Shown here one piece after another: positions 1 to 54,423 of a stretch of DNA of 54,423 nt (position 1 is its first letter; each line of letters opens with the position of its first letter). The stretch spans positions 1-54,423 of the forward strand of contig JAGDXU010000026.1 in the NCBI GenBank assembly GCA_023269965.1, in the 5' to 3' direction. Source of the stretch: Candidatus Parvarchaeota archaeon (GTDB lineage Archaea; Nanobdellota; Nanobdellia; Parvarchaeales; Parvarchaeaceae). The translations under genes were made by a program, and so were the position numbers. The notes beneath the pieces were generated by a model, which was not told where the DNA came from, did not search any database, and saw only the letters and a program-made list of their open reading frames with translations.

Positions 1-512
1 TTGGGCCATAGGTATTACCGCGGCTGCTGGCACCTATTTGCCCAGCCCTTATTCTTAGTACCATTTAAAAATACTATAAAAGTTCTTTCCAAAAAGAAAA
101 GAACACTTGGGGTCCCCCTATCACGCTTTCGCGCATTGTAAAGTTTTCGGGACTGCTGCACGCCGTAGCGCTAGGGTCCTTGTCTAAGTACCCTTCTGAG
201 GGAAACCACGCTTATGGCCCTTACTGATCGTAGATTTGGTGGGCCGTTACCTCACCAACAGTCTAATCAGGCACAGACCGATTGCGACGCTGAATACTGC
301 GGTATCAGCAGTAAACATTTTCACAATAAGATCATTTCAGAAATTATTGCTATGGAGATTTACTCTCAGTTTCCCGAGGATATTCCCCTCATCGCCGTAC
401 GTTATCTGTGTGTTGCCTCAGCCGTACGCCATCCACTATTACCTAGCAGATTCGACTTGCATGTCTCATTCGAACCCCAATAGCAGTGACCTCCAGCAGG
501 ATCAACTGGAAT
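1..512 (-). rRNA. rrs: 16S rRNA gene, 5' portion (continues beyond window start)
   Basis: Reverse complement of 15-33 is GTGCCAGCAGCCGCGGTAA (universal 515 region). Reverse complement of 491-512 is ATTCCAGTTGATCCTGCTGGAG, the archaeal 16S 5' end. Exact mature 5' end is approximate. Confidence 0.97.
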
Positions 513-692
513 TGTGGATCTGGAGTCCATCATGCATTAACATCTCTTATATGCACTCATATCTCTCATCTGCTTTTTTTGAAAAGCATCGAATTGCATT
601 TGGTCTACAAATGGAAAGGTGTTTTCATCGTACCAAAAAAGGCACTCCGCACACACCGAGTTTGTAGATACTCTATTTACATCAATCACCAG

Positions 693-708
693 TATATAAA
701 TTTTATCT
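693..708 (-). promoter_or_regulatory. Putative BRE/TATA promoter of the 16S rRNA precursor
   Basis: Minus strand reads AGATAAAA-TTTATATA, about 180 nt upstream of the 16S 5' end. Confidence 0.5.
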
Positions 709-803
709 AAATTCATTTCCACATGGATAGTTGTTTTATTTGCTCTAAAATTTTGATATCCAAACATGTGATATTGCAACACAACGCTTTAATAGGGCAT
801 GTA

Positions 804-1097
804 TTAACTGATTAGCTTGTCTATATCTAAACCTTTTGACCTAAGATAATCCCATGTGTTCTTCTCATACTTGTACATGACATCGCCTTTTTTATCCTTC
901 TCTATGTCCCACGGCTTCACTATGACTATATCACCTTCTCTTACCCATAGATACCTGCTTATGCTGCCCTTTATGACGCAAAGTCTCGTCTTGTCATCGC
1001 TGCATTTGACATACATTCTGCCGAAGCCCAAGAGCTGTGTCACGTATCCAAACACTTCTCCATTCTTCGGCATTCTAAAATGCGGAGCTTCTACCAT
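804..1097 (-). CDS. eif1a: Translation initiation factor aIF-1A
   Basis: GEVFGYVTQLLG..RMYVKCSD.KTRLC..G....LWVREGDIVIVKPW...KGDV pattern of aIF1A; 97 aa. Confidence 0.93.
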   Translation of the reverse strand: MVEAPHFRMPKNGEVFGYVTQLLGFGRMYVKCSDDKTRLCVIKGSISRYLWVREGDIVIVKPWDIEKDKKGDVMYKYEKNTWDYLRSKGLDIDKLIS

Positions 1098-1157
1098 ATC
1101 ACTCTAAACTTAGGAGAATATCCTATTAATTCCTTTAATTTTTCTTAAAAATCAAAT

Positions 1158-1949
1158 CTAAAGCATCTTTCTTTTGACGAACTTATCTGTAAGGCCTAGA
1201 TAAACGCCTAAAGAGTAAGCAGTTCTAAGATCTATATCAGTAGGAACTTGAAACTTGTTTCCAAGTACAGTGACCTCTGCTTGGTATATACCGATAGGCT
1301 CACCGTTTTGATCATAAGTCATCATCGGAACGATTGTGCCATCCTTTGGGCGTGGGAAATCATATGAGTCAGCAAGCTTCTTCGCATATGACATCGGCAG
1401 TATTCCCGGGCCCCTGCTGACGTATATATCTTCCAGTTTGAAGTACTTTTCTACTTTTCCCCTGAACTCCCCCGCAAGGTAAGCAGGGTTTATAAACTCT
1501 ACGTACACGCCACCCTGAGGCGAATTAAGATCATTCATAAAAGTATATGTAGGACCTATCTTTTCATGCGTTTCTATCTTAAATGGTCCCCTAAGTGGGT
1601 AATATTTACTCTTACCATCTGTTATCTCTTCTAGTAGCAACACAGCATCCCCATCACTCAAGTCTAGTCGTTTAAGTACGTCCGGATTCACCCAAATGCT
1701 ATTAGGTGATACCTGCGGATTATACTTTATAGTGCCTGGCGGTATAACAGAAGATCCAACCTCTGACAGAAGATCCTCTAAGTTTGCCACTTTTCTAGTC
1801 ATTGCCTTTTTTTCTTCTACCTTATTTTCAACTTCTCTTTTAATGTAGTTGACATTAGAGTATATACTAGAGTATATACCCTTTCCTAAATCTTTAGTAC
1901 CTTTATATACTGAGTCTCCTATGCTCTTGAACGTGTCTTTCAGGCTCAT
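1158..1949 (-). CDS. Hypothetical protein; possible double-psi beta-barrel (CDC48 N-like) segment
   Basis: 263-aa ORF with GGAGG SD and ATGA overlap with the upstream gene. The segment IWVNPDVLKRLDLSDGDAVLL resembles the CDC48_N/DPBB motif. Confidence 0.7.
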   Translation of the reverse strand: MSLKDTFKSIGDSVYKGTKDLGKGIYSSIYSNVNYIKREVENKVEEKKAMTRKVANLEDLLSEVGSSVIPPGTIKYNPQVSPNSIWVNPDVLKRLDLSDGDAVLLLEEITDGKSKYYPLRGPFKIETHEKIGPTYTFMNDLNSPQGGVYVEFINPAYLAGEFRGKVEKYFKLEDIYVSRGPGILPMSYAKKLADSYDFPRPKDGTIVPMMTYDQNGEPIGIYQAEVTVLGNKFQVPTDIDLRTAYSLGVYLGLTDKFVKRKML

Positions 1950-2812
1950 ACTTCCTCCATCTCCTTGGTTACCTGCTCTGGGTTCTCATCTCTCAATGCC
2001 TTCAATAAAAGCTCTAGCTGGCTGGCACGAACCGGCTTCTTGGAGAATATTTCCAATCTAGGCCCAACAATGTTTCCTTTCAAAAAGTTATAAGAAGCCT
2101 TTAAAACCTTCTTTTCTAATCCTTCTCTCTTCTCATAAGCAATTGTCTTTCCATTTGAATTGTAGTCATCTGAACCGTCAATTCTCCAGTGTGTGTAGCC
2201 TCTTATCTCAAAGGACTCATTCTTTATGTGCGCGTTTATTAAATCACGCTCTAGATGGCCTATATTAAGACCGAGATTGCTCGCTTTCTCTGCAATGTTT
2301 AGAAGTCCCTCCCTATACATATTCATGTCATATTTCGGTTTCCTATCATAGAACCTGTAACCGTAGATCGCTTTGAAGGTCACCAATGGCCTAGTTTCAC
2401 CTGTTTCATTATCTTTGTAGTATACTATGTTACCTCCACTGTCAATGTAAGGATCAACGGAGTAATCTAATAGATCCAAACCGCAGGATTTATCTGGGAA
2501 AACAAGTGCGCGTTCCTCTAGTCTATCCAATCTTTGATGCTCTAGAATAGTATTCTCTTGATTAGCTTGGGCTGCTCTTCCGCTCTCTACTTTAACATAT
2601 AAACTTGCTAGCTCTGGATCTGCATATATGTCTCCTATACTTCCACCACGCTTACCTAGTTGACTGTCAATCTTACTGGCAAAGTCGTCTATTCTATTTC
2701 TAAATGGCTGATTCTCCTGGCTAACATCAGGGCCCTCTTTGCCAGGGATATTATTCGGAGCGTATCCAGTAAAGTTGTACTGCATTCCATTCGGTTTAAT
2801 ACTTCTTTTCAT
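1946..2812 (-). CDS. Hypothetical protein
   Basis: Long ORF. ATG at 2812 (MKRSIK) is preferred over the upstream TTG at 2869. No recognisable motif. Confidence 0.7.
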   Translation of the reverse strand: MKRSIKPNGMQYNFTGYAPNNIPGKEGPDVSQENQPFRNRIDDFASKIDSQLGKRGGSIGDIYADPELASLYVKVESGRAAQANQENTILEHQRLDRLEERALVFPDKSCGLDLLDYSVDPYIDSGGNIVYYKDNETGETRPLVTFKAIYGYRFYDRKPKYDMNMYREGLLNIAEKASNLGLNIGHLERDLINAHIKNESFEIRGYTHWRIDGSDDYNSNGKTIAYEKREGLEKKVLKASYNFLKGNIVGPRLEIFSKKPVRASQLELLLKALRDENPEQVTKEMEEV

Positions 2813-2919
2813 ATTAATCACTATGAAGTAATAGATTATAACTAATATAAATACTTTTCTAAATAGCAATTCAAAAAGAATTTCTATCCCCCCTTAAGTC
2901 AACAAAGATCTTCAAAGGA

Positions 2920-3531
2920 CTATATATATGCAGACTTGAATTTATTATATCGATTTTCTATTGACTTCCAGTCTAAATTCGAAAAGAATGGCTCTAAGTA
3001 CTTCGCTTTATCCGGGCCATAATCTACATAGAAGGCGTGTTCATACACGTCTAAAGCGATTATCGGTATAGCACCCCAGACTGCCCCATCATTATGAGCA
3101 TCAGCAAGAAACACTCTTAACTTACCATCAGTTGGGTCTATACATAAGACCGCCCACCCTCTTGCTGCCTTTGCTACTGAGAACAGTTCCTGCTTAAAAT
3201 TATCGAAACTCCCAAAGTCCTCATTTATTTTCTTGATGATATCCATATCATCAGAGAAAGTACCATCACCACCTAGCATATCAAAATAAAGCTCGTGCAG
3301 GATCTGCCCACTCGCATTGAATGTTTCCTCTTTCTTCAGCGATCTGAAATCACTGAAATTCGCATTTGCCTGAGTCTTGTCAACAGTCTTCAGCTTTGTG
3401 TGTATCTCATTTCTCTTCTTTACGTACCCTGCGTAGTGCACGTCATGATGGAACGCTAGCTGCTTAGCTGACAATCCCTTCAATTCTTTGTACTTCAAGT
3501 TTTTCACTTCATACTGTATGTCATAGTTCAT
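2920..3531 (-). CDS. sod: Fe/Mn superoxide dismutase
   Basis: HHDVHYAGYV, FNASGQILHELYF, FGSFDNFK and DVYEHAFY metal-ligand motifs; GGAGG SD. Confidence 0.96.
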   Translation of the reverse strand: MNYDIQYEVKNLKYKELKGLSAKQLAFHHDVHYAGYVKKRNEIHTKLKTVDKTQANANFSDFRSLKKEETFNASGQILHELYFDMLGGDGTFSDDMDIIKKINEDFGSFDNFKQELFSVAKAARGWAVLCIDPTDGKLRVFLADAHNDGAVWGAIPIIALDVYEHAFYVDYGPDKAKYLEPFFSNLDWKSIENRYNKFKSAYI

Positions 3532-3671
3532 ATTTTTACCTCCTTATTTGAACCTAGAATTCAAAAATATCAATGATGCACATAAATTAATACTTTTTGT
3601 CATACACTAGTATAATTACATATGTAAAAATACCAGAAAACTTATTATAGAGGTAGTGTATCTGGATAAGT

Positions 3672-3935
3672 ATGCCAAGATATGAAGTTGCGGATGATCT
3701 AAATGAGAGAACCAAGGATTTGAGTAGAGCCAGACAGTCTCTGATTGAGGAGATCGAAGCGATAATGTTCTATGACGAAAGAGCAGCCGCTACAAAAGAC
3801 AAAGACTTGAGAGAGGTTATAATACACAACAGAGACGATGAAAAGGAGCATGCAAGTTTACTGTTAGAATGGCTAAGGGAACACGATGAAGCTCTTGACA
3901 AAGAACTGAAGAAAAGCTTGTTCTCAAAGAAGTGA
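3672..3935 (+). CDS. Encapsulated-ferritin-like (EncFtn/Flp) protein, without cargo-loading peptide
   Basis: SLIEEIEAIMFYDER...HNRDDEKEHASLLLEWLR matches the EncFtn ferroxidase signature (EExEA..Y, HNRDEEKEH). Confidence 0.88.
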   Translation: MPRYEVADDLNERTKDLSRARQSLIEEIEAIMFYDERAAATKDKDLREVIIHNRDDEKEHASLLLEWLREHDEALDKELKKSLFSKK

Positions 3936-3999
3936 TGTGGGTCTTATTTGCTTATTAGATTCACTTTATATTTCTTGATTTTCTCACACGCAGATGGGC

Positions 4000-4113
4000 T
4001 GGGGTCGTTGGGATTTGAACCCAAATCAAGCGGTTTCTTCTAATCATCCTTTTTACAGTCATTTTTCCAGTCTAGCTGGAGCCGCCTATTCTACCAGGTT
4101 AGACTACGACCCC
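4000..4113 (-). tRNA. tRNA-Trp(CCA) with a 41-nt intron at 37/38 (4035-4075)
   Basis: Acceptor stem GGGGTCG/CGACCCC, GTTCAAATC T-loop, anticodon arm GGCGG-CT-CCA-G|intron|A-CCGCT. Confidence 0.93.
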
Positions 4114-4644
4114 TCATGTAAATATCCTGTACTTATCAGCTTCGTTTAACTCAGATATTATTCGCTCTCTTATGCTTCTTCTGATATCAAACTGCAATTC
4201 TACGCGTTTGTTTATATCATCATAACCTGTGAATGGGCTCTTCGTACGTTCACTTATGACTCTTTGAAAAGTCTTTGACCCTATACCAGGTATAAGCTCA
4301 AGGGAGTGTAACTTGACATTTATAGGCCCCAATCTGTTGATTATATCCACAAATCTCTTTTCATCTTCCACTATTTTTTTGTCAAGTATCTCATTTAACA
4401 GTTCTCTGCCCTTTTCGCCAACTTTGCTCAAGGGTATCCTGCTTATTATATGGTGGATATCATCTCTCTTGCCTTCGCCTATATAGACTTTCTTCCCAAC
4501 GTCTATCTTGCCTTCTTTCTTGACGCTCGCAAGGAGAAGATCTAGTGATTCTGTGAGTAAAATTGCAGATGGCCTTCTATCCTTTGAGTCTGACATCCCG
4601 TATGGAAAGTACTCTAACACATACGCATATTCATCTTTTCCCAT
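4114..4644 (-). CDS. DUF655 family putative RNA-binding protein
   Basis: EYAYVLEYFPYG, VYIGEGKRD, LHSLELIPGIG (HhH), KYRIF; conserved position after rpl21e-rpoF. Confidence 0.9.
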   Translation of the reverse strand: MGKDEYAYVLEYFPYGMSDSKDRRPSAILLTESLDLLLASVKKEGKIDVGKKVYIGEGKRDDIHHIISRIPLSKVGEKGRELLNEILDKKIVEDEKRFVDIINRLGPINVKLHSLELIPGIGSKTFQRVISERTKSPFTGYDDINKRVELQFDIRRSIRERIISELNEADKYRIFT

Positions 4645-4656
4645 ATAGAAACTAAC

Positions 4657-4980
4657 TCACTGGAACTTTTTTAAGGTTGCTATGATGCTGTTTAGGCTTT
4701 CCTCCGGTATAGCCAGCTTCAATGGAGAAAGGATAGCCCTAAGCTGATCTGGAGAATTAGGGCATATATCGATTATCATCCTTAAATAATCATCCCTGAG
4801 ATTAAGGTTTAAGTTAGATAGCGCCTTAAATGCATTTTCAAAGTCCTTTATCTTCACATTTTTATCAATATGCTCTAATAGCTTCTTGCCAAAATCATAT
4901 CCCTGATCTATGAATTTAGAGTAGTTCTCCTTAAGTTCTGTCTCCCCCAGCATTGTCTCATCAATTAATTCGTATTCCAT
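4657..4980 (-). CDS. rpoF: RNA polymerase subunit Rpo4 (RpoF)
   Basis: IIDICPNSPDQLRAIL HRDC-like motif; synteny rpl21e-rpoF-DUF655. Confidence 0.85.
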   Translation of the reverse strand: MEYELIDETMLGETELKENYSKFIDQGYDFGKKLLEHIDKNVKIKDFENAFKALSNLNLNLRDDYLRMIIDICPNSPDQLRAILSPLKLAIPEESLNSIIATLKKFQ

Positions 4981-4981
4981 A

Positions 4982-5269
4982 TCATAATTTCTTCAAATGA
5001 ACAGGAAGCACATCGATATACTTGAGCCTATTTCCGTCCTTTACCTCTATAGTGTAAGCTCGGCCTTTATCTTTGACCACACGGCCGGATGCGCCGAAAA
5101 ATCTCCTATGTGGTATGTTCCTTTGGAAAAACGGTTCAGGTTTTATTATTACATTGTCATTCACACTAAATGTCTGCAAGAACTTTCTTATAGGTACAGT
5201 CTTACGTTCATTATTGTCTCTTAATAACCTGTTCCTACTAGATTTATGCAAACCTTTACTTCTTTTCAT
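4982..5269 (-). CDS. rpl21e: 50S ribosomal protein eL21
   Basis: MKRSKG..SR..L, PHRRFFGASGRVV...GRAY, PVHLK. ATG at 5269 is preferred over GTG at 5290. Confidence 0.95.
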   Translation of the reverse strand: MKRSKGLHKSSRNRLLRDNNERKTVPIRKFLQTFSVNDNVIIKPEPFFQRNIPHRRFFGASGRVVKDKGRAYTIEVKDGNRLKYIDVLPVHLKKL

Positions 5270-5302
5270 ATCAAGTCCTAAGAAATACACCCCTTAAATA
5301 CT

Positions 5303-7048
5303 TTAGCTTTCTATACCTGGAATCTTAGGGAGGTTATCATTTGATGAATTGATTATCTTTATTATGCTGGTTATAGAGCCATTGCCTATCGTTCCGTTTG
5401 CTATACCGCCGATTATCGAGCTGTTACCTATGCGTATAGGGAAAGGATGCTCCTTAATTTCGCAGCTCCTTATAAGCATGCCCTCTTGGATCATCAAGGA
5501 TCTAATCTTACTGTTTATGGCTAGTATGGCCGACACATTTGAACTTGCCGCTACTGCAGATTGCTCTCCTGCCAGCTTCTTCAATTCATAGGATGTAGAA
5601 TTTAGAATGCCAGCTATCTGCGCTTTACATGTCGAATTTATTGATATGTTGCTCAGGAATCTCCCTATATTTTCGTTCTGGTCGTTTATATCGTCGCTTA
5701 TTTCATTCTGTATTTCAGTCTCGTTGAATCTATCATTTAAGAATGAATTGTTTATAATGGCCCTATGCATATAAGACTCATATAAATCTGAATTCATCTG
5801 GCTGTTTATTTGGGCTATCATGGACAGCGCAGCTGATATATTGTTAGATGATATTGACATATTAGCGTTCTTAGCCATACTCAACAAGCTGTCCAATTCC
5901 TTCGATAAAGATAAAGCAGTTGAGTTGTTTAAGCTTATGTTATATATTGATAGATTATAGTAATTTAATTTACTTAGTATATCAGAAAGTTGACCTTTAA
6001 TAGAACCGAGCTCCTTCGCTACATTTATAAGTGTCTTGTGTAACTCGCTTTCGTTCTCAAAGGCCTTATGAAACTGTTTAAGTAGACCAAATGCTGCATT
6101 CACAGCTGACTCTGATTCATAGGTGATATTATTATCTTTTAAGTAAGTGTCTATCTGTGCTACCACAGAAGGTATTCCAACAACCTTCACATCGGTTATA
6201 TTTTCTGTTTTTATGTACTTCACTATACCTGGCATTTGGGCTGTTACATTGCTAACCAACGCCATCGAAGAATTTACTGATGGAAGAGACCCTATTATCA
6301 TTGAAGCATTCCAAGCATTTTGGTTTACTCCGACAATTAAGTATCTGCTAACTTTCTCTGGAGGTACAAACGATTCATTTTCATTTGAATATCTGACCGA
6401 GGTACTCTTGCTAACCTGTGATTCAACGACTGGTAGAAGATCTTTAGGCCCGAAGAAAGTTATATTTGTTATATTATGACTTGAGAGGTATGACAGTACC
6501 GGTAAAGGAATGTTGTTGAAGTAAAGAGGGAATAATATGCATCTATTTCTAGCACTGTAGATACTGCCAGCGAATTGATATGAGTAGTACGAGGACGGAT
6601 TCTCATTGTATGGCACTATCACTGCACATGACGTATTAGCTGAAGGAAGGAAATAATCTGCTAAGTTTATAGCTGTCTCAGGGGCAGTTATACCAAAGAT
6701 TCTTAGAACGTTGAAACCGGCATTCTGCAAAGCCTGGACTGTTTGGTTAGATATAACCGCTGGGCCGCCCACTAATATTATATTCTTTATGCCCTGCGCA
6801 GTCAGGTTAGCTATCACCTGCGGAGATATTAAGGTTGAATTCAATGATATCACGGGTATGCCATAGAAAGATGCAAGTGGGTAAGATGAGAAGTAATCTA
6901 TAGAGTTTATACCTGTAGTGATTATAGCAGTATCACTCGATGAAGGCTGAAAATATGATATGTTCGGCAAAGCATGTGAAACTGTCACTAAGAACAGAGA
7001 AAGCAAGAATACCACGCCGAAATAAAGATATATGTTTTTCATCACCAT
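5303..7048 (-). CDS. Secreted/surface protein with cell-wall-binding repeat 2 (CWB2)-like domain
   Basis: N-terminal signal peptide; IILVGGPAVIS...RIFGITAPETA CWB2 motif; many N-x-S/T sequons; helical C-terminal half. Confidence 0.8.
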   Translation of the reverse strand: MVMKNIYLYFGVVFLLSLFLVTVSHALPNISYFQPSSSDTAIITTGINSIDYFSSYPLASFYGIPVISLNSTLISPQVIANLTAQGIKNIILVGGPAVISNQTVQALQNAGFNVLRIFGITAPETAINLADYFLPSANTSCAVIVPYNENPSSYYSYQFAGSIYSARNRCILFPLYFNNIPLPVLSYLSSHNITNITFFGPKDLLPVVESQVSKSTSVRYSNENESFVPPEKVSRYLIVGVNQNAWNASMIIGSLPSVNSSMALVSNVTAQMPGIVKYIKTENITDVKVVGIPSVVAQIDTYLKDNNITYESESAVNAAFGLLKQFHKAFENESELHKTLINVAKELGSIKGQLSDILSKLNYYNLSIYNISLNNSTALSLSKELDSLLSMAKNANMSISSNNISAALSMIAQINSQMNSDLYESYMHRAIINNSFLNDRFNETEIQNEISDDINDQNENIGRFLSNISINSTCKAQIAGILNSTSYELKKLAGEQSAVAASSNVSAILAINSKIRSLMIQEGMLIRSCEIKEHPFPIRIGNSSIIGGIANGTIGNGSITSIIKIINSSNDNLPKIPGIES

Positions 7049-7126
7049 ATCTTCTATTAACTTTTAAGCCTATTTAAACTTTGCGCCGGCCTGAACCACG
7101 CATTTTTTCTAAAAGAACACAAAACT

Positions 7127-7210
7127 TGCAGAGGAGGGGATTTGAACCCCCGAGGGCGCTAGGCCATAAGGTCCTTAGCCTTACGCGTTGGACCGCTTCG
7201 CTACCTCTGC
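7127..7210 (-). tRNA. tRNA-Leu(AAG)
   Basis: Acceptor stem GCAGAGG/CCTCTGC-A, anticodon arm TAAGG-CT-AAG-GA-CCTTA, long variable arm, GTTCAAATC. Confidence 0.93.
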
Positions 7211-7396
7211 ATTCCAGCTTATTATCTTATATTATCTATCTTTATTTTAATTTATATTCTATCCTGATATGATGCTATGCGCTCTCTTACTATAAAATAG
7301 TGGGCACTGTCTGCTGATCCTGAATGATTTAAAGACTTAAATAAAACTTCACTTCTACTAAATCAATATAAGGTAGATATAGACAGTGGGGGTTTT

Positions 7397-8047
7397 ATGC
7401 CGTATGTAGCTCTTGATGATAGAGAAAAATTGGACAGATATATCAACGATGTGGCCGACGATTTGGTCGAAAAGCTAAAGAAAGCCAAAACACCAGCAGA
7501 GCTATCAACAATTTATAAGCAAACATTTCTAGCGATAAACAAGACAATATACAATCTTTTAACAAAAAGACCAGCGGAAATTAAAACGAGTGAAGAAAGG
7601 TTGGCTAATAAAATATATGAGCTAGACAAGCATTACGGATATGACGCAGCCTTCAATGGGGAGCTCAATTATTCAATAACTAGAATAATACAGCTTACCC
7701 CAAAGAAGATGGTACAGCAGGGTTTATGGAAAGAAGAGCTGAGATATTGGGTATATTCCCAGACAGTAGGCGCACTGATAATGGCACAAGATGATGTGAA
7801 AAAAATCGCAGCGGAAATGAAAGACTCTTCTTCAGATTGGATATTTGATGGCATTGTTGGAGTTCTAGAGGATGTAAAAGATGAATACAAAAGAAGAGTC
7901 AATACAGCCTATGAAGCTGTACAAATCAAAAAATCAGGGGACTGCTACGATACGCCTTACCACACTGAACTTATCGACATTAAGGACAGCAATGGAAATG
8001 TAATAGGCTGGCAAGAAGTAATGAAAGACTACAGAAAGGACAAGTGA
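7397..8047 (+). CDS. Hypothetical protein, DUF6899-like (family assignment from memory)
   Basis: MPY....DR, GELNYSITR, GVLEDVKDEYKRRV..YE..I..SGDCY pattern, recalled from small phage/MGE-associated proteins. Confidence 0.65.
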   Translation: MPYVALDDREKLDRYINDVADDLVEKLKKAKTPAELSTIYKQTFLAINKTIYNLLTKRPAEIKTSEERLANKIYELDKHYGYDAAFNGELNYSITRIIQLTPKKMVQQGLWKEELRYWVYSQTVGALIMAQDDVKKIAAEMKDSSSDWIFDGIVGVLEDVKDEYKRRVNTAYEAVQIKKSGDCYDTPYHTELIDIKDSNGNVIGWQEVMKDYRKDK

Positions 8048-8094
8048 TAGTAATTTACATACCACATTTGAATCAGCTTTTTGATGCATTGAGT

Positions 8095-8278
8095 ACAGGA
8101 AAACATTTTTAAATAGAAAGAATGATAGAAAGGATGATAGCGTCCATAGGCCAGTGGCAAATCCCGTTCCCATTTCGAACACGGAAGATAATCGCTGGTG
8201 CGTCTCATGAGTAGTCAGTAAAATGGCAAAAATGAGTTGATGCTATCACTTAAATTGTTAAAAGGTGAAGATGATACA
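8095..8278 (+). repeat. 184-bp exact direct repeat, copy 1 (promoter + 5S rRNA + first codons of rps13)
   Basis: Identical by inspection to 9502-9685 (offset 1407). Confidence 0.97.
8135..8248 (+). rRNA. rrf: 5S rRNA, copy 1
   Basis: Terminal helix TGATAGCGTC/GATGCTATCA; conserved CCCGTTCCCATTTCGAACACGGAAG; about 114 nt. Confidence 0.9.
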
Positions 8279-8310
8279 TACGCGTTGGACCGCTTCGCTG
8301 CCTCTGCATT
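8279..8310 (-). repeat. Duplicated 5' fragment of tRNA-Leu(AAG) (att-like scar)
   Basis: tacgcgttggaccgcttcgctgcctctgcatt matches 7182-7213 at 31 of 32 positions. Confidence 0.9.
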
Positions 8311-8354
8311 TTGACTTATTGTCTGCTATTATTTCTTTTTTTCCAATTTATATC

Positions 8355-8831
8355 CTATTTTTTTATAGCTTTTTTGAAATTTTCTCTTATTTTATTTATG
8401 GTCTTCTCATTCAATTTTGTTGAAATAGATTTGCATTTTACTAAGAATTTGGGGGCATCTGCCAGCATCCTTTTATACTGTTCATCCGGCACGCTTCTGT
8501 CCACATAGTATTGGGAGTCTATCCTCGCTTTTAATGAAGCTGCTAAGAAACTTATTTCATCCTCACTAAAGTATTCTCCCAAAAATCTCCTCGTGAATTC
8601 TATTGTACAGGAGTGTATTTCACATTTTACCCCCATCTTCATGAGTATAGAATACAAAGAAAAATAGAGCGAATAATAGGCTGCCGATATTTTCCAGTCT
8701 TTCACAACATTTAAGCTGGCAGATTCTAATGCCTCCTCTGCTTTTTTGAGGTACGCATTTGAAAGATTATCATTTGGCTCTATAAGAGTTAAACCATCAT
8801 TCCTTCTAGCACACCATCTTATCTTATCCAT
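8355..8831 (-). CDS. HEPN domain protein (toxin partner of MNT)
   Basis: YLKKAEEALESA, AYYSLYFS..SIL...G...H, RIDSQY (R-x4-Y variant); overlaps the MNT gene. Confidence 0.88.
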   Translation of the reverse strand: MDKIRWCARRNDGLTLIEPNDNLSNAYLKKAEEALESASLNVVKDWKISAAYYSLYFSLYSILMKMGVKCEIHSCTIEFTRRFLGEYFSEDEISFLAASLKARIDSQYYVDRSVPDEQYKRMLADAPKFLVKCKSISTKLNEKTINKIRENFKKAIKK

Positions 8832-9414
8832 TCGAAAACACCTCCTTTATGAATTCCTCTGAATTAAGAAAGACCACGTGGTATTTTAGTACCTCTTTTA
8901 CTAATATATCTTTGCGTAGATCTTCTCTAAATGCATTCATAGGATAGCATTTAACACTTATATCTATCCCATACATCTGCGATGCTCTCTCTATTTCTTT
9001 TTGATTGTATTTACCAACAACAAATATGTCTAAATCTGATTCGGGTCTGTTAGTACCTTTTGCGTAACTTCCGAAGATTACTCCTATTCCATCAATTTGC
9101 GGAGTTATCTTTTCTACTATCTCGTTTATGATTGAATTTTCATTTAGGAAGCTTATAGTTTTGTATTGCTCGCAAAACACTAGAAATCTTTGAGCTATAT
9201 AATTCCGCCTTAAGGAGTATGAGACTATCTTTCCCTGCCTTTTGGATTCGATTATACCTCTGCTCTCAAGGTCTGAGAGCATTATCTGAGCAGTCCTCGG
9301 GCTTATTCTTAGAACACGCTGTACCTCTCTTATATAAAAGCTCCTATCAAATCCTTCTGTGAATAGAGAAAGCACACGTAGATGATTCTCAGTTATGTTT
9401 ACTTTATTATACAT
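8824..9414 (-). CDS. wHTH-fused minimal nucleotidyltransferase (MNT antitoxin)
   Basis: N-terminal winged HTH (YIREVQRVL..SPRTAQ..L..LE..GII); IFGSYAKG....SDLDIFVVG Pol-beta motif. Confidence 0.92.
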   Translation of the reverse strand: MYNKVNITENHLRVLSLFTEGFDRSFYIREVQRVLRISPRTAQIMLSDLESRGIIESKRQGKIVSYSLRRNYIAQRFLVFCEQYKTISFLNENSIINEIVEKITPQIDGIGVIFGSYAKGTNRPESDLDIFVVGKYNQKEIERASQMYGIDISVKCYPMNAFREDLRKDILVKEVLKYHVVFLNSEEFIKEVFSNG

Positions 9415-9501
9415 ATGTATTTATTATAATACAATCTATTTAAACCTATCTTTCTCATGGCTTTGATTCTTATAAAAGTTCACTTGTCGAAATACTGACT
9501 G

Positions 9502-9685
9502 ACAGGAAAACATTTTTAAATAGAAAGAATGATAGAAAGGATGATAGCGTCCATAGGCCAGTGGCAAATCCCGTTCCCATTTCGAACACGGAAGATAATC
9601 GCTGGTGCGTCTCATGAGTAGTCAGTAAAATGGCAAAAATGAGTTGATGCTATCACTTAAATTGTTAAAAGGTGAAGATGATACA
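9502..9685 (+). repeat. 184-bp exact direct repeat, copy 2
   Basis: Identical to 8095-8278; continues into the intact rps13. Confidence 0.97.
9542..9655 (+). rRNA. rrf: 5S rRNA, copy 2
   Basis: Same sequence as copy 1; TTTTTAAATA TATA-like box about 20-29 nt upstream. Confidence 0.9.
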
Positions 9686-10202
9686 GACTGTACAGGATAA
9701 AGCGGTAAAGGCGCCAAAGAAGGCTATAGAGAAGCGCATAATAAGAATCGGAGACACAGACCTAGATGGTGATAAAAGTGTCATAAGTCAGTTGATAAGA
9801 ATCTATGGGGTCAGTGCGTCCTATGCAAATGCAATCATAAATGCGCTGAATCTTGAAGCAAAGACTAAGCTTCAGGATCTAAATGAAGAGACTATAAATA
9901 AACTCAAGGAAGCATTGATAAATCCACAAAAGTATGGCATACCCCTCTGGCTTTTAAACTGGCAAAAAGAAGTTGAATCTGGTACATCAAAACACAAAGT
10001 TGGAAGTGAGTTGAAGTCTAAGAATGCCTTAAATTTACAGCAGATTAAACTACTTCGCACATTTCGCGGAATAAGACACCAGTTTGGATACAAGGTTAGA
10101 GGTCAAAAAACGCGTTCCAGAGGTGCAAATGAAAAGGGAAGAATAGGCAAGACCATCGGCGTGACTAAATCCAAGGAGATGAAGCAGCCAGCAAAAGAGT
10201 GA
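9678..10202 (+). CDS. rps13: 30S ribosomal protein uS13
   Basis: IIRIGDTDLDG, IYGVS, IPLWLLN, FRGIRH..GYKVRGQKTRS. ATG 9678 follows an AGGTGA SD (GTG 9672 is an alternative). Confidence 0.96.
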   Translation: MIQTVQDKAVKAPKKAIEKRIIRIGDTDLDGDKSVISQLIRIYGVSASYANAIINALNLEAKTKLQDLNEETINKLKEALINPQKYGIPLWLLNWQKEVESGTSKHKVGSELKSKNALNLQQIKLLRTFRGIRHQFGYKVRGQKTRSRGANEKGRIGKTIGVTKSKEMKQPAKE

Positions 10203-10206
10203 ATTT

Positions 10207-10740
10207 ATGGGAACAAGCAAGAGACAGACAAACAAGTTCAAACCTCCAACAAAGATATGGGATAAGAGTAGAATAGATCGGGATAGGGTTCTAAGAAGGA
10301 AATACGGGTTTAAAAGCAAGAAAGAACTTTGGAAGGAAGAATCTTTCTTGAGAAACATAAGGAAGAGAGCAAGAGATATAATAGCTTCAAAGGCGACAAA
10401 TACTGAGGCAGAGGGAGAAAAAACATTCATCGAAACACTGAATAAGCTGGGTTTGGTGGAGAAGGATGCGACAGAGGATAACGTTTTAGAGTTAGGGATA
10501 GAGGACATACTTGAAAGAAGACTCCAAACTATAGTCTTCAAGAAAGGTTTATCAAGAAGTATAAATGAAGCAAGGCAGATGATAACACACTCACATATAG
10601 CGATAGGGGACAAAGTTGTATCAGCTCCAAGTATGCTTGTAAATAAGGAGGACGAAGATAGAGTGATTTATGCACCAAACTCTCCATTTAAATCTGAGAC
10701 ACATCCTATAAGGGTAAAGAAGGAGGAAAACAAAGGATGA
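10207..10740 (+). CDS. rps4: 30S ribosomal protein uS4
   Basis: [36 protein letters not shown]. Confidence 0.97.
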
Positions 10741-11132
10741 TTATGGAAAAGGGAAAGGTTGGTGTTTTGCATATCTATTCTACGATGAATAACACTATAA
10801 TACATGTCACTGACCTTAGTGGAATCCATACTTTTTCTATACACAGTGGCGGTTCACAGGTTAAAGCAGACCGTTTAGGTTCATCTCCAAGGGCTGCAAT
10901 GGATGCTGCTAAGAAAGTTGCTGAGGAAATATCAATGAAAGGGATAAGAGAGGTACACGCTAAGATAAGAGCCGCTGGTGGGATAAAATCAAAAACTACT
11001 GGCCCTGGTGCAAAATCAGCACTAAGAGCTTTGGAAAGGTCTGGAATAAGGATTTTAAGCGTAGAGAATGTCACACCAATTCCGCACGATGGATGTAAAA
11101 GAAAAGGTGGAAGAAAAGGTAGGAGGATGTAG
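10737..11132 (+). CDS. rps11: 30S ribosomal protein uS11
   Basis: [44 protein letters not shown]. Confidence 0.97.
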
Positions 11133-11134
11133 AT

Positions 11135-11890
11135 ATGCCAGTAGAAACGTTAAGTAAGGGCGACAAAAAAGCACAATTCTTGGTAACTGACAGCCACTTC
11201 TCGATGTTGAACGCTTTGAGACGAGCAATCATAACAAATGTAAAGACAATGGCCATAGATGATGTCACTATCTATACCAATACAAGTTCTATGTATGATG
11301 AAATATTGGCCAACAGACTTGGTTTAATTCCACTAAAGACCATCCCGGAACTTGAAAAATCAAAGAAGGAAGTAGTTTTCTCATTGAAGGAGATCGGGCC
11401 AAAAGTGGTGCACTCTGGTGACCTTAAGTCTTCCGACCCGGATATAGTACCTGTATACGACAATATGGTACTAGTTTCGCTTAAAATTGGTGAGAGCATA
11501 GATTTAGAGGCAAAAGCTAAGTTTGGCGACGGAAGTGAGCACACTAAATTCACACCTGCTCATGTATTCTATCATTTCTATCCAAAGATAGAGATAACAA
11601 AGGAAAACGTAAAGAATGCCGCACAGATAGCTGAGAAATGCCCAGTAAATATACTAGAAGCAGATGGTGGAAAGCTTTCGGTTAAGAAAGGGCAAATAAG
11701 CAGATGCATACTGTGTAAGGCCTGTGAGGAATTCGCTGGAGAAGATATTATAAAGATATCATCAGACAACAAAAAGATAATATTCGAAATAGAAAGCTGG
11801 GGGCAGCTTTCATTGAAGCAAATAATAGACGAGGCTTTTGATTCATTAAAGGAAGAAGCCGAGGCTATAAAAGATAGGATTACCAAGTGA
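11135..11890 (+). CDS. rpoD: RNA polymerase subunit Rpo3 (RpoD) with Fe-S domain
   Basis: NALRR, NTSSMYDEILANRLGLIPL, EHTKF.P, CP...CILCKAC cysteines; follows rps11. Confidence 0.96.
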   Translation: MPVETLSKGDKKAQFLVTDSHFSMLNALRRAIITNVKTMAIDDVTIYTNTSSMYDEILANRLGLIPLKTIPELEKSKKEVVFSLKEIGPKVVHSGDLKSSDPDIVPVYDNMVLVSLKIGESIDLEAKAKFGDGSEHTKFTPAHVFYHFYPKIEITKENVKNAAQIAEKCPVNILEADGGKLSVKKGQISRCILCKACEEFAGEDIIKISSDNKKIIFEIESWGQLSLKQIIDEAFDSLKEEAEAIKDRITK

Positions 11891-11894
11891 AAAT

Positions 11895-12359
11895 CTAAAT
11901 CTTCTTAGATATATCTAGTATAAGAGGGCTATCGATTCGGATTATATCCTCCACTTTTATCCTTAGGATACTGTCTCTTGAGCCCCCTCCGCAGAATACT
12001 TCCTCTTTTGGATCAAGACTTGAATCAACTATGAACTTTGACTTGTAAGATATTGGAGGAACCCCTCCTTTTTCAAACCCAGTATGTGCTATTATTTCAT
12101 CGTCATGAGCCAGCCTAATTTTATTCTTTCCAAGCGTATTCTTCAGTTTTTCAAGATCTATCTTTCTGTCGCCGGGCAGTATTACACCTATGAACTCACC
12201 ATCAGCTAATAAGCAGATAGTCTTTGCGATTCTGCCTATGTCCACACTCAAAGTGCCGGCAGCTGCGATTGAAGAACCTGAATTACCGATGTCTTTTATA
12301 ACAACAGCCTGTATATTATGCTCCTTTATGAATCTCTCTAAATCACTTTCTGTATTCAT
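11895..12359 (-). CDS. YbaK/ProX family aminoacyl-tRNA trans-editing protein
   Basis: IAKTI, TGFEKGGVPPI, VFCGGG motifs. Confidence 0.92.
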   Translation of the reverse strand: MNTESDLERFIKEHNIQAVVIKDIGNSGSSIAAAGTLSVDIGRIAKTICLLADGEFIGVILPGDRKIDLEKLKNTLGKNKIRLAHDDEIIAHTGFEKGGVPPISYKSKFIVDSSLDPKEEVFCGGGSRDSILRIKVEDIIRIDSPLILDISKKI

Positions 12360-12360
12360 A

Positions 12361-13053
12361 TCAAATCGACTCTATGATTTTTAATAGCTCCCTTGCGTTC
12401 TTAAGCATATCATGGTCATTGTTGAAAAAGATGAATGCTTCCTTTGGATTATAATTTAAAATCGTATTGATTATACTCCTGAGTTCTTTATTTGAATATT
12501 TATAGGTATACCATGATTTTCTACCGTGAAGCCTTAGATAAATTTTATGTGTTGTTTTAGCGAAGAAAGAGCCTATCGGAGAGTCTATGCTGCACATAGT
12601 CACACCTCTTTCCTTGAACCTAGAATAGATTTCATCATTAAACCAAGACGCTGCCCTTGGCTCCACTACAGCTCTGTCAGATAAACCGCTTCTAGCTATG
12701 AAATCAAGTACAACTTCAGCCTTATTGCCCTCCACGCTCGGAGGAAGCTGGAACAGGTAGTTGTCAATGACATTGTCCATAGGTTTGAAAAGTCCTTCAA
12801 ATTTTTCAAACATTGGTACTGCCTTCTCACTGAACTTATACATGTGCGTTATACTACGATTAACTTTTATTGACCAGGATAAGCCGCTTCTCTTCGCCCA
12901 CCCCTTAACTTGATTTGGGAATGGGAACCTATAGAAGCTAGAGTTTAACTCAACTGCATTTAAACCAGAATTTGATACGTACCAATCTAAAGTTCTGCCC
13001 TCGTTCCAGTCATAAGACCAGCCAGATGTGCCAACTAAAAATTTAGTTTTCAT
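12361..13053 (-). CDS. DUF72 (UPF0759) family protein
   Basis: VGTSGWSY, AVELNSSFY, LFQLPPS, YLRLHGR, FFNND. Confidence 0.94.
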   Translation of the reverse strand: MKTKFLVGTSGWSYDWNEGRTLDWYVSNSGLNAVELNSSFYRFPFPNQVKGWAKRSGLSWSIKVNRSITHMYKFSEKAVPMFEKFEGLFKPMDNVIDNYLFQLPPSVEGNKAEVVLDFIARSGLSDRAVVEPRAASWFNDEIYSRFKERGVTMCSIDSPIGSFFAKTTHKIYLRLHGRKSWYTYKYSNKELRSIINTILNYNPKEAFIFFNNDHDMLKNARELLKIIESI

Positions 13054-14381
13054 TTAGGCAATACAAATTGCTCCTGTCCCTTAAATATATCTATCTCATT
13101 AACCAACTCATCTCTAACCTTCACGTACTTTATATCGGCCAAAACATTCTTTCCATTTTTGGTAAATTCCTCTATAGTCCCTGTCTTCCCCTCTACTGTA
13201 AGCTTGAAATCATCCTTGAAAATTGCCTTCCTTGGCCTTTCATATAAACTTATGAGAGACCTGTTATTAACTGCATCTCTTCTAGAAATCGGCACATTGA
13301 GCCCATAAGCCTCTGAAAAAGCAGTTTCAGTCGTTAAGCTGTGGTCATCGCCGCCATCAGCCGCTTCTATTATCGTCTTCGATAGATTCACCAGACTTTG
13401 GTGTCCTTTCTTTTCACCAAACTTACGATTCTTTGGATACTTTATTATCAGAGGTACCTTTATCAATTCATCGTATAGATAAACCCCATGATCGATGTAC
13501 CCATGCTCATTCAATGCTTGACCATGGTCTGAAGTCACAATTACCATAGTATCATCGTATAATCCCATCCTCTTAAGGTTCGATATGATCTTTCCTATCA
13601 TCTGATCAAGATACTCGGCTTCCAAGATGTATTCAGATTTAACAGCCCTCATCTCTTTCGATTTTATCCTCGGAGATTTAAAGTTCTCTTGAGGGCCCCT
13701 ATATGAAGAATGTCTGTAAGGCTCGTGCACCTCCATAAGGTTAATGAACCTGAAAAAAGGCTCATTCCAATTCGATCCAGAGAGTAGCATGTTAACATAA
13801 AAAGCGCCTTTATCAAATGGAAAGTTGAGAACCTTCTCTACTTTCCTCGTTTTGAGATAAGACGCGCCATACTTGAATAAGGTTCCTATTTTCATCTTTT
13901 TGATAAGAGAGGAGATTATTTCTGTGTTACTATACCCGCTCCTTATCATCTTCATTAGCTCTTTATCCTGCCTGAGCTGGTATCTTGTAGGAACGGTATC
14001 TATATTGAAAAAATTATTGAAGCCGATATCAAGATTTGTAAGGGTGGAGACTAAAAGATTGGTGGAGATGCCAAGTGTATTGTATCCTTTAGAGGAAAGA
14101 ATAGTCGATATTAGATTTTTATAAATGCTCTTATTCTTATTTGCCACATGCCATGTCTTTAACTTTTCTGTTTCGTGCACACCATGTTCATTCAGATACA
14201 TCCCACTAAAAAAGGACACATGAGATGGTACCGTCCAAGGCGATGGAGAAATCGCATTTTTGTACAGCATCCCATCACGAGCCAAATCTGATAGATTCTT
14301 CATCTTCGCGGGGCCGCCGTACAAGTCTAACACATCACGCCTAAGTGTATCACACAATATGAAAAGTACATTGTCTGCCAT
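13050..14381 (-). CDS. Sulfatase-like hydrolase/transferase (alkaline phosphatase superfamily)
   Basis: ILCDTLRRD, SPWTVPSHVSFFSG, NLMEVHEPY, VTSDHG, HG..LYDELIKVPLII. Confidence 0.9.
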   Translation of the reverse strand: MADNVLFILCDTLRRDVLDLYGGPAKMKNLSDLARDGMLYKNAISPSPWTVPSHVSFFSGMYLNEHGVHETEKLKTWHVANKNKSIYKNLISTILSSKGYNTLGISTNLLVSTLTNLDIGFNNFFNIDTVPTRYQLRQDKELMKMIRSGYSNTEIISSLIKKMKIGTLFKYGASYLKTRKVEKVLNFPFDKGAFYVNMLLSGSNWNEPFFRFINLMEVHEPYRHSSYRGPQENFKSPRIKSKEMRAVKSEYILEAEYLDQMIGKIISNLKRMGLYDDTMVIVTSDHGQALNEHGYIDHGVYLYDELIKVPLIIKYPKNRKFGEKKGHQSLVNLSKTIIEAADGGDDHSLTTETAFSEAYGLNVPISRRDAVNNRSLISLYERPRKAIFKDDFKLTVEGKTGTIEEFTKNGKNVLADIKYVKVRDELVNEIDIFKGQEQFVLPK

Positions 14382-14619
14382 GTTCTAATTAGTACACCTC
14401 GATATATAGATAGGGTACTCTTCCATAACTGCTTTATTTAGGTACATCCTGAATTTGTTACCACGCATATTCTTATCTGTTTCTTCTTTCATAAATACCT
14501 ATTCTTACTGCCTTTGATCATTCTCGAATCAAGGTATTCTCATTGCTGAGATATTAAATTTAACAGATTTTATCGCCAGACGATTCTTTAAATATATTAT
14601 CACTATAGAATAGAAATGT

Positions 14620-14645
14620 ATTAATAGTAAATTATATCTATTAAT
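14620..14645. promoter_or_regulatory. Inverted repeat ATTAATAG-N10-CTATTAAT, candidate operator
   Basis: Perfect 8-bp arms ending 5 nt before the ATG at 14651; TTTAAATA box upstream near 14587. Confidence 0.4.
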
Positions 14646-14650
14646 TTGAT

Positions 14651-15799
14651 ATGACAATTGATTACAAACAGAACCTTAGATATACTTGGTGGGAAGAGAA
14701 CACAGATGGTGGTCTTTATTATCCAGACGTATCATGGGAAATCCTAGAAAATCAAGGTCTCAATCATAGCGATATGGAAAAGGCCTTAGATACATTGAAA
14801 GATGTCTCTTATGGAAGAACAAGCTGGGACAAATTTAATTTAATGTGGGTAAAACTGATAGCAAAAAAGCATACCTCAGAAGAGAGCGGATCGAATTTTT
14901 GGATTGAAAGAGCTAACGCAGATAAGATAACGGAAAAGAGGATAGACGAAGCTAAGACTCTAGATGATCTTGTAAAAATCTTAGGTTATGCTGACTATGA
15001 TAAACTAAAAGCCGAAGATGGGTATGAGAAGTTCTATAAGCCGAAAAATATATCTATTGGAGAATTATATAGAAGCGATTCATCAGGCACTACCGGCGCA
15101 CCAAAGACAGTTTACCATGGACCGCTCCCTTTGACCTTTTCAGCTTTGGACGAGGTCACCGGGATAATTAACACTGTTCCTCAATCCGAATTAAACGGTA
15201 AAAAACTACTGTGTTTAGGCCCTACCGGGGCTTATCAAGAGGAGCATAGGATAATCACAGATATATTGAATATGGATTATTTTGACCTTTCCTTTAACAC
15301 AAGAGGGTTAAAAAACAAATCACCTGAAGAGATAAATAAAATCATTGGGCCTGTGATTAAGAGAACCATAGATGAATTAATAAAGGGAGATGTTGGGATA
15401 ATGACAGGAACTCCCCAAGTATTGTACGGGATACCGAAAGAGCTGATAGAAAAAGTTACGATGATTAAAATGTCTGGGGTAGAGATAAACGCAAATGAGA
15501 TACATAGGCTGGAGAGAGAATATGGGGCAAAGGGAACAAAGTTTATGCCGATGTATGGGCATTTTGCGGGAAAGTCTTCAATAGGCATAGTCAACAATGA
15601 ATCAATAGAGTATTTTCCACCCTACCCATTCACAATTTACAAATTCGGGAATTCGGTAGGCTATGGACAAAGAGACAGAGCTGAACTTATAGTAGCACAG
15701 CCAGAACTCCTGCTTATACATCCGGAAGACTACGGGAAAAAGGTTAAATCCAATGAAATGTTCAATGAGGTAGATGGGATAGCAGACCCATCGAGGTGA
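14651..15799 (+). CDS. EhpF-like adenylate-forming enzyme (ANL/PaaK-related, lacks C-terminal domain)
   Basis: SSGTTGAPK P-loop; H.SEESGSNFWIERA, VGYGQR..A.L and terminal DGIADP recall the EhpF (phenazine-activating) family; 382 aa. Confidence 0.72.
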   Translation: MTIDYKQNLRYTWWEENTDGGLYYPDVSWEILENQGLNHSDMEKALDTLKDVSYGRTSWDKFNLMWVKLIAKKHTSEESGSNFWIERANADKITEKRIDEAKTLDDLVKILGYADYDKLKAEDGYEKFYKPKNISIGELYRSDSSGTTGAPKTVYHGPLPLTFSALDEVTGIINTVPQSELNGKKLLCLGPTGAYQEEHRIITDILNMDYFDLSFNTRGLKNKSPEEINKIIGPVIKRTIDELIKGDVGIMTGTPQVLYGIPKELIEKVTMIKMSGVEINANEIHRLEREYGAKGTKFMPMYGHFAGKSSIGIVNNESIEYFPPYPFTIYKFGNSVGYGQRDRAELIVAQPELLLIHPEDYGKKVKSNEMFNEVDGIADPSR

Positions 15800-16464
15800 A
15801 TATGGTTGTTGAAAGGATAAAAACTGGAATATATGGACTTGATGAAAAAATTGAGGGTGGCTTCGAAAAAGGAAGTGTAATAACAATACTTGGCGGGCCT
15901 GGTGCCGGAAAGTCAATAATTGGGATGCAGTTCCTGTATCATGGCGCTAAAAACGGAGAAAATGGGTTATATTACTCTTTTGAGGAGTCAAGAGAGGATA
16001 TCATCAAAGACATGGAAGCTGTTGGACTCGATCCAACGGATTTGATTAAACAAAACAAACTCAGTGTGGTTTCGGCCTCGCCAGTCGATTTTGAATATCT
16101 CCCCATAATAGATTCGATCAAAAAGGATAACATTAAAAGACTTGTTATAGACTCTCTCTCGACAATCTCTATGTACTTTGAGAATAACTCAAAGTTCAGG
16201 AGATTTCTGCTTGATTTGGTAAGCAGCCTGAAGGAAATTGGCGTTACGACAATAATGACGGACGAACAAGCACAGGGGACGGGGGAGAATGAGATTATGT
16301 TCTTCAGTGGTGAATATCTATCTGACGCCGTCATAAAGCTTTACTACAGTGGGCTTGGCGGTGAATACGATAGGAGCATGCAGATAATAAAGATGCGCAG
16401 GACGAATAATGAAAGGAGTGTCATACCGATGAAAATAGGGCAGGGTGGTATATACTTGAGGTGA
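15796..16464 (+). CDS. KaiC-like (RAD55/RecA superfamily) single-domain ATPase
   Basis: RIKTGIYGLD, GGPGAGKS Walker A, YSFEES, RLVIDSL Walker B, IIKMRRT. Confidence 0.95.
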   Translation: MNMVVERIKTGIYGLDEKIEGGFEKGSVITILGGPGAGKSIIGMQFLYHGAKNGENGLYYSFEESREDIIKDMEAVGLDPTDLIKQNKLSVVSASPVDFEYLPIIDSIKKDNIKRLVIDSLSTISMYFENNSKFRRFLLDLVSSLKEIGVTTIMTDEQAQGTGENEIMFFSGEYLSDAVIKLYYSGLGGEYDRSMQIIKMRRTNNERSVIPMKIGQGGIYLR

Positions 16465-16469
16465 AGCCA

Positions 16470-17000
16470 ATGGATAATTCAGATTTGGAAGCCGAACAGT
16501 ACCTTCAAAACCTCATAATGACAAAAAACGTGAGGGTTGAAGACGGTAGGCTTCTGCTTCTGGGCCGCCCGGGGGTGATGCTAAATGCAGAATTCATAGT
16601 TTCCTTCTCAAAATATCTTGGTGATTACAACTCTGACTCAGTTGTCAAACTCGGAGAAAATTTGGGGGACAGTATCACTAAAGACTATAAAAACAGATTC
16701 ATTGATCCAAATAAGACCCTAAAGTTTCTATCTAGCATAACCCCTCTTGTAGGAGTTGGCAGAATTAACTTTAACATAGAAAATGAACAAGTGATAACAA
16801 CGATATCGCCTTCTGTTCTGGGAGAAACCTACGTAAAGCTATTTGGGCTAGCTAAAACGCCACAATGTCATTTCGTAGAAGGAGTAATCAATAGATTATT
16901 GGAGGGGATATTAAATAAGAAATTTAAGACAAATGAAATTGAATGCGTAAGTAAAGGCGATAATAACTGCAAATTTTTGACAACGGAGGTAAAAACTTAA
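16470..17000 (+). CDS. V4R (4-vinyl reductase) ligand-binding domain protein
   Basis: DGRLLLLG, GVGR, PQCHFVEG, EIECVSKGDNNCKF (V4R C..E..C...C signature). ATG 16470, or GTG 16461. Confidence 0.9.
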   Translation: MDNSDLEAEQYLQNLIMTKNVRVEDGRLLLLGRPGVMLNAEFIVSFSKYLGDYNSDSVVKLGENLGDSITKDYKNRFIDPNKTLKFLSSITPLVGVGRINFNIENEQVITTISPSVLGETYVKLFGLAKTPQCHFVEGVINRLLEGILNKKFKTNEIECVSKGDNNCKFLTTEVKT

Positions 17001-17026
17001 AAATAGAAAAAGCTTAAAAATGGAAC

Positions 17027-18472
17027 ATGGAAAAACGTGACCGGAGACTTGACCGGGAAGTAATTAGAGAGGTTGAAAATGCTTATAAGACGTTACCGGA
17101 CTTCTTGAAAACTGAGGTTTTGCCATCTTCAGAACTAGTTAGTGCCTATAAGATGTTAGAGTATGCCAGTGCCAATGTCCCGTTATACTCAAAAAAACCG
17201 TATCTGGAAGCAGTGAATAAGGCGAAAAATGGTGACTTAGAAGAGATCTTAAAGTCCACACCAATTATTGATGGTAGCATTTTCCTTAGCCATTATGATG
17301 ATTTGATTCCGTTGAATAAAACACCGATAACTGTGTATTTCTCATCAGGCTCCACCGGCAAACCAAAGCCAATACCTAGGACTTATGATCAAGATATTGA
17401 TTATGCCAGGGGATTCATAAAAAGCGTAATATATCCTGTGATGCCGAATGGCATGGATATAGAAATAAATAAAGGCCCGCCTCTGCCCGCCATAAGTGGT
17501 CGATTAATGAGCGTGATCTCGATGGAATCTAAAGCGATTGAATTTAGCCAGGGCCCGGCTCAAACAATCGCGGATCTTTTGAGGGTCATAGAAAAATTTG
17601 ATAGTAATCACTCAAAAAATATACTTATGCTGGGCTTTCCATCCGCTGTAATAAGGGAGATATATAACTTGAATGAAAGCGACAAGAATTACTTAAAAGA
17701 TGTGGTAAACAAGTTAAATTTGTATGTATTAGTTGGCGGCGAAACTTTGCCATATCAGAGAGCAAAACTACTTTACAACCTGTTACCTAGCAAAACTTTG
17801 ATAGACTTTATAGGTAGTTCGGAGGGGATTGTGGCGTATAGGGTTTACACTAGGGAAGAACTTGAAAATGATTTAGTTATAAATAAACCGTTTAGATTTG
17901 TGTCTTACAACAATCTTTTTATGATAAAGACGGGTCTGAATGGCGCGGAAAAACTGCTGACCCCTAAAGAAGCTGTCGGGCTTGAAGGTGAGCTTGTGAT
18001 AACCACCAAGGCCAGAGAAGGCGCAGAATACGTGCCACTTATAAATTACAACACCAAGGATTTAATAAAAGTAACAGACGTAGCAGAGAATGGGGACATC
18101 ATGGGCTACTATATAGGCAGGGCAGATGGGATAAAAAGGTTCGGTGTGGGTAAGCTGGTAGAGGAGATGATAGTAAACACTATAAGTGATTTGATAAACA
18201 GATATAAAGTTGGAGAGGGATACTCAGTCATAACTAGAGAAAATGGGCTAGACAAAGCCACTTTCTACTTAGACAGGGGACAATTCAGCGGTGACCCAGA
18301 AGAATTAACAAAAACCATCAAAAGCTCACTGTCATCTGCGCAGATGGAGATAGCTTATTCACTGGAAAAAGAACTGGCTACAATTCATGTCGAATTATTA
18401 AATAAAGACAGCATACCTTTCTACAAAGACAGAGGCAAAAGCAAGTGGCTGATAGATAAAAGAGAAGTTTGA
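17027..18472 (+). CDS. Phenylacetate-CoA ligase (PaaK)-like adenylate-forming enzyme
   Basis: YASANVPLY, FSSGSTGKPK, VGGETL, GSSEG, GELVITT, PLINYNTKDL, YIGRAD, GKSK.LIDKR. Confidence 0.88.
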   Translation: MEKRDRRLDREVIREVENAYKTLPDFLKTEVLPSSELVSAYKMLEYASANVPLYSKKPYLEAVNKAKNGDLEEILKSTPIIDGSIFLSHYDDLIPLNKTPITVYFSSGSTGKPKPIPRTYDQDIDYARGFIKSVIYPVMPNGMDIEINKGPPLPAISGRLMSVISMESKAIEFSQGPAQTIADLLRVIEKFDSNHSKNILMLGFPSAVIREIYNLNESDKNYLKDVVNKLNLYVLVGGETLPYQRAKLLYNLLPSKTLIDFIGSSEGIVAYRVYTREELENDLVINKPFRFVSYNNLFMIKTGLNGAEKLLTPKEAVGLEGELVITTKAREGAEYVPLINYNTKDLIKVTDVAENGDIMGYYIGRADGIKRFGVGKLVEEMIVNTISDLINRYKVGEGYSVITRENGLDKATFYLDRGQFSGDPEELTKTIKSSLSSAQMEIAYSLEKELATIHVELLNKDSIPFYKDRGKSKWLIDKREV

Positions 18473-18489
18473 TAGATAATCTGTGAAAA

Positions 18490-19800
18490 TCAGATATCTA
18501 TTGCATCCAATATCTCTACAGCACTAGCTACAGGGGCTGCATTCTTTAGTTCCTGTCTCTTCAGATCAATGTAAGCATCCAATGTGCTTCTTCCGAAAAA
18601 CCTTACTAGATATTCATTATCCGATTCTAAAGCATCAAGTGCTTCAGATAAGCTGCCTGGTATCGATGGAATCCTCGACTTGCTCGTAAGATCTAGCTCA
18701 TAAACATCTCTGTCTTCAGGATTTCCAGGGTCTATCTTTTTTGTTAAGCCATCCAAGCCAGCAGCCAATACACCCACAAAAGCTAGATAAGGGTTAGAAG
18801 ACGGATCAGGTGGCCTGTACTCAATTCTTTTCTTTGAGGAATCTGAAGAGAAAGGCACACGTAGAGCAGCGCTCCTATTAGATCTCCCCCACACAAGGTA
18901 TATGGGTGCTTCAAAACCCGGCACTAACCTTCTATAACTGTTCACAGTTGGAGAAACTACAGCAGATAGGCTTTTGCCATGCTCAAGCAGCCCTCCGATA
19001 AAGTATCTGCCAAACTGGCTCAGATTTGCATAACTGTCATCTTTGTCATAGAACAAATTTTCGCTGCCCCTCCAAAGACTTACATTAGTATGCAAACCAG
19101 ACCCATTGTCATATGGAAAAGGTTTTGGTAAAAATATTGGTATCTTACCTAAATCAGCCAATTTTTCTCTAAGAAAATATTTTGAAAAGATTATGTTATC
19201 CGCAGCGTCCTTAACCGACTTAGGCTTGACATTGAGCTCATATTGGGAGGATGCAACTTCATGGTGCATCACTTCTAAGTCTATGTAGTCACTCAAGCCC
19301 ATTAAAATATATGACAGATCCTTACTCTTGCCTTTGAGAGGAAACATATAACTTGCCTTGTTCTGGTAATTACCATTGTCTAAAAATTCAGTAGAGTTTA
19401 TCTCCACTTTATGCTCAAACTTACCATTTTCTTTTCTAACTGATGCCGACACACTATCCACGACAAAGAACTCCAGTTCCCCGGCTACAAGTGATTTATA
19501 CCCGTTATTTTCGAGCGTTTCTTCCATTGATTTAGATATTCTCCTTGGATCTTGCTCCAATGGTTTGTTGTTCTTGTACACGTATGAGAATAAGATTTTA
19601 GCTCCGCTAAGATCATTCACTGGCATATGACGGTCTGGAACCAACTCCAAATCGCTATCTTCTATGTGCCCAAAGCCATACGAGGAGCTGCCATCAGTCT
19701 TTCCCCTGAATTTAGAATCGTTGCAATCAATGAGGTAAGAGACGGATCTAGTGACACCTCTTAGATCTGTAAACAACAAGTGAGTCCAATTTTTAGTCAT
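18490..19800 (-). CDS. glnA: Glutamine synthetase type I
   Basis: FTDLRG, DGSS, ELEFF, HHEVA..QYE, PKPF..DNGSGLH, NSYRRLVPGFEAP, NRSA..RVP, RIEYR.PDP..NPYL. Confidence 0.93.
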   Translation of the reverse strand: MTKNWTHLLFTDLRGVTRSVSYLIDCNDSKFRGKTDGSSSYGFGHIEDSDLELVPDRHMPVNDLSGAKILFSYVYKNNKPLEQDPRRISKSMEETLENNGYKSLVAGELEFFVVDSVSASVRKENGKFEHKVEINSTEFLDNGNYQNKASYMFPLKGKSKDLSYILMGLSDYIDLEVMHHEVASSQYELNVKPKSVKDAADNIIFSKYFLREKLADLGKIPIFLPKPFPYDNGSGLHTNVSLWRGSENLFYDKDDSYANLSQFGRYFIGGLLEHGKSLSAVVSPTVNSYRRLVPGFEAPIYLVWGRSNRSAALRVPFSSDSSKKRIEYRPPDPSSNPYLAFVGVLAAGLDGLTKKIDPGNPEDRDVYELDLTSKSRIPSIPGSLSEALDALESDNEYLVRFFGRSTLDAYIDLKRQELKNAAPVASAVEILDAIDI

Positions 19801-19911
19801 AACACATATTATGTAATGAAGAGGTTCAATATTTAAACTTTAAAAATGTTTTTTGGTGATAGTTCAGATATTTAAGTATGGAGAAGCAGATTCATTTATT
19901 AGGATACTAAA

Positions 19912-20184
19912 ATGGAAGATAAAGAGTTTGATAGACTTTTGAAAATAAGCAGAATAAAATTAAGCGAAGAGGAGAAACAGAGGATACAAAATGACATTGA
20001 AGGCATACTTAGATACTTTGATAGCGTGGACAAGTTTAATGAAGCAAAGATTAAGCCTGCTTTCCACCCGATAAGAATAGAAGGACATCCCAGAGGGGAT
20101 AAAATTGAAAAATTTGAAGATAAGGACAGTTTGCTGTCAAATACAAAGACATACAGGGGTTTTATCATAGGGCCAAGGATATGA
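19912..20184 (+). CDS. gatC: Asp/Glu-tRNA amidotransferase subunit C
   Basis: LLKISRIKLSEEE, IL.YFD, R.D, GFIIGPRI; directly upstream of gatA. Confidence 0.88.
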   Translation: MEDKEFDRLLKISRIKLSEEEKQRIQNDIEGILRYFDSVDKFNEAKIKPAFHPIRIEGHPRGDKIEKFEDKDSLLSNTKTYRGFIIGPRI

Positions 20185-21533
20185 GCAGCTATATAGAAGA
20201 GTTTGAGTCAAAGGTAAAACCTAAAGATTACTATGACAGACTATACGATGAACTTGTTAGACTGAACCCTAGACTGAATGCATTTAATGCTCTAATAAAA
20301 CCAGATAAAAATGGGATACCTTTAAGTGTAAAGGACAACATCTGTGTGAAAGGTATTGAAGCAACAGCTTCATCCAAAATACTCAAAGGGTACATACCTC
20401 CTTTTAATGCAACCGTAGTTGAAAGAGTTCTGAAAACAAAGAGGTTCTCAATCATAGGCAAGACAAATATGGATGAATTTGGATTTGGAAGCTTTGGGAT
20501 AAACTGTGAAAAACCTGCAAAAAATCCACTAGACGAAGAAAGAGTAGCGGGAGGCTCTAGTAGTGGCGCAGCAATAGCGACCGCGCTCTTAAAGTACCAC
20601 GTCGCCATAGCTGAATCCACTGGCGGTTCTATATCCGCACCAGCGGCTTTTTGCGGTGTGGTTGGATTCACTCCGACGTATTCTGTGATATCTCGGTATG
20701 GACTCATAGACTACGCAAATTCGCTAGATAAGATCGGGTTCATGGCAAGATCAGCGGATGATATAAGGGTGATGCTTGATATAACAAAAGGAAAAGATAA
20801 CCGGGACTCCACATCTACTGATTCAAAGATAGTGGGCTTGCATCACAAAAAACTGGTGATAATAGATGAATTAATAGACAAAGTAGACGAAAAGATAAGG
20901 TCGCAATTCTTTGAATTCGTAGAAAAGCTAAAAAATTTAGGGTACACAGTGAAGAATATAAACCTAAACGAGATAGATCTGTCCATACCTGCGTATTACC
21001 TGATAGCAATGGCAGAAGCCTCAACCAACTTGGCAAAGTTTACTGGATTTAAGTATGGGTTTAAGTTAAACGATTTCTCAAAGAATTACAATGAGTTCTT
21101 CGCAGAGGCAAGAGAAGAATTCGGCACAGAGGCAAAAAGGAGGGTAATACTGGGGACGTTCATAAGAAGCGCCAGTGTGAAAGACAAGTATTACTCTAAG
21201 TCATTGATTATAAGGAAAGAACTTATAGATAAGCTATCAAAAGTTCTAAAAGACGCATTTTTAATCTCCCCAACTATGCCTATAATGCCCCCAAAGATAA
21301 GTGAGGCTAATTCAATGAGCCCAGTGCAGAACTACGCAACTGATATACTTACAATACCTCCCAACCTCTGCGGTCTGCCACACATATCGTTCCCCTACTC
21401 TTATTCTAATGGTTTACCTCTTAGTGCACAGATAGTCGGCAGCCAATTCAATGATTATGGTGTAATCTCATTCGTATCCGAATGGGAGAAGAACTTTGAG
21501 TACAAGTTCAAGTACAATATAGGAGAAATATGA
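20181..21533 (+). CDS. gatA: Asp/Glu-tRNA amidotransferase subunit A
   Basis: Amidase signature VKDNI, GKTNMDEF, GGSSSG, STGGSI; EAKRRVILGTF. Confidence 0.96.
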   Translation: MSSYIEEFESKVKPKDYYDRLYDELVRLNPRLNAFNALIKPDKNGIPLSVKDNICVKGIEATASSKILKGYIPPFNATVVERVLKTKRFSIIGKTNMDEFGFGSFGINCEKPAKNPLDEERVAGGSSSGAAIATALLKYHVAIAESTGGSISAPAAFCGVVGFTPTYSVISRYGLIDYANSLDKIGFMARSADDIRVMLDITKGKDNRDSTSTDSKIVGLHHKKLVIIDELIDKVDEKIRSQFFEFVEKLKNLGYTVKNINLNEIDLSIPAYYLIAMAEASTNLAKFTGFKYGFKLNDFSKNYNEFFAEAREEFGTEAKRRVILGTFIRSASVKDKYYSKSLIIRKELIDKLSKVLKDAFLISPTMPIMPPKISEANSMSPVQNYATDILTIPPNLCGLPHISFPYSYSNGLPLSAQIVGSQFNDYGVISFVSEWEKNFEYKFKYNIGEI

Positions 21534-22828
21534 AGATCGGCCTTGAGATACATGTTGCTTTGCCTACTAAATCTAAATTGTTCTGTGGTTGCAGTACTGA
21601 ACAAGTAGATACGCCGAATATAAACATCTGCCCGATATGTATGGGATTTCCAGGGTCCAAGCCGTCTCTAAATGAAGAAGCTATAATTTTAGCAAAATCA
21701 ATAGCAAATATCCTGAACTGTAAAATAAGAGACAAGATATCTTTTGTAAGGAAAGTTTACTTCTACCCGGATCTACCTAAGTCTTTCCAGATAACACAGC
21801 TGCAGGAATCAATAGGTTATGAAGGGCTCATTATAATAGACAAAGGAAAGCGGATAAATATAAGGCGGATTCAGATAGAGGAGGACCCTGCTAAAATAAT
21901 AAGAAGTGAGGAATATTCTCTATTGGATTTCAACAGGTCCGGGATCCCATTAGTTGAGATAGTAACTGAACCTGACATAACGAGCGAAGAGGAATTGACA
22001 TCTTTCATATTCACGTTAAAGGCCCGCTTATACTACCTTGGCATTGATATAGACAGGGAAATAAAAGCTGACCTTAATATATCACTCGGAAAAGAGAGGG
22101 TAGAAGTAAAAAACGTGACCGGCACAAAGAACCTTCTCGAAGCTGCAAGGTATGAGATAGAGAGACAAACAGAATTAATAAGCAGAGGAATTGAACCAAC
22201 AAAGGAGACAAGGTCTTATGATGAAAAAGAGAGGAAAACTAAGGCTTCGAGAGAGAAAGAGAGTGATGAGGAGTATGGCTATATATATGAGCCAGATCTG
22301 CCAGAATATAATATAAAAAATTACAGTATAAGAGAGACTGTAGACCCAATTGAAAAAGCAAAGGAACTTGCAGAAAAGCATGCGTATAACCCAAAAATAA
22401 TATTGGAAGCGATAGCATTTGATAGATACGCATTGGATTTAATCGAGAGAAACGAGGAGAAATACAATTTCAACAGCTTAATGCAGGCTATAATGGAGAT
22501 AAAAAGATTCAAGATAGATAATATTGACGATTTAAGTTTGAAAATGCTATTGGAGGAGATAGAGGGTGGATTTCAGATAGACAAGGACACAATAAGCAGC
22601 ATAATTAAACACGAGAAAGTGAAACACAGCGATTTTAGCCAGGAAGGGATAGATAATGGGATTAGAGAATTCATAGAAAAAAACCCAGATATACTCAGAA
22701 GATACATTAAAAATAAGAAGCTTGCAGACTACGTAGCTGGGGAGATTATAAAAAGATATAAAGCTAAGCCAAAGGAAGTTTTAAAAAGAACAATAGAGAT
22801 ATTAAATTCGATGACAGGTCAAAAATAA
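21530..22828 (+). CDS. gatB: Asp/Glu-tRNA amidotransferase subunit B
   Basis: IGLEIH, SKLFC, CPIC.GFPG, YFYPDLPK.FQITQ, DFNRSG.PLVEIVTEP. Confidence 0.97.
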   Translation: MKIGLEIHVALPTKSKLFCGCSTEQVDTPNINICPICMGFPGSKPSLNEEAIILAKSIANILNCKIRDKISFVRKVYFYPDLPKSFQITQLQESIGYEGLIIIDKGKRINIRRIQIEEDPAKIIRSEEYSLLDFNRSGIPLVEIVTEPDITSEEELTSFIFTLKARLYYLGIDIDREIKADLNISLGKERVEVKNVTGTKNLLEAARYEIERQTELISRGIEPTKETRSYDEKERKTKASREKESDEEYGYIYEPDLPEYNIKNYSIRETVDPIEKAKELAEKHAYNPKIILEAIAFDRYALDLIERNEEKYNFNSLMQAIMEIKRFKIDNIDDLSLKMLLEEIEGGFQIDKDTISSIIKHEKVKHSDFSQEGIDNGIREFIEKNPDILRRYIKNKKLADYVAGEIIKRYKAKPKEVLKRTIEILNSMTGQK

Positions 22829-22829
22829 T

Positions 22830-24614
22830 ATGGAAATAAATTGTGGAAGTCTATCCAGCGGGAAATATGACGGGCAAAAAGTAAGCGTAAGTGGTTGGTG
22901 TAGATATGTGAGAGTCCATAAGGACAAGGCATTCATAGATTTGGCAGACAGATACGGTATAACTCAGATCATATTTGAAAACAATTTATTAGAGCAGGCC
23001 AGACAATTAGGAAGGGAATTTGTAATAAGAGTAGACGGCAAAGTTAGAAAAAGAAGTAAAAAAGACATAAACCCAGATATGCCAACCGGGAAATTTGAGA
23101 TATTGGCAGAATCATTGAAGGTAATAAACAAATCTAAGATACCTCCATTTGAAATCATAGAAGAAAAAGGTGCATTCTTACCTGATGAAGAGCTAAGATT
23201 CAAATATAGATATCTAGATTTAAGAAGAAGAGAAGCGTTGAACAAAATAGAGTTCAGGGATAAAGTTATAAAATCGATCCGAAAATTCTTCTGGGACAAT
23301 GATTTCTTAGAACTCGAAACACCCCTCCTCATCAAGGACACGTATGATGCTAGTGGCTCTAGGACATTTATAGTACCTTCAAGGATACACAAAGGTGAGT
23401 TCTATGGGCTTCCACAATCCCCACAAATTTACAAACAGCTTTCAATGATATCTGGCTTAGACAAATACTTCCAAATAGCTAGAGTATTCAGAGACGAAGA
23501 CCCAAGAGAAGACAGACAGCCGGAGTTCACTCAACTAGACTTGGAAACCTCTTTCAAGGACGAACATTACATCCAAACTCTCATAGAAAGCATGGTTAAG
23601 AGGGTCTTCTCAGAGGTGCTGCACAAAGATGTGAAAACCCCCTTTAAGCACTTAGATTACAAAGAAGCAATTAAACTATACGGTAACGATAAACCTGATC
23701 TTAGATTCGATAATAAGATAGTTGACATAACTGAGGAGATGCTAAAGACCGATTACAATATAGTCAAAAATATAATTAAAAACGGTGGAAAGGCGATAGC
23801 TATAAACTTTGAAGCTAAATTCGGTACAAAACAGTCAAAGATAGACAAAGATTTCATGTCAGAGATGGTCGAGAAGGCAAAGACATTCGGCCTTGGTGGG
23901 TTAACATGGTTATTCGTGGAGGATAAAAAGCTCAGATCTGATCCAGAAAAGATAGCTCAATCTATGAGCGGACAAAACTCTGAAATAATCAAGAAATTAA
24001 ACAGCAAAGATGGTGATGTAATAATAATATGCACAGATGCGTCTGAAAGCTTGTTATTGGCTGCTGTGTCGAAGCTTAGACGCATAATGGGAATTAGAAT
24101 TGGCAATTTTAAGGAGGAATACTCCTTTCTTTGGGTTGATAAATTCCCTGTTTTTGAAAGAGATGAAGTCACCAACAAGTTGGTACCTGTCCATAATCCT
24201 TTCGTGATGCCAACAGAGGACACAATTAAATACATAGACTCTAAACCTGAAGACATGCTAGGGAAGAGATACGACCTGGTGCTAAACGGGATAGAGGTTG
24301 GAGGGGGATCAATAAGGATACATGATCCAGAGATACAGAGAAAAATCTTAAAAATAATGGGACTTGCTGACAAGGAGATAGAGGAATCATTGGGCTTCTT
24401 AATCGAAGCTTTATCCTATGGGGCACCGATTCACGGCGGGATTGCTCTTGGTTTAGATAGATTCGTGGCAACACTTGCTAAGGAAGATGACATAAGAGAA
24501 TTCATATTATTCCCGAAAAATAGGAAATTTGAATCATTCATAGATGGTTCTCCTACACCTGTGTCAGAAAAAAGACTAAAAGAAGACTACGACTTGAAAA
24601 TAGACAGAACTTAA
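22830..24614 (+). CDS. aspS: Bacterial-type aspartyl-tRNA synthetase (with GAD insertion), probably non-discriminating
   Basis: 594 aa; RFKYRYLDLRR, LPQSPQIYKQ, FRDED.REDRQPEFTQLD, YG.DKPDLRF, YDLVLNG.EVGGGSIRIH, HGGIALGLDR. Confidence 0.96.
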   Translation: MEINCGSLSSGKYDGQKVSVSGWCRYVRVHKDKAFIDLADRYGITQIIFENNLLEQARQLGREFVIRVDGKVRKRSKKDINPDMPTGKFEILAESLKVINKSKIPPFEIIEEKGAFLPDEELRFKYRYLDLRRREALNKIEFRDKVIKSIRKFFWDNDFLELETPLLIKDTYDASGSRTFIVPSRIHKGEFYGLPQSPQIYKQLSMISGLDKYFQIARVFRDEDPREDRQPEFTQLDLETSFKDEHYIQTLIESMVKRVFSEVLHKDVKTPFKHLDYKEAIKLYGNDKPDLRFDNKIVDITEEMLKTDYNIVKNIIKNGGKAIAINFEAKFGTKQSKIDKDFMSEMVEKAKTFGLGGLTWLFVEDKKLRSDPEKIAQSMSGQNSEIIKKLNSKDGDVIIICTDASESLLLAAVSKLRRIMGIRIGNFKEEYSFLWVDKFPVFERDEVTNKLVPVHNPFVMPTEDTIKYIDSKPEDMLGKRYDLVLNGIEVGGGSIRIHDPEIQRKILKIMGLADKEIEESLGFLIEALSYGAPIHGGIALGLDRFVATLAKEDDIREFILFPKNRKFESFIDGSPTPVSEKRLKEDYDLKIDRT

Positions 24615-24642
24615 AGAGAATATTTAGAGCCGGAGACAATAC

Positions 24643-25680
24643 ATGAAAAAAGAGATCAACAGGCTTGAAGAAGCGGTAATCAAGATAAAAAATGATTACA
24701 ATATACCGGGACTAGTCGTAGGGGTATTCAAAAGAGGTAAAATTGTTTTTTCTAAAGCTTACGGAAGTGCAAATAAGGAGCTAAACGTACCAGTCCTTAC
24801 TTCCACACAATTTAAATTAGGCTCAATAAGCAAATCTTTTACTGCCGCTGCTATACTTATGCTCGTGGAGGAGAAAAAATTAAGGCTGAATGACAGCATA
24901 TCAAAATTTTTTATAGGGGCGCCTAGCACATGGAGTGATATTACTGTAACTGATCTTTTAGCACATAAATCTGGCATAAAAGACTACTTGGATGATGAAT
25001 TTTCAAAAAAACATGGAATATTCGATTCAGGGCAGGATTTCTCTGAGGCGGAGATGATAAAGAAGTCATATAGATTGCCTTTAGAATTCAGACCTGGGAA
25101 AAAGTTTTCATACTCTAATACCAATTATATGCTTCTTGGTTTTATAATACACAAGATTACTGGTAAATTTTACTATCAGTTTATCAAAGAAAAAATTTTA
25201 GAGCCGTTGAGTATGAATTCAGTGAGGATATACAAAAATAGTAAAATTGTGTATAATAGATCGAATGGATATGAACTCTCAAATGGAAAAATTGTAAAAG
25301 CTAGATTTGTATCTGATACCTTCAAAAACACTGCTGATGGTGCGCTTTACTCAGATATATTTGACATGGCGAAATGGGACTCTGAGTTGTATGATTGCAA
25401 GGTTTTGAACAGATCTATAGTTAGAAAGATGTTTGATATACACGCTCCAATAAAAGATTCTAAATACGGTTATGGATTTGGTTGGTTCATAAATGACAAA
25501 AAAACTGGAAAAATCGTAGAACATACAGGAAGTGGTGAGGGTTTCACGGCTGTGATCAAGAGGGACTTGGGCAATAAGACCACTGTCAGTATACTTACAA
25601 ACTTATACAGAGGAGACTCTGAATGGATTTTAGCCGAAGCAAAAAATATAGTGGAACTTGCGAAGGATGTCTATTATTGA
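24643..25680 (+). CDS. Serine hydrolase, beta-lactamase/AmpC-like family
   Basis: SxxK (GSISK), LLAHKSG, YxN (YSN) and HTG motifs. Confidence 0.92.
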   Translation: MKKEINRLEEAVIKIKNDYNIPGLVVGVFKRGKIVFSKAYGSANKELNVPVLTSTQFKLGSISKSFTAAAILMLVEEKKLRLNDSISKFFIGAPSTWSDITVTDLLAHKSGIKDYLDDEFSKKHGIFDSGQDFSEAEMIKKSYRLPLEFRPGKKFSYSNTNYMLLGFIIHKITGKFYYQFIKEKILEPLSMNSVRIYKNSKIVYNRSNGYELSNGKIVKARFVSDTFKNTADGALYSDIFDMAKWDSELYDCKVLNRSIVRKMFDIHAPIKDSKYGYGFGWFINDKKTGKIVEHTGSGEGFTAVIKRDLGNKTTVSILTNLYRGDSEWILAEAKNIVELAKDVYY

Positions 25681-25786
25681 ATTAAATATTTATCCCCTAA
25701 AAAGCAAATCCACCAATTTCTGCCACTAGTTGTTTGTGCATATTATAATAAAGCTTAAAATATATTGTATGCATCATTATTATGAT

Positions 25787-26818
25787 ATGGATCTGCACAA
25801 CCGACGGAAAACATTAGCTATTTCACTGTTAATATCATTAATATTGTCAATTGGCATTTCCAATGCTATAGTTATTCCAACGTCTAGTACATCAACTGGA
25901 ACCTTCTTAGGTTCTCTAAATTTTAATAACCTAAGCGGATCCACAATATTCGGTATACCGGCGAATACAGTTTTAGCTGTGATAATAAGCGCATTGATTG
26001 CATTCATAATATACGGGGCTTTAAAAGGAACGCACCTCTCTAATGGTGCTGGTGTCATAGGAATGCTCTTCGGGGCTATACTTTTAGTTATATTATACTT
26101 GAATCCAAAATACCTAGCGCTTTTAAGCAGCATCGCTTTTCTATTGAGTTTCATCGTGCTTGTATTATCTATACTGGTATTCGCTAGGAAGAAACTTAGC
26201 ACGCCTGGAAAAGTAGTTGGGATAATTTTAGCGATTATATTACTTTACACTTTATTCGCCTCAAACCCATCTGTCGCTAACTATATAGATAACGTGCTGG
26301 GATTCAATCTAAGCGGACTCATGTTGCCTATTCTCTCATACATGTTCGTAATTATTGTAGTATATATCATCTATGCTCTCACCTACAAGAGAGCAAAGTC
26401 TTCTCTTTCAAAGCTAGTCTCCGTGATCATCATAATTGTTGTCGCTGTTTCACTTTTAGTTCCTGGTTTCCTACATTTCCTAGCGCTCTCCGGAATGGTA
26501 TTTGGTATAATCTTCCTAGCCCTCTTACTACTACTCCTAATAAGATGGCTACTGTCTCACCGTGAACGCGTAGTTAGAATACCAAAGAAAGCAGTCAGGG
26601 GTGTTCAAAATTATCCATCAAATAAACCTTACCCTTCAGATAAATCTTTTGTAGTACCGGCAAGCTCGCTGAAAGGTGGTAAAAGTTTCTTTAGACTTGG
26701 ACAAAGTGGGCAGAAAGGTGGCGGGTTTGCGACTAAATCAGAGATAGAAGCATACAAGAAAGGCAATCCTCCACCAAACTTATACTTGGAATTGCCTAAG
26801 AAAGGAAAGAAAAAATGA
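25787..26818 (+). CDS. Multi-pass membrane protein of unknown function
   Basis: Many hydrophobic segments and a basic C-terminal tail. ATG 25787 is preferred over TTG 25730. Confidence 0.75.
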   Translation: MDLHNRRKTLAISLLISLILSIGISNAIVIPTSSTSTGTFLGSLNFNNLSGSTIFGIPANTVLAVIISALIAFIIYGALKGTHLSNGAGVIGMLFGAILLVILYLNPKYLALLSSIAFLLSFIVLVLSILVFARKKLSTPGKVVGIILAIILLYTLFASNPSVANYIDNVLGFNLSGLMLPILSYMFVIIVVYIIYALTYKRAKSSLSKLVSVIIIIVVAVSLLVPGFLHFLALSGMVFGIIFLALLLLLLIRWLLSHRERVVRIPKKAVRGVQNYPSNKPYPSDKSFVVPASSLKGGKSFFRLGQSGQKGGGFATKSEIEAYKKGNPPPNLYLELPKKGKKK

Positions 26819-26819
26819 A

Positions 26820-26892
26820 TGGACTCGTCGGGTTTCGAACCCGAAGTCTCTCCCATGCCATGGGAGCGCGTTACCAGTTGCGCCACGAGCCC
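26820..26892 (-). tRNA. tRNA-Ala(GGC)
   Basis: GGGCTCG/CGAGTCC stem with G3:U70; arm CTCCC-AT-GGC-AT-GGGAG; GTTCGAAAC. Confidence 0.96.
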
Positions 26893-26971
26893 TTGGATAT
26901 AACAATACTAAAAAAACACTTAAGTTTATAAATATATAGTGCTGTTATTATCCTTCGGACAAAATTAATTT

Positions 26972-27196
26972 ATGAAAAAGATAACTATAGAATTAGTAAT
27001 TTCAGCTTTCATTGTGTCTTTCATTGAAGTCGGTTTGCTTTACTTCACAGGTCTTCTGAAGTCGTCTAATCCATCGTTTATTCTTTTGGTTACCGCAATA
27101 CTGTCAGTTATAGAGCTTGTACTAGTTTTTATTATAGAGGATTTTATCCTGCTTGCAAAGCATGGAATAAGAAAAAGAATTAACAAAAGAAGATAG
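26972..27196 (+). CDS. Small two-helix membrane protein
   Basis: Two hydrophobic segments, basic C-terminus, ATG start. Confidence 0.65.
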   Translation: MKKITIELVISAFIVSFIEVGLLYFTGLLKSSNPSFILLVTAILSVIELVLVFIIEDFILLAKHGIRKRINKRR

Positions 27197-27244
27197 CAAA
27201 AAAGTCGCAGAAATTATATAAATCAGTGATGACAAGATAAAAAC

Positions 27245-27277
27245 ATGGCTAAAAAGAAAAAGTCAAAGAAAAGGTGA
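27245..27277 (+). CDS. Putative 10-aa basic micropeptide MAKKKKSKKR
   Basis: BRE/TATA (CAGAAA-TTATATAA, 27208-27221) 23 nt before the ATG; followed by an 18-bp palindrome and a T-tract. Translation is unproven. Confidence 0.4.
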   Translation: MAKKKKSKKR

Positions 27278-27281
27278 AGAT

Positions 27282-27340
27282 AGTTGATTTAAATCAACTG
27301 ATTGGATCCAAACAAAATTTTATTTTTTTATTTTTTTTAT
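27282..27340 (+). terminator. 18-bp palindrome (27282-27299) plus oligo-T tract, putative terminator
   Basis: AGTTGATTTAAATCAACT is self-complementary; T-rich run at 27318-27340. Confidence 0.45.
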
Positions 27341-27999
27341 TTTTCTATTGAGGTTAATACTTCTACTTTAATTTTCCCCATTAAGCTTTCTCTCAACTTA
27401 TTGGCATTTTCTTCTGATCCTATCCCAGAGCCATAATGCATAGGCACAACCAAATCAGGTTTCATTGCAATCGCAGCCTCAGCGGATTCTTTGTCTGTCA
27501 TAACATATATCCCGCTGACAGGTAAAAATGCAACATCAACTTTTATGTCTCTCATCTCAGGAATAAAATCAGTGTCACCTGCTAGGTAAAATTTAACCCC
27601 AGACACTATGAAAATATATCCAACATTTCCTTTCTCTCTTGGATGAAATACCTCTCCTGGAGACCTGAATTTATTTACATTATAGGAAGGTACTGTTCTT
27701 ATAGAGACGCCTTTGACAATTTTGACCTCATTCGGAGAGACAAATATCTTAGTTTGGCTAAAACTGCCTAATTTATCTTCACAGTCCTTCTGGGCGACTA
27801 TAGCTGTGTCTCTTTTCACAAGTTTCTTTATGCTCTCAGGATCACAGTGATCATAGTGATCATGTGTTATCAGAATAATATCTGCATCCCCATGTATATT
27901 CTGAACTTTATATGGGTCAGTGTATATAATTAAGCCGTCTTTCTCTATCCTGAAGCAATCATGGTGTAACCATTCGATTTTAATCTCTTTGTATTCCAT
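27337..27999 (-). CDS. MBL-fold metallo-hydrolase
   Basis: WLHHDCF, YTDPY, ITHDHYDH, YLAGDT, VPMHYG. Confidence 0.92.
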   Translation of the reverse strand: MEYKEIKIEWLHHDCFRIEKDGLIIYTDPYKVQNIHGDADIILITHDHYDHCDPESIKKLVKRDTAIVAQKDCEDKLGSFSQTKIFVSPNEVKIVKGVSIRTVPSYNVNKFRSPGEVFHPREKGNVGYIFIVSGVKFYLAGDTDFIPEMRDIKVDVAFLPVSGIYVMTDKESAEAAIAMKPDLVVPMHYGSGIGSEENANKLRESLMGKIKVEVLTSIEK

Positions 28000-28005
28000 T
28001 TGCTT

Positions 28006-28596
28006 TCAAAGTTTACCAATATCTTTCACTGTATCGATCTCCATCTTGTTTACATTCTCGGTTGCCTTTGCAATCGCAGGTATGATGCATATATGCCCAG
28101 CGCTCTCCTTCGTATCATGTATGGTCTTCAGGCCTCTTAGCGAGAATAGTATATTTCCCACATCCTTACCCAATGCATCATTGAATACAGCGTAGTATTG
28201 AAGCCTACCCTCAGGATCGATTATGACTAGTCCCCTTCTAGCGCCCCCAGTCTCACTATTTATGAAACCGTAACTAGTCACTATCTCCTTCTTAGGATCC
28301 TGGATCATAGGTATCTTACTCTTACTTACCCTTGGAGAGACTTGAACCCATCCCTTATGCGAGAACACAGTATCTGTGCTTATCGCAAATATCTCTGCAT
28401 TCTCTTTCTTGAATTCATCGTATCTACTCATTAATGCTTCAATATCTGTTGCACATACAAATGTAAAATCACCTGGATAAAATGTAAGTATTACCCACTT
28501 TCCTCTATAGTCTTTCAAGCTTACCTCCTTTATTTCGTCAGACTCCGGAAAGTAAGCCTTTTCCTTAAAGTTAGATGTTTCGCTCCCAATCTCCAT
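28006..28596 (-). CDS. Peroxiredoxin (AhpC/Prx1-like)
   Basis: LKDYRGKWVILTFYPGDFTFVC, ISTD..FSHKGW, RGLVIIDPEG. Confidence 0.92.
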   Translation of the reverse strand: MEIGSETSNFKEKAYFPESDEIKEVSLKDYRGKWVILTFYPGDFTFVCATDIEALMSRYDEFKKENAEIFAISTDTVFSHKGWVQVSPRVSKSKIPMIQDPKKEIVTSYGFINSETGGARRGLVIIDPEGRLQYYAVFNDALGKDVGNILFSLRGLKTIHDTKESAGHICIIPAIAKATENVNKMEIDTVKDIGKL

Positions 28597-28741
28597 ATTT
28601 GCCTCCTAAGAATAATTCTCTTATCTACTTTAAATCACATACATCCTTTAAATAATTTTATATGTGATGCGCAGCTCACACTTCTAGGCGAACTTTCCTA
28701 CTACCATGATAGTTTGTGCCCGCTATAGAATTTCTCTAGTC

Positions 28742-29914
28742 TTACTTACTGAATTTCTTGTTAAGTTTAATCGGGTCCGTGTGTCTGAAATATAAATTAA
28801 AGATGAAATCGAATGTTCCCTTTAAGCTTGACCAGTATATCTTCTCCATCATCATTTTTTCAAAATGATTCAGCCTGCTAGGAGGATATGGTACGACTGG
28901 CTGGTCGTATGAACCTATGACAAAAGTCCCTTTTCCATAACCTAAATCAAATGGGCAGTTAGTTCTACCATCGAATTTATCTTCTTTTCCCTGCAAAATA
29001 TTGGCGACTATCTTCGCTTCCAGGTGCGCTCCAACTCCTGCTTTAGAAGTTGGGATATTAGTTGCATCGCCTATTGCAAACGCATCATCAAAACCTTGTA
29101 TTCTCATGTTAAATTTGTCAGTTTTAATGAACCTATCATCATCTAACACGGTCTTCGGCTCGTAATCTATTTTAGCCCCTTTAAAGGGCGGAATTATGAT
29201 TGGAAGATCAAATTTGATCTGGTCCCCCTCAAGCGAATACAATGTATTTGCGTCTATATGGTCCAAATCAAAGAACGTCATTATCTGGATGCCTCTCTCC
29301 TTCATAATAGGCTCTACGACGTTATTAATTGGTTCTGCAGAATAAGCTCTCGGATACGGCGTAAAAAATACAAGTTTTGTTCTGTCTTTTAGTTTTCTTC
29401 TATTTATCAGCATCTCTGTGAGCAGCACCCCCTCTATTGGAGAAGGTGGACATTTGCAAATTGGGGAAGCTTGACCGAGAACGATTGTGCCACCTTTAAA
29501 TGAATTTAGATTTTTCCATACACGCTGTGCATTCTCTATACTTGTATGATAGTCGCCATACTTATCATCGATTTCCTTTAATCCAGAGACAGTGCTGGCA
29601 TCGCTCATCGTACCAGTTGCAACCACTATATAATCATAGGCATATTCTCCACCTTCTGTGAAGACTTTCTTATTCGTTAAGTCAACTTTTTTCACAGGAT
29701 CTAATTTAAATTTGATACCTTTTTTGATCAGCTTAGGGATTTTTTTAGTTGGTACTTCCTTTCCCATAAAAGCCGCATAAAGAAATGCGGGCTGAAAAAC
29801 CTGCGTGTCAGATTTATCCAATATAGTTACATCAAAATCCTTTTGATTCAGTGAGTTTGCGAGGATTATTCCCCCGGCTCCCCCACCGACGATAACAACT
29901 CTCTTTTTTTCCAT
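28742..29914 (-). CDS. sqr: Sulfide:quinone oxidoreductase-like FAD-dependent oxidoreductase
   Basis: VIVGGGAGG, YDYIVVATG, KCPPSP.E, FAIGDA...PTSKAG, NCPF; in an operon with dsrE/tusA. Confidence 0.82.
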   Translation of the reverse strand: MEKKRVVIVGGGAGGIILANSLNQKDFDVTILDKSDTQVFQPAFLYAAFMGKEVPTKKIPKLIKKGIKFKLDPVKKVDLTNKKVFTEGGEYAYDYIVVATGTMSDASTVSGLKEIDDKYGDYHTSIENAQRVWKNLNSFKGGTIVLGQASPICKCPPSPIEGVLLTEMLINRRKLKDRTKLVFFTPYPRAYSAEPINNVVEPIMKERGIQIMTFFDLDHIDANTLYSLEGDQIKFDLPIIIPPFKGAKIDYEPKTVLDDDRFIKTDKFNMRIQGFDDAFAIGDATNIPTSKAGVGAHLEAKIVANILQGKEDKFDGRTNCPFDLGYGKGTFVIGSYDQPVVPYPPSRLNHFEKMMMEKIYWSSLKGTFDFIFNLYFRHTDPIKLNKKFSK

Positions 29915-30156
29915 TATCTCTTCAGAATTTTTATAATTACTACGACTTTATCTGGCTGATCTTCGATACTCAATACCTGATTTCCGGTCTTCTGGGCCCA
30001 AGCTGTTACATCATTTTTAATCCCCTTGTCAGTTGCCCAGATTTCAATTGTGTCCCCCACTTTTGAGTTCCTATAAGCTTTTGCCAAGTCGACTATCGGG
30101 CCAGGGCAGCTTGATCCCCTTGAATCTACAAAAATCTTGTTTTCTTCCATACTCAT
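29914..30156 (-). CDS. tusA: Sulfurtransferase TusA family protein
   Basis: DSRGSSCPGP motif, EIWATDKG...DV.AWA. Confidence 0.93.
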   Translation of the reverse strand: MSMEENKIFVDSRGSSCPGPIVDLAKAYRNSKVGDTIEIWATDKGIKNDVTAWAQKTGNQVLSIEDQPDKVVVIIKILKR

Positions 30157-30554
30157 ATGAAAAGCACCCTCCCATTCTCTGTGTTCGATATGAACGTCGC
30201 AGCCCCAACAATATCATCAACAATCGGATCTAAATCCTCTTTTTTAAACCCAAATAAGTCACATGCAAGCGAGCATGCATAAACCTTAGCCCCCATCTCC
30301 TTAGCACCTTTTATCATCTCATACCATGATTTAACATTATGTTCCTGCATGCTCTTCAATAATTGAGGACCAAAGCTTTCAAACTCCTTAGGCAATAACA
30401 ATTTCTTATCGCCTTTAACGAAATTAAGTAAACCCCAAAAAGTCACAAAAATTTCCACATCTTCGCCCAATGACGCAGCCGCCTGTGAAAGAATCCCTAC
30501 CGACATCAACTTATCTGTAGTGCCGCTGAAAACAATCATTCCAAACTTTCCCAT
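30153..30554 (-). CDS. DsrE2-like sulfur carrier
   Basis: FSGT.DKL, IFVTFWGL, GAKVYACSL, VGAATF, LFI C-terminus. Confidence 0.92.
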   Translation of the reverse strand: MGKFGMIVFSGTTDKLMSVGILSQAAASLGEDVEIFVTFWGLLNFVKGDKKLLLPKEFESFGPQLLKSMQEHNVKSWYEMIKGAKEMGAKVYACSLACDLFGFKKEDLDPIVDDIVGAATFISNTENGRVLFI

Positions 30555-30683
30555 AAATTGCCTCTATATATGGCAAAGCTATGGTAAGATTTAAACTTTT
30601 TTAATGTTATGAAGTCACTGCTAAACCACATCATTTAAATTTTTCAATATTTATGACTCCACTATTTTTCTTCTTATAAGATC

Positions 30684-30756
30684 TGGGCCCAGAGAGATTC
30701 GAACTCTCGACCTTCTGCGTGTAAGGCAGACGTCATAACCGCTAGACTATAGGCCC
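30684..30756 (-). tRNA. tRNA-Val(TAC)
   Basis: GGGCCTA/TGGGCCC stem; arm TCTGC-CT-TAC-AC-GCAGA; GTTCGAATC. Confidence 0.96.
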
Positions 30757-30973
30757 CTATATTAAAGTCAATAGATTACTATCCAGTTTTCTATAAATAA
30801 ATGTATTTTAAGTAGGAATGAAACATCGACCAGTTCAGCTGTAAGAATACAACAAAGGCGAAGTAGACGAAGAACTGCATACGAAGAATGAGGAACCATC
30901 CCAAACAGCGCTATAAAGATGTCACTTAACACTAAAACCCAATGAAAAAAAGCCTCTCAGCGACTATAACCTC

Positions 30974-31097
30974 TGCAGGGGGTGGGATTTGAACCCACGA
31001 GGGCGCTAGGCCACAGGATATCCTTCCCGATTCCTTAAAATCATCAAAAAAAGACCGGACTTAAGTCCTGCGCGTTGGGCCGCTTCGCTACCCCTGC
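30974..31097 (-). tRNA. tRNA-Leu(TAA) with a 40-nt intron at 37/38 (31020-31059)
   Basis: GCAGGGG/CCCCTGC-A stem; CAGGA-CT-TAA-G|intron|A-TCCTG; long variable arm. Confidence 0.93.
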
Positions 31098-31211
31098 TCA
31101 GATTGCCTTGCGCATTAGCTTTCGCTTTCTCTTTCTTTCCTGTAGTTTTTTCTTTCTGGTCTTCCACCTGTCTTGGTGTACTTTTTTCCAGTTCCTAGAG
31201 CTGCGTTTCAT
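31098..31211 (-). CDS. rpl41e: Ribosomal protein eL41/eS32 (37 aa; not in ORF track)
   Basis: Translates to MKRSSRNWKKVHQDRWKTRKKKLQERKRKRKLMRKAI, matching the archaeal MKRxxRxWKKxxxxRWK pattern; GGAGGT SD upstream. Confidence 0.85.
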   Translation of the reverse strand: MKRSSRNWKKVHQDRWKTRKKKLQERKRKRKLMRKAI

Positions 31212-31381
31212 TATTACCTCCTCTGATTTAACTATAATCTATAGATTATCACCTACGATTTAAATGTATATTTATTACGCTTGTTAAAATCTAATTTAAA
31301 TATAGACATCTATTGAAATATAATTATAGTAATGAAACTATGGACAATTTATATTAACTGTTCAAACTGGAGTAAACTGAT

Positions 31382-31741
31382 ATGATTATAGACTTAGATA
31401 CCGTATTTTCGCTGATTATATTCACAATATCGCTTGCGACTTCTATATTTTCTATATTGATACTCATCGTGCTATACAAGCATAGGGCTGACAGAGCCCC
31501 GCTATTATCTTTCTTTTTGAATAAAGGTAGGGCTATAAAGCATCTGAACCTTTTCATATTTCCGGCAGTTTTCATCCTAGTCTTTGGGATTTTCGTCTTG
31601 TTGCCTCTATTTTTTAGGTTTTCTGCGATGTTAAGTGAAATCTTAGCTTATTTTCCGTATATCTTCGGAGCCTTAAGCATCCTGTTCATAGCCTTCATAA
31701 ATTATAGATGGTTTGGATGGTTTAGGAGGTTTGCAAAATGA
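31382..31741 (+). CDS. Small membrane protein
   Basis: Three hydrophobic segments; ATGA overlap with the next gene. Confidence 0.7.
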   Translation: MIIDLDTVFSLIIFTISLATSIFSILILIVLYKHRADRAPLLSFFLNKGRAIKHLNLFIFPAVFILVFGIFVLLPLFFRFSAMLSEILAYFPYIFGALSILFIAFINYRWFGWFRRFAK

Positions 31742-32040
31742 TGCTGAATGGGATATACGTATACATAGCAGCTACAGAGTCCATCCTGATGTTCTCGTTT
31801 ATCGTTTATCTTCTTTACCAACTCAGGGAATCCCCCGAGCTTCTCTTGTCAAGCTTCTATACCCATAAGCTGAAAATATACTCATTTGCTTTCTTTGCGG
31901 TGGCTTTTTTAATATTGTCCATATCCTATTCATTCTCTTTTTTCGCCTTTACGGCTAGCATAGCTAGTGTGTCAGAAGAAGACGGGTTAATCCTGGCGTT
32001 ATTCTTTTTGGATGCTTACTTTTTGATCATGGCCTCTTGA
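31738..32040 (+). CDS. Small membrane protein
   Basis: Three hydrophobic segments; GGAGG SD upstream. Confidence 0.7.
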   Translation: MMLNGIYVYIAATESILMFSFIVYLLYQLRESPELLLSSFYTHKLKIYSFAFFAVAFLILSISYSFSFFAFTASIASVSEEDGLILALFFLDAYFLIMAS

Positions 32041-32182
32041 ATGTAAAGAATTAAATTTTAAGCATCCATTTCCAAGCATGGACAACCTTTATTGTTTTTC
32101 CATTTACTTTGATTGATCTTGATAGCCCTGTTCCTCTTAGAGGCATATCTCTTTTGGTGACTTTTTGAATAGGTAATATTAA

Positions 32183-32941
32183 TCATCCCTTCAGCTCAAT
32201 TACAACTGGTGCATGGTCTGACCCTTTCTGCTCTTCGAGAATATCAGCTTTAATGATCTTCTTCTTTAGCTCTTCAGACACAACACAGTAATCTATCCTC
32301 CACCCTATATTTTTATCTCTTGCGTTGAATCTATAGGTCCACCATGAGTAGTGCCCACCCTCCTTTACAAACATCCTATAAGTGTCTATATATCCCCGAC
32401 TTAGAAATTTAGTCATCCATTCCCTTTCCTGCGGTGTAAAGCCGGCATTATTCTCGTTCTCCTTAGGCCTAGCTATATCAATCTCTTCATGCGCAACATT
32501 AAAGTCGCCACATATAATAACTGGTTTTTGCTTTCTAAGCCCCTGCAAGAAACCTTCTATTTCCTCATCAAACTTCATTTTGAATTCTAACCTTGTTAGG
32601 CCGTGCTGTGAGTTGGGAAAGTAAGAATTAATAATGTACATATTGTCAAACTCCAAAGTCAGAACCCTGCCTTCGTCGTCAAATTTGGGGTCTCCTATTC
32701 CTTCTATAACTTTAAGGGGCTTTGCTTTAGAAAGGCTTAGGACACCGCTGTATCCCTTCCTTTTAGCTGGATAAGGGAATACATAGTATCCCAGTTCGTT
32801 TATTTCTACAGGCACCGTATCGCTCTTTATCTCCTGGAAAAGTAATATATCATATCTTTTGCTTTGAATCAACTCTTTTAAACCCTTACCCCATGCACTT
32901 CTTATACCATTTACATTCCAAGACAATATCTTAATGCTCAT
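32183..32941 (-). CDS. xth: Exodeoxyribonuclease III / AP endonuclease
   Basis: SWNVNGIR, QEIK, GYSGV, EGRV, GDFNVAH, YSWW.YR, GWRIDY, SDHAP; ATG 32941 with GGAG SD. Confidence 0.96.
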   Translation of the reverse strand: MSIKILSWNVNGIRSAWGKGLKELIQSKRYDILLFQEIKSDTVPVEINELGYYVFPYPAKRKGYSGVLSLSKAKPLKVIEGIGDPKFDDEGRVLTLEFDNMYIINSYFPNSQHGLTRLEFKMKFDEEIEGFLQGLRKQKPVIICGDFNVAHEEIDIARPKENENNAGFTPQEREWMTKFLSRGYIDTYRMFVKEGGHYSWWTYRFNARDKNIGWRIDYCVVSEELKKKIIKADILEEQKGSDHAPVVIELKG

Positions 32942-33043
32942 TTTTTCCACTCCGTGAGGCGATTGTATACTAAAAAATAAACATATGAAGCATAAATATC
33001 TGCTCAAAAAGGTTAAAAACCACTCAATTACATAGTATTTAAT

Positions 33044-34234
33044 ATGTCCAGGGATAAAAAGACAAGGATACTGATAACAGACTTCAAGCTTGGAAGAGAG
33101 TTTGGGGGCGCAGAATTCGTTGCTAAAACTCTGTATGATGGGTTAAAAAAACATTATAATATCTCATACTTTGGTTTTGATATTGGTATAAACGAAAAAT
33201 CAAAACATATAGGGACACCAACCAGCAATTTCATTTCAAAGGTTTACAACTCCAAACTTTTCAGATATTTCATGAAAAACATGTTCTACCGTTCAAAAAC
33301 CTGGAGGGGAGTTGTTTTCTTCTTAAATGAATTGAGAAGAAAAATAACACTTAAGGAAGGCGAGATATACACAGATTTAGTGATCTCCAACAGCCCATAT
33401 GATTACTCTATATTATCTGGCAAGAATAGATTCAAGGTACACATTTCTAAAGGGATTATATTCGTGAAACACGGCGTATACTCGGATTTAGGGTACCCCT
33501 ACCCAGACAATCTGATAAAAGACAAGCCGTTTAAAATAGTGGCCTTAAATTCATCTGATTACTCAAATCTTTCCAAATTATACGGTAGGGAAAATGTAGC
33601 CTTGATACACAATGGTCTGGACATAGATGTTAATATAAATTTAACAAAAGATGATCTTAATTATCTGTCGTCCATAGATATAAACTCTGATAATAAGGTA
33701 ATTTTAAGCTTAGGGAGATTGGAGGACACGCAAAAAGGATTCTCATTCGGAATAAAGGCGATGGCTCTCCTGAAGGATAAGTATCCTAACCTAATCTATG
33801 TCGTCGCCGGCAAAGGCCCCGATATGGATATGTACAGGAAGTTGATATCAAAATATGGTCTAGATAACAAAGTAAAGTTATTAGGCTACGTGACAGACGA
33901 GCAGAAGTATTCTCTTTTCAGAAGAGCCGACATAATACTCCAGCCATCAGAGAGAGAGGTCTTCAGTATATTCACTTTAGAGGTGATGCATTTTGGAAAG
34001 CCTATAATAACTACGAAGAACGAAGGGTCGATAGACATAATAAAGGATGGATACAACGGCTTCTTCGCAGAGAGAAATGAAAAAGACATAGCTGATAAGG
34101 TCGAGAAGATCTTAAGCTTGGATATGAACAAGCTTGCTAAAATAAAAAGAAACTCTTTAAGCACAATTAAGCTATTTTCTATAGAGAAAATGATTAAAAG
34201 TTATAAAAGCGTCATAAAAGAGTTAGCCAAATGA
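33044..34234 (+). CDS. Glycosyltransferase family 4
   Basis: FGGAE, IHNG, LGRL...QKG, PSERE.F....LE.M..GKPII. Confidence 0.92.
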   Translation: MSRDKKTRILITDFKLGREFGGAEFVAKTLYDGLKKHYNISYFGFDIGINEKSKHIGTPTSNFISKVYNSKLFRYFMKNMFYRSKTWRGVVFFLNELRRKITLKEGEIYTDLVISNSPYDYSILSGKNRFKVHISKGIIFVKHGVYSDLGYPYPDNLIKDKPFKIVALNSSDYSNLSKLYGRENVALIHNGLDIDVNINLTKDDLNYLSSIDINSDNKVILSLGRLEDTQKGFSFGIKAMALLKDKYPNLIYVVAGKGPDMDMYRKLISKYGLDNKVKLLGYVTDEQKYSLFRRADIILQPSEREVFSIFTLEVMHFGKPIITTKNEGSIDIIKDGYNGFFAERNEKDIADKVEKILSLDMNKLAKIKRNSLSTIKLFSIEKMIKSYKSVIKELAK

Positions 34235-34238
34235 GCGT

Positions 34239-35246
34239 ATGGAAGGACCCCTATTAAGTTTTTGTGGGACAGTTTACAATTCTGCCAGAACTGTGGAAAG
34301 CAGTTTAGATTCAATCTTAAAACAGTTTAATGGTTTAAAAGGTGGATTTGAGGTCGTTGTAGTCGACAACTTTTCTACTGATGGAACGTGGGAGATACTC
34401 AAATCATATTCAAAAAAGTATAAAAACTTCAAGATAATTCAAGCCAAGTGCTCTAGGGGATTAGGGAGAGCAATAGCCTACAATCACTCTAATGGTAAAT
34501 ATTTTATGTCAATAGACCTTGACAACATATACGAACCCATATTAAGGAAAGTAATAGAAGGATTGATTAGAACATACAAGCCATATTCTCTGATAAACCC
34601 AATACATTTCATGGACAGAAAAACCATGGATAAGATAGGTAATTGGAGAGACTTACTAGCTGCAGAGGATATGGAGCTTTATGCTAGGGCATTATATAAA
34701 GGCATTAAAATCTATTCGTTGCCAGCTCATCTATTCCAAAACGAGATAGCAAGAGGAAACAGGGAAGAGAGATACTCCGGATTTAAATTCCGAAGATTAA
34801 AGAAACTCATAAGACTTTACAAGGCAACTGATGCCGCTTTAAAGGCTCAAGGTGTACTTCATTTCAAAGATGTAATCAGAAAAACGCGTTCATATGAATT
34901 TTTGGCAAAGATTGTACTATTAAAAATAAAAATCCTTAGGCAGAAAGTTTATAGATACTCAGATAGATACATTAACTCTATCTATATAGCTGACAATACA
35001 AGGATAATAGATCCACGTAAACTGCATATCCCTAAAAAATATATAATATTAACTGTCGGAATTTGGCTACAAAATTTGGAAGCATTTAACAAACTACAAG
35101 AGGATATAAGTAAGTTTCGCTTTGACCATTTCAAACTAATAGGAAAGAGGTACAGAACTTTGATCATATCTGCTTTTTACTATGATGAGACTGCAAAGGA
35201 TATTTTGAAATTCAACGAAAAATTCTACCAAAGTTATTACAAATAA
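34239..35246 (+). CDS. Glycosyltransferase family 2
   Basis: YNS..TV..SLDSIL, VVVDNFSTDGT, DLD, EDMEL..R. Confidence 0.9.
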   Translation: MEGPLLSFCGTVYNSARTVESSLDSILKQFNGLKGGFEVVVVDNFSTDGTWEILKSYSKKYKNFKIIQAKCSRGLGRAIAYNHSNGKYFMSIDLDNIYEPILRKVIEGLIRTYKPYSLINPIHFMDRKTMDKIGNWRDLLAAEDMELYARALYKGIKIYSLPAHLFQNEIARGNREERYSGFKFRRLKKLIRLYKATDAALKAQGVLHFKDVIRKTRSYEFLAKIVLLKIKILRQKVYRYSDRYINSIYIADNTRIIDPRKLHIPKKYIILTVGIWLQNLEAFNKLQEDISKFRFDHFKLIGKRYRTLIISAFYYDETAKDILKFNEKFYQSYYK

Positions 35247-35291
35247 GACTTGTTAACATTTAATGCAAATATTTTTGATTATACATGTAAT

Positions 35292-35365
35292 TGGGGTGGA
35301 TGGGATTTGAACCCACGACCTCTGGCACCCGAAACCAGTATCATACCAAGCTAGACTACCACCCC
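35292..35365 (-). tRNA. tRNA-Pro(CGG)
   Basis: GGGGTGG/CCACCCC-A stem; CTGGT-TT-CGG-GT-GCCAG arm; GTTCAAATC. Confidence 0.95.
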
Positions 35366-35370
35366 ATATA

Positions 35371-36388
35371 CTATTGTTGTGCCCTATGATACTCCGGATA
35401 CACACCTGGTCTCATTATAACACTGTCAGTTCTTATTACTATACCTTTCTCTATGTCTTTCAGTGAACTTGAATCTATCGCTGCCTTCCCTATTGCTACA
35501 ATCTCTCCTTTGAGTGTGTATATCAAAACCCATTCGTCTATCTTGAAAGGATTAAACTTAACTACGCCAGGGACAGCTACTGGAGCACCTTTGCAGACCG
35601 TATCAACGGCAAAATCAGATATCCACACCTTCGGAAGGAAATCTACAGCTTTCTCTATATTCTGGACCACCTTATTTAATGGCTTTTCATCCCCCTCCTT
35701 TTCATAGAAGTAAACCGCATCTTCTAAATTCTGAAGGGTCGACAAACTATCGTCTTCAGTGAGATTAGCAACTTTTGTCCTCCTCAATTCTACCATATGG
35801 GCGCCTACACCAATCTTTTCCCCCATGTCGTGTATCAGCTTCCTTATATATGTGCCTGATTCTACACCAACCCTAAAGAGGACATCTCTTCCATCTACTT
35901 CCAATATATCTAGATAATAAACTGTTCTCTCTCTATACTGCCTTTTTACATTTGATCTTACCGGCGGAAGCTGATTTATCTTGCCAACAAACTCTAGCAT
36001 CTGTTTCTTCAGATGCTCTTCATCGAATTCTTTATGAACATGCATCAAGGCAATGTATTCTTTTCCGCCTAAAAGAAGGAGAGCTATCGCTTTATTTGCG
36101 CGGTTTAAGGATAAAGGCAGCAATCCAGTCACGTTGGGATTTCTTTGTGAATCACACTAAAGTCCCTGAGTAACCGATCTTACTGACATTCAGCGGAGAC
36201 AGTATCCTCTTGGCGATAAAAGCGGAAGTCTTTGATCTTATTCCGCTTGGTTTGTCAAGCAAAATGAAGCCAAGGTCAAGCTTCTGCTTTATATTCCTCC
36301 TGTCGGGATATACTCCGTAATCCTCACAGGTCGCCTCATCGCGCAAAGATATAACTTCACGTTTTATACCTTCATAAGGCAGGCCCAT
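35371..36388 (-). CDS. cbf5: H/ACA pseudouridine synthase Cbf5 (TruB family), two exons: join(36157..36388, 35371..36140), 333 aa
   Basis: Exon 1 carries LDKPSG and GYSGTL; exon 2 carries KEYIA, QLPP, SGTYIRKL.HD.G, ELRRT and a PUA domain. Removing 36141-36156 gives 1002 nt in frame and restores GTLDPNVTG. Confidence 0.95.
36141..36156 (-). other. 16-nt bulge-helix-bulge (BHB) pre-mRNA intron in cbf5
   Basis: Minus strand GGGA-CTTT-AG|T-GTG-ATT-CAC-AAAG-AA|A-TCCC: 4-bp central helix CTTT/AAAG between two 3-nt bulges, with flanking helices. Confidence 0.92.
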
Positions 36389-36397
36389 TGAACTAGA

Positions 36398-36955
36398 TTA
36401 TACTTTAAAGAATTTAAATATAAAATCCACGCAGAGATCTCTTAGATTATCCCTGTCCAATTTACTGGAATCCACAACTAGATCAAATGGAGCTAAATCG
36501 TAGGACACGTCTATTTTGTACAAACTTCTATAAATATTTGCGGTCAAATCGTCTTTCTTTTTAATTGCAGTAAGGGCAGATTTGTATGGGATATCGTCTC
36601 TTATAGATACCCTACGCGCTCTCACCTCTATCGGTGCTTTAACATATATCTTCACTGTATTTCTATTGCTACCTAACAGCCATGGCATAGTCCAGCTATC
36701 CACTACAATATTATCGCTTCTCCTAATGATCCTAAGGAGCTCCGAATCTAGTCTTTTATCAAACTTGGTATTCTTGAGCCTAAAGAGGATCATCTGTATC
36801 CCTTCTTTAGATTCCCACGATCTAAACGTCTTGTCTGGAAGTAGATCTTTAAGCTTGGAACTGCCTGAGAGATACTCTAAATTAAGCTCATCTGCCAACC
36901 CCTTAGCTAAAGTAGTCTTTCCTGAAGCTGTCAGACCGGATACCGTTATTATCAT
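36398..36955 (-). CDS. cmk: Cytidylate kinase (archaeal type)
   Basis: IITVSGLTASGKTT, FDKRLD, VRARRV..RD, Y..LY.ID, FDLVVDS; conserved cmk-cbf5 synteny. Confidence 0.92.
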   Translation of the reverse strand: MIITVSGLTASGKTTLAKGLADELNLEYLSGSSKLKDLLPDKTFRSWESKEGIQMILFRLKNTKFDKRLDSELLRIIRRSDNIVVDSWTMPWLLGSNRNTVKIYVKAPIEVRARRVSIRDDIPYKSALTAIKKKDDLTANIYRSLYKIDVSYDLAPFDLVVDSSKLDRDNLRDLCVDFIFKFFKV

Positions 36956-36997
36956 ACAGTATTTACAAAAGCATTCATCTTTTATAAAATTAAATTT

Positions 36998-39900
36998 CTA
37001 AATGCTATTGTTTTCTATGAGAGAAAGGTTCTTATCAAACACACTTGGAAGATAGCTTAGATTATCACAGTAATTTATAGCTGCAGGGGAAGTCGAACAT
37101 TCCCCAGTCAGTTCATACTTTGAAAGCTGTGTGTAGTTTATCTGATAAACGTTTATGTTCGTAAGAACTTGATTCTCGATGCTTAGAAGAGAGTTCACTG
37201 GCAGGTTGTCAGAGAACACCAGCTTAAAGCCAGGGACAGTCTCATTCAAAAGATATAACTTTACAAATAATGTGTTTAATGTTTGATTTGGCATGAATAA
37301 GCCAGCAGGTTGATTTCCATAGGAAGATAGATTAATTGGTTCCGGTATATAGCCCTGGCCTACTCCACCTATATGGAGAGTTGCTGTCTCGTTTGGAAGA
37401 AGAAGCATGAATCCTCCAGGTATGCCGCTTGTGCTTTCCTGCACACACCCTTTAGAATAAGTACACATGTAATCTATTGGCATGGGAGACGAAGCCTGCT
37501 GCGTTAAGGTATTGTAGATTATACCGTAAGGTTTTCCTATCACTGTGGATGAATTAAACGGCAGCAGCACCTCAAGTAATATGGCATCGCTTGCCGGGAC
37601 GTTCTGTAATCCAACTGTTACATTCGAATTGACCAAAGCATAACCTGTGTTTGGGCTCCCCCCAAACACAGCCAGATACTTATAACTAGCGTTACCGATG
37701 TTGTTAGAATTCAATTGTGATGTCCCCTCTATCAGCGGAGAAAATTCAGTCGGCTTCAATGCTATCGTTGAGATAGCTGAGAACTTTAAAACTTCGCTGC
37801 CGCTGATAACTGCGTACGTTGGTTCATGAATAAAATGAAGATAAGTCGCATACTGGTAAGGTGATGTGGCTTCAAAGAAGTACTTTGCAATCATAGACTG
37901 ATATCCATAGGCGTTACTCCCGTCAGCAACTGCTGTTCTTCCAGCTATCGCCTCTTCCCAATAACCATAATCCCACCACGAGATTATTGAACTGTTAGCG
38001 GGAGTATTCTGGTTTATCCAAAGCATAGTAGGGCCCCAAAGCGCAAGACCTGATCCACTCTGCTGCGCTATCTGATAAGATACTGTCAAACTGTCGTACA
38101 ACTCTATAGCAACGAATGTAAGTGCTATAATGGTTATCAGACCTACTGCCAGATAGAATAACCTCTTCTGTTCAGGGCTCTTGAATAACGACTTAGTGTA
38201 TTTGATCCCGGAGTTAGTCAAGAAAACAACTGCTAGAGGAACCAACAATGCTGCTGTTAGATCAGTCGGTTCCAAAAGCCTCAACTCTAAATTTGATAAA
38301 ACCAATGTCAAAATGAATAAAGTTAGGAGCATAAGGTACACTTTATCTGAGACGCTCTCCCTTTCAAATTTATCAAATACTAAGAATATAGTGAATATGC
38401 CAATCAAACCAAAGGCTCCATATTTATAGTAATTCTTAGCTTGCCCTATAGCCAGCGAAACAACAATCAAGATTATAGATATAAACACAAAAACAGCTAC
38501 ATTTCCGAGGAGCTTTTTGCTTCTGTGCCGACTGAATTCATATAGCGCTATGACCTCTGGCAAAAATGACATTATAACTGTTACTATAAGGTAAACTTCC
38601 GAGGATAAGCTGAATGAGAAGGTTCCACCATTTATAAGTACCACCATCGGAAGCAACAGAGAATAGAAGATATACCAGTGCTTGAATCTCCTTGAAATAA
38701 GATAAAGGAGCACTCCGGAACCAATGAACAGCAGCAAGAAATTTACCCCGATACCTGAAACAACAAAATTGTACTCTGAGAACCTATCTGCGAGGTTAAC
38801 GACGCCATACTCAGCAATCGTCAAAGACAGTGGATTTACAGCGCCAAGGCCAAGCGGATGAGCTATCTCCGAGCTCAGAAATGTAAGGATTTTATGGAGT
38901 AAATTCAACTTAGGAATTAGGCTTATCACAAAACTTATCAAGAGCGCATATATAACCGGGCTTGTGCCTTCGTTGATATGAGGTATCCTCAATCTATCTT
39001 TGTATTTATCATAAACGAAAAGCTTAAAGAGTATCACTAAATACACAAAGTACATCGGAAACAGCTCAAAACTCAACAAGTTCGACAGACTGAAGTTCAA
39101 GAAACTGGCTTCAAATGCTAGGAACAACCCAAATGGCAAAAACGCGTACAGATCCTCCTTCTTATCGAATTCAAACATTATCAAAAGAAGGTATGTCAGT
39201 GGTATGGTTATTACAGAGAACTCTGCGTAGCCACTGGTTATCGTCCCAAAACCTACTGATATAGCCATCAGAAAGCCATACAACAGTTTAGAATTTCTGT
39301 CTTTTGACGTGAATATTTTTACAAGCATGAAAAATGACAAGAATATAAACATGAAACCCATCGCGGTCTTAGTTGAAAATCCTGCTGAGGTCCTGCCTAG
39401 CAGTGTTTCAAACGCAGGAAAAACAAAGGCTCCCAAAGAAGCCATCCAATAATCTCTGAAGATGTACAACAGAATGAAGAATAAGAGCAGGGTCATAACC
39501 ACCGCAACAATCGGTGGGTAAATCATAAACCAAGTCATTGGGGTAGCGGCTGGAACCAAAGGCTGCATGAAACGATACATGTACGCGCCGAAAAACGATA
39601 TAAGAACTTCCTGAGACCTTGAGGCTAACCCTATCGGGAGGTACTGAAGATGGTTTATCACGGGTACATTACCAGTCGTAATGATATCCTTCATGAGGTC
39701 ATAGAATTCATACGGGTCTAAACCAGTAAGCGAACCGCCCATACCTAGATAATCATTGCCGACCAGTGGCGTAGCCCCTAATGCAGGTAAGCTAGCAGTC
39801 CTTATTAACAAACCTAGGATTATTGCTGTAAACAAAAGCGCATAAAACGGCGCCTTGTGTTTGGTGAATAAGGCTGAGAGGACAGCTGAGACTATCATAA

Positions 39901-40168
39901 GTACGAGAGTGATATAGAAATAAATCGATAGATAAGTGTAAAGCAAAGAGACCACCATCAAAACCGCTAGAATGGCGAATATGAGGCCATAACCTACGCC
40001 ATACTTTACCACTGGCTTCAACATCGACTTTATAGAATCAAGATTGAGATTTAATTCAAGCTCGGTGACTTTTTCAGTCTTTTTTTCCTCATGGACTTGC
40101 GGCGGAGATTCTCGAGATTTATCCCCGTTTACATTGTTTTCCATTTCCTCTTTTTTCAGGCCGTCCAT
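36998..40168 (-). CDS. aglB: Oligosaccharyltransferase AglB (STT3)
   Basis: LDPY, TIAE, SWWDYG and VADG motifs; polytopic N-terminus. Confidence 0.95.
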   Translation of the reverse strand: MDGLKKEEMENNVNGDKSRESPPQVHEEKKTEKVTELELNLNLDSIKSMLKPVVKYGVGYGLIFAILAVLMVVSLLYTYLSIYFYITLVLMIVSAVLSALFTKHKAPFYALLFTAIILGLLIRTASLPALGATPLVGNDYLGMGGSLTGLDPYEFYDLMKDIITTGNVPVINHLQYLPIGLASRSQEVLISFFGAYMYRFMQPLVPAATPMTWFMIYPPIVAVVMTLLLFFILLYIFRDYWMASLGAFVFPAFETLLGRTSAGFSTKTAMGFMFIFLSFFMLVKIFTSKDRNSKLLYGFLMAISVGFGTITSGYAEFSVITIPLTYLLLIMFEFDKKEDLYAFLPFGLFLAFEASFLNFSLSNLLSFELFPMYFVYLVILFKLFVYDKYKDRLRIPHINEGTSPVIYALLISFVISLIPKLNLLHKILTFLSSEIAHPLGLGAVNPLSLTIAEYGVVNLADRFSEYNFVVSGIGVNFLLLFIGSGVLLYLISRRFKHWYIFYSLLLPMVVLINGGTFSFSLSSEVYLIVTVIMSFLPEVIALYEFSRHRSKKLLGNVAVFVFISIILIVVSLAIGQAKNYYKYGAFGLIGIFTIFLVFDKFERESVSDKVYLMLLTLFILTLVLSNLELRLLEPTDLTAALLVPLAVVFLTNSGIKYTKSLFKSPEQKRLFYLAVGLITIIALTFVAIELYDSLTVSYQIAQQSGSGLALWGPTMLWINQNTPANSSIISWWDYGYWEEAIAGRTAVADGSNAYGYQSMIAKYFFEATSPYQYATYLHFIHEPTYAVISGSEVLKFSAISTIALKPTEFSPLIEGTSQLNSNNIGNASYKYLAVFGGSPNTGYALVNSNVTVGLQNVPASDAILLEVLLPFNSSTVIGKPYGIIYNTLTQQASSPMPIDYMCTYSKGCVQESTSGIPGGFMLLLPNETATLHIGGVGQGYIPEPINLSSYGNQPAGLFMPNQTLNTLFVKLYLLNETVPGFKLVFSDNLPVNSLLSIENQVLTNINVYQINYTQLSKYELTGECSTSPAAINYCDNLSYLPSVFDKNLSLIENNSI

Positions 40169-40219
40169 AAAGTCAAAATGACAAAAAAGACAGTCAATTA
40201 TAGGATTTAAACCTTAACT

Positions 40220-40978
40220 CTATACTAGATTATAACTTTTCAACAAAGACGGCTTATTCAAGAACTCAAAGTGCTCTGGATGAGCCACGTATTCGTCGTA
40301 TATGGTAGGCCTTGAATAATCTAAGAAATCTATCTTAGTAGCTTCTGAGTAATCCACCTTCAAATCGTTGTAGTTTCTATTCATAACGATGTTGTTATTA
40401 CCCAAAACATATACCGCTCCGCCTCTTTTCTGTTTCATTGGGTTATAATTCGACTTAAAAGTAGAATTTACTAAATTCGCTTCTATAAGAATACCGCTCC
40501 CGACATTTACAGTTATATGGCCATAATTTGGAAGCATTATAACTCTATCGCCTTTCTTGGCATGAATAAGCTTGACGTCATATGATCCATCCTCATTCGC
40601 TCTCTGCAAAATATACAAGACCTCACCATATAACACCTCATAAATCTCTGGATAAGAAAGGCTATCCTCAACTATTGGATGATAATGACCTAATGTCTTG
40701 TTGAATTCACCGCCTAAGTCATAGTGATTCAATACTGTTATATCATATCGTATGGTATGCGCTTCGAACACGGATGAGTTTTTATCAAATCCAACACCCC
40801 TAAACATGTAATATAGTGGGTCATTCTTGTTGGAGGTATTGATGAAAGTCCTGTTGAAAAGGACATCACTCATCTCATTCAATCTCCTTATGTCGGCTGC
40901 TAAATTTACGCCATCGCATTTTAATGACATCCCATTCTCATCGAACTCTAAATCTAAGAGGTTACTGATTATTTTCAT
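40220..40978 (-). CDS. Cupin-type glucose-6-phosphate isomerase family protein
   Basis: LYYMFR, RYDITV, EFNKTLGHYH, YPEIYEVLYG, PNYGHITVN. Confidence 0.88.
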   Translation of the reverse strand: MKIISNLLDLEFDENGMSLKCDGVNLAADIRRLNEMSDVLFNRTFINTSNKNDPLYYMFRGVGFDKNSSVFEAHTIRYDITVLNHYDLGGEFNKTLGHYHPIVEDSLSYPEIYEVLYGEVLYILQRANEDGSYDVKLIHAKKGDRVIMLPNYGHITVNVGSGILIEANLVNSTFKSNYNPMKQKRGGAVYVLGNNNIVMNRNYNDLKVDYSEATKIDFLDYSRPTIYDEYVAHPEHFEFLNKPSLLKSYNLV

Positions 40979-41001
40979 TACTCTTAATAGTAGACGCAAG
41001 T

Positions 41002-42543
41002 TTAAATCTTTTTAGATTGTTCAAACAATCTCGCTAATCTGCCAAGCCTTGCCGTAATAAGTATAAAGATAATGTCTGATCTGCTTATCGCTCTGAAGAT
41101 GTAAAGCAGAAATATATACAAAATAACGGCAGCAACCAGTATGAACGGCAGTTCTATCAACCTGGTGAAGTTGGCAAGAAGCAACAGTATGAAACCTACC
41201 ATAAGCAACCCTGCAATGATCCCCTTTATTATGGCTCCAATCGGCAGTTTTATCTCTATATACTTTCTTGTGAAATATAGATTTATTGTAATAGTGAGAA
41301 CCGTCACGCCTAATGAAACCAAAGCCGCCCCCGTGGAGAAGAACCTTGGTATTAAAAGAATAGACAATATTATTCCCGCCATTGCACCTGAGATTGTGGA
41401 GTACATGGAATATTTCTGTTTTCCGCTTGCACTCAAAACCGTTGTCAAAGGCGAAAGAATGCTACTTATCAAAACGCCAGCCATGAGCACCAAAAATGGC
41501 CCAGCAGACCCTAAGAACTCCTGGTGATAAAACAGGCGAATCAAAGGATTAACTGTGACCGCTGCACCAAAAACAAGTGGTATAGTTATAAGGGCAGAAA
41601 ACCTTATTGAATCCTTCATCAATCTGTATAGATAATTATAATTTTTCTTCTCGAACATCTTAGTTATGGATGGAAAGAAAGCGATAGCTATAGCTCCTCC
41701 CGGAGCGCCTACCAAACCAGAAAGAACTGCACCTATCCTATAGAACCCAACAAAACTCATGTTCGGCGCTATAACCCCTAGAAGGATAACTATAAATGAA
41801 GAGTAGAATATAGAGAAGAGAGACCCAGTGTATGTAAATGTAGAGTAAGACCTCAATTCCTTTCTCTCTTCATAAGTAGGTTTTCTTACCTCTTTTATAT
41901 GGTTTATTATCTTCCTTGCAAGGAAAAAGGCGATTATGAACGCCACAAAATAGCTTACATCATAAACACTTATAACGCCTATCAAGCTTAGCCCTAGGTA
42001 AAGGACCAATATCTGCCCTACCCTCATTATATCCAAAGTAGCATTCACTATGAACCGATATTTCTGTATTTGATACCCAGAGAAGAGGCTCTGATAGAAA
42101 GAGTTTACAAGCGAGTAAAATGTCAAACCTATAGCGAGTATTATCAAAAGGTTCCTGAGAATAGGTTCATGATAAAATGAAGCAATTGGCCCGGAAAGAA
42201 CGAGCATCGCAACACTAAGCGAGATAGATGTTATAACTATTAGATACAGATAATTTTTAGCAATCCACTTCAAAGCAGGTCTGTCGTCTCTAGCTTTATA
42301 CTTTGAAACAGCATACTGCAGAGAACCATTTATCCCTATGGATGAGAAGGTTAAAAACATCGACCATATAGTGACAGCAAGAGAATAAACGCCGAAATTT
42401 GTAGGCCCCAGGAATCTTGCTAAGAAAAGACCTATAAAAAATGATGTAAAATAGTTCACTATCGACCCCAAAAATGAATAAGAGCTATTAGAAGCAACCT
42501 TCACCCTCTCCTCAGTAAGCTCATTAGTTATCTCGTCTGACAT
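41002..42543 (-). CDS. MOP-superfamily flippase (Wzx/AglR-like)
   Basis: LARFLGPTNFGVYSL, VGFY, FFPSIT, LLIPRF..TGAA; many TM segments. Confidence 0.9.
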   Translation of the reverse strand: MSDEITNELTEERVKVASNSSYSFLGSIVNYFTSFFIGLFLARFLGPTNFGVYSLAVTIWSMFLTFSSIGINGSLQYAVSKYKARDDRPALKWIAKNYLYLIVITSISLSVAMLVLSGPIASFYHEPILRNLLIILAIGLTFYSLVNSFYQSLFSGYQIQKYRFIVNATLDIMRVGQILVLYLGLSLIGVISVYDVSYFVAFIIAFFLARKIINHIKEVRKPTYEERKELRSYSTFTYTGSLFSIFYSSFIVILLGVIAPNMSFVGFYRIGAVLSGLVGAPGGAIAIAFFPSITKMFEKKNYNYLYRLMKDSIRFSALITIPLVFGAAVTVNPLIRLFYHQEFLGSAGPFLVLMAGVLISSILSPLTTVLSASGKQKYSMYSTISGAMAGIILSILLIPRFFSTGAALVSLGVTVLTITINLYFTRKYIEIKLPIGAIIKGIIAGLLMVGFILLLLANFTRLIELPFILVAAVILYIFLLYIFRAISRSDIIFILITARLGRLARLFEQSKKI

Positions 42544-42602
42544 AAAACTTAAACTTTGACTTAATTGTCATATTTAAATTAATAAAAGACATACGAATAT
42601 AA

Positions 42603-42941
42603 ATGATTGGGATATACGCTGAAAGTGCGATGATACTGATAATTGCAATCAGTTTTCCATTGAGTTACATAGTCGCAGAATACAGTGAAAGGGAGATAAA
42701 AAATCTGACTAAATACTTCACAGACAGGATATTTGTGCCTGCATTCGCCATTGAAATGGTGCTATTTGCAGCGGTTATGCGGCTTCTAAACCCTATGATT
42801 TATGCTCTTGGCGCCATCCTTGTGATATTCAACCTGTTCTCTTTCTCATTTTACTTCGCAAGAAGGTGGGATTTCGCTAGGTCTATACTTTATTTCTTGT
42901 TATTCTTAATAATAGAATTCATAGTTGCGATGCTATATTGA
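42603..42941 (+). CDS. Small membrane protein
   Basis: Hydrophobic 112-aa ORF at the head of the ychF-ksgA operon. Confidence 0.7.
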   Translation: MIGIYAESAMILIIAISFPLSYIVAEYSEREIKNLTKYFTDRIFVPAFAIEMVLFAAVMRLLNPMIYALGAILVIFNLFSFSFYFARRWDFARSILYFLLFLIIEFIVAMLY

Positions 42942-42946
42942 TAATT

Positions 42947-44086
42947 ATGAAAGTGGGGATAATAGGGCGAACAAATGTTGGAAAAAGCACATTGTTTAAA
43001 GCGATGACGATGGAAGATGTGGAGATAGCTGACAGACCCTTCACAACCATCGAACCTAATCGAGGCGTGGCTTATGCAAAGATAACCTGTCCTGATAAGG
43101 AATTTGGACTGAAATGTAATCCACATAATGCACCGTGCGTGAATGGAACCAGGTATATCCCTTTTGAACTGATAGATGTAGCCGGTTTAATAAAGGATGC
43201 AAGCAAGGGGAAGGGGTTAGGCAATAAGTTTTTAACAGACGCAATGGAAGCTGATGCGCTTATACAGGTCATAGACATATCAGGAAAAACCAATGGAAGT
43301 GGGGAAAAGACTGAGAGCTATGACCCAGCTGAGGACATAAACATGGTTAGGGATGAGCTAACAGCGTGGATAGGCGGGCTTATACAGAAGATAAGGGTCA
43401 AAAGTAGCGAGGGCCTGGCTGAGGCTATGTACAAAGAATTATCCGGATTAAAGTTCAGATTCGAAACCATAAAAGAGGGAATCAAAAAATTCAATGTAAA
43501 TCGACCAGATGACCTTAACTTGGGGGAATTTATAGACTACCTATTAGATTCAGATAAAAAGATGATAGTCGCGTGCAATAAGATGGATATAACTGAAGAC
43601 CTAGAAGAGAAATTGAAACAGTTGAGATCTAGATTCCAGTATGATTTCGTACCCTGCTCAGCTGGGGCAGAACTTACACTTAAGGAAGCTGAGAAGCATG
43701 GTTTTATAAGTTACAACGGAAGCATCTTTGAAATAAAAAAAGATATAAATCCACAGCAGCGGGGTGCGCTGGACATGATTAAAGGCATGATGGACAAATT
43801 TGGGGGAACTGGTGTTGATTCACTCATAAACACACTAGTTTTCAAGACTATGAATTGGAAGGTCGCCTTTCCTGTCGTGGATGAGAAAAGACTCACAGAC
43901 AGCCAGGGAAGAGTCCTGCCAGATGCGTATCTTTTGGATGAGAATGCAACGCCAAAAGATCTAGCAGAGAAGGTGCACACAGAAGTGGCCAAAAACTACA
44001 AAGGCGCTATAGACTGTAGAACTGGGCTTAAGATAAGAAATGACAAACCGCTTGAAAATGGGCAGATAATCAAGATAATAGTATGA
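42947..44086 (+). CDS. ychF: Archaeal YchF/Obg-like GTPase
   Basis: GRTNVGKST, PFTTIEPN, DVAGL, GKGLGNKFL, NKMD, LPDA, TGS domain. Confidence 0.95.
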   Translation: MKVGIIGRTNVGKSTLFKAMTMEDVEIADRPFTTIEPNRGVAYAKITCPDKEFGLKCNPHNAPCVNGTRYIPFELIDVAGLIKDASKGKGLGNKFLTDAMEADALIQVIDISGKTNGSGEKTESYDPAEDINMVRDELTAWIGGLIQKIRVKSSEGLAEAMYKELSGLKFRFETIKEGIKKFNVNRPDDLNLGEFIDYLLDSDKKMIVACNKMDITEDLEEKLKQLRSRFQYDFVPCSAGAELTLKEAEKHGFISYNGSIFEIKKDINPQQRGALDMIKGMMDKFGGTGVDSLINTLVFKTMNWKVAFPVVDEKRLTDSQGRVLPDAYLLDENATPKDLAEKVHTEVAKNYKGAIDCRTGLKIRNDKPLENGQIIKIIV

Positions 44087-44865
44087 ACAACTCAAAAGTT
44101 TTCCTGAAGAATAAAGCCATAATGGACAAGATAATAGAAGCAGCAGAACTCGATAAAAACGATATAGTCTTAGAGATAGGGAGTGGGGATGGAAGGCTCA
44201 CAGAGAAGATAGCTTCAAAGGCAAAAAAAGTGTATGCGGTCGAGAAAGACTTATTCCTAATAGATAAATCAAAGGTAAAGCTTTCAAACTACAAAAACAT
44301 AGAGTTCATGAACCAAGATATTCTAGAGATATCTTTCCCTGAGGATGTAAATAAGATAATATCCAATTTACCCTACAGCATCGCATCACCTATAACTGAG
44401 AGGATAATCCGATTTATGAACAACCACACGAACTCTATAGCGGTGTTAATGTATCAGAAGGAGTTTGGGGAGAGAATGCTCGCTGCCCCCGGCTACACTG
44501 ATTATTCTATGCTAACTGTATTCTGCACATATACTTGCAGTATCAACAAGATAATGGATGTCAGCAAAGCAAACTTCAGGCCTATCCCCTCAGTTGATTC
44601 AATAGTGATAAAGATAAAACCAAAGAACATAAAGATTGATGACAACTTCATAAACTTCTGCAAACTTATTTTCCAACACAAAAAAAAGAACGTTTATACA
44701 GCTATAATGTCAAGCAGAAGCAAACTTAAAACAAGCGACAAAGATTTGATAAGGGAAAAGCTAAGTAAAGTCAACAAGAACTATTTAAAGGAGAAAGTTT
44801 TCTTTCTTAGCTTGGATGACTTAATGGATTTATACAAAGAGGTAGTTTCTGCTGGCATATGGTAG
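44083..44865 (+). CDS. ksgA: 16S rRNA dimethyladenosine transferase
   Basis: VLEIGSGDGRLT, ISNLPYSI, LMYQKEF, FRP.P.VDS. Confidence 0.95.
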   Translation: MNNSKVFLKNKAIMDKIIEAAELDKNDIVLEIGSGDGRLTEKIASKAKKVYAVEKDLFLIDKSKVKLSNYKNIEFMNQDILEISFPEDVNKIISNLPYSIASPITERIIRFMNNHTNSIAVLMYQKEFGERMLAAPGYTDYSMLTVFCTYTCSINKIMDVSKANFRPIPSVDSIVIKIKPKNIKIDDNFINFCKLIFQHKKKNVYTAIMSSRSKLKTSDKDLIREKLSKVNKNYLKEKVFFLSLDDLMDLYKEVVSAGIW

Positions 44866-45638
44866 AGAGAAGAGCAAGGGTAATAAAGCATAGTAAAAGA
44901 CATGCATTGCGCAGGTTCAATCTTAGACTCAATATTGATTATACCAGGTACGGTTTCAACAAAAGAGAATTGATAGATATAGGTATCGCGTGGTTTGCAC
45001 TATCAGTTGCATTTGCCTACGCTCTCTTTTATGACTTTTCAGGGTCGCAAATTCTGCAGATTCTAGGTAAATTCTCCTTCATTTACATATTCATAGGCTC
45101 AATGATAGCCATAGCCTGTGGATTTATAATGCACGAGCTAATGCATAAGTTCGACGCACAGAGATACGGATACGAAGCGCATTTCAGGATGTGGATTTTT
45201 GGGCTTCTCCTTGCGCTTGTAACTAGCTTATTCGGATTTGTATACGCCGCACCTGGGGCAACATACTTTGAACCAGACCCGAGTGAGATGTATATGGATC
45301 CAAATGGATTCAGGAAAAGGTATGGAGTAATATCATTTGCTGGACCAAAGATAAATCTGATATTCGGCTTTGTTTTCCTTGGATTATTTTATCTTGCTTT
45401 CTTTTTAGCTATATACTTAAACTTAACCGTAGCAGCGGCTTACCCTATCCTGATAATACTTGCGATACCAGCTTTCGTAAACTTTTATCTTTGTGCGTTT
45501 AACTTGATACCAATAATGCCATTGGATGGGGCGAAGGTCTTCAGATGGGACAAGAAAATATGGGCTACATTTTTTGTCATCTCATTAGCCGTAAGCGTTA
45601 TGATATTCTTAGGGAAAATACCTTATTTCCCTCTGTAA
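44859..45638 (+). CDS. Site-2 protease (M50) family intramembrane metalloprotease
   Basis: HELMH, AAPGA, AGP..NL, FNLIP..PLDG. Confidence 0.94.
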   Translation: MVERRARVIKHSKRHALRRFNLRLNIDYTRYGFNKRELIDIGIAWFALSVAFAYALFYDFSGSQILQILGKFSFIYIFIGSMIAIACGFIMHELMHKFDAQRYGYEAHFRMWIFGLLLALVTSLFGFVYAAPGATYFEPDPSEMYMDPNGFRKRYGVISFAGPKINLIFGFVFLGLFYLAFFLAIYLNLTVAAAYPILIILAIPAFVNFYLCAFNLIPIMPLDGAKVFRWDKKIWATFFVISLAVSVMIFLGKIPYFPL

Positions 45639-45703
45639 ATTAGGCAGGCATACAATGCACTATTTGGCTAAAAACTTATAAACCGATAATGAGAAGTATT
45701 CCA

Positions 45704-46402
45704 ATGGAAAATAAAATTATTTTAAATTCGCAGATAACGCCGGGCCACTACATAGTTACCGCTTTTCCAACTGCAGGACTTGTGTCTTTGCTTGCGGCGA
45801 ACTATCTGATACAAAAAAAGATAATCAAAAAAGTGGGCCATATTCAAGTAAGCAGCCTAAGTCAAATTGCAATAATCGAAGATAAACATCTGGATTATCC
45901 AGTGAGATTATTTGAGGGTGGAAATTCTATCTTCATAACCTCTCAGGTTCCGATACCTATACAAAATATAAATGAGCTCACAAAGGATATTCTCGAGCTC
46001 TATGAAAAGGTAAAGGCCAGAGGAATAATTGCGATAGATGCTATAGAAGCTTCTGAAGAGAAGGAAAAGGGTGAAACTTATTTCGTATCCGAAGGCTTTG
46101 ATAAGGAGATAAAAAATGCAAAGGAACTGGAAGACGGCGCTATGATAGGTATAAACGCAAGTATAGCTTTGACGGCGAAGGACAATAAAATTCCATTCTT
46201 AGGCCTGATGGCAGAGACCCACATGAGCATCCCTGATGGATTAGCTGCGTCATCTCTAATAAAAGCCCTGGAGAACGTGATTGATATTCATATCGACACT
46301 ACTGACTTAGTGAATGAGTACAAGAGAGTTGTCAGTAAATTAAACAGCTTAATAAACAAAACAAACCAAACAAAAAGCTTAAAGGAAGAAACTTACGGAT
46401 AA
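45704..46402 (+). CDS. PAC2 family proteasome assembly chaperone
   Basis: AFPTAGLVS..AA.YLI, PVRLF, IPDGLAA; ATG 45704 (alternative 45689). Confidence 0.85.
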   Translation: MENKIILNSQITPGHYIVTAFPTAGLVSLLAANYLIQKKIIKKVGHIQVSSLSQIAIIEDKHLDYPVRLFEGGNSIFITSQVPIPIQNINELTKDILELYEKVKARGIIAIDAIEASEEKEKGETYFVSEGFDKEIKNAKELEDGAMIGINASIALTAKDNKIPFLGLMAETHMSIPDGLAASSLIKALENVIDIHIDTTDLVNEYKRVVSKLNSLINKTNQTKSLKEETYG

Positions 46403-46413
46403 GGTCAATTTTT

Positions 46414-47835
46414 ATGCCTAATTTTGATGATCACATTGATTTTGCTGAAAGACTGCGTAAGAGATTAAAGAGCCAGGTAGATTTTTTACAGATAAATTTG
46501 GAGAGCAGTGTCTCGAAAGGTGTATGGATTACGAATGGGAAGCTGAACATAGCTGAGGAGGGAGATGAAGTCCTTGTAGGTGTCAGGTTCTCCAAGAAGG
46601 GCAGGATTGGATTTGCCTCTTCAAATCTCCCAAATAAATTTGATGTTTACGACGCTGTAAATCACTTGAAAGAAAAGATGGACAAAATAAAGGAATTTGA
46701 AATAAATGATATATCCCCGACTGATAAAACGGTAAATGAGAAGTACGAGGTAAAGGAGGGAAAAGAAAAAATTGAGGATATCAGTTTGGATAGATTAGGT
46801 AAAGACGCAGATCATATCTCCGAGTATCTGCAGAATAAGAAGGTCAAGACAAATAATGTATTCTTTGGACTTACGCTTACTAGACGCATATTCATGGACA
46901 GTACGGGCAGCTTCATAGAAGCTAAGATCCCTTACATCAACTCATTAGTTACTTTGGTGATAGATGATCTAAATCCAGTAACACGCTACATTCAGGTAGG
47001 ATATTCTGGGGCATATCGTGATTTAGACTTTAAGTTAACAAACAAACTAAAGAGCGAGGTGGATGTGCTTCACAAGGTATCAAAAAATATCAATAAGGCA
47101 GTGCCAAAGAAGTATAACATAATCGTTGGAAGCGAGATATCTGGAATAATGGCGCATGAAAGTATAGGACACCCATTAGAATTAGACAGGGTTCTAGGGA
47201 GGGAGCAAGCACAAGGGGGCAGCTCTTACTTTGATAAGAATGACATTTCAAACCGAAGAAGGATAGGCTCAGATAAAGTCAGTATATTTGATGACCCGAC
47301 TATACCCGGCTCATATGGTTTCTATAAATTCGACAGCGAAGGTACAAAAGCTTCGAAGAGAAAACTTGTAGACAGAGGGATAGTTAACAGCTTCTTGATG
47401 GACAGAGCTTACTCAAGAAAGATAGGAATGCAAAGCAATGCAGCTCTAAGGTCTTCCACAGCAGCCATGGAGCCCATAATAAGGATGGCAAATACTTACG
47501 TAGCACCAGGTAGCTTAACATTCGAAGAGCTTCTAGAACAACTGAAAGAGGGGATATATGTTAAATCATTCAACGAATGGAACATAAATGAAACTAGGGA
47601 GAACCAAAAATATGTTGGCTTAGAAGCGTACTATGTGAAAAATGGGGAGATAGGGGAAATGATAAAGGACCCTGTCATAGAGATCACAACCAAAAACCTG
47701 TGGAATAATGTAGTTGCTGTTGATGAAAATTTAGAATTTAATGCTGCGGAGTGCGGTAAAGGAGATCCGATGCAGGGTATACCTGTTTTTGTAGGTGGGC
47801 CTAACATGCTAATTGAAGGGGTGACTGTGTATTAA
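46414..47835 (+). CDS. tldD: TldD family metalloprotease
   Basis: AHESIGHPLELDR (HExxGH), DDPT, YKFDSEG, PIIRMANT, CGKG.PMQ..PV..GGP. Confidence 0.95.
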   Translation: MPNFDDHIDFAERLRKRLKSQVDFLQINLESSVSKGVWITNGKLNIAEEGDEVLVGVRFSKKGRIGFASSNLPNKFDVYDAVNHLKEKMDKIKEFEINDISPTDKTVNEKYEVKEGKEKIEDISLDRLGKDADHISEYLQNKKVKTNNVFFGLTLTRRIFMDSTGSFIEAKIPYINSLVTLVIDDLNPVTRYIQVGYSGAYRDLDFKLTNKLKSEVDVLHKVSKNINKAVPKKYNIIVGSEISGIMAHESIGHPLELDRVLGREQAQGGSSYFDKNDISNRRRIGSDKVSIFDDPTIPGSYGFYKFDSEGTKASKRKLVDRGIVNSFLMDRAYSRKIGMQSNAALRSSTAAMEPIIRMANTYVAPGSLTFEELLEQLKEGIYVKSFNEWNINETRENQKYVGLEAYYVKNGEIGEMIKDPVIEITTKNLWNNVVAVDENLEFNAAECGKGDPMQGIPVFVGGPNMLIEGVTVY

Positions 47836-49090
47836 CCTGAATTTACTGATCAAAAAGCTAGAACAAGAGGGTATAGCCTCATCGATAAACTACGCTATAT
47901 CTGAAGAAGAGGTAACAAGGATATTCGACAATAAAGTTTCTATACTAGAGAAACAATGGTCAGAGCAGATCATAGCATATGTAACAAAAGGGAAAAAGAG
48001 GACAAATATATACGCAAAGATAGATGACAGCGAGGATAAAATAGTAAGTAGAGCGGTAAACTTACTCAATAATGTAGGAGAAACCCAATTCAAGGGCATA
48101 ACTCCTGGAAAGATAAAATACAGTTTCAATGGAAAATACACAAAACAAAACAATATAGTAGAAGACTTGTTGAAGGAATCTTCACAAACTGGTATAATAT
48201 TAAACGGAACTATAAAGCAAAACAAGATTAAAACACATACAGTGGATTCATTTGGCAAAGATATATCAGTTCAAGCTGGAAGCAGCGAACTTAACTTAAA
48301 CGGAAAGAAAAGCTATGTTGGCGCTTATGGCAGAGTATACAGCCAAAATGAGAAGATAGACCCTAAAACTGTGATCAATGAGATAGAAGGCTTAGCTGAC
48401 ATAAAACCTAATTGGGTAGACTTTCAAGGTAAAGCTGATGCCATACTGCTCCCTATGGCAAGCTCTGTGCTGTTTTCTATGCTTGCGCAGTCCGCATCCG
48501 CATTTAATATATTGAACCATGAAAGCTTTCTAGTTGACAAAATAAACACTTATGTCGCATCTGAAGTTGTCTCCATGCAAGACAGATTTGATGGGCCTGA
48601 GTTTACTCCGTTTGACGATGAGAACACAAAATGCTCTAACTTTTACATCGTAAAGGATGGGAAATTATTGGAATTGCTGCACAACAACACGACAGCTGCT
48701 GCCTTAAAGGCAAAGAACCATGGTAATGCAGGGATAATAAGCGGGGAACCAAGGAACCTGTTCGTAGACAATGGAAATTTATCATACGATGAACTTTTAG
48801 GTAAGACTGAAAGATGTATTGTGATAAACAATCTTTGGTACACAAGATTCAACAACATACTGAAAGGTGATTATTCGACTATGCCAAAGGACGCAGTGCT
48901 GCTGATTGAGAGAGGAACAGTCAAAGGCGCAATAAAAAACCTAAGAATAAGTGATAATATACTTAATCAAATGAAAAACATACTATACTTCGGGAACAAC
49001 GGAAGATATGTGAAATCTTGGGAGAATGACATACCGACCCATGTGCCGTCTATTCTAGTGAAAGATGTAAACTTCACTAAGTCTTATTGA
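47831..49090 (+). CDS. pmbA: PmbA/TldE family protein; probable non-canonical start near 47831
   Basis: PFDDEN, GNAG, P.NL, NLWYTRF, NLRISDN motifs. The frame is open from 47825, but the first ATG/GTG/TTG is at 48167. GGGGTGA SD at 47818-47824. Confidence 0.85.
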   Translation: MNLNLLIKKLEQEGIASSINYAISEEEVTRIFDNKVSILEKQWSEQIIAYVTKGKKRTNIYAKIDDSEDKIVSRAVNLLNNVGETQFKGITPGKIKYSFNGKYTKQNNIVEDLLKESSQTGIILNGTIKQNKIKTHTVDSFGKDISVQAGSSELNLNGKKSYVGAYGRVYSQNEKIDPKTVINEIEGLADIKPNWVDFQGKADAILLPMASSVLFSMLAQSASAFNILNHESFLVDKINTYVASEVVSMQDRFDGPEFTPFDDENTKCSNFYIVKDGKLLELLHNNTTAAALKAKNHGNAGIISGEPRNLFVDNGNLSYDELLGKTERCIVINNLWYTRFNNILKGDYSTMPKDAVLLIERGTVKGAIKNLRISDNILNQMKNILYFGNNGRYVKSWENDIPTHVPSILVKDVNFTKSY

Positions 49091-49499
49091 AATCAAATTT
49101 AGCGTATCTTTCAGCAACGTCATTAAGGTAAGCAGTTATATTCGAGTCCATAAAAGAAGTGGAATATGCTGTTATATCTTTTATGTTAACCCACTTGTAG
49201 GTCTGGAAGTATTTGGAAACATCCGGATCTCCAGATTTATATGACACCACATATACGATGTAGTTTAACTTTGGATTTTCACTTGGCACATACCTGAATA
49301 TCTTATCCTGTATGTCAAAGGAAATACTCAAGTTTGTAAGCAGATCACCCATAGCTTTACGTGGGCTATCTCCTTCGCTTAGACTAAGAAATGGAAACAC
49401 CCATGTAGACCTAGGCAGAGCTCTATCCATCTCTTTTAATTTAACCAAGAGAACTTGGTCGCCCTTTAGAATAATAACACTAACCCTTCTATATGGCAT
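49077..49499 (-). CDS. Nudix-fold protein with degenerate Nudix box
   Basis: VSVII..DQVLLVK, WVFP and YKWV fit the Nudix fold, but the GG/RE..EE catalytic residues are absent. Confidence 0.7.
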   Translation of the reverse strand: MPYRRVSVIILKGDQVLLVKLKEMDRALPRSTWVFPFLSLSEGDSPRKAMGDLLTNLSISFDIQDKIFRYVPSENPKLNYIVYVVSYKSGDPDVSKYFQTYKWVNIKDITAYSTSFMDSNITAYLNDVAERYAKFDFNKT

Positions 49500-49609
49500 A
49501 ATTATCTCATTTCTCCGACGTATATAAAAAACATATAGTCCATCAAGCTTAAATAATTTGATGTTTTAGTATAATTTATAGGTTTTCAGTGAATACTGGA
49601 GGTTCATCT

Positions 49610-49747
49610 ATGGAGATTGGCTATACAGACTATGATGAGGATGAAGATGGTGATATTATCTCATTGGACCAACTTGATCCTAGGCAAAGAGATAAACTTA
49701 TCGAGATTTGGTCAGATAAAGATCAGATTAAACACTACATAGGCTGA
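49610..49747 (+). CDS. Small acidic protein, 45 aa (not in ORF track)
   Basis: MEIGYTDYDEDEDGDIISLDQLDPRQRDKLIEIWSDKDQIKHYIG; GGAGG SD at 49598-49602; stop lies 5 nt before the next ATG. Confidence 0.7.
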   Translation: MEIGYTDYDEDEDGDIISLDQLDPRQRDKLIEIWSDKDQIKHYIG

Positions 49748-49752
49748 AAACT

Positions 49753-50043
49753 ATGAATAAGTCCGAAACTATAATTATAGCTATTGTCTTTATTCTAATT
49801 ATAGGTGCGATTATATTCTATTCTGATCCAACGATACAACACAGAGAAGTTGCACAGGGGTTGTGCGAATTACAGTGTCAGAATCTTAGCAGAACCACTG
49901 GAACCATACCTAACTCCTGTATATCTAATGACATTGCTTATGGGTATGGGTGCGCTGTGTCTAACAGCTCACTAAAATCAACATGCACATCCAAAGACAC
50001 TGTCATAGTTAACAGCAAATGCACGCTCATAGGATTGACATAG
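49753..50043 (+). CDS. Small membrane-anchored Cys-rich protein
   Basis: N-terminal TM segment followed by a six-Cys domain. Confidence 0.72.
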   Translation: MNKSETIIIAIVFILIIGAIIFYSDPTIQHREVAQGLCELQCQNLSRTTGTIPNSCISNDIAYGYGCAVSNSSLKSTCTSKDTVIVNSKCTLIGLT

Positions 50044-50046
50044 ATC

Positions 50047-50922
50047 TTATATCCCTAGCTCTTTTTTCGCCTTTGTTATATCTGCTATTCTCTTGTCTAA
50101 TGGAGGGTGGGTAGAGAACAAATTCATCAAAGTGTGAGAACTAAAGTTATTAACAATAAAAAGGGAGGAGAAAGCGCCTACATTATTGCTTCTTACCACT
50201 TTAGCCGGCGTAACATTGCTTATCTTCCTCAAAGCTGATATCAACGCATCAGGCTTTTTCACAGTCTTCACACTTGTTATATCCGCATTTGTCTCCCTAG
50301 ATCTTGATATTCCTAACTGAACAAACGTTGCGCCTATAGGGATAAGAACCGCAGCTACCAGCAACAGTACCCCTGAGTTATTGTTCCTCTGATCTCCACC
50401 GAAGATCTCGGAGAATATGATGATATTTCCAATATACGATATCATCGTCGCAATGCTTGCTGCGATTGTAGATATTAATATGTCCTTATTTGTGATATGA
50501 CCTATCTCATGCCCAATAACAGCCTCCAGCTCATCATCATCCAGTATATTCAGTATCCCTCTAGTGGCAACTACGACCGAGTGCTCCTCATCTCTTCCTG
50601 TAGCAAAGGCATTGGGGGTATTTGTCTCCATGACTCCAACCTTCGGCATTTTGATATTAACTTTATCAGCTACTTTCTTGACTACCCTGTACAGCCTTGG
50701 TTCTTCTTTCTCTGTTACAAGCTTAGATTTTGTCATCCTCAATGCCAACTTGTCGCTGTAAAAATACGAGTAAAAGTTCAACCCCAGTGCCAATACCAAG
50801 AAAATCGACACGAACAGCAGTACATCACCAAAAATGTAGCCTATTATGCCACCCAAAAACACCAACAAGACGGCTAATACGGAAAACAACAAAAACAATT
50901 TTATCTGTGACATAAATGCCAT
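50047..50922 (-). CDS. htpX: HtpX-like M48 zinc metalloprotease
   Basis: PNAFATGR, ELEAVIGHEIGH, ISRSRE..AD, FSTHPP..KRI. Confidence 0.96.
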   Translation of the reverse strand: MAFMSQIKLFLLFSVLAVLLVFLGGIIGYIFGDVLLFVSIFLVLALGLNFYSYFYSDKLALRMTKSKLVTEKEEPRLYRVVKKVADKVNIKMPKVGVMETNTPNAFATGRDEEHSVVVATRGILNILDDDELEAVIGHEIGHITNKDILISTIAASIATMISYIGNIIIFSEIFGGDQRNNNSGVLLLVAAVLIPIGATFVQLGISRSRETNADITSVKTVKKPDALISALRKISNVTPAKVVRSNNVGAFSSLFIVNNFSSHTLMNLFSTHPPLDKRIADITKAKKELGI

Positions 50923-50940
50923 GTCCTACTATAAATTGAT

Positions 50941-51444
50941 CTATAGCATGCTTATAAATCTTTTAGACGCTCTCCTAAAGTTTTGGTATTTATAACCAAA
51001 CTCCAAAGCAAAAGAAACAAGCTGTATCGGGGATTTTATCTCGTTGACCTTTTCAGCCGCAGATACAAACAGGGCATCTACACCGTGCTCATCGCATAAA
51101 GTAGAATTTCTAAGGTATAACTTGTACGCATCAAAATAGTTTTTAGACCTTATCAATGACTTGAAATCAAATATCACAAATGTCCCACTCTCTTTAAGCT
51201 TCTTGCACAAGCCTGGGTTTAATATCACCTTATTTGCATACAGCCCGAATATAGCCTGAGCAGAGCCTTTCCTTATCGCGCTTATATAATTACCCGTAGA
51301 GTAGACACTTAAGGTGAAATGGTTTTTACTGTCTGGGTCAAAAAGTTCCCCATTTTGCATGAGAACTATTTTTTTGAAGCCTAACTTCTTTACTTCCTCT
51401 AAAAACTCATTATTATTGTTCAAGACTATATCCACAAAATCCAT
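50941..51444 (-). CDS. rnp3: Ribonuclease P protein subunit Rpp30, shortened
   Basis: KKLGF near the N-terminus; VSAA....EIKSP.QL.SF...FG near the C-terminus resembles Rpp30; adjacent to RNase Z. Confidence 0.65.
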   Translation of the reverse strand: MDFVDIVLNNNNEFLEEVKKLGFKKIVLMQNGELFDPDSKNHFTLSVYSTGNYISAIRKGSAQAIFGLYANKVILNPGLCKKLKESGTFVIFDFKSLIRSKNYFDAYKLYLRNSTLCDEHGVDALFVSAAEKVNEIKSPIQLVSFALEFGYKYQNFRRASKRFISML

Positions 51445-51451
51445 ACGATCA

Positions 51452-52372
51452 CTACCACAAGTTTATACGATCCAGGTCCTTACCCATTATTGTATTAAAT
51501 TTGCACTTGTACTTCTTACACAGGTCTTTTACCTCTTTGTCTATAATATCAGTGCCTTCATACCTTTGACTTTGATGCATTAGCACTAACGACTTAACCT
51601 TCGCCTTTGAGGCCAATTTAATTGCGTCTTCCGTGGTTAAATGAAAAGATACTTTTGCCTCTTTCTGTTTCGTGAATGAAAAAGTGCATTCTGTTATTAA
51701 AACATCTACTCCCTGCACAAATTTTACCAGCTTCTCCTCGTATATCAGATCCGTAAGATAAGCGAGGGTCATCCCTTTTTTTATGTACGTAGCATCGCTT
51801 GCCTTTATTTTCTTTCCATTGTAAATTATATCTTTTCCTTCTTTGAGCTTCCTAAGCTCTTCAGACGGTTTTATACCGTGAGATTTGAGAAAATCCTTAT
51901 TTATGTTTATGCTGTCTTTTTCCTTGATTTTGTACCCTACACAGGGAACAGAATGCCTTACGTTCATCGAGTAAATATCATGATTGCCTATACTTACGAC
52001 CTTTTTCTCTCTTGGTTGGTCTATCTCTCTAGTTACAATGTTCATATTATTGTAGAATTTATACGTGGACAAGATATTTTTCACACTTTTTTCAGTGCCT
52101 TCAGGGCCGAATATATATAAGGGTTTATTTGATTTTGACATGTTCAAACTTTGTATTACACCCCCTACACCTAGGGAATGATCGCCATGCCAGTGGGTTA
52201 AAAATATATAGTCTATAGATGGACTCAAGCCAGCCAGCCTTATCTGTCTTTGCGTACCCTCCCCGCAGTCCAAAAGCACCTTGCTTCCAGAAAGATTGAG
52301 ATAGATTGATGGGTGATTCCTGCTCTTTGTAGGCACAGCAGAGCCAGTTCCTAGCAATACGATGTTATCCAT
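51452..52372 (-). CDS. rnz: Ribonuclease Z
   Basis: LGTGSAVPT..RN, LLDCGEGTQRQ, THWHGDH, HSVP..GY, ECTF, H.T, H.SQRY. Confidence 0.96.
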   Translation of the reverse strand: MDNIVLLGTGSAVPTKSRNHPSIYLNLSGSKVLLDCGEGTQRQIRLAGLSPSIDYIFLTHWHGDHSLGVGGVIQSLNMSKSNKPLYIFGPEGTEKSVKNILSTYKFYNNMNIVTREIDQPREKKVVSIGNHDIYSMNVRHSVPCVGYKIKEKDSININKDFLKSHGIKPSEELRKLKEGKDIIYNGKKIKASDATYIKKGMTLAYLTDLIYEEKLVKFVQGVDVLITECTFSFTKQKEAKVSFHLTTEDAIKLASKAKVKSLVLMHQSQRYEGTDIIDKEVKDLCKKYKCKFNTIMGKDLDRINLW

Positions 52373-52452
52373 CAGATTATATGTAATCGTCAAAATAAAA
52401 GACTGATTTAATGCAATTTCTTAAGATTAAGAGATTTTTGGAAAAAGAGAAT

Positions 52453-53226
52453 CTAAAGATTTGCTCTAAAAACATTGATGAAATTAGAACGAATTCTCTC
52501 TATAAGTTCTTCCATGCTGACATGCCTCAAATCTGCGAAGTACTGCATTATTTTAACGATGTTCAAAGGTGTATTCAATTCCCCTGGGGCGCCGTCTGCG
52601 TTTAAGGCTGGCGAATCTGTCTCAAAGAAAAGATGGTCGAGTGGGATTTTCTTTATTAGACTGTCTTTTTTAAATTTCATGAAACCAGTGGAGACACTTA
52701 TGAAAAAACCTGCATCGACCGCCATAGACAATTGCGTGGAATTTCCCTCAAAATTGTGCAATATAGCTTTGATTTTATAAGATTTTAATATATCCAATAG
52801 ATCAGCCATCGATTTCCTGCTATGAAGTATGCAGACTTTTCCATACTTCTCGGACAGGCTTAGGATCTGCTCTAGTACTCTCTTCTCTAAGGCGATGTTA
52901 TCCTCAGTCTTGCCCTTGTAGTCTAGCCCTATCTCAGACACCGCAAAAAATTTACTTATGTTTTCACCCAAATAAGACATATTTTCAGAAAGTTGACCCT
53001 CCTCCAGCTTAATCACCTCATTTGGATGCAAACCGATGCAAGGCAGGATATTAGCGTGACTGTGATACTCATTAATAACTTTGATATTCTCCTTCTTGTT
53101 CTCTCCTGCATTAAGCACTATAAAGTCCTGTAATCTGTCTATTAATTTCTCTCTGACGGAATCAAACCTTTCGTCACTTAGATGAGCGTGTATGTCGATG
53201 TAGGTATTAGGTTTAATTTCAACCAT
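52453..53226 (-). CDS. tatD: TatD family nuclease
   Basis: DIHAHL, GLHP, SEIGLDY, LHSR, LHNF, ETDSP. Confidence 0.94.
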   Translation of the reverse strand: MVEIKPNTYIDIHAHLSDERFDSVREKLIDRLQDFIVLNAGENKKENIKVINEYHSHANILPCIGLHPNEVIKLEEGQLSENMSYLGENISKFFAVSEIGLDYKGKTEDNIALEKRVLEQILSLSEKYGKVCILHSRKSMADLLDILKSYKIKAILHNFEGNSTQLSMAVDAGFFISVSTGFMKFKKDSLIKKIPLDHLFFETDSPALNADGAPGELNTPLNIVKIMQYFADLRHVSMEELIERIRSNFINVFRANL

Positions 53227-53280
53227 AATTAATAATATATAACAAAGAGTTTTATTTAAAAGAGATATTAAGATACCTAT

Positions 53281-53353
53281 GCCTTCGTAGCTCAGTGGTT
53301 AGAGCGCCTGACTTGTAATCAGGAAGTCGTGGGTTCAATCCCCACCGAAGGCT
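53281..53353 (+). tRNA. tRNA-Thr(TGT)
   Basis: GCCTTCG/CGAAGGC stem; CCTGA-CT-TGT-AA-TCAGG arm; GTTCAATC; AT-rich TATA-like box about 25 nt upstream. Confidence 0.96.
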
Positions 53354-53507
53354 ATCCCTCAACTAGTTCAATGCCATAAATGTAAGCTCTATACCAGGGT
53401 TAAGAGGTCTCTAACCCTTACCTTTTACGCCATAGAGAACTTTAGTAGCGTAGTATGTAATCAGGAAAGATTTATAAACAATGAAAATTATTGTATAAAT
53501 ATGATCC

Positions 53508-53531
53508 CTGGTGATCCTACGGGGTCGCCAG
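53508..53531 (+). promoter_or_regulatory. cUACGg tetraloop hairpin in the 5' leader of the NYN gene
   Basis: CTGGTGATCC-TACG-GGGTCGCCAG: 10-bp stem with two G:U pairs; TTTATAAA box at 53471-53478. Confidence 0.65.
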
Positions 53532-53538
53532 TGTTTTT

Positions 53539-54123
53539 ATGGAAGGTACAGCTGTTCTAATTGATGCCCATTACTTGGATTTAATTGCGAAAGAGTTGGG
53601 ATTTGGAGGCGAAAAGCATATCGATATTAAAGAATTAGCAATTAGGGTATCTAAGCAAAATAACCTATGGCTAAACCAGGTGTTTTTATATACTTGTCCC
53701 CCTTTTCAGAGCTCAAGACCGACATCAGACGAATCAATTAGAAAAGCGAAGTACGATAAATTTAAAGCGGCGATGGAAAGGCGTGGAGTAATAATAAGGG
53801 AAGGCAGACTTCAAAAATTAAAAATTGAAAAATGTGGCAATACTGATTATAAGTTCACAGAAAAAGGAGTTGATACTCTATTCACAATGGACTTATTACG
53901 CTTATATAAAAGTGGTATAAGGAATGCAATTTTATTAACTTGCGATACCGATTTCGTTCCAGTCATAAATGAAGCGAAAAAAGATGGAACAAAAGTCATT
54001 CTCTATTATTATACTGATGAAAATAAAAAAGGCCATTTCTCTTTGTCATACCATCTTTCAAAAGCATGTGATTCAAAAGTATTAATTACTAAAGAACTGG
54101 TAGGGCAATCTGTTTTACATTAG
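53539..54123 (+). CDS. NYN domain (LabA/DUF88, PIN-like) ribonuclease
   Basis: VLIDAHY, EKGVDT, LLTCDTDFVPVI..AK..G.KV, S..L..ACD. Confidence 0.93.
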   Translation: MEGTAVLIDAHYLDLIAKELGFGGEKHIDIKELAIRVSKQNNLWLNQVFLYTCPPFQSSRPTSDESIRKAKYDKFKAAMERRGVIIREGRLQKLKIEKCGNTDYKFTEKGVDTLFTMDLLRLYKSGIRNAILLTCDTDFVPVINEAKKDGTKVILYYYTDENKKGHFSLSYHLSKACDSKVLITKELVGQSVLH

Positions 54124-54284
54124 ATTCTTCACTAAGGATTTTAATTTTACTGGTGAGTCGGGCTTCTACCCTTTACGCCATTATTTACAAAGGAAAGACA
54201 GATATGCCTAACCGACCACAGAAAGGCTCCTGGAGTAAGGTATTTCTAAAACGGGGTCTGGCTTTTAATTATAGGAATTGACAG

Positions 54285-54422
54285 TTACTTATGGAAACCC
54301 AGTCTTTCGAACCATATGCTTATTTCATATATAAATAATCCTGTATTTCCCCACACTATGAAGAGCCGAAGAGGGACTCCAAAAATCTGATATAGTATAA
54401 GACCATGCACGGTAGAAACCGC
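54285..54422 (-). CDS. Possible 3' end of a hydrophobic protein cut by the window edge
   Basis: Open frame ...VHGLILYQIFGVPLRLFIVWGNTGLFIYEISIWFERLGFHK*; no start visible. Confidence 0.3.
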   Translation of the reverse strand, partial: AVSTVHGLILYQIFGVPLRLFIVWGNTGLFIYEISIWFERLGFHK

Positions 54423-54423
54423 A

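What the first reader, a model, noticed from the sequence alone, without database searches (positions are those of the whole stretch)
14651..18472. Operon of EhpF-like and PaaK-like adenylating enzymes around a KaiC-like ATPase and a V4R protein: candidate small-molecule synthesis/sensing system
Seen in sequence: four co-oriented, tightly packed genes (overlaps or gaps of 26 nt or less) with two distinct adenylate-forming enzymes (SSGTTG, SSGSTG) sandwiching a single-domain KaiC ATPase and a stand-alone V4R protein. Established: archaeal KaiC-like ATPases are proposed signalling hubs often paired with V4R ligand-binding domains; EhpF adenylates a phenazine carboxylate in Pantoea antibiotic synthesis; PaaK activates aryl acids. 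Inference: this may be a module that activates or conjugates a carboxylic acid (making or destroying a signal) and senses it through V4R-KaiC, for example host or quorum sensing. That is unexpected in a biosynthetically minimal symbiont-like genome. I do not recognise this arrangement as a described system.
Basis: partly seen in the sequence, partly recalled or inferred. Interest (0 to 1): 0.8.

Follow-up and report, generated by a model that had tools for sequence, protein, structure and literature searches.

The report
KaiC–V4R module with two adenylating enzymes
A tiny symbiont-type archaeon carries a four-gene cluster that joins a small-molecule sensor protein and a KaiC-type ATPase to two acid-activating enzymes; the same set recurs in two distant groups of such archaea, so the genes almost certainly work together, though on what is unknown.

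Summary
Four co-oriented genes lie at 14651-18472, with two 4-nt overlaps and one 26-nt gap. They encode:
- an EhpF-like adenylating enzyme that has the N-terminal domain only;
- a single-domain KaiC ATPase and a stand-alone V4R protein;
- a two-domain PaaK-like ligase.

- All four genes are adjacent in 16 of 19 distinct Parvarchaeales loci, in three different gene orders.
- In the family, the ligase and the module-type V4R occur in the same 18 of 40 genomes.
- In a second DPANN phylum, Aenigmatarchaeota, 10 of 15 loci with the EhpF-like gene also hold KaiC or V4R.
- The module was not found in the other 395 sampled genomes of the window's phylum.

The EhpF-like family is rare: 167 of 1.84 billion cluster representatives. 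In this 666-kb genome these are the only adenylate-forming enzymes found.

Function is inferred, not shown. My best reading is a carboxylic-acid activation or conjugation pathway gated by V4R and KaiC. Substrate, product, protein contacts and co-transcription were not tested. I found no description of this module in print.

The parts
14382..14650 (.). AT-rich 269-nt spacer between the divergent sulfatase-like gene (13050-14381, - strand) and gene 1. It is the likely promoter region of the cluster.
   Evidence: Sequence read shows TATA-like runs, for example at 14587-14601 and 14619-14644. The sigma-70-type scan is not above shuffles (14 sites found against 12.2 expected), and it does not model archaeal promoters. 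The promoter role is inference only.
14651..15799 (+). Gene 1: EhpF-like adenylate-forming enzyme of the ANL superfamily, 382 aa. It has the N-terminal domain only. The P-loop reads SSGTTGAPK.
   Evidence: ORF and translation. No Pfam or NCBIfam family. EhpF by sequence at E 2.7e-4. The AlphaFold model has mean pLDDT 84.8. Foldseek's best match is EhpF 3hgv at E 7.4e-17. VIA gives Z 26.1 to EhpF residues 3-352, and Z 22.4 to PaaK1 residues 4-325 of 427 only. The P-loop block S142-Y155 is invariant except residues 143, 150 and 151 over 12 homologues from two phyla.
15796..16464 (+). Gene 2: single-domain KaiC-like (RecA-superfamily) ATPase, 222 aa. Its start overlaps the end of gene 1 by 4 nt.
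   Evidence: PF06745 at E 2.3e-53. In 13 module KaiCs, G33, G36, G38 and K39 (Walker A), D119 (Walker B position) and K199-M200-R201 are invariant. The alignment profile matches PH0186 (2zts) at 4.4e-64 and PH0284 at 3.5e-52.
16461..17000 (+). Gene 3: stand-alone V4R protein, 179 aa, equivalent to a whole MopR/PoxR-type ligand-sensor domain. Its start overlaps the end of gene 2 by 4 nt.
   Evidence: PF02830 at E 5.5e-12. The profile of 14 module V4Rs matches MJ1460 at 7.8e-10, the MopR sensor domain (residues 21-194) at 1.3e-9, and also PoxR and CapR. E159, C162 and C170 are invariant. C135 is kept in Parvarchaeales and is Asp in Aenigmatarchaeota. It is the only V4R hit in the genome.
17027..18472 (+). 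Gene 4: PaaK-like two-domain adenylate-forming ligase, 481 aa as the ORF stands. The start is uncertain; an alternative ATG lies at 17153.
   Evidence: ORF and translation. AMP-binding at 22 bits, below the cut-off. The AlphaFold model has mean pLDDT 72.8. Foldseek's best match is PaaK1 2y27 at E 3.0e-17. Invariant in 13 homologues: S107, G108, S109, G111, P113 and K114 (P-loop), E266, R365, and K471, D477, R479 in the C-terminal 'KSKWLIDKR'. Assigning these residues to ANL motifs A3, A5, A8 and A10 is from recall.

Best explanation
This is a conserved, dispensable four-gene module of DPANN archaea. A V4R ligand-binding protein and a single-domain KaiC ATPase are functionally coupled to two adenylate-forming enzymes of the PaaK clade.

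Proposed working, all of it inferred:
1. Gene 4, a complete two-domain PaaK-type ligase, activates a carboxylic acid as an acyl-adenylate. The acid is probably aromatic or otherwise hydrophobic. Gene 4 then passes the acyl group to a thiol, amine or hydroxyl acceptor.
2. Gene 1, an EhpF-type enzyme without the C-terminal subdomain, carries out a second adenylation-only step. It acts on the same or a related acid and hands the adenylate to a partner.
3. The V4R protein binds the substrate, the product or a related ligand. Together with the KaiC ATPase it gates or scaffolds the two enzymes, following the input, KaiC hub, output scheme proposed for archaeal KaiC-like ATPases.

Shown here: the identities and folds of the four proteins, the conservation of their nucleotide-binding motifs, and their strict clustering and joint presence or absence.

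Not shown: any substrate, any protein contact, or co-transcription.
For: **Identities**

**Likely catalytic competence**
- The gene 1 P-loop block is invariant in 12 homologues from two phyla.
- In gene 4 the P-loop, E266, R365 and the C-terminal K471 are invariant in 13 homologues.
- In KaiC the Walker A glycines and lysine, D119 and R201 are invariant in 13 homologues.

**Clustering in Parvarchaeales**
- All four genes are adjacent in 16 of 19 distinct loci.
- Three orders occur: g1>KaiC>V4R>g4; KaiC>V4R>g4 with g1 convergent; and g1>KaiC>V4R with g4 convergent.
- Two of the three exceptions are cut by a contig end at the module (L032, L097).

**Joint presence and absence**
- Gene 4 occurs in 18 of 40 genomes of the family.
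- The module-type V4R (E 1e-21 or better, next to gene 4) occurs in the same 18.
- The 22 genomes without them include ones 98-100% complete (G005, G007, G009).

**A second phylum**
- An Aenigmatarchaeota locus, L039, holds KaiC, V4R, a 464-aa AMP-binding enzyme and a gene 1 relative within 4.4 kb.
- Of 15 Aenigmatarchaeota loci with a gene 1 relative, 10 also hold KaiC or V4R. Five have a long PaaK-like gene next to it (L039, L067, L068, L069, L071).
- V4R sits directly beside the long ligase, co-oriented, in L039, L067, L069 and L071, and in all complete Parvarchaeales loci.

**Ligand theme**
- The V4R profile aligns over the whole phenol-sensor domain of MopR, and to PoxR and CapR.
- The nearest solved relatives of both enzymes act on aryl acids, going by the entry titles. 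These include EhpF on a phenazine acid, PaaK1 on phenylacetate, and NatL2, AjiA1 and ClxA.

**Not general metabolism**
- The only PF00501 signal in the genome is gene 4 itself.
- No thiolase was found.
Against: - No substrate, product, interaction or transcript evidence exists.
- Gene 1 lacks the C-terminal subdomain, which in other ANL enzymes carries the lysine needed for adenylation (recalled). Its activity is therefore not assured, and no EhpG-like partner is in the cluster.
- hhalign of the gene 1 and gene 4 profiles aligns only the P-loop region (E 1.7e-4), so their pairing as a heteromer is speculation.
- A quick tree does not resolve module KaiCs as one clade apart from a second KaiC of the same genome. 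A dedicated 'module KaiC' lineage is therefore unproven.
- In Aenigmatarchaeota, KaiC is usually on the opposite strand to V4R and the ligase, so a single operon is not general.
- Relatives of gene 1 also live alone, without KaiC, V4R or gene 4. This is so in two Thermoprotei genomes, on contig C21 of this genome and on the ARMAN-5 scaffold L030.
- A search for fusions of V4R with other domains found none (the tool calls this weak evidence).
Confidence: 0.45

Rival explanations
1. Protein modification. The two ligases adenylylate or acylate a protein: KaiC, V4R or another target. The transglutaminase-like cysteine hydrolase and the MBL-fold hydrolase seen in some loci would reverse the mark. 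The module would then be a KaiC-centred post-translational switch.
For: A transglutaminase-like gene (PF01841, E 1.1e-19) lies inside the module in L039, with relatives in L067, L068 and L073. MBL-fold hydrolases (PF00753) lie in L069, L070 and L071. One of the nearest Atlas clusters to gene 1 is named acyl-protein synthetase LuxE, with a score of 0.97.
Against: The window's genome has no transglutaminase-core hit. The accessory genes occur in only a minority of the 15 Aenigmatarchaeota loci. No carrier or acceptor protein is conserved. The invariant V4R cysteines fit the metal site of MopR-type sensors (recalled) rather than an acyl-acceptor site.
Confidence: 0.15
2. Redox-triggered nucleotidylation, in the manner of coenzyme F390 synthetase. 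A PaaK-clade enzyme would attach AMP to a hydroxyl group of a cofactor or metabolite when the cysteine-bearing V4R protein senses oxidation, as MsvR does, with KaiC as the switch.
For: The best NCBIfam hit of the V4R protein is the C-terminal part of MsvR, at E 6.3e-9 over residues 63-173. E159, C162 and C170 are invariant. That F390 synthetase belongs to the PaaK clade and that MsvR senses redox state are both recalled, not tested.
Against: The MsvR score is 35.9 bits against a cut-off of 220, and there is no DNA-binding domain. The first cysteine is replaced by Asp in Aenigmatarchaeota. No F390 synthetase model scored in NCBIfam. No deazaflavin metabolism was examined.
Confidence: 0.1
3. Plain metabolic CoA ligases, for scavenging or detoxifying organic acids. 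They would only happen to lie beside an unrelated KaiC-V4R regulatory pair.
For: PaaK-type enzymes are usually CoA ligases (entry titles). The Parvarchaeales loci come from records whose published relatives live in acid mine drainage (abstracts listed), where weak acids are toxic (recalled).
Against: The adjacency survives three rearrangements in Parvarchaeales and recurs in a second phylum. Gene 4 and V4R share presence in 18 and absence in 22 of 40 genomes. No thiolase was found, nor any other AMP-binding enzyme that would point to acyl-CoA metabolism.
Confidence: 0.1
4. A mobile accessory island with a conflict role, either defence against viruses or interaction with the host cell, rather than housekeeping signalling.
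For: The module is patchy: 18 of 40 genomes in the family, and none found in the other 395 sampled genomes of the phylum. Stand-alone gene 1 relatives lie beside IS200/IS605-type transposase genes and a PIN-domain gene in Thermoprotei. One lies beside a TnpB-like fragment on C21.
Against: The PADLOC scan of 8 module and neighbour proteins gave only P-loop-level or MBL-level hits. The window's flanks are housekeeping genes: GlnA, GatCAB and RpoD. No integrase or repeat was seen at the module borders, though I made no repeat search.
Confidence: 0.07

Closest known systems
EhpF (Pantoea agglomerans; PDB 3hgu, 3hgv, 3l2k)
   Same: EhpF is the best sequence match of gene 1 (E 2.7e-4) and its best fold match (Foldseek E 7.4e-17; VIA Z 26.1 over EhpF residues 3-352). 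The two have the same size and the same absence of the ANL C-terminal subdomain. They also share the N-terminal 'H..-E-GS-FW' stretch (alignment).
   Different: Identity is only 18-20%. EhpF sits in a bacterial phenazine antibiotic operon (PMC3175449, passage read). It is proposed to work with EhpG (recalled; that paper is not held). Here the partners are KaiC, V4R and a PaaK-like ligase in an archaeon with a minimal genome.
Phenylacetate-CoA ligase PaaK1/PaaK2 and PaaK-family AMP-ligases (2y27, 4r1l, NatL2 6tm4, AjiA1 6wuq, ClxA 9s45)
   Same: These are the best fold matches of gene 4 (PaaK1 at E 3.0e-17). Gene 4 has the two-domain build, the P-loop SSGSTGKPK and a conserved C-terminal Lys-x5-Asp-x-Arg.
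   Different: Identity is 16-19%. Gene 4 scores 27 bits against a cut-off of 700 for the PaaK equivalog model and is below Pfam's AMP-binding cut-off. No paa catabolic genes are nearby.
Archaeal single-domain KaiC-like ATPases (PH0186, PH0284, SSO2452, ArlH), proposed as signalling hubs (Makarova, Galperin and Koonin 2017)
   Same: Gene 2 is a member: PF06745 at 181 bits, and the profile matches PH0186 at 4.4e-64. The hub idea of input domain, KaiC and output fits the anatomy of the module. The idea is cited from PMC5847659, passages read.
   Different: It has one domain, not the two of the clock protein. No KaiA or KaiB is present. The 2017 paper itself and its supplements could not be read, so I cannot say whether this neighbourhood is listed there.
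V4R sensor domains of MopR, PoxR and CapR (5kbe, 5fru, 6iy8), MJ1460 (2osd), and MsvR
   Same: The V4R profile covers the whole MopR sensor domain, residues 21-194, at E 1.3e-9. The E-x2-C-x7-C pattern is invariant.
   Different: Gene 3 stands alone, with no AAA+ or DNA-binding output domain. Its conserved neighbours are a KaiC ATPase and a ligase, not a transcription factor module.

Membership tests
ANL superfamily (gene 1) | Adenylate-forming N-terminal domain fold with the Ser/Thr/Gly-rich P-loop | tested here: met
   VIA gives Z 26.1 to EhpF and Z 22.4 to PaaK1. SSGTTGxPK is invariant in 12 homologues.
ANL superfamily (gene 1) | Mobile C-terminal subdomain carrying the catalytic lysine | tested here: not met
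   The whole model (residues 1-382) aligns to PaaK1 residues 4-325 of 427 only. Family members are almost all 330-390 aa. This is the atypical state that EhpF shares.
EhpF-like subfamily (gene 1) | EhpF is the nearest solved relative by sequence and by fold, at full length | tested here: met
   E 2.7e-4 over residues 66-336. Foldseek E 7.4e-17. VIA alignment of model residues 35-382 to EhpF residues 3-352.
EhpF-like subfamily (gene 1) | Works with a reductase-type partner in natural-product synthesis (EhpG; recalled) | not tested
   No such gene lies among the four. Distant bacterial members are fused to an aminotransferase, a Zn-dependent alcohol dehydrogenase or SCP2.
Phenylacetate-CoA ligase PaaK (gene 4) | Score above the curated equivalog cut-off | tested here: not met
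   NF041878 scores 27.1 bits against a cut-off of 700. Gene 4 is PaaK-like in fold only.
ANL superfamily (gene 4) | Two-domain fold, P-loop and C-terminal lysine | tested here: met
   Foldseek aligns about 480 columns to the 425-aa PaaK1 chain. S107-K114, R365 and K471 are invariant. Pfam AMP-binding is below its cut-off, at 22 bits against 29.9.
KaiC family (gene 2) | KaiC/RecA-type ATPase domain with Walker A, Walker B and a conserved arginine | tested here: met
   PF06745 scores 181.4 bits against a cut-off of 26.6. G33, G36, G38, K39, D119 and R201 are invariant.
Circadian clock KaiC proper (gene 2) | Duplicated CI+CII domains, with the score above the equivalog cut-off | tested here: not met
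   Gene 2 is a single 222-aa domain. NF006799 scores 141.7 bits against 408, and TIGR03880 scores 137 against 249.
V4R domain (gene 3) | Pfam V4R above its cut-off and a conserved Glu/Cys cluster | tested here: met
   46 bits against a cut-off of 31. E159, C162 and C170 are invariant. That these residues bind zinc is recalled from MopR, not tested.
MsvR (gene 3) | DNA-binding domain plus V4R, with the score above the cut-off | tested here: not met
   35.9 bits against a cut-off of 220. Only profile positions 132-235 are matched.
Known anti-phage defence systems | Match to a PADLOC model | tested here: inconclusive
   Only a 22.7-bit P-loop match of KaiC to mad8, and weak MBL-fold matches.

The most novel reading that the evidence does not exclude
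The module is a DPANN-specific signalling circuit of a kind not yet described. A KaiC ATPase with a dedicated V4R ligand sensor directly controls a pair of adenylating enzymes. These enzymes make, or consume, an acyl-adenylate-derived small molecule used in the exchange between the symbiont and its host cell. It would be the first KaiC 'hub' with both a defined input and a defined enzymatic output.
Probability: 0.15. Interest if true: 0.8.

Novelty: new variant of a known kind. Interest (0 to 1): 0.6.

Why it matters
Archaeal KaiC-like ATPases are abundant and are proposed as signalling hubs, yet few have a defined input and output. This module offers a compact and testable case: one sensor-type protein, one ATPase and two enzymes whose chemistry can be assayed by PPi or AMP release.

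It lies in ultrasmall symbiotic archaea that have shed most metabolism. There these are the only adenylate-forming enzymes detected. Keeping them, in two DPANN phyla, suggests a role that matters for that way of life.

The work also defines a rare family of ANL enzymes without the C-terminal subdomain. It has 167 representatives among 1.84 billion clusters, and Pfam and NCBIfam do not cover gene 1, the family member scanned here.

Tried and rejected
**Steps that gave no usable result**
- Complex prediction of KaiC + gene 4 (residues 40-481) + V4R as partner. The job was never accepted because the queue was full. There is no result of any kind.
- RNA evidence: no RNA holder was listed for 14400-18600.
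- The metagenome scan with the gene 1 alignment confirmed only 1 locus out of 319 pattern matches, L096. It has a gene 1 relative directly followed by a long PaaK-like gene.
- A search for longer proteins that fuse the V4R protein to another domain found none at E 1e-5 or better. The tool itself calls this weak evidence.
- hhalign of the gene 1 and gene 4 profiles aligned only the P-loop region.
- The quick KaiC tree of 18 rows is unresolved. The second KaiC of this genome, on C15, falls among the module KaiCs.
- The 434-aa ORF beside the C21 paralogue is not gene 4-like (hhalign probability 0.65%).

**Explanations I rejected**
- Chance adjacency, because of the conservation counts.
- Gene 1 as a dead pseudo-enzyme, because its nucleotide-binding block is invariant across two phyla.
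- A general fatty-acid or acyl-CoA role, because no thiolase and no other AMP-binding enzyme was found.
- The weak Thermoprotei hits as module members. They are ordinary 435-470-aa PaaK-like genes without KaiC or V4R nearby.

**Literature**
- The searches 'KaiC + F390 synthetase', 'V4R + F390' and 'F390 synthetase + DPANN' each returned 0 papers.
- 'KaiC + V4R + archaea' returned 3 papers and 'Parvarchaeota + KaiC' returned 2. I searched three of these (PMC5847659, PMC3149612, PMC10354927) and PMC6393860 for the key terms and read the passages found; none describes this cluster. The fifth listed paper (PMC6230335) was seen as a search listing only.
- The main texts of two Parvarchaeales genome papers, PMC10134863 and PMC7779479, contain none of KaiC, V4R, phenylacetate, AMP-binding or adenylat*. 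This was a term search only.
- The key KaiC-hub paper (mBio 2017) and the EhpF structure paper are not held.

Full report
**1. What is there**

One search lists four + strand ORFs:
- 14651-15799 (gene 1, 382 aa);
- 15796-16464 (gene 2, 222 aa);
- 16461-17000 (gene 3, 179 aa);
- 17027-18472 (gene 4, 481 aa).

The first two junctions overlap by 4 nt and the third has a 26-nt gap. Upstream lies a 269-nt AT-rich spacer, then a divergent sulfatase-like gene. Downstream lies a convergent glutamine synthetase, followed by gatCAB.

The window belongs to a 666-kb assembly of 27 contigs, about 90% complete. Records of its closest relatives are titled Candidatus Acidifodinimicrobium, Parvarchaeota or Parvarchaeum, that is, ARMAN-type DPANN archaea.

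**2. The four proteins**

*Gene 1.* It has no Pfam or NCBIfam family.
- Its only solved relative by sequence is EhpF, at E 2.7e-4.
- An AlphaFold model built on 11 homologues has mean pLDDT 84.8.
- Foldseek ranks EhpF first (E 7.4e-17), then PaaK-family ligases.
- VIA-align gives Z 26.1 over EhpF residues 3-352. To PaaK1 it gives Z 22.4, covering only residues 4-325 of 427.

Gene 1 is therefore an ANL N-terminal domain without the C-terminal subdomain, like EhpF. Its P-loop block is invariant in 12 homologues from two phyla.

*Gene 4.* It scores below the Pfam AMP-binding cut-off and far below the PaaK equivalog cut-off.
- Its model has mean pLDDT 72.8 and matches PaaK1 best (E 3.0e-17), over both domains.
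- The P-loop, E266, R365 and a C-terminal K471-x5-D477-x-R479 are invariant in 13 homologues. Equating these with ANL core motifs is from recall.
- Homologues are 448-451 aa and start about 34 residues later, so the start (17027 or 17153) is uncertain.

*Gene 2.* It is a single-domain KaiC ATPase (PF06745, E 2.3e-53). The Walker A residues, D119 and R201 are invariant. Its nearest single-domain solved relatives are PH0186, PH0284 and SSO2452.

*Gene 3.* It is a stand-alone V4R protein, and the only V4R hit in the genome.
- Its profile spans the whole phenol-sensor domain of MopR (E 1.3e-9), and also matches MJ1460, PoxR and CapR.
- E159, C162 and C170 are invariant. C135 is kept in Parvarchaeales and replaced by Asp in Aenigmatarchaeota.

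**3. Conservation in the family**

A gene 1 homologue was found in 13 of 41 related genomes. All 13 are in the window's own family; the 16 genomes from other families of the class had none.

In a sample of 401 genomes of the phylum, only 3 matched. These were the window's genome and 2 of 5 from its family, with none in the other 395.

I took the distinct Parvarchaeales loci as the window, L023-L037, L018, L097 and L098. I dropped L011-L017, L020-L022 and L099 as re-fetches of the same contigs. In this set all four genes are adjacent in 16 of 19 loci. The three exceptions are:
- L032, where gene 1 runs off the contig;
- L097, where the contig ends 83 nt beyond KaiC;
- L030, an ARMAN-5 scaffold of 6.6 kb, which has two gene 1-like genes and none of the others.

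Three gene orders occur:
- g1>KaiC>V4R>g4, as in the window;
- KaiC>V4R>g4 with g1 convergent;
- g1>KaiC>V4R with g4 convergent.

Over 40 genomes of the family, gene 4 is found in 18. The module-type V4R is found in exactly the same 18, each time next to gene 4. The 22 genomes without them include ones 98-100% complete. The module is thus an accessory unit that is gained and lost as a whole.

**4. Conservation beyond the family**

The scan of species-representative genomes returned one Aenigmatarchaeota locus, L039. It holds the following genes:
- KaiC (+);
- V4R (-);
- a 464-aa AMP-binding enzyme (-);
- a transglutaminase-like gene (-);
- a gene 1 relative (+).

In that phylum, 17 of 301 sampled genomes match the gene 1 profile. 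I fetched 14 further loci.

Together with L039, 10 of 15 loci hold KaiC or V4R beside the gene 1 relative. Of the other five:
- three are contigs of 3 kb or less;
- one is cut 54 nt after the long ligase;
- one (L074) shows gene 1 alone, 1.1 kb from a contig start.

A long PaaK-like gene is adjacent in L039, L067, L068, L069 and L071. My Parvarchaeales-built gene 4 profile missed most of these, so this count rests on tblastn with the L039 protein.

Three further kinds of gene recur in some loci:
- transglutaminase-like genes in L039, L067, L068 and L073;
- MBL-fold hydrolases in L069, L070 and L071;
- an ORF of about 100 aa in L069, L070 and L077.

V4R is the pivot of the module. It is co-oriented with and next to the long ligase, and it abuts KaiC, in both phyla.

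**5. The gene 1 family**

A profile search of 1.84 billion cluster representatives found 167 proteins at E 1e-3 or better, 89 at 1e-10 and 13 at 1e-30. Nearly all are 330-390 aa.

Distant, bacterial-looking members are fused to a class-III aminotransferase, a Zn-dependent alcohol dehydrogenase or SCP2. One cluster member is named ThnN. The nearest Atlas clusters are named 'arylcarboxylate reductase' and 'acyl-protein synthetase LuxE'.

I built a quick tree of 105 rows. The rows were full-length hits of 300-430 aa among P0025-P0111, the locus proteins, and two gene 4 outgroups. Shorter, longer and later hits were left out. The tree shows three things:
- The Parvarchaeales genes fall with two Thermoprotei genes, the C21 paralogue and P0025-P0028 in one clade (SH-aLRT 100).
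- The module-linked Parvarchaeales genes form a sub-clade (SH-aLRT 94).
- The module-linked Aenigmatarchaeota genes are scattered over deep branches.

The two strong Thermoprotei hits, out of 351 genomes searched, stand alone. They have no KaiC, V4R or gene 4 nearby. They lie beside IS200/IS605-type transposase genes, a PIN-domain gene and a macro-domain gene. One homologue in the protein database is named from a Sulfolobus strain. The window genome's own paralogue, at the C21 contig end, lies beside a TnpB-like fragment.

**6. Context in the genome**

The only PF00501 signal in the genome is gene 4 itself. No transglutaminase core and no thiolase were found in this roughly 90%-complete assembly. 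The rest of the window is housekeeping: ribosomal proteins, RpoD, aminoacyl-tRNA functions, glycosyltransferases and peptidases.

**7. How it most likely works**

*Shown:* the identities and folds, the conserved nucleotide-binding residues, and tight clustering that survives rearrangement and recurs in two phyla.

*Inferred:*
- Gene 4 is a competent acid-activating ligase.
- Gene 1 performs an adenylation-only step and needs a partner for the second half-reaction.
- The V4R protein binds a small, probably aromatic or hydrophobic, ligand related to the substrate or product.
- KaiC couples ligand state to enzyme activity, or holds the assembly together.

I put about 0.85 on 'the four act in one process' and 0.45 on the gated-ligase model as stated. 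The rivals are:
- protein modification;
- F390-synthetase-like nucleotidylation under redox sensing;
- plain CoA ligases beside an unrelated regulatory pair;
- a conflict or mobile island.

They are set out in their own section. PADLOC gave nothing meaningful.

**8. Comparison with what is known, and novelty**

Each part belongs to, or resembles, a known family: EhpF-like ANL, PaaK-like ANL, archaeal KaiC-like ATPase, and MopR-type V4R sensor. The combination is what is new to me.

Six literature searches, and term searches in two Parvarchaeales genome papers, found no description of it. However, the 2017 paper that catalogued KaiC neighbourhoods is not held and supplements are closed, so a prior listing cannot be excluded.

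I rate it a new variant of a known kind, namely a KaiC-centred module with a V4R input and enzymatic partners. Interest is 0.6.

**9. Not done**

The complex prediction never entered the queue. No RNA run was listed. Archaeal phyla other than the three sampled could not be searched, for lack of a centre genome.

Noticed in passing
G000 contig C21:1-1071 (- strand; L019): A second gene 1-like gene, 37-39% identical to gene 1, runs off the contig end. It stands alone beside a 178-aa ORF with a Cas12f1/TnpB-like TNB domain and a 434-aa ORF with no family match. In the quick tree it groups with the stand-alone Thermoprotei copies, not with the module copy.
   Followed up: partly
L091:8698-9843 and L092:8178-9266 (two Thermoprotei genomes, G1049 and G1051): Gene 1 homologues, 41-42% identical, lie alone in variable regions. 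Their neighbours include IS200/IS605-type transposase genes, a PIN-domain gene and a macro-domain gene. This suggests gene exchange between Parvarchaeales and acidophilic Thermoprotei; the direction is unknown.
   Followed up: partly
L037:6947-9614 (ARMAN-4 scaffold): Gene 4 is in two pieces on opposite strands, 6947-8101 (-) and 8883-9614 (+), flanking a 5'-shortened KaiC and V4R. This is either an inversion inside the module or a misassembly.
   Followed up: no
G003:C12:1697-3037: The gene 4 homologue of a same-genus genome carries one in-frame TAG.
   Followed up: no
Genus g2 genomes, for example G010:C3:58408-59418 and G016:C5:82135-83145: ORFs of about 345 aa contain two tandem V4R-like halves. 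They lie away from the module and occur in many genomes of the sister genus, including ones that lack the module.
   Followed up: no
P0106, P0148, P0120, P0158 (distant members of the gene 1 family): Bacterial-looking EhpF-like domains are fused to a class-III aminotransferase, a Zn-dependent alcohol dehydrogenase or SCP2. This fits acid-to-aldehyde-to-amine chemistry in that branch of the family.
   Followed up: partly
window 36998-40168 (-) and 5303-7048 (-): Two large ORFs, 1056 aa and 581 aa, have no Pfam match at E 1e-5 or better.
   Followed up: no
window 3672-3935 (+): An EncFtn-like (encapsulated ferritin) gene lies next to a superoxide dismutase gene. No encapsulin shell gene was recognised among the window's ORFs.
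   Followed up: no
window 28006-30554 (-): A run of genes for peroxiredoxin, a pyridine nucleotide-disulphide oxidoreductase, TusA and a DsrE-like protein, which looks like a sulfur-relay or redox cluster in a minimal genome.
   Followed up: no
window 13050-14381 (-): A sulfatase / type I phosphodiesterase-family gene lies divergent from gene 1. The module's conserved flanking genes in the sister genus differ from those in the window, so it is probably not part of the module.
   Followed up: partly

What the first reader, a model, noticed from the sequence alone, without database searches (positions are those of the whole stretch)
36136..36166. 16-nt BHB intron inside the catalytic Asp codon of cbf5: mRNA splicing in a DPANN-like archaeon
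Seen in sequence: the ORF track splits cbf5 into 78-aa and 253-aa pieces. Removing exactly TGTGATTCACAAAGAA (36156-36141) joins TTA G|AT CCC AAC GTG and restores GTLDPNVTG in a 333-aa ORF; the boundaries cannot slide. The junctions fold into a strict BHB: GGGA/TCCC helix, AA|A bulge, CTTT/AAAG 4-bp helix, AG|T bulge, GTG/CAC hairpin, with both cuts at canonical bulge positions. The unspliced mRNA hits TGA within the intron. Established: BHB introns at this codon of cbf5 are known from Crenarchaeota and are removed by tRNA splicing endonuclease plus ligase. Inference: occurrence in a DPANN-like genome is outside the lineage I know it from, implying ancient retention, host-to-symbiont transfer or independent gain at a hotspot. 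Other apparent pseudogenes in such genomes may also be spliced.
Basis: partly seen in the sequence, partly recalled or inferred. Interest (0 to 1): 0.9.

Follow-up and report, generated by a model that had tools for sequence, protein, structure and literature searches.

The report
Spliced mini-intron inside archaeal cbf5 gene
A 16-base intron of the tRNA-splicing type interrupts the catalytic codon of the pseudouridine synthase gene cbf5 in this tiny acid-mine archaeon, and the same kind of intron turns up at the same spot in dozens of related ultra-small archaea, well outside the one group where it was known.

Summary
On the minus strand, cbf5 is split into 78-aa and 253-aa ORFs by 16 nt (36156-36141). 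These lie between bases 1 and 2 of the catalytic Asp codon. The flanks form a strict hBHBh' motif, and its canonical cut sites give a 333-aa ORF with GTLDPNVTG.

The genome (666 kb) is Ca. Acidifodinimicrobium, order Parvarchaeales, a DPANN lineage. It encodes one alpha-type EndA and RtcB.

Comparative evidence is strong:
- Inserts of 12-16 nt sit at the same spot in 29 of 39 Parvarchaeales genomes, and inserts of 13-29 nt in 33 genomes of other orders of the phylum.
- Across 44 distinct alleles the central helix pairs in 100% of cells, with many compensatory exon/intron changes.
- Both exons are under purifying selection (dN/dS 0.04-0.11).
- Intron-free alleles let the helix-forming synonymous sites drift.

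The best explanation is a BHB intron removed from the mRNA by EndA and RtcB (confidence 0.9). No RNA data could be obtained. My paper searches found cbf5 introns reported only from Crenarchaeota, so this is a new member of a known kind, and unexpectedly widespread.

Still open: whether the shared site reflects ancient origin, transfer or a hotspot, and how an alpha4-type EndA cuts the 12-nt forms.

The parts
36157..36388 (-). cbf5 exon 1: ATG at 36388 to the first base (G36157) of the catalytic Asp codon. Encodes the DKCLD domain and the start of TruB_N, ending ...GYSGTL + G.
   Evidence: TIGR00425 positions 7-69; dN/dS 0.07-0.11 against congeners
36141..36156 (-). 16-nt BHB intron. It has an in-frame TGA in the unspliced reading and is identical in 4 of 5 species genomes of the genus.
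35371..36140 (-). cbf5 exon 2: the last two bases of the Asp codon (AT) through the stop. Encodes the rest of TruB_N, TruB_C_2 and PUA.
   Evidence: TIGR00425 positions 70-320, E 1.6e-83; dN/dS 0.04-0.05
36136..36166 (-). hBHBh' splicing motif. Exon-exon helix h: 36166-36163 with 36139-36136. Central 4-bp helix H: 36162-36159 with 36146-36143. 3-nt bulges: 36158-36156 and 36142-36140. Inner helix h': 36155-36153 with 36149-36147. Loop: 36152-36150. Predicted cuts fall after G36157 and after A36141.
   Evidence: read; covariation; BHB conformer -11.4 kcal/mol
36398..36955 (-). Context only: cytidylate-kinase-like gene directly upstream of cbf5 on the same strand.
   Evidence: PF13189, E 1.3e-20
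35291..35366 (-). Context only: tRNA-Pro(CGG) directly downstream of cbf5.

Best explanation
The 16 nt at 36156-36141 are an archaeal bulge-helix-bulge intron in the cbf5 pre-mRNA.

Proposed mechanism (inferred, not observed):
1. The transcript folds, or is held by the enzyme, so that exon bases GGGA/UCCC and CUUU/AAAG flank two 3-nt bulges.
2. The tRNA-splicing endonuclease EndA cuts after the second base of each bulge.
3. The RtcB ligase joins the exons. This recreates the GAT codon of the catalytic Asp and a 333-aa Cbf5, the H/ACA-type pseudouridine synthase.
4. Unspliced mRNA stops at TGA two codons into the intron, so active Cbf5 depends on the tRNA-splicing machinery.

Shown here: the motif, its exact register, its conservation and covariation, selection on both exons, and the presence of EndA and RtcB genes.

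Within Parvarchaeales the intron looks ancestral, with two losses.
For: 1. Geometry and register. A strict hBHBh' with 11 Watson-Crick pairs, whose canonical cut positions give the only junction that restores LDP and one long frame. The cut rule and the codon position match the crenarchaeal case (PMC2738675).

2. Distribution.
- An insert sits at the same G|AY point in 29 of the 39 Parvarchaeales species genomes that have a cbf5 match, out of 40 in the order. By genus: g1 4 of 5 (16 nt), g2 24 of 33 (12 nt), g3 1 of 1 (15 nt).
- A sequence pattern for the junction hit 17 of 401 sampled genomes of the phylum and 30 of 240 genomes of a second order.
- The reversed-pattern control hit none of the genomes in either search.
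- One of the 17 hits (G296) was a false positive inside an unrelated ORF. One true case (G139) was missed by the pattern and found as a split match.

3. In-silico splicing restores a stop-free frame of 236-416 codons containing GTLDP in all 61 loci tested. The shortest ones are cut by contig ends.

4. Covariation over 44 distinct alleles.
- 95.9% of cells pair, against 84.5 +/- 1.0% in shuffles (0 of 500 shuffles as high).
- 33-58% pair when the partners are slid by 1-3 columns.
- Helix H is 100% paired. Pair 6:36 is UA 24 / CG 18 / UG 2, and pair 7:35 is UA 29 / CG 15.
- The first h' pair is GC 26 / AU 12 / UA 3 / CG 2 / other 1.

5. Synonymous sites. All 29 intron alleles of the order read GGG-AC(T/C)-TTA-G..AT-CC(C/T). 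The 10 intron-free alleles use GGT or GGC (0 of 10 GGG), six different Leu codons, GAT or GAC, and all four Pro codons.

6. Selection. dN/dS is 0.04-0.11 for both exons wherever dS was measurable. The 16-nt intron is identical among species whose dS is 0.45-2.0.

7. Machinery.
- One EndA gene of 176 aa (PF01974 E 1.2e-24, TIGR00324 E 1.3e-30) aligns over its full length with the M. jannaschii homotetramer chain 1a79.
- RtcB is present (E 2.1e-156).
- aragorn predicts 5 plausible intron-bearing tRNA genes in the genome (Met, Thr, Trp, Leu-TAA, Cys), so the pathway is needed anyway. Two further intron calls look dubious.
Against: - No RNA or protein evidence: no RNA run was listed for this stretch, so splicing itself is unobserved.
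- The BHB conformer is not the predicted ground state. It scores -11.4 kcal/mol against an MFE of -15.4 for the 51-nt region, with a model probability below 0.1%. The local fold z-score is only -2.2.
- Published cbf5 splicing is tied to hetero-oligomeric (alpha-beta)2 EndA with relaxed specificity (PMC2738675; PMC10485636). Here only one alpha-type subunit is detectable per genome, in 39 of 40 genomes of the order at E <= 1.
- The 12-nt inserts of the sister genus can form only a 1-bp inner helix. That does not fit the textbook alpha4 requirement.
- The alleles in the covariation set were collected partly with a sequence pattern. It fixed some columns (G at column 37, R at column 36, ATCC) but did not fix their complementarity to the exon columns.
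Confidence: 0.9

Rival explanations
1. cbf5 is a decaying pseudogene, and the 16 nt are a random insertion that killed it.
For: Gene callers would see two ORFs and a stop. Reduced DPANN genomes do lose genes.
Against: Both halves are under strong purifying selection (dN/dS 0.04-0.11). The insert is identical in four species and has homologous counterparts in 62 genomes, always at the same base. Compensatory exon/intron changes keep the helices.
Confidence: 0.02
2. A split gene: the 78-aa and 253-aa pieces are translated separately and assemble, with no RNA splicing, as for split genes of Nanoarchaeum.
For: A GTG codon at 36132 could start the second ORF. Split protein genes are recalled from Nanoarchaeota, not checked here.
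Against: The catalytic Asp codon itself is cut, so neither piece would carry it. In the sister genus the insert is in frame (12 nt), which gives a stop and not two start-equipped ORFs. A split gene does not explain the BHB covariation or the frozen synonymous sites.
Confidence: 0.03
3. Translational recoding: ribosomes bypass or frameshift across the 16 nt, or read through the TGA in the 12-nt forms.
For: A short insert with a stable hairpin could in principle promote hopping.
Against: Insert lengths of 12-29 nt in all three frame classes share one structure, not one coding solution. Read-through of the in-frame forms would replace the catalytic Asp by variable residues: ED*RN, EN*RN, EH*RN, E**RN. 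The covarying pairs link exon and insert bases exactly as EndA substrates require.
Confidence: 0.02
4. Assembly or sequencing artefact in a metagenome-assembled genome.
For: The genome is a 27-contig draft.
Against: The same 16 nt occur in G001, G003 and G004. Two of these correspond to independently named assemblies.
Confidence: 0.005

Closest known systems
cbf5 pre-mRNA intron of Crenarchaeota (Desulfurococcales and Sulfolobales; Watanabe 2002, Yoshinari 2006, Yokobori 2009). I read only Yokobori 2009, PMC2738675: passages plus section 8.
   Same: Same gene and same insertion point, between base 1 and base 2 of the catalytic Asp codon. Same cut rule (after the 2nd base of each 3-nt bulge). 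Short size (16-44 bp reported; 16 nt here). Patchy presence with secondary losses inside a clade.
   Different: The host is a DPANN lineage (Parvarchaeales), not Thermoproteota. The motif here is a strict hBHBh', whereas most crenarchaeal ones are described as unconventional or relaxed. Only a single alpha-type EndA gene is detectable, instead of the (alpha-beta)2 enzyme to which cbf5 splicing was linked. Relatives carry 12-15-nt versions, shorter than any cbf5 intron in that paper. Sequence relatedness to the crenarchaeal introns could not be tested.
Archaeal pre-tRNA BHB introns (canonical 37/38 and non-canonical positions)
   Same: Same motif, same predicted enzymes (EndA, RtcB) and a similar size range (11-175 nt, quoted in PMC2738675). 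The genome itself has predicted intron-bearing tRNA genes.
   Different: The substrate is a protein-coding mRNA, and both outer helices are built from codons. This constrains synonymous sites of Gly, Thr, Leu, Asp and Pro.
BHB intron in the 5' UTR of HVO_1309 of Haloferax volcanii (Schwarz 2020, PMC7714728, passages read)
   Same: An mRNA processed by a non-heteromeric EndA at a BHB site.
   Different: That intron lies in an untranslated leader. Here it interrupts the reading frame at a catalytic codon.
Inteins in cbf5 of other families of the same phylum (seen here)
   Same: Another intervening element in the same gene, removed after expression.
   Different: Protein-level splicing, about 1.5 kb, in frame, at a different site (TIGR00425 position ~174), with Intein_splicing and LAGLIDADG domains.

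Membership tests
Archaeal BHB (EndA-type) intron | Two 3-nt bulges on opposite strands separated by a 4-bp helix and flanked by helices (hBHBh') | tested here: met
   Read: h 4 bp, H 4 bp, h' 3 bp, bulges AGU and AAA. The structure evaluates to -11.4 kcal/mol.
Archaeal BHB (EndA-type) intron | Cuts after the 2nd base of each bulge give a functional exon junction | tested here: met
   The junction restores GAT (Asp) and a 333-aa frame. The cut rule is as stated in PMC2738675.
Archaeal BHB (EndA-type) intron | Helices maintained by compensatory change in relatives | tested here: met
   H helix 100% paired in 44 alleles, with UA/CG exchanges at two pairs. 0 of 500 shuffles reach the observed score, and slid controls reach 33-58%.
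Archaeal BHB (EndA-type) intron | Splicing endonuclease and RNA ligase encoded by the organism | tested here: met
   EndA. RtcB.
Archaeal BHB (EndA-type) intron | Spliced RNA, or cleavage by EndA, observed | not testable with these tools
   No RNA run was listed, and no bench work is possible.
Crenarchaeal cbf5 intron lineage | Insertion between the 1st and 2nd letter of the catalytic Asp codon of cbf5 | tested here: met
   One search compared with the PMC2738675 passage.
Crenarchaeal cbf5 intron lineage | Host in Desulfurococcales or Sulfolobales | tested here: not met
   The nearest records are Ca. Acidifodinimicrobium, filed under Ca. Parvarchaeota.
Crenarchaeal cbf5 intron lineage | Relaxed BHB cut by a hetero-oligomeric (alpha-beta)2 EndA | tested here: not met
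   The motif here is strict. Only one PF01974 unit per genome was found, even at E <= 10 in the own genome and E <= 1 in the order. A very divergent beta subunit cannot be excluded.
Crenarchaeal cbf5 intron lineage | Intron sequence homologous to the crenarchaeal introns | not tested
The paper's figures and Additional file 1 are not held.
Cbf5 / TruB-family pseudouridine synthase | DKCLD + TruB_N + TruB_C_2 + PUA architecture with the catalytic Asp in GTLDP | tested here: met
   Domains, TIGR00425. The Asp codon exists only after removal of the 16 nt.

The most novel reading that the evidence does not exclude
The Asp-codon intron of cbf5 is either older than the split between DPANN and TACK archaea, or is a site-specific BHB element that has repeatedly entered this one spot. 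The codons of G-T-L-D-P are self-complementary there (GGNA pairs with UCCN) and offer a ready-made outer helix. On this reading the intron persists because it ties Cbf5 production to the tRNA-splicing machinery. It would then be the most widespread protein-coding intron in Archaea. It would also be processed by plain alpha4 endonucleases, down to a 12-nt form, which overturns the idea that relaxed heteromeric EndA was needed for mRNA introns to arise.
Probability: 0.3. Interest if true: 0.85.

Novelty: new member of a known kind. Interest (0 to 1): 0.7.

Why it matters
BHB introns in protein-coding reading frames are a rarity. The papers I could read name cbf5 of Crenarchaeota as the only coding-region case (PMC7714728). 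They also say that only a small group of related archaea has it (PMC10485636).

Why the new occurrences matter:
- **Distribution.** The same intron in at least 62 species genomes of a DPANN phylum, across at least three order-level groups besides Parvarchaeales, changes that picture.
- **Annotation.** Cbf5 will be mis-called as two ORFs or a pseudogene in these genomes. Genome-quality marker sets may therefore undercount it.
- **Origin of mRNA introns.** It weakens the proposed link between mRNA introns and heteromeric, relaxed-specificity EndA.
- **Testability.** There are now many natural variants (12-29 nt, six different H-helix sequences) for testing what an alpha4 EndA really needs. Old inheritance against a structural hotspot can also be tested.

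Tried and rejected
- RNA evidence: the look-up of sequencing runs for 35371-36388 listed no RNA holder. None was listed.
- Earlier findings of this scan were not open to the session.
- ViennaRNA MFE of the 51-nt region gives a different local pairing. I rejected it as the functional fold because slid registers pair in only 33-58% of cells across alleles.
- Genome-wide strict-BHB scan of the own genome: 3629 hits. I did not compute a random expectation in a call, and I read this count as background. 57 hits would fuse two frames of at least 60 codons. Apart from cbf5 I checked only the window candidate 8858-8828, which is an ordinary 8-nt overlap of two ATG-started genes. The other 55 were not examined, so no second mRNA intron was shown or excluded.
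- Second EndA subunit: not found with PF01974 at E <= 10 in the own genome or at E <= 1 in the order.
- Pattern hit in G296 rejected: it lies inside a continuous unrelated ORF and its H helix does not pair.
- In-frame stops in the cbf5 matches of G320, G409 and G124, and the splits in G031 and G203, are not at the Asp codon. G203 has a frameshift in an A run.
- Splits near profile position 170 in ten genomes: in nine the two matched pieces lie in one continuous 820-891-aa ORF. G087 has intein domains there, so these are inteins, not BHB introns. The tenth, G319, is split into two short ORFs and was not followed.
- Literature searches:
  - 'cbf5'+'intron'+'DPANN': 0 papers.
  - 'cbf5'+'ARMAN'+'intron': 21 papers, listing only seen, none on this.
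  - 'bulge-helix-bulge'+'DPANN': 3 papers, none on cbf5.
  - 'cbf5'+'intron'+'nanoarchae': 11 papers, none reporting a DPANN intron by their listings.
  - Neither Parvarchaeales genome paper contains 'intron' or 'cbf5'.
  - Fujishima 2011 on ARMAN EndA has no 'cbf5' or 'mRNA'.
  - Subscription journals and supplements were not searchable.
- Testing transfer from crenarchaeal hosts: not possible, because no crenarchaeal cbf5 DNA or labelled protein could be fetched with the remaining tools.

Full report
**What is in the window.** On the minus strand, a cytidylate-kinase-like gene (36955-36398) is followed by two ORFs. The first is 36388-36152 (78 aa, DKCLD domain). The second is 36132-35371 (253 aa; TruB_N, TruB_C_2, PUA). 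tRNA-Pro(CGG) follows. The CBF5 model TIGR00425 matches the two ORFs as positions 7-69 and 70-320, in different frames.

The sequence reads ...GGG ACT TTA G, then 16 nt, then AT CCC AAC GTG ACT GG. Removing 36156-36141 recreates GAT, the catalytic Asp in GTLDPNVTG, and gives a 1002-nt, 333-aa frame from the ATG at 36388. Left in place, the frame stops at TGA two codons later. A one-base shift of the deletion gives Val or Asn instead of Asp.

**The motif.** Read:
- GGGA (36166-36163) pairs with UCCC (36139-36136).
- CUUU (36162-36159) pairs with AAAG (36146-36143).
- GUG (36155-36153) pairs with CAC (36149-36147), around the loop AUU.
- Two 3-nt bulges remain, AG|U and AA|A.

This is the strict hBHBh' arrangement. 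Cutting after the second bulge base, the rule stated for cbf5 introns in PMC2738675, excises exactly the 16 nt. All 11 pairs are Watson-Crick.

A scan of the whole 666-kb genome for this geometry (G-U allowed, intron lengths 16-132) found 3629 instances, or about 2.3e-5 per site and length. The motif alone is cheap. Its coincidence with the one site and length that repairs the gene is not.

A caveat: the nearest-neighbour model prefers another local fold (-15.4 against -11.4 kcal/mol).

**Whose genome.** The assembly has 666,194 bases in 27 contigs and is about 90% complete. Its closest named relatives (96% and 90% identical Cbf5 C-terminal parts) are Ca. Acidifodinimicrobium MAGs. NCBI files this genus under Ca. 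Parvarchaeota, Nanobdellati, which is a DPANN lineage from acid mine drainage (PMC7779479, abstract seen in the listing; PMC10134863, passages).

The order holds 40 species genomes in three genera. From the genus list in PMC10134863 I infer these are Acidifodinimicrobium (g1), Parvarchaeum (g2) and Rehaiarchaeum (g3). Only g1 was named by a tool.

**Relatives in the order.** 39 of the 40 genomes have a cbf5 match. I read the junction in all 39.

| Genus | Genomes with insert | Insert | Intron-free genomes |
|---|---|---|---|
| g1 | 4 of 5 | 16 nt, identical in all four | G002 |
| g2 | 24 of 33 | 12 nt, in frame, always with TGA | 9 genomes |
| g3 | 1 of 1 | 15 nt | none |

All 29 inserts sit at G|AT of the Asp codon.

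In the 12-nt forms only positions 3-5 vary. Positions 2 (a) and 6 (u) are fixed, as expected for a one-pair inner helix closing a 3-nt loop.

All 29 intron alleles read GGG-AC(T/C)-TTA-G...AT-CC(C/T). The ten intron-free alleles use GGT or GGC (never GGG), six Leu codons, GAT or GAC, and all four Pro codons. The exon bases that build the helices are frozen only where the intron is present.

In a Cbf5 tree of 68 rows (quick IQ-TREE) the order is one starred clade (98), and the nine intron-free g2 genomes form one starred clade (97). G002 is a separate intron-free branch. This fits an ancestral intron with two losses, although the root is not inferred.

Rows left out of the tree:
- L012 (no frame found).
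- L032 and L085 (frameshifted).
- L086 (false positive).
- The 19 loci fetched later.

**Beyond the order.** A profile scan of 401 sampled genomes of the phylum (match rows truncated) and follow-up on 20 of them showed further splits at profile position ~70. A junction pattern then hit 17 of the 401 genomes, with 0 hits for the reversed-pattern control.
- G296 is a false positive.
- G139 is a true case missed by the pattern.
- That leaves 13 of 395 non-Parvarchaeales genomes, in ten families, as a lower bound.

Most of those families belong to one other order. There the pattern hit 30 of 240 species genomes, again with 0 control hits. With G139 that makes 31. G062 (f24) and G349 (f82) lie outside both orders.

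Insert lengths run from 13 to 29 nt. In-silico removal restored a GTLDP-containing frame in all 61 loci tested, that is 29 in the order plus 32 others. G462 was not fetched.

**Covariation.** 44 distinct alleles aligned flush at both junctions. For the ten pairs of h, H and the first two of h':

| Measure | Result |
|---|---|
| Cells paired, observed | 95.9% |
| Cells paired, shuffles | 84.5 +/- 1.0% (0 of 500 shuffles as high) |
| Cells paired, partners slid 1-3 columns | 33-58% |
| H helix | 100% paired |
| Pair 6:36 | UA 24, CG 18, UG 2 |
| Pair 7:35 | UA 29, CG 15 |
| Pair 8:34 | UA 30, UG 14 |
| Pair 12:33 (first of h') | GC 26, AU 12, UA 3, CG 2, other 1 |

A synonymous change in the Thr or Leu codon is therefore matched by a change in the intron. 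The pattern used to collect part of the set fixed G at column 37, R at column 36 and ATCC. It did not fix complementarity to the exon columns. Relatedness of the sequences inflates shuffle statistics, so the slid-register control is the fairer one.

**Selection.** Between species of the genus, dN/dS is 0.07-0.11 for exon 1 and 0.04-0.05 for exon 2 where dS was finite (dS 0.45-2.6). The 16-nt intron shows no change. This rules out a pseudogene.

**Machinery.**
- The genome has one EndA gene (176 aa; PF01974, TIGR00324). It aligns end to end with the M. jannaschii homotetramer chain 1a79 and keeps the conserved blocks aligned to the catalytic domains of solved EndAs.
- It has RtcB.
- It has 5 plausible predicted intron-bearing tRNA genes, among them Trp and Leu(TAA) in this window.
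- No second EndA subunit appears at E <= 10 here or at E <= 1 in the order.
- Fujishima 2011 (PMC3239211, passages) classed the 177-aa EndA of ARMAN-4/5 as a typical alpha4.
- Kaneta 2018 (PMC5829648, passages) notes that ARMAN-4 lacks the L3 loop linked to broad specificity.

The strict motif in this window fits an alpha4 enzyme. The 12-nt forms of the sister genus do not fit obviously, and that remains unexplained.

**Comparison with what is known.** Yokobori 2009 reports cbf5 introns of 16-44 bp at this same codon position in Desulfurococcales and Sulfolobales. They are mostly unconventional BHB, cleaved by heteromeric EndA, with lineage-specific losses, and N. equitans is intron-free. Schwarz 2020 and a 2023 review still describe cbf5 of Crenarchaeota as the coding-region example, confined to a small group. 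My searches found no report for DPANN. Subscription papers and all supplements were out of reach.

The window's intron therefore works like, and sits exactly like, the crenarchaeal one. It fails two descriptive features of that lineage, the host group and the relaxed motif with heteromeric enzyme. Its sequence homology to the crenarchaeal introns is untested. I file it as a new member of a known kind.

**Origin.** The exon helix h comes for free from the protein motif: GGN-A of Gly-Thr is complementary to U-CCN of Asp-Pro. The site is thus pre-adapted, which favours a hotspot. On the other hand, intron cores are similar across orders. For example, the inner eight bases are identical in G006 and G453 while the H helix differs with compensatory exon change. 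This favours common descent or transfer. In the Cbf5 tree, the Parvarchaeales clade and a loose cluster holding the other 13 intron alleles (support 85, with four intron-free rows inside) are not sisters. However, few intron-free rows were included and the deep nodes are open. Transfer from crenarchaeal hosts could not be tested.

**Verdict.** The mechanism is inferred with high confidence but not observed.

Noticed in passing
L111:317-2944 (-) (G087). Also G085, G148, G149, G218, G308, G328, G330, G437.: In other families of the phylum, cbf5 is one 820-891-aa ORF with a ~1.5-kb in-frame insert near TIGR00425 position 174. In G087 the insert carries Intein_splicing and LAGLIDADG_3 domains between TruB_N and TruB_C_2, so it is an intein. 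cbf5 thus hosts two kinds of intervening element in this phylum.
   Followed up: partly
window 7126-7211 (-); another contig of the genome at 44583-44657 (+) (contig name not printed): [quoted passage not shown] This is the same oddity reported for ARMAN-4/5 in PMC3239211.
   Followed up: no
window 4000-4113 (-) and 30974-31097 (-): aragorn in intron mode predicts tRNA-Trp(CCA) with a 41-nt intron and tRNA-Leu(TAA) with a 40-nt intron. Both were missed by the default tRNA scan. They are further likely substrates of the same EndA and RtcB.
   Followed up: partly
window 36998-40168 (-): A 1056-aa multi-pass membrane ORF directly upstream of cmk has no Pfam match at E <= 0.001.
   Followed up: no
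L038 (G006) and L093 (G453): Two 15-nt cbf5 introns from different orders share an identical 8-base inner core. Their central helices differ (CCUU/AAGG against CUCU/AGAG), each matched to its own exon.
   Followed up: partly
L085 (G203); L032 (G031): The cbf5 matches are split away from the Asp codon. G203 has a frameshift in a run of A upstream. G031 is split at profile position 92. These are probably sequencing errors or real frameshifts, not BHB sites.
   Followed up: no
window 36125-36175 (-): An extra 6-bp outer pairing (GGUUAC with GUGACU) between the Gly-Tyr codons and the Val-Thr codons brackets the BHB in the MFE fold. Whether it is conserved was not tested.
   Followed up: no
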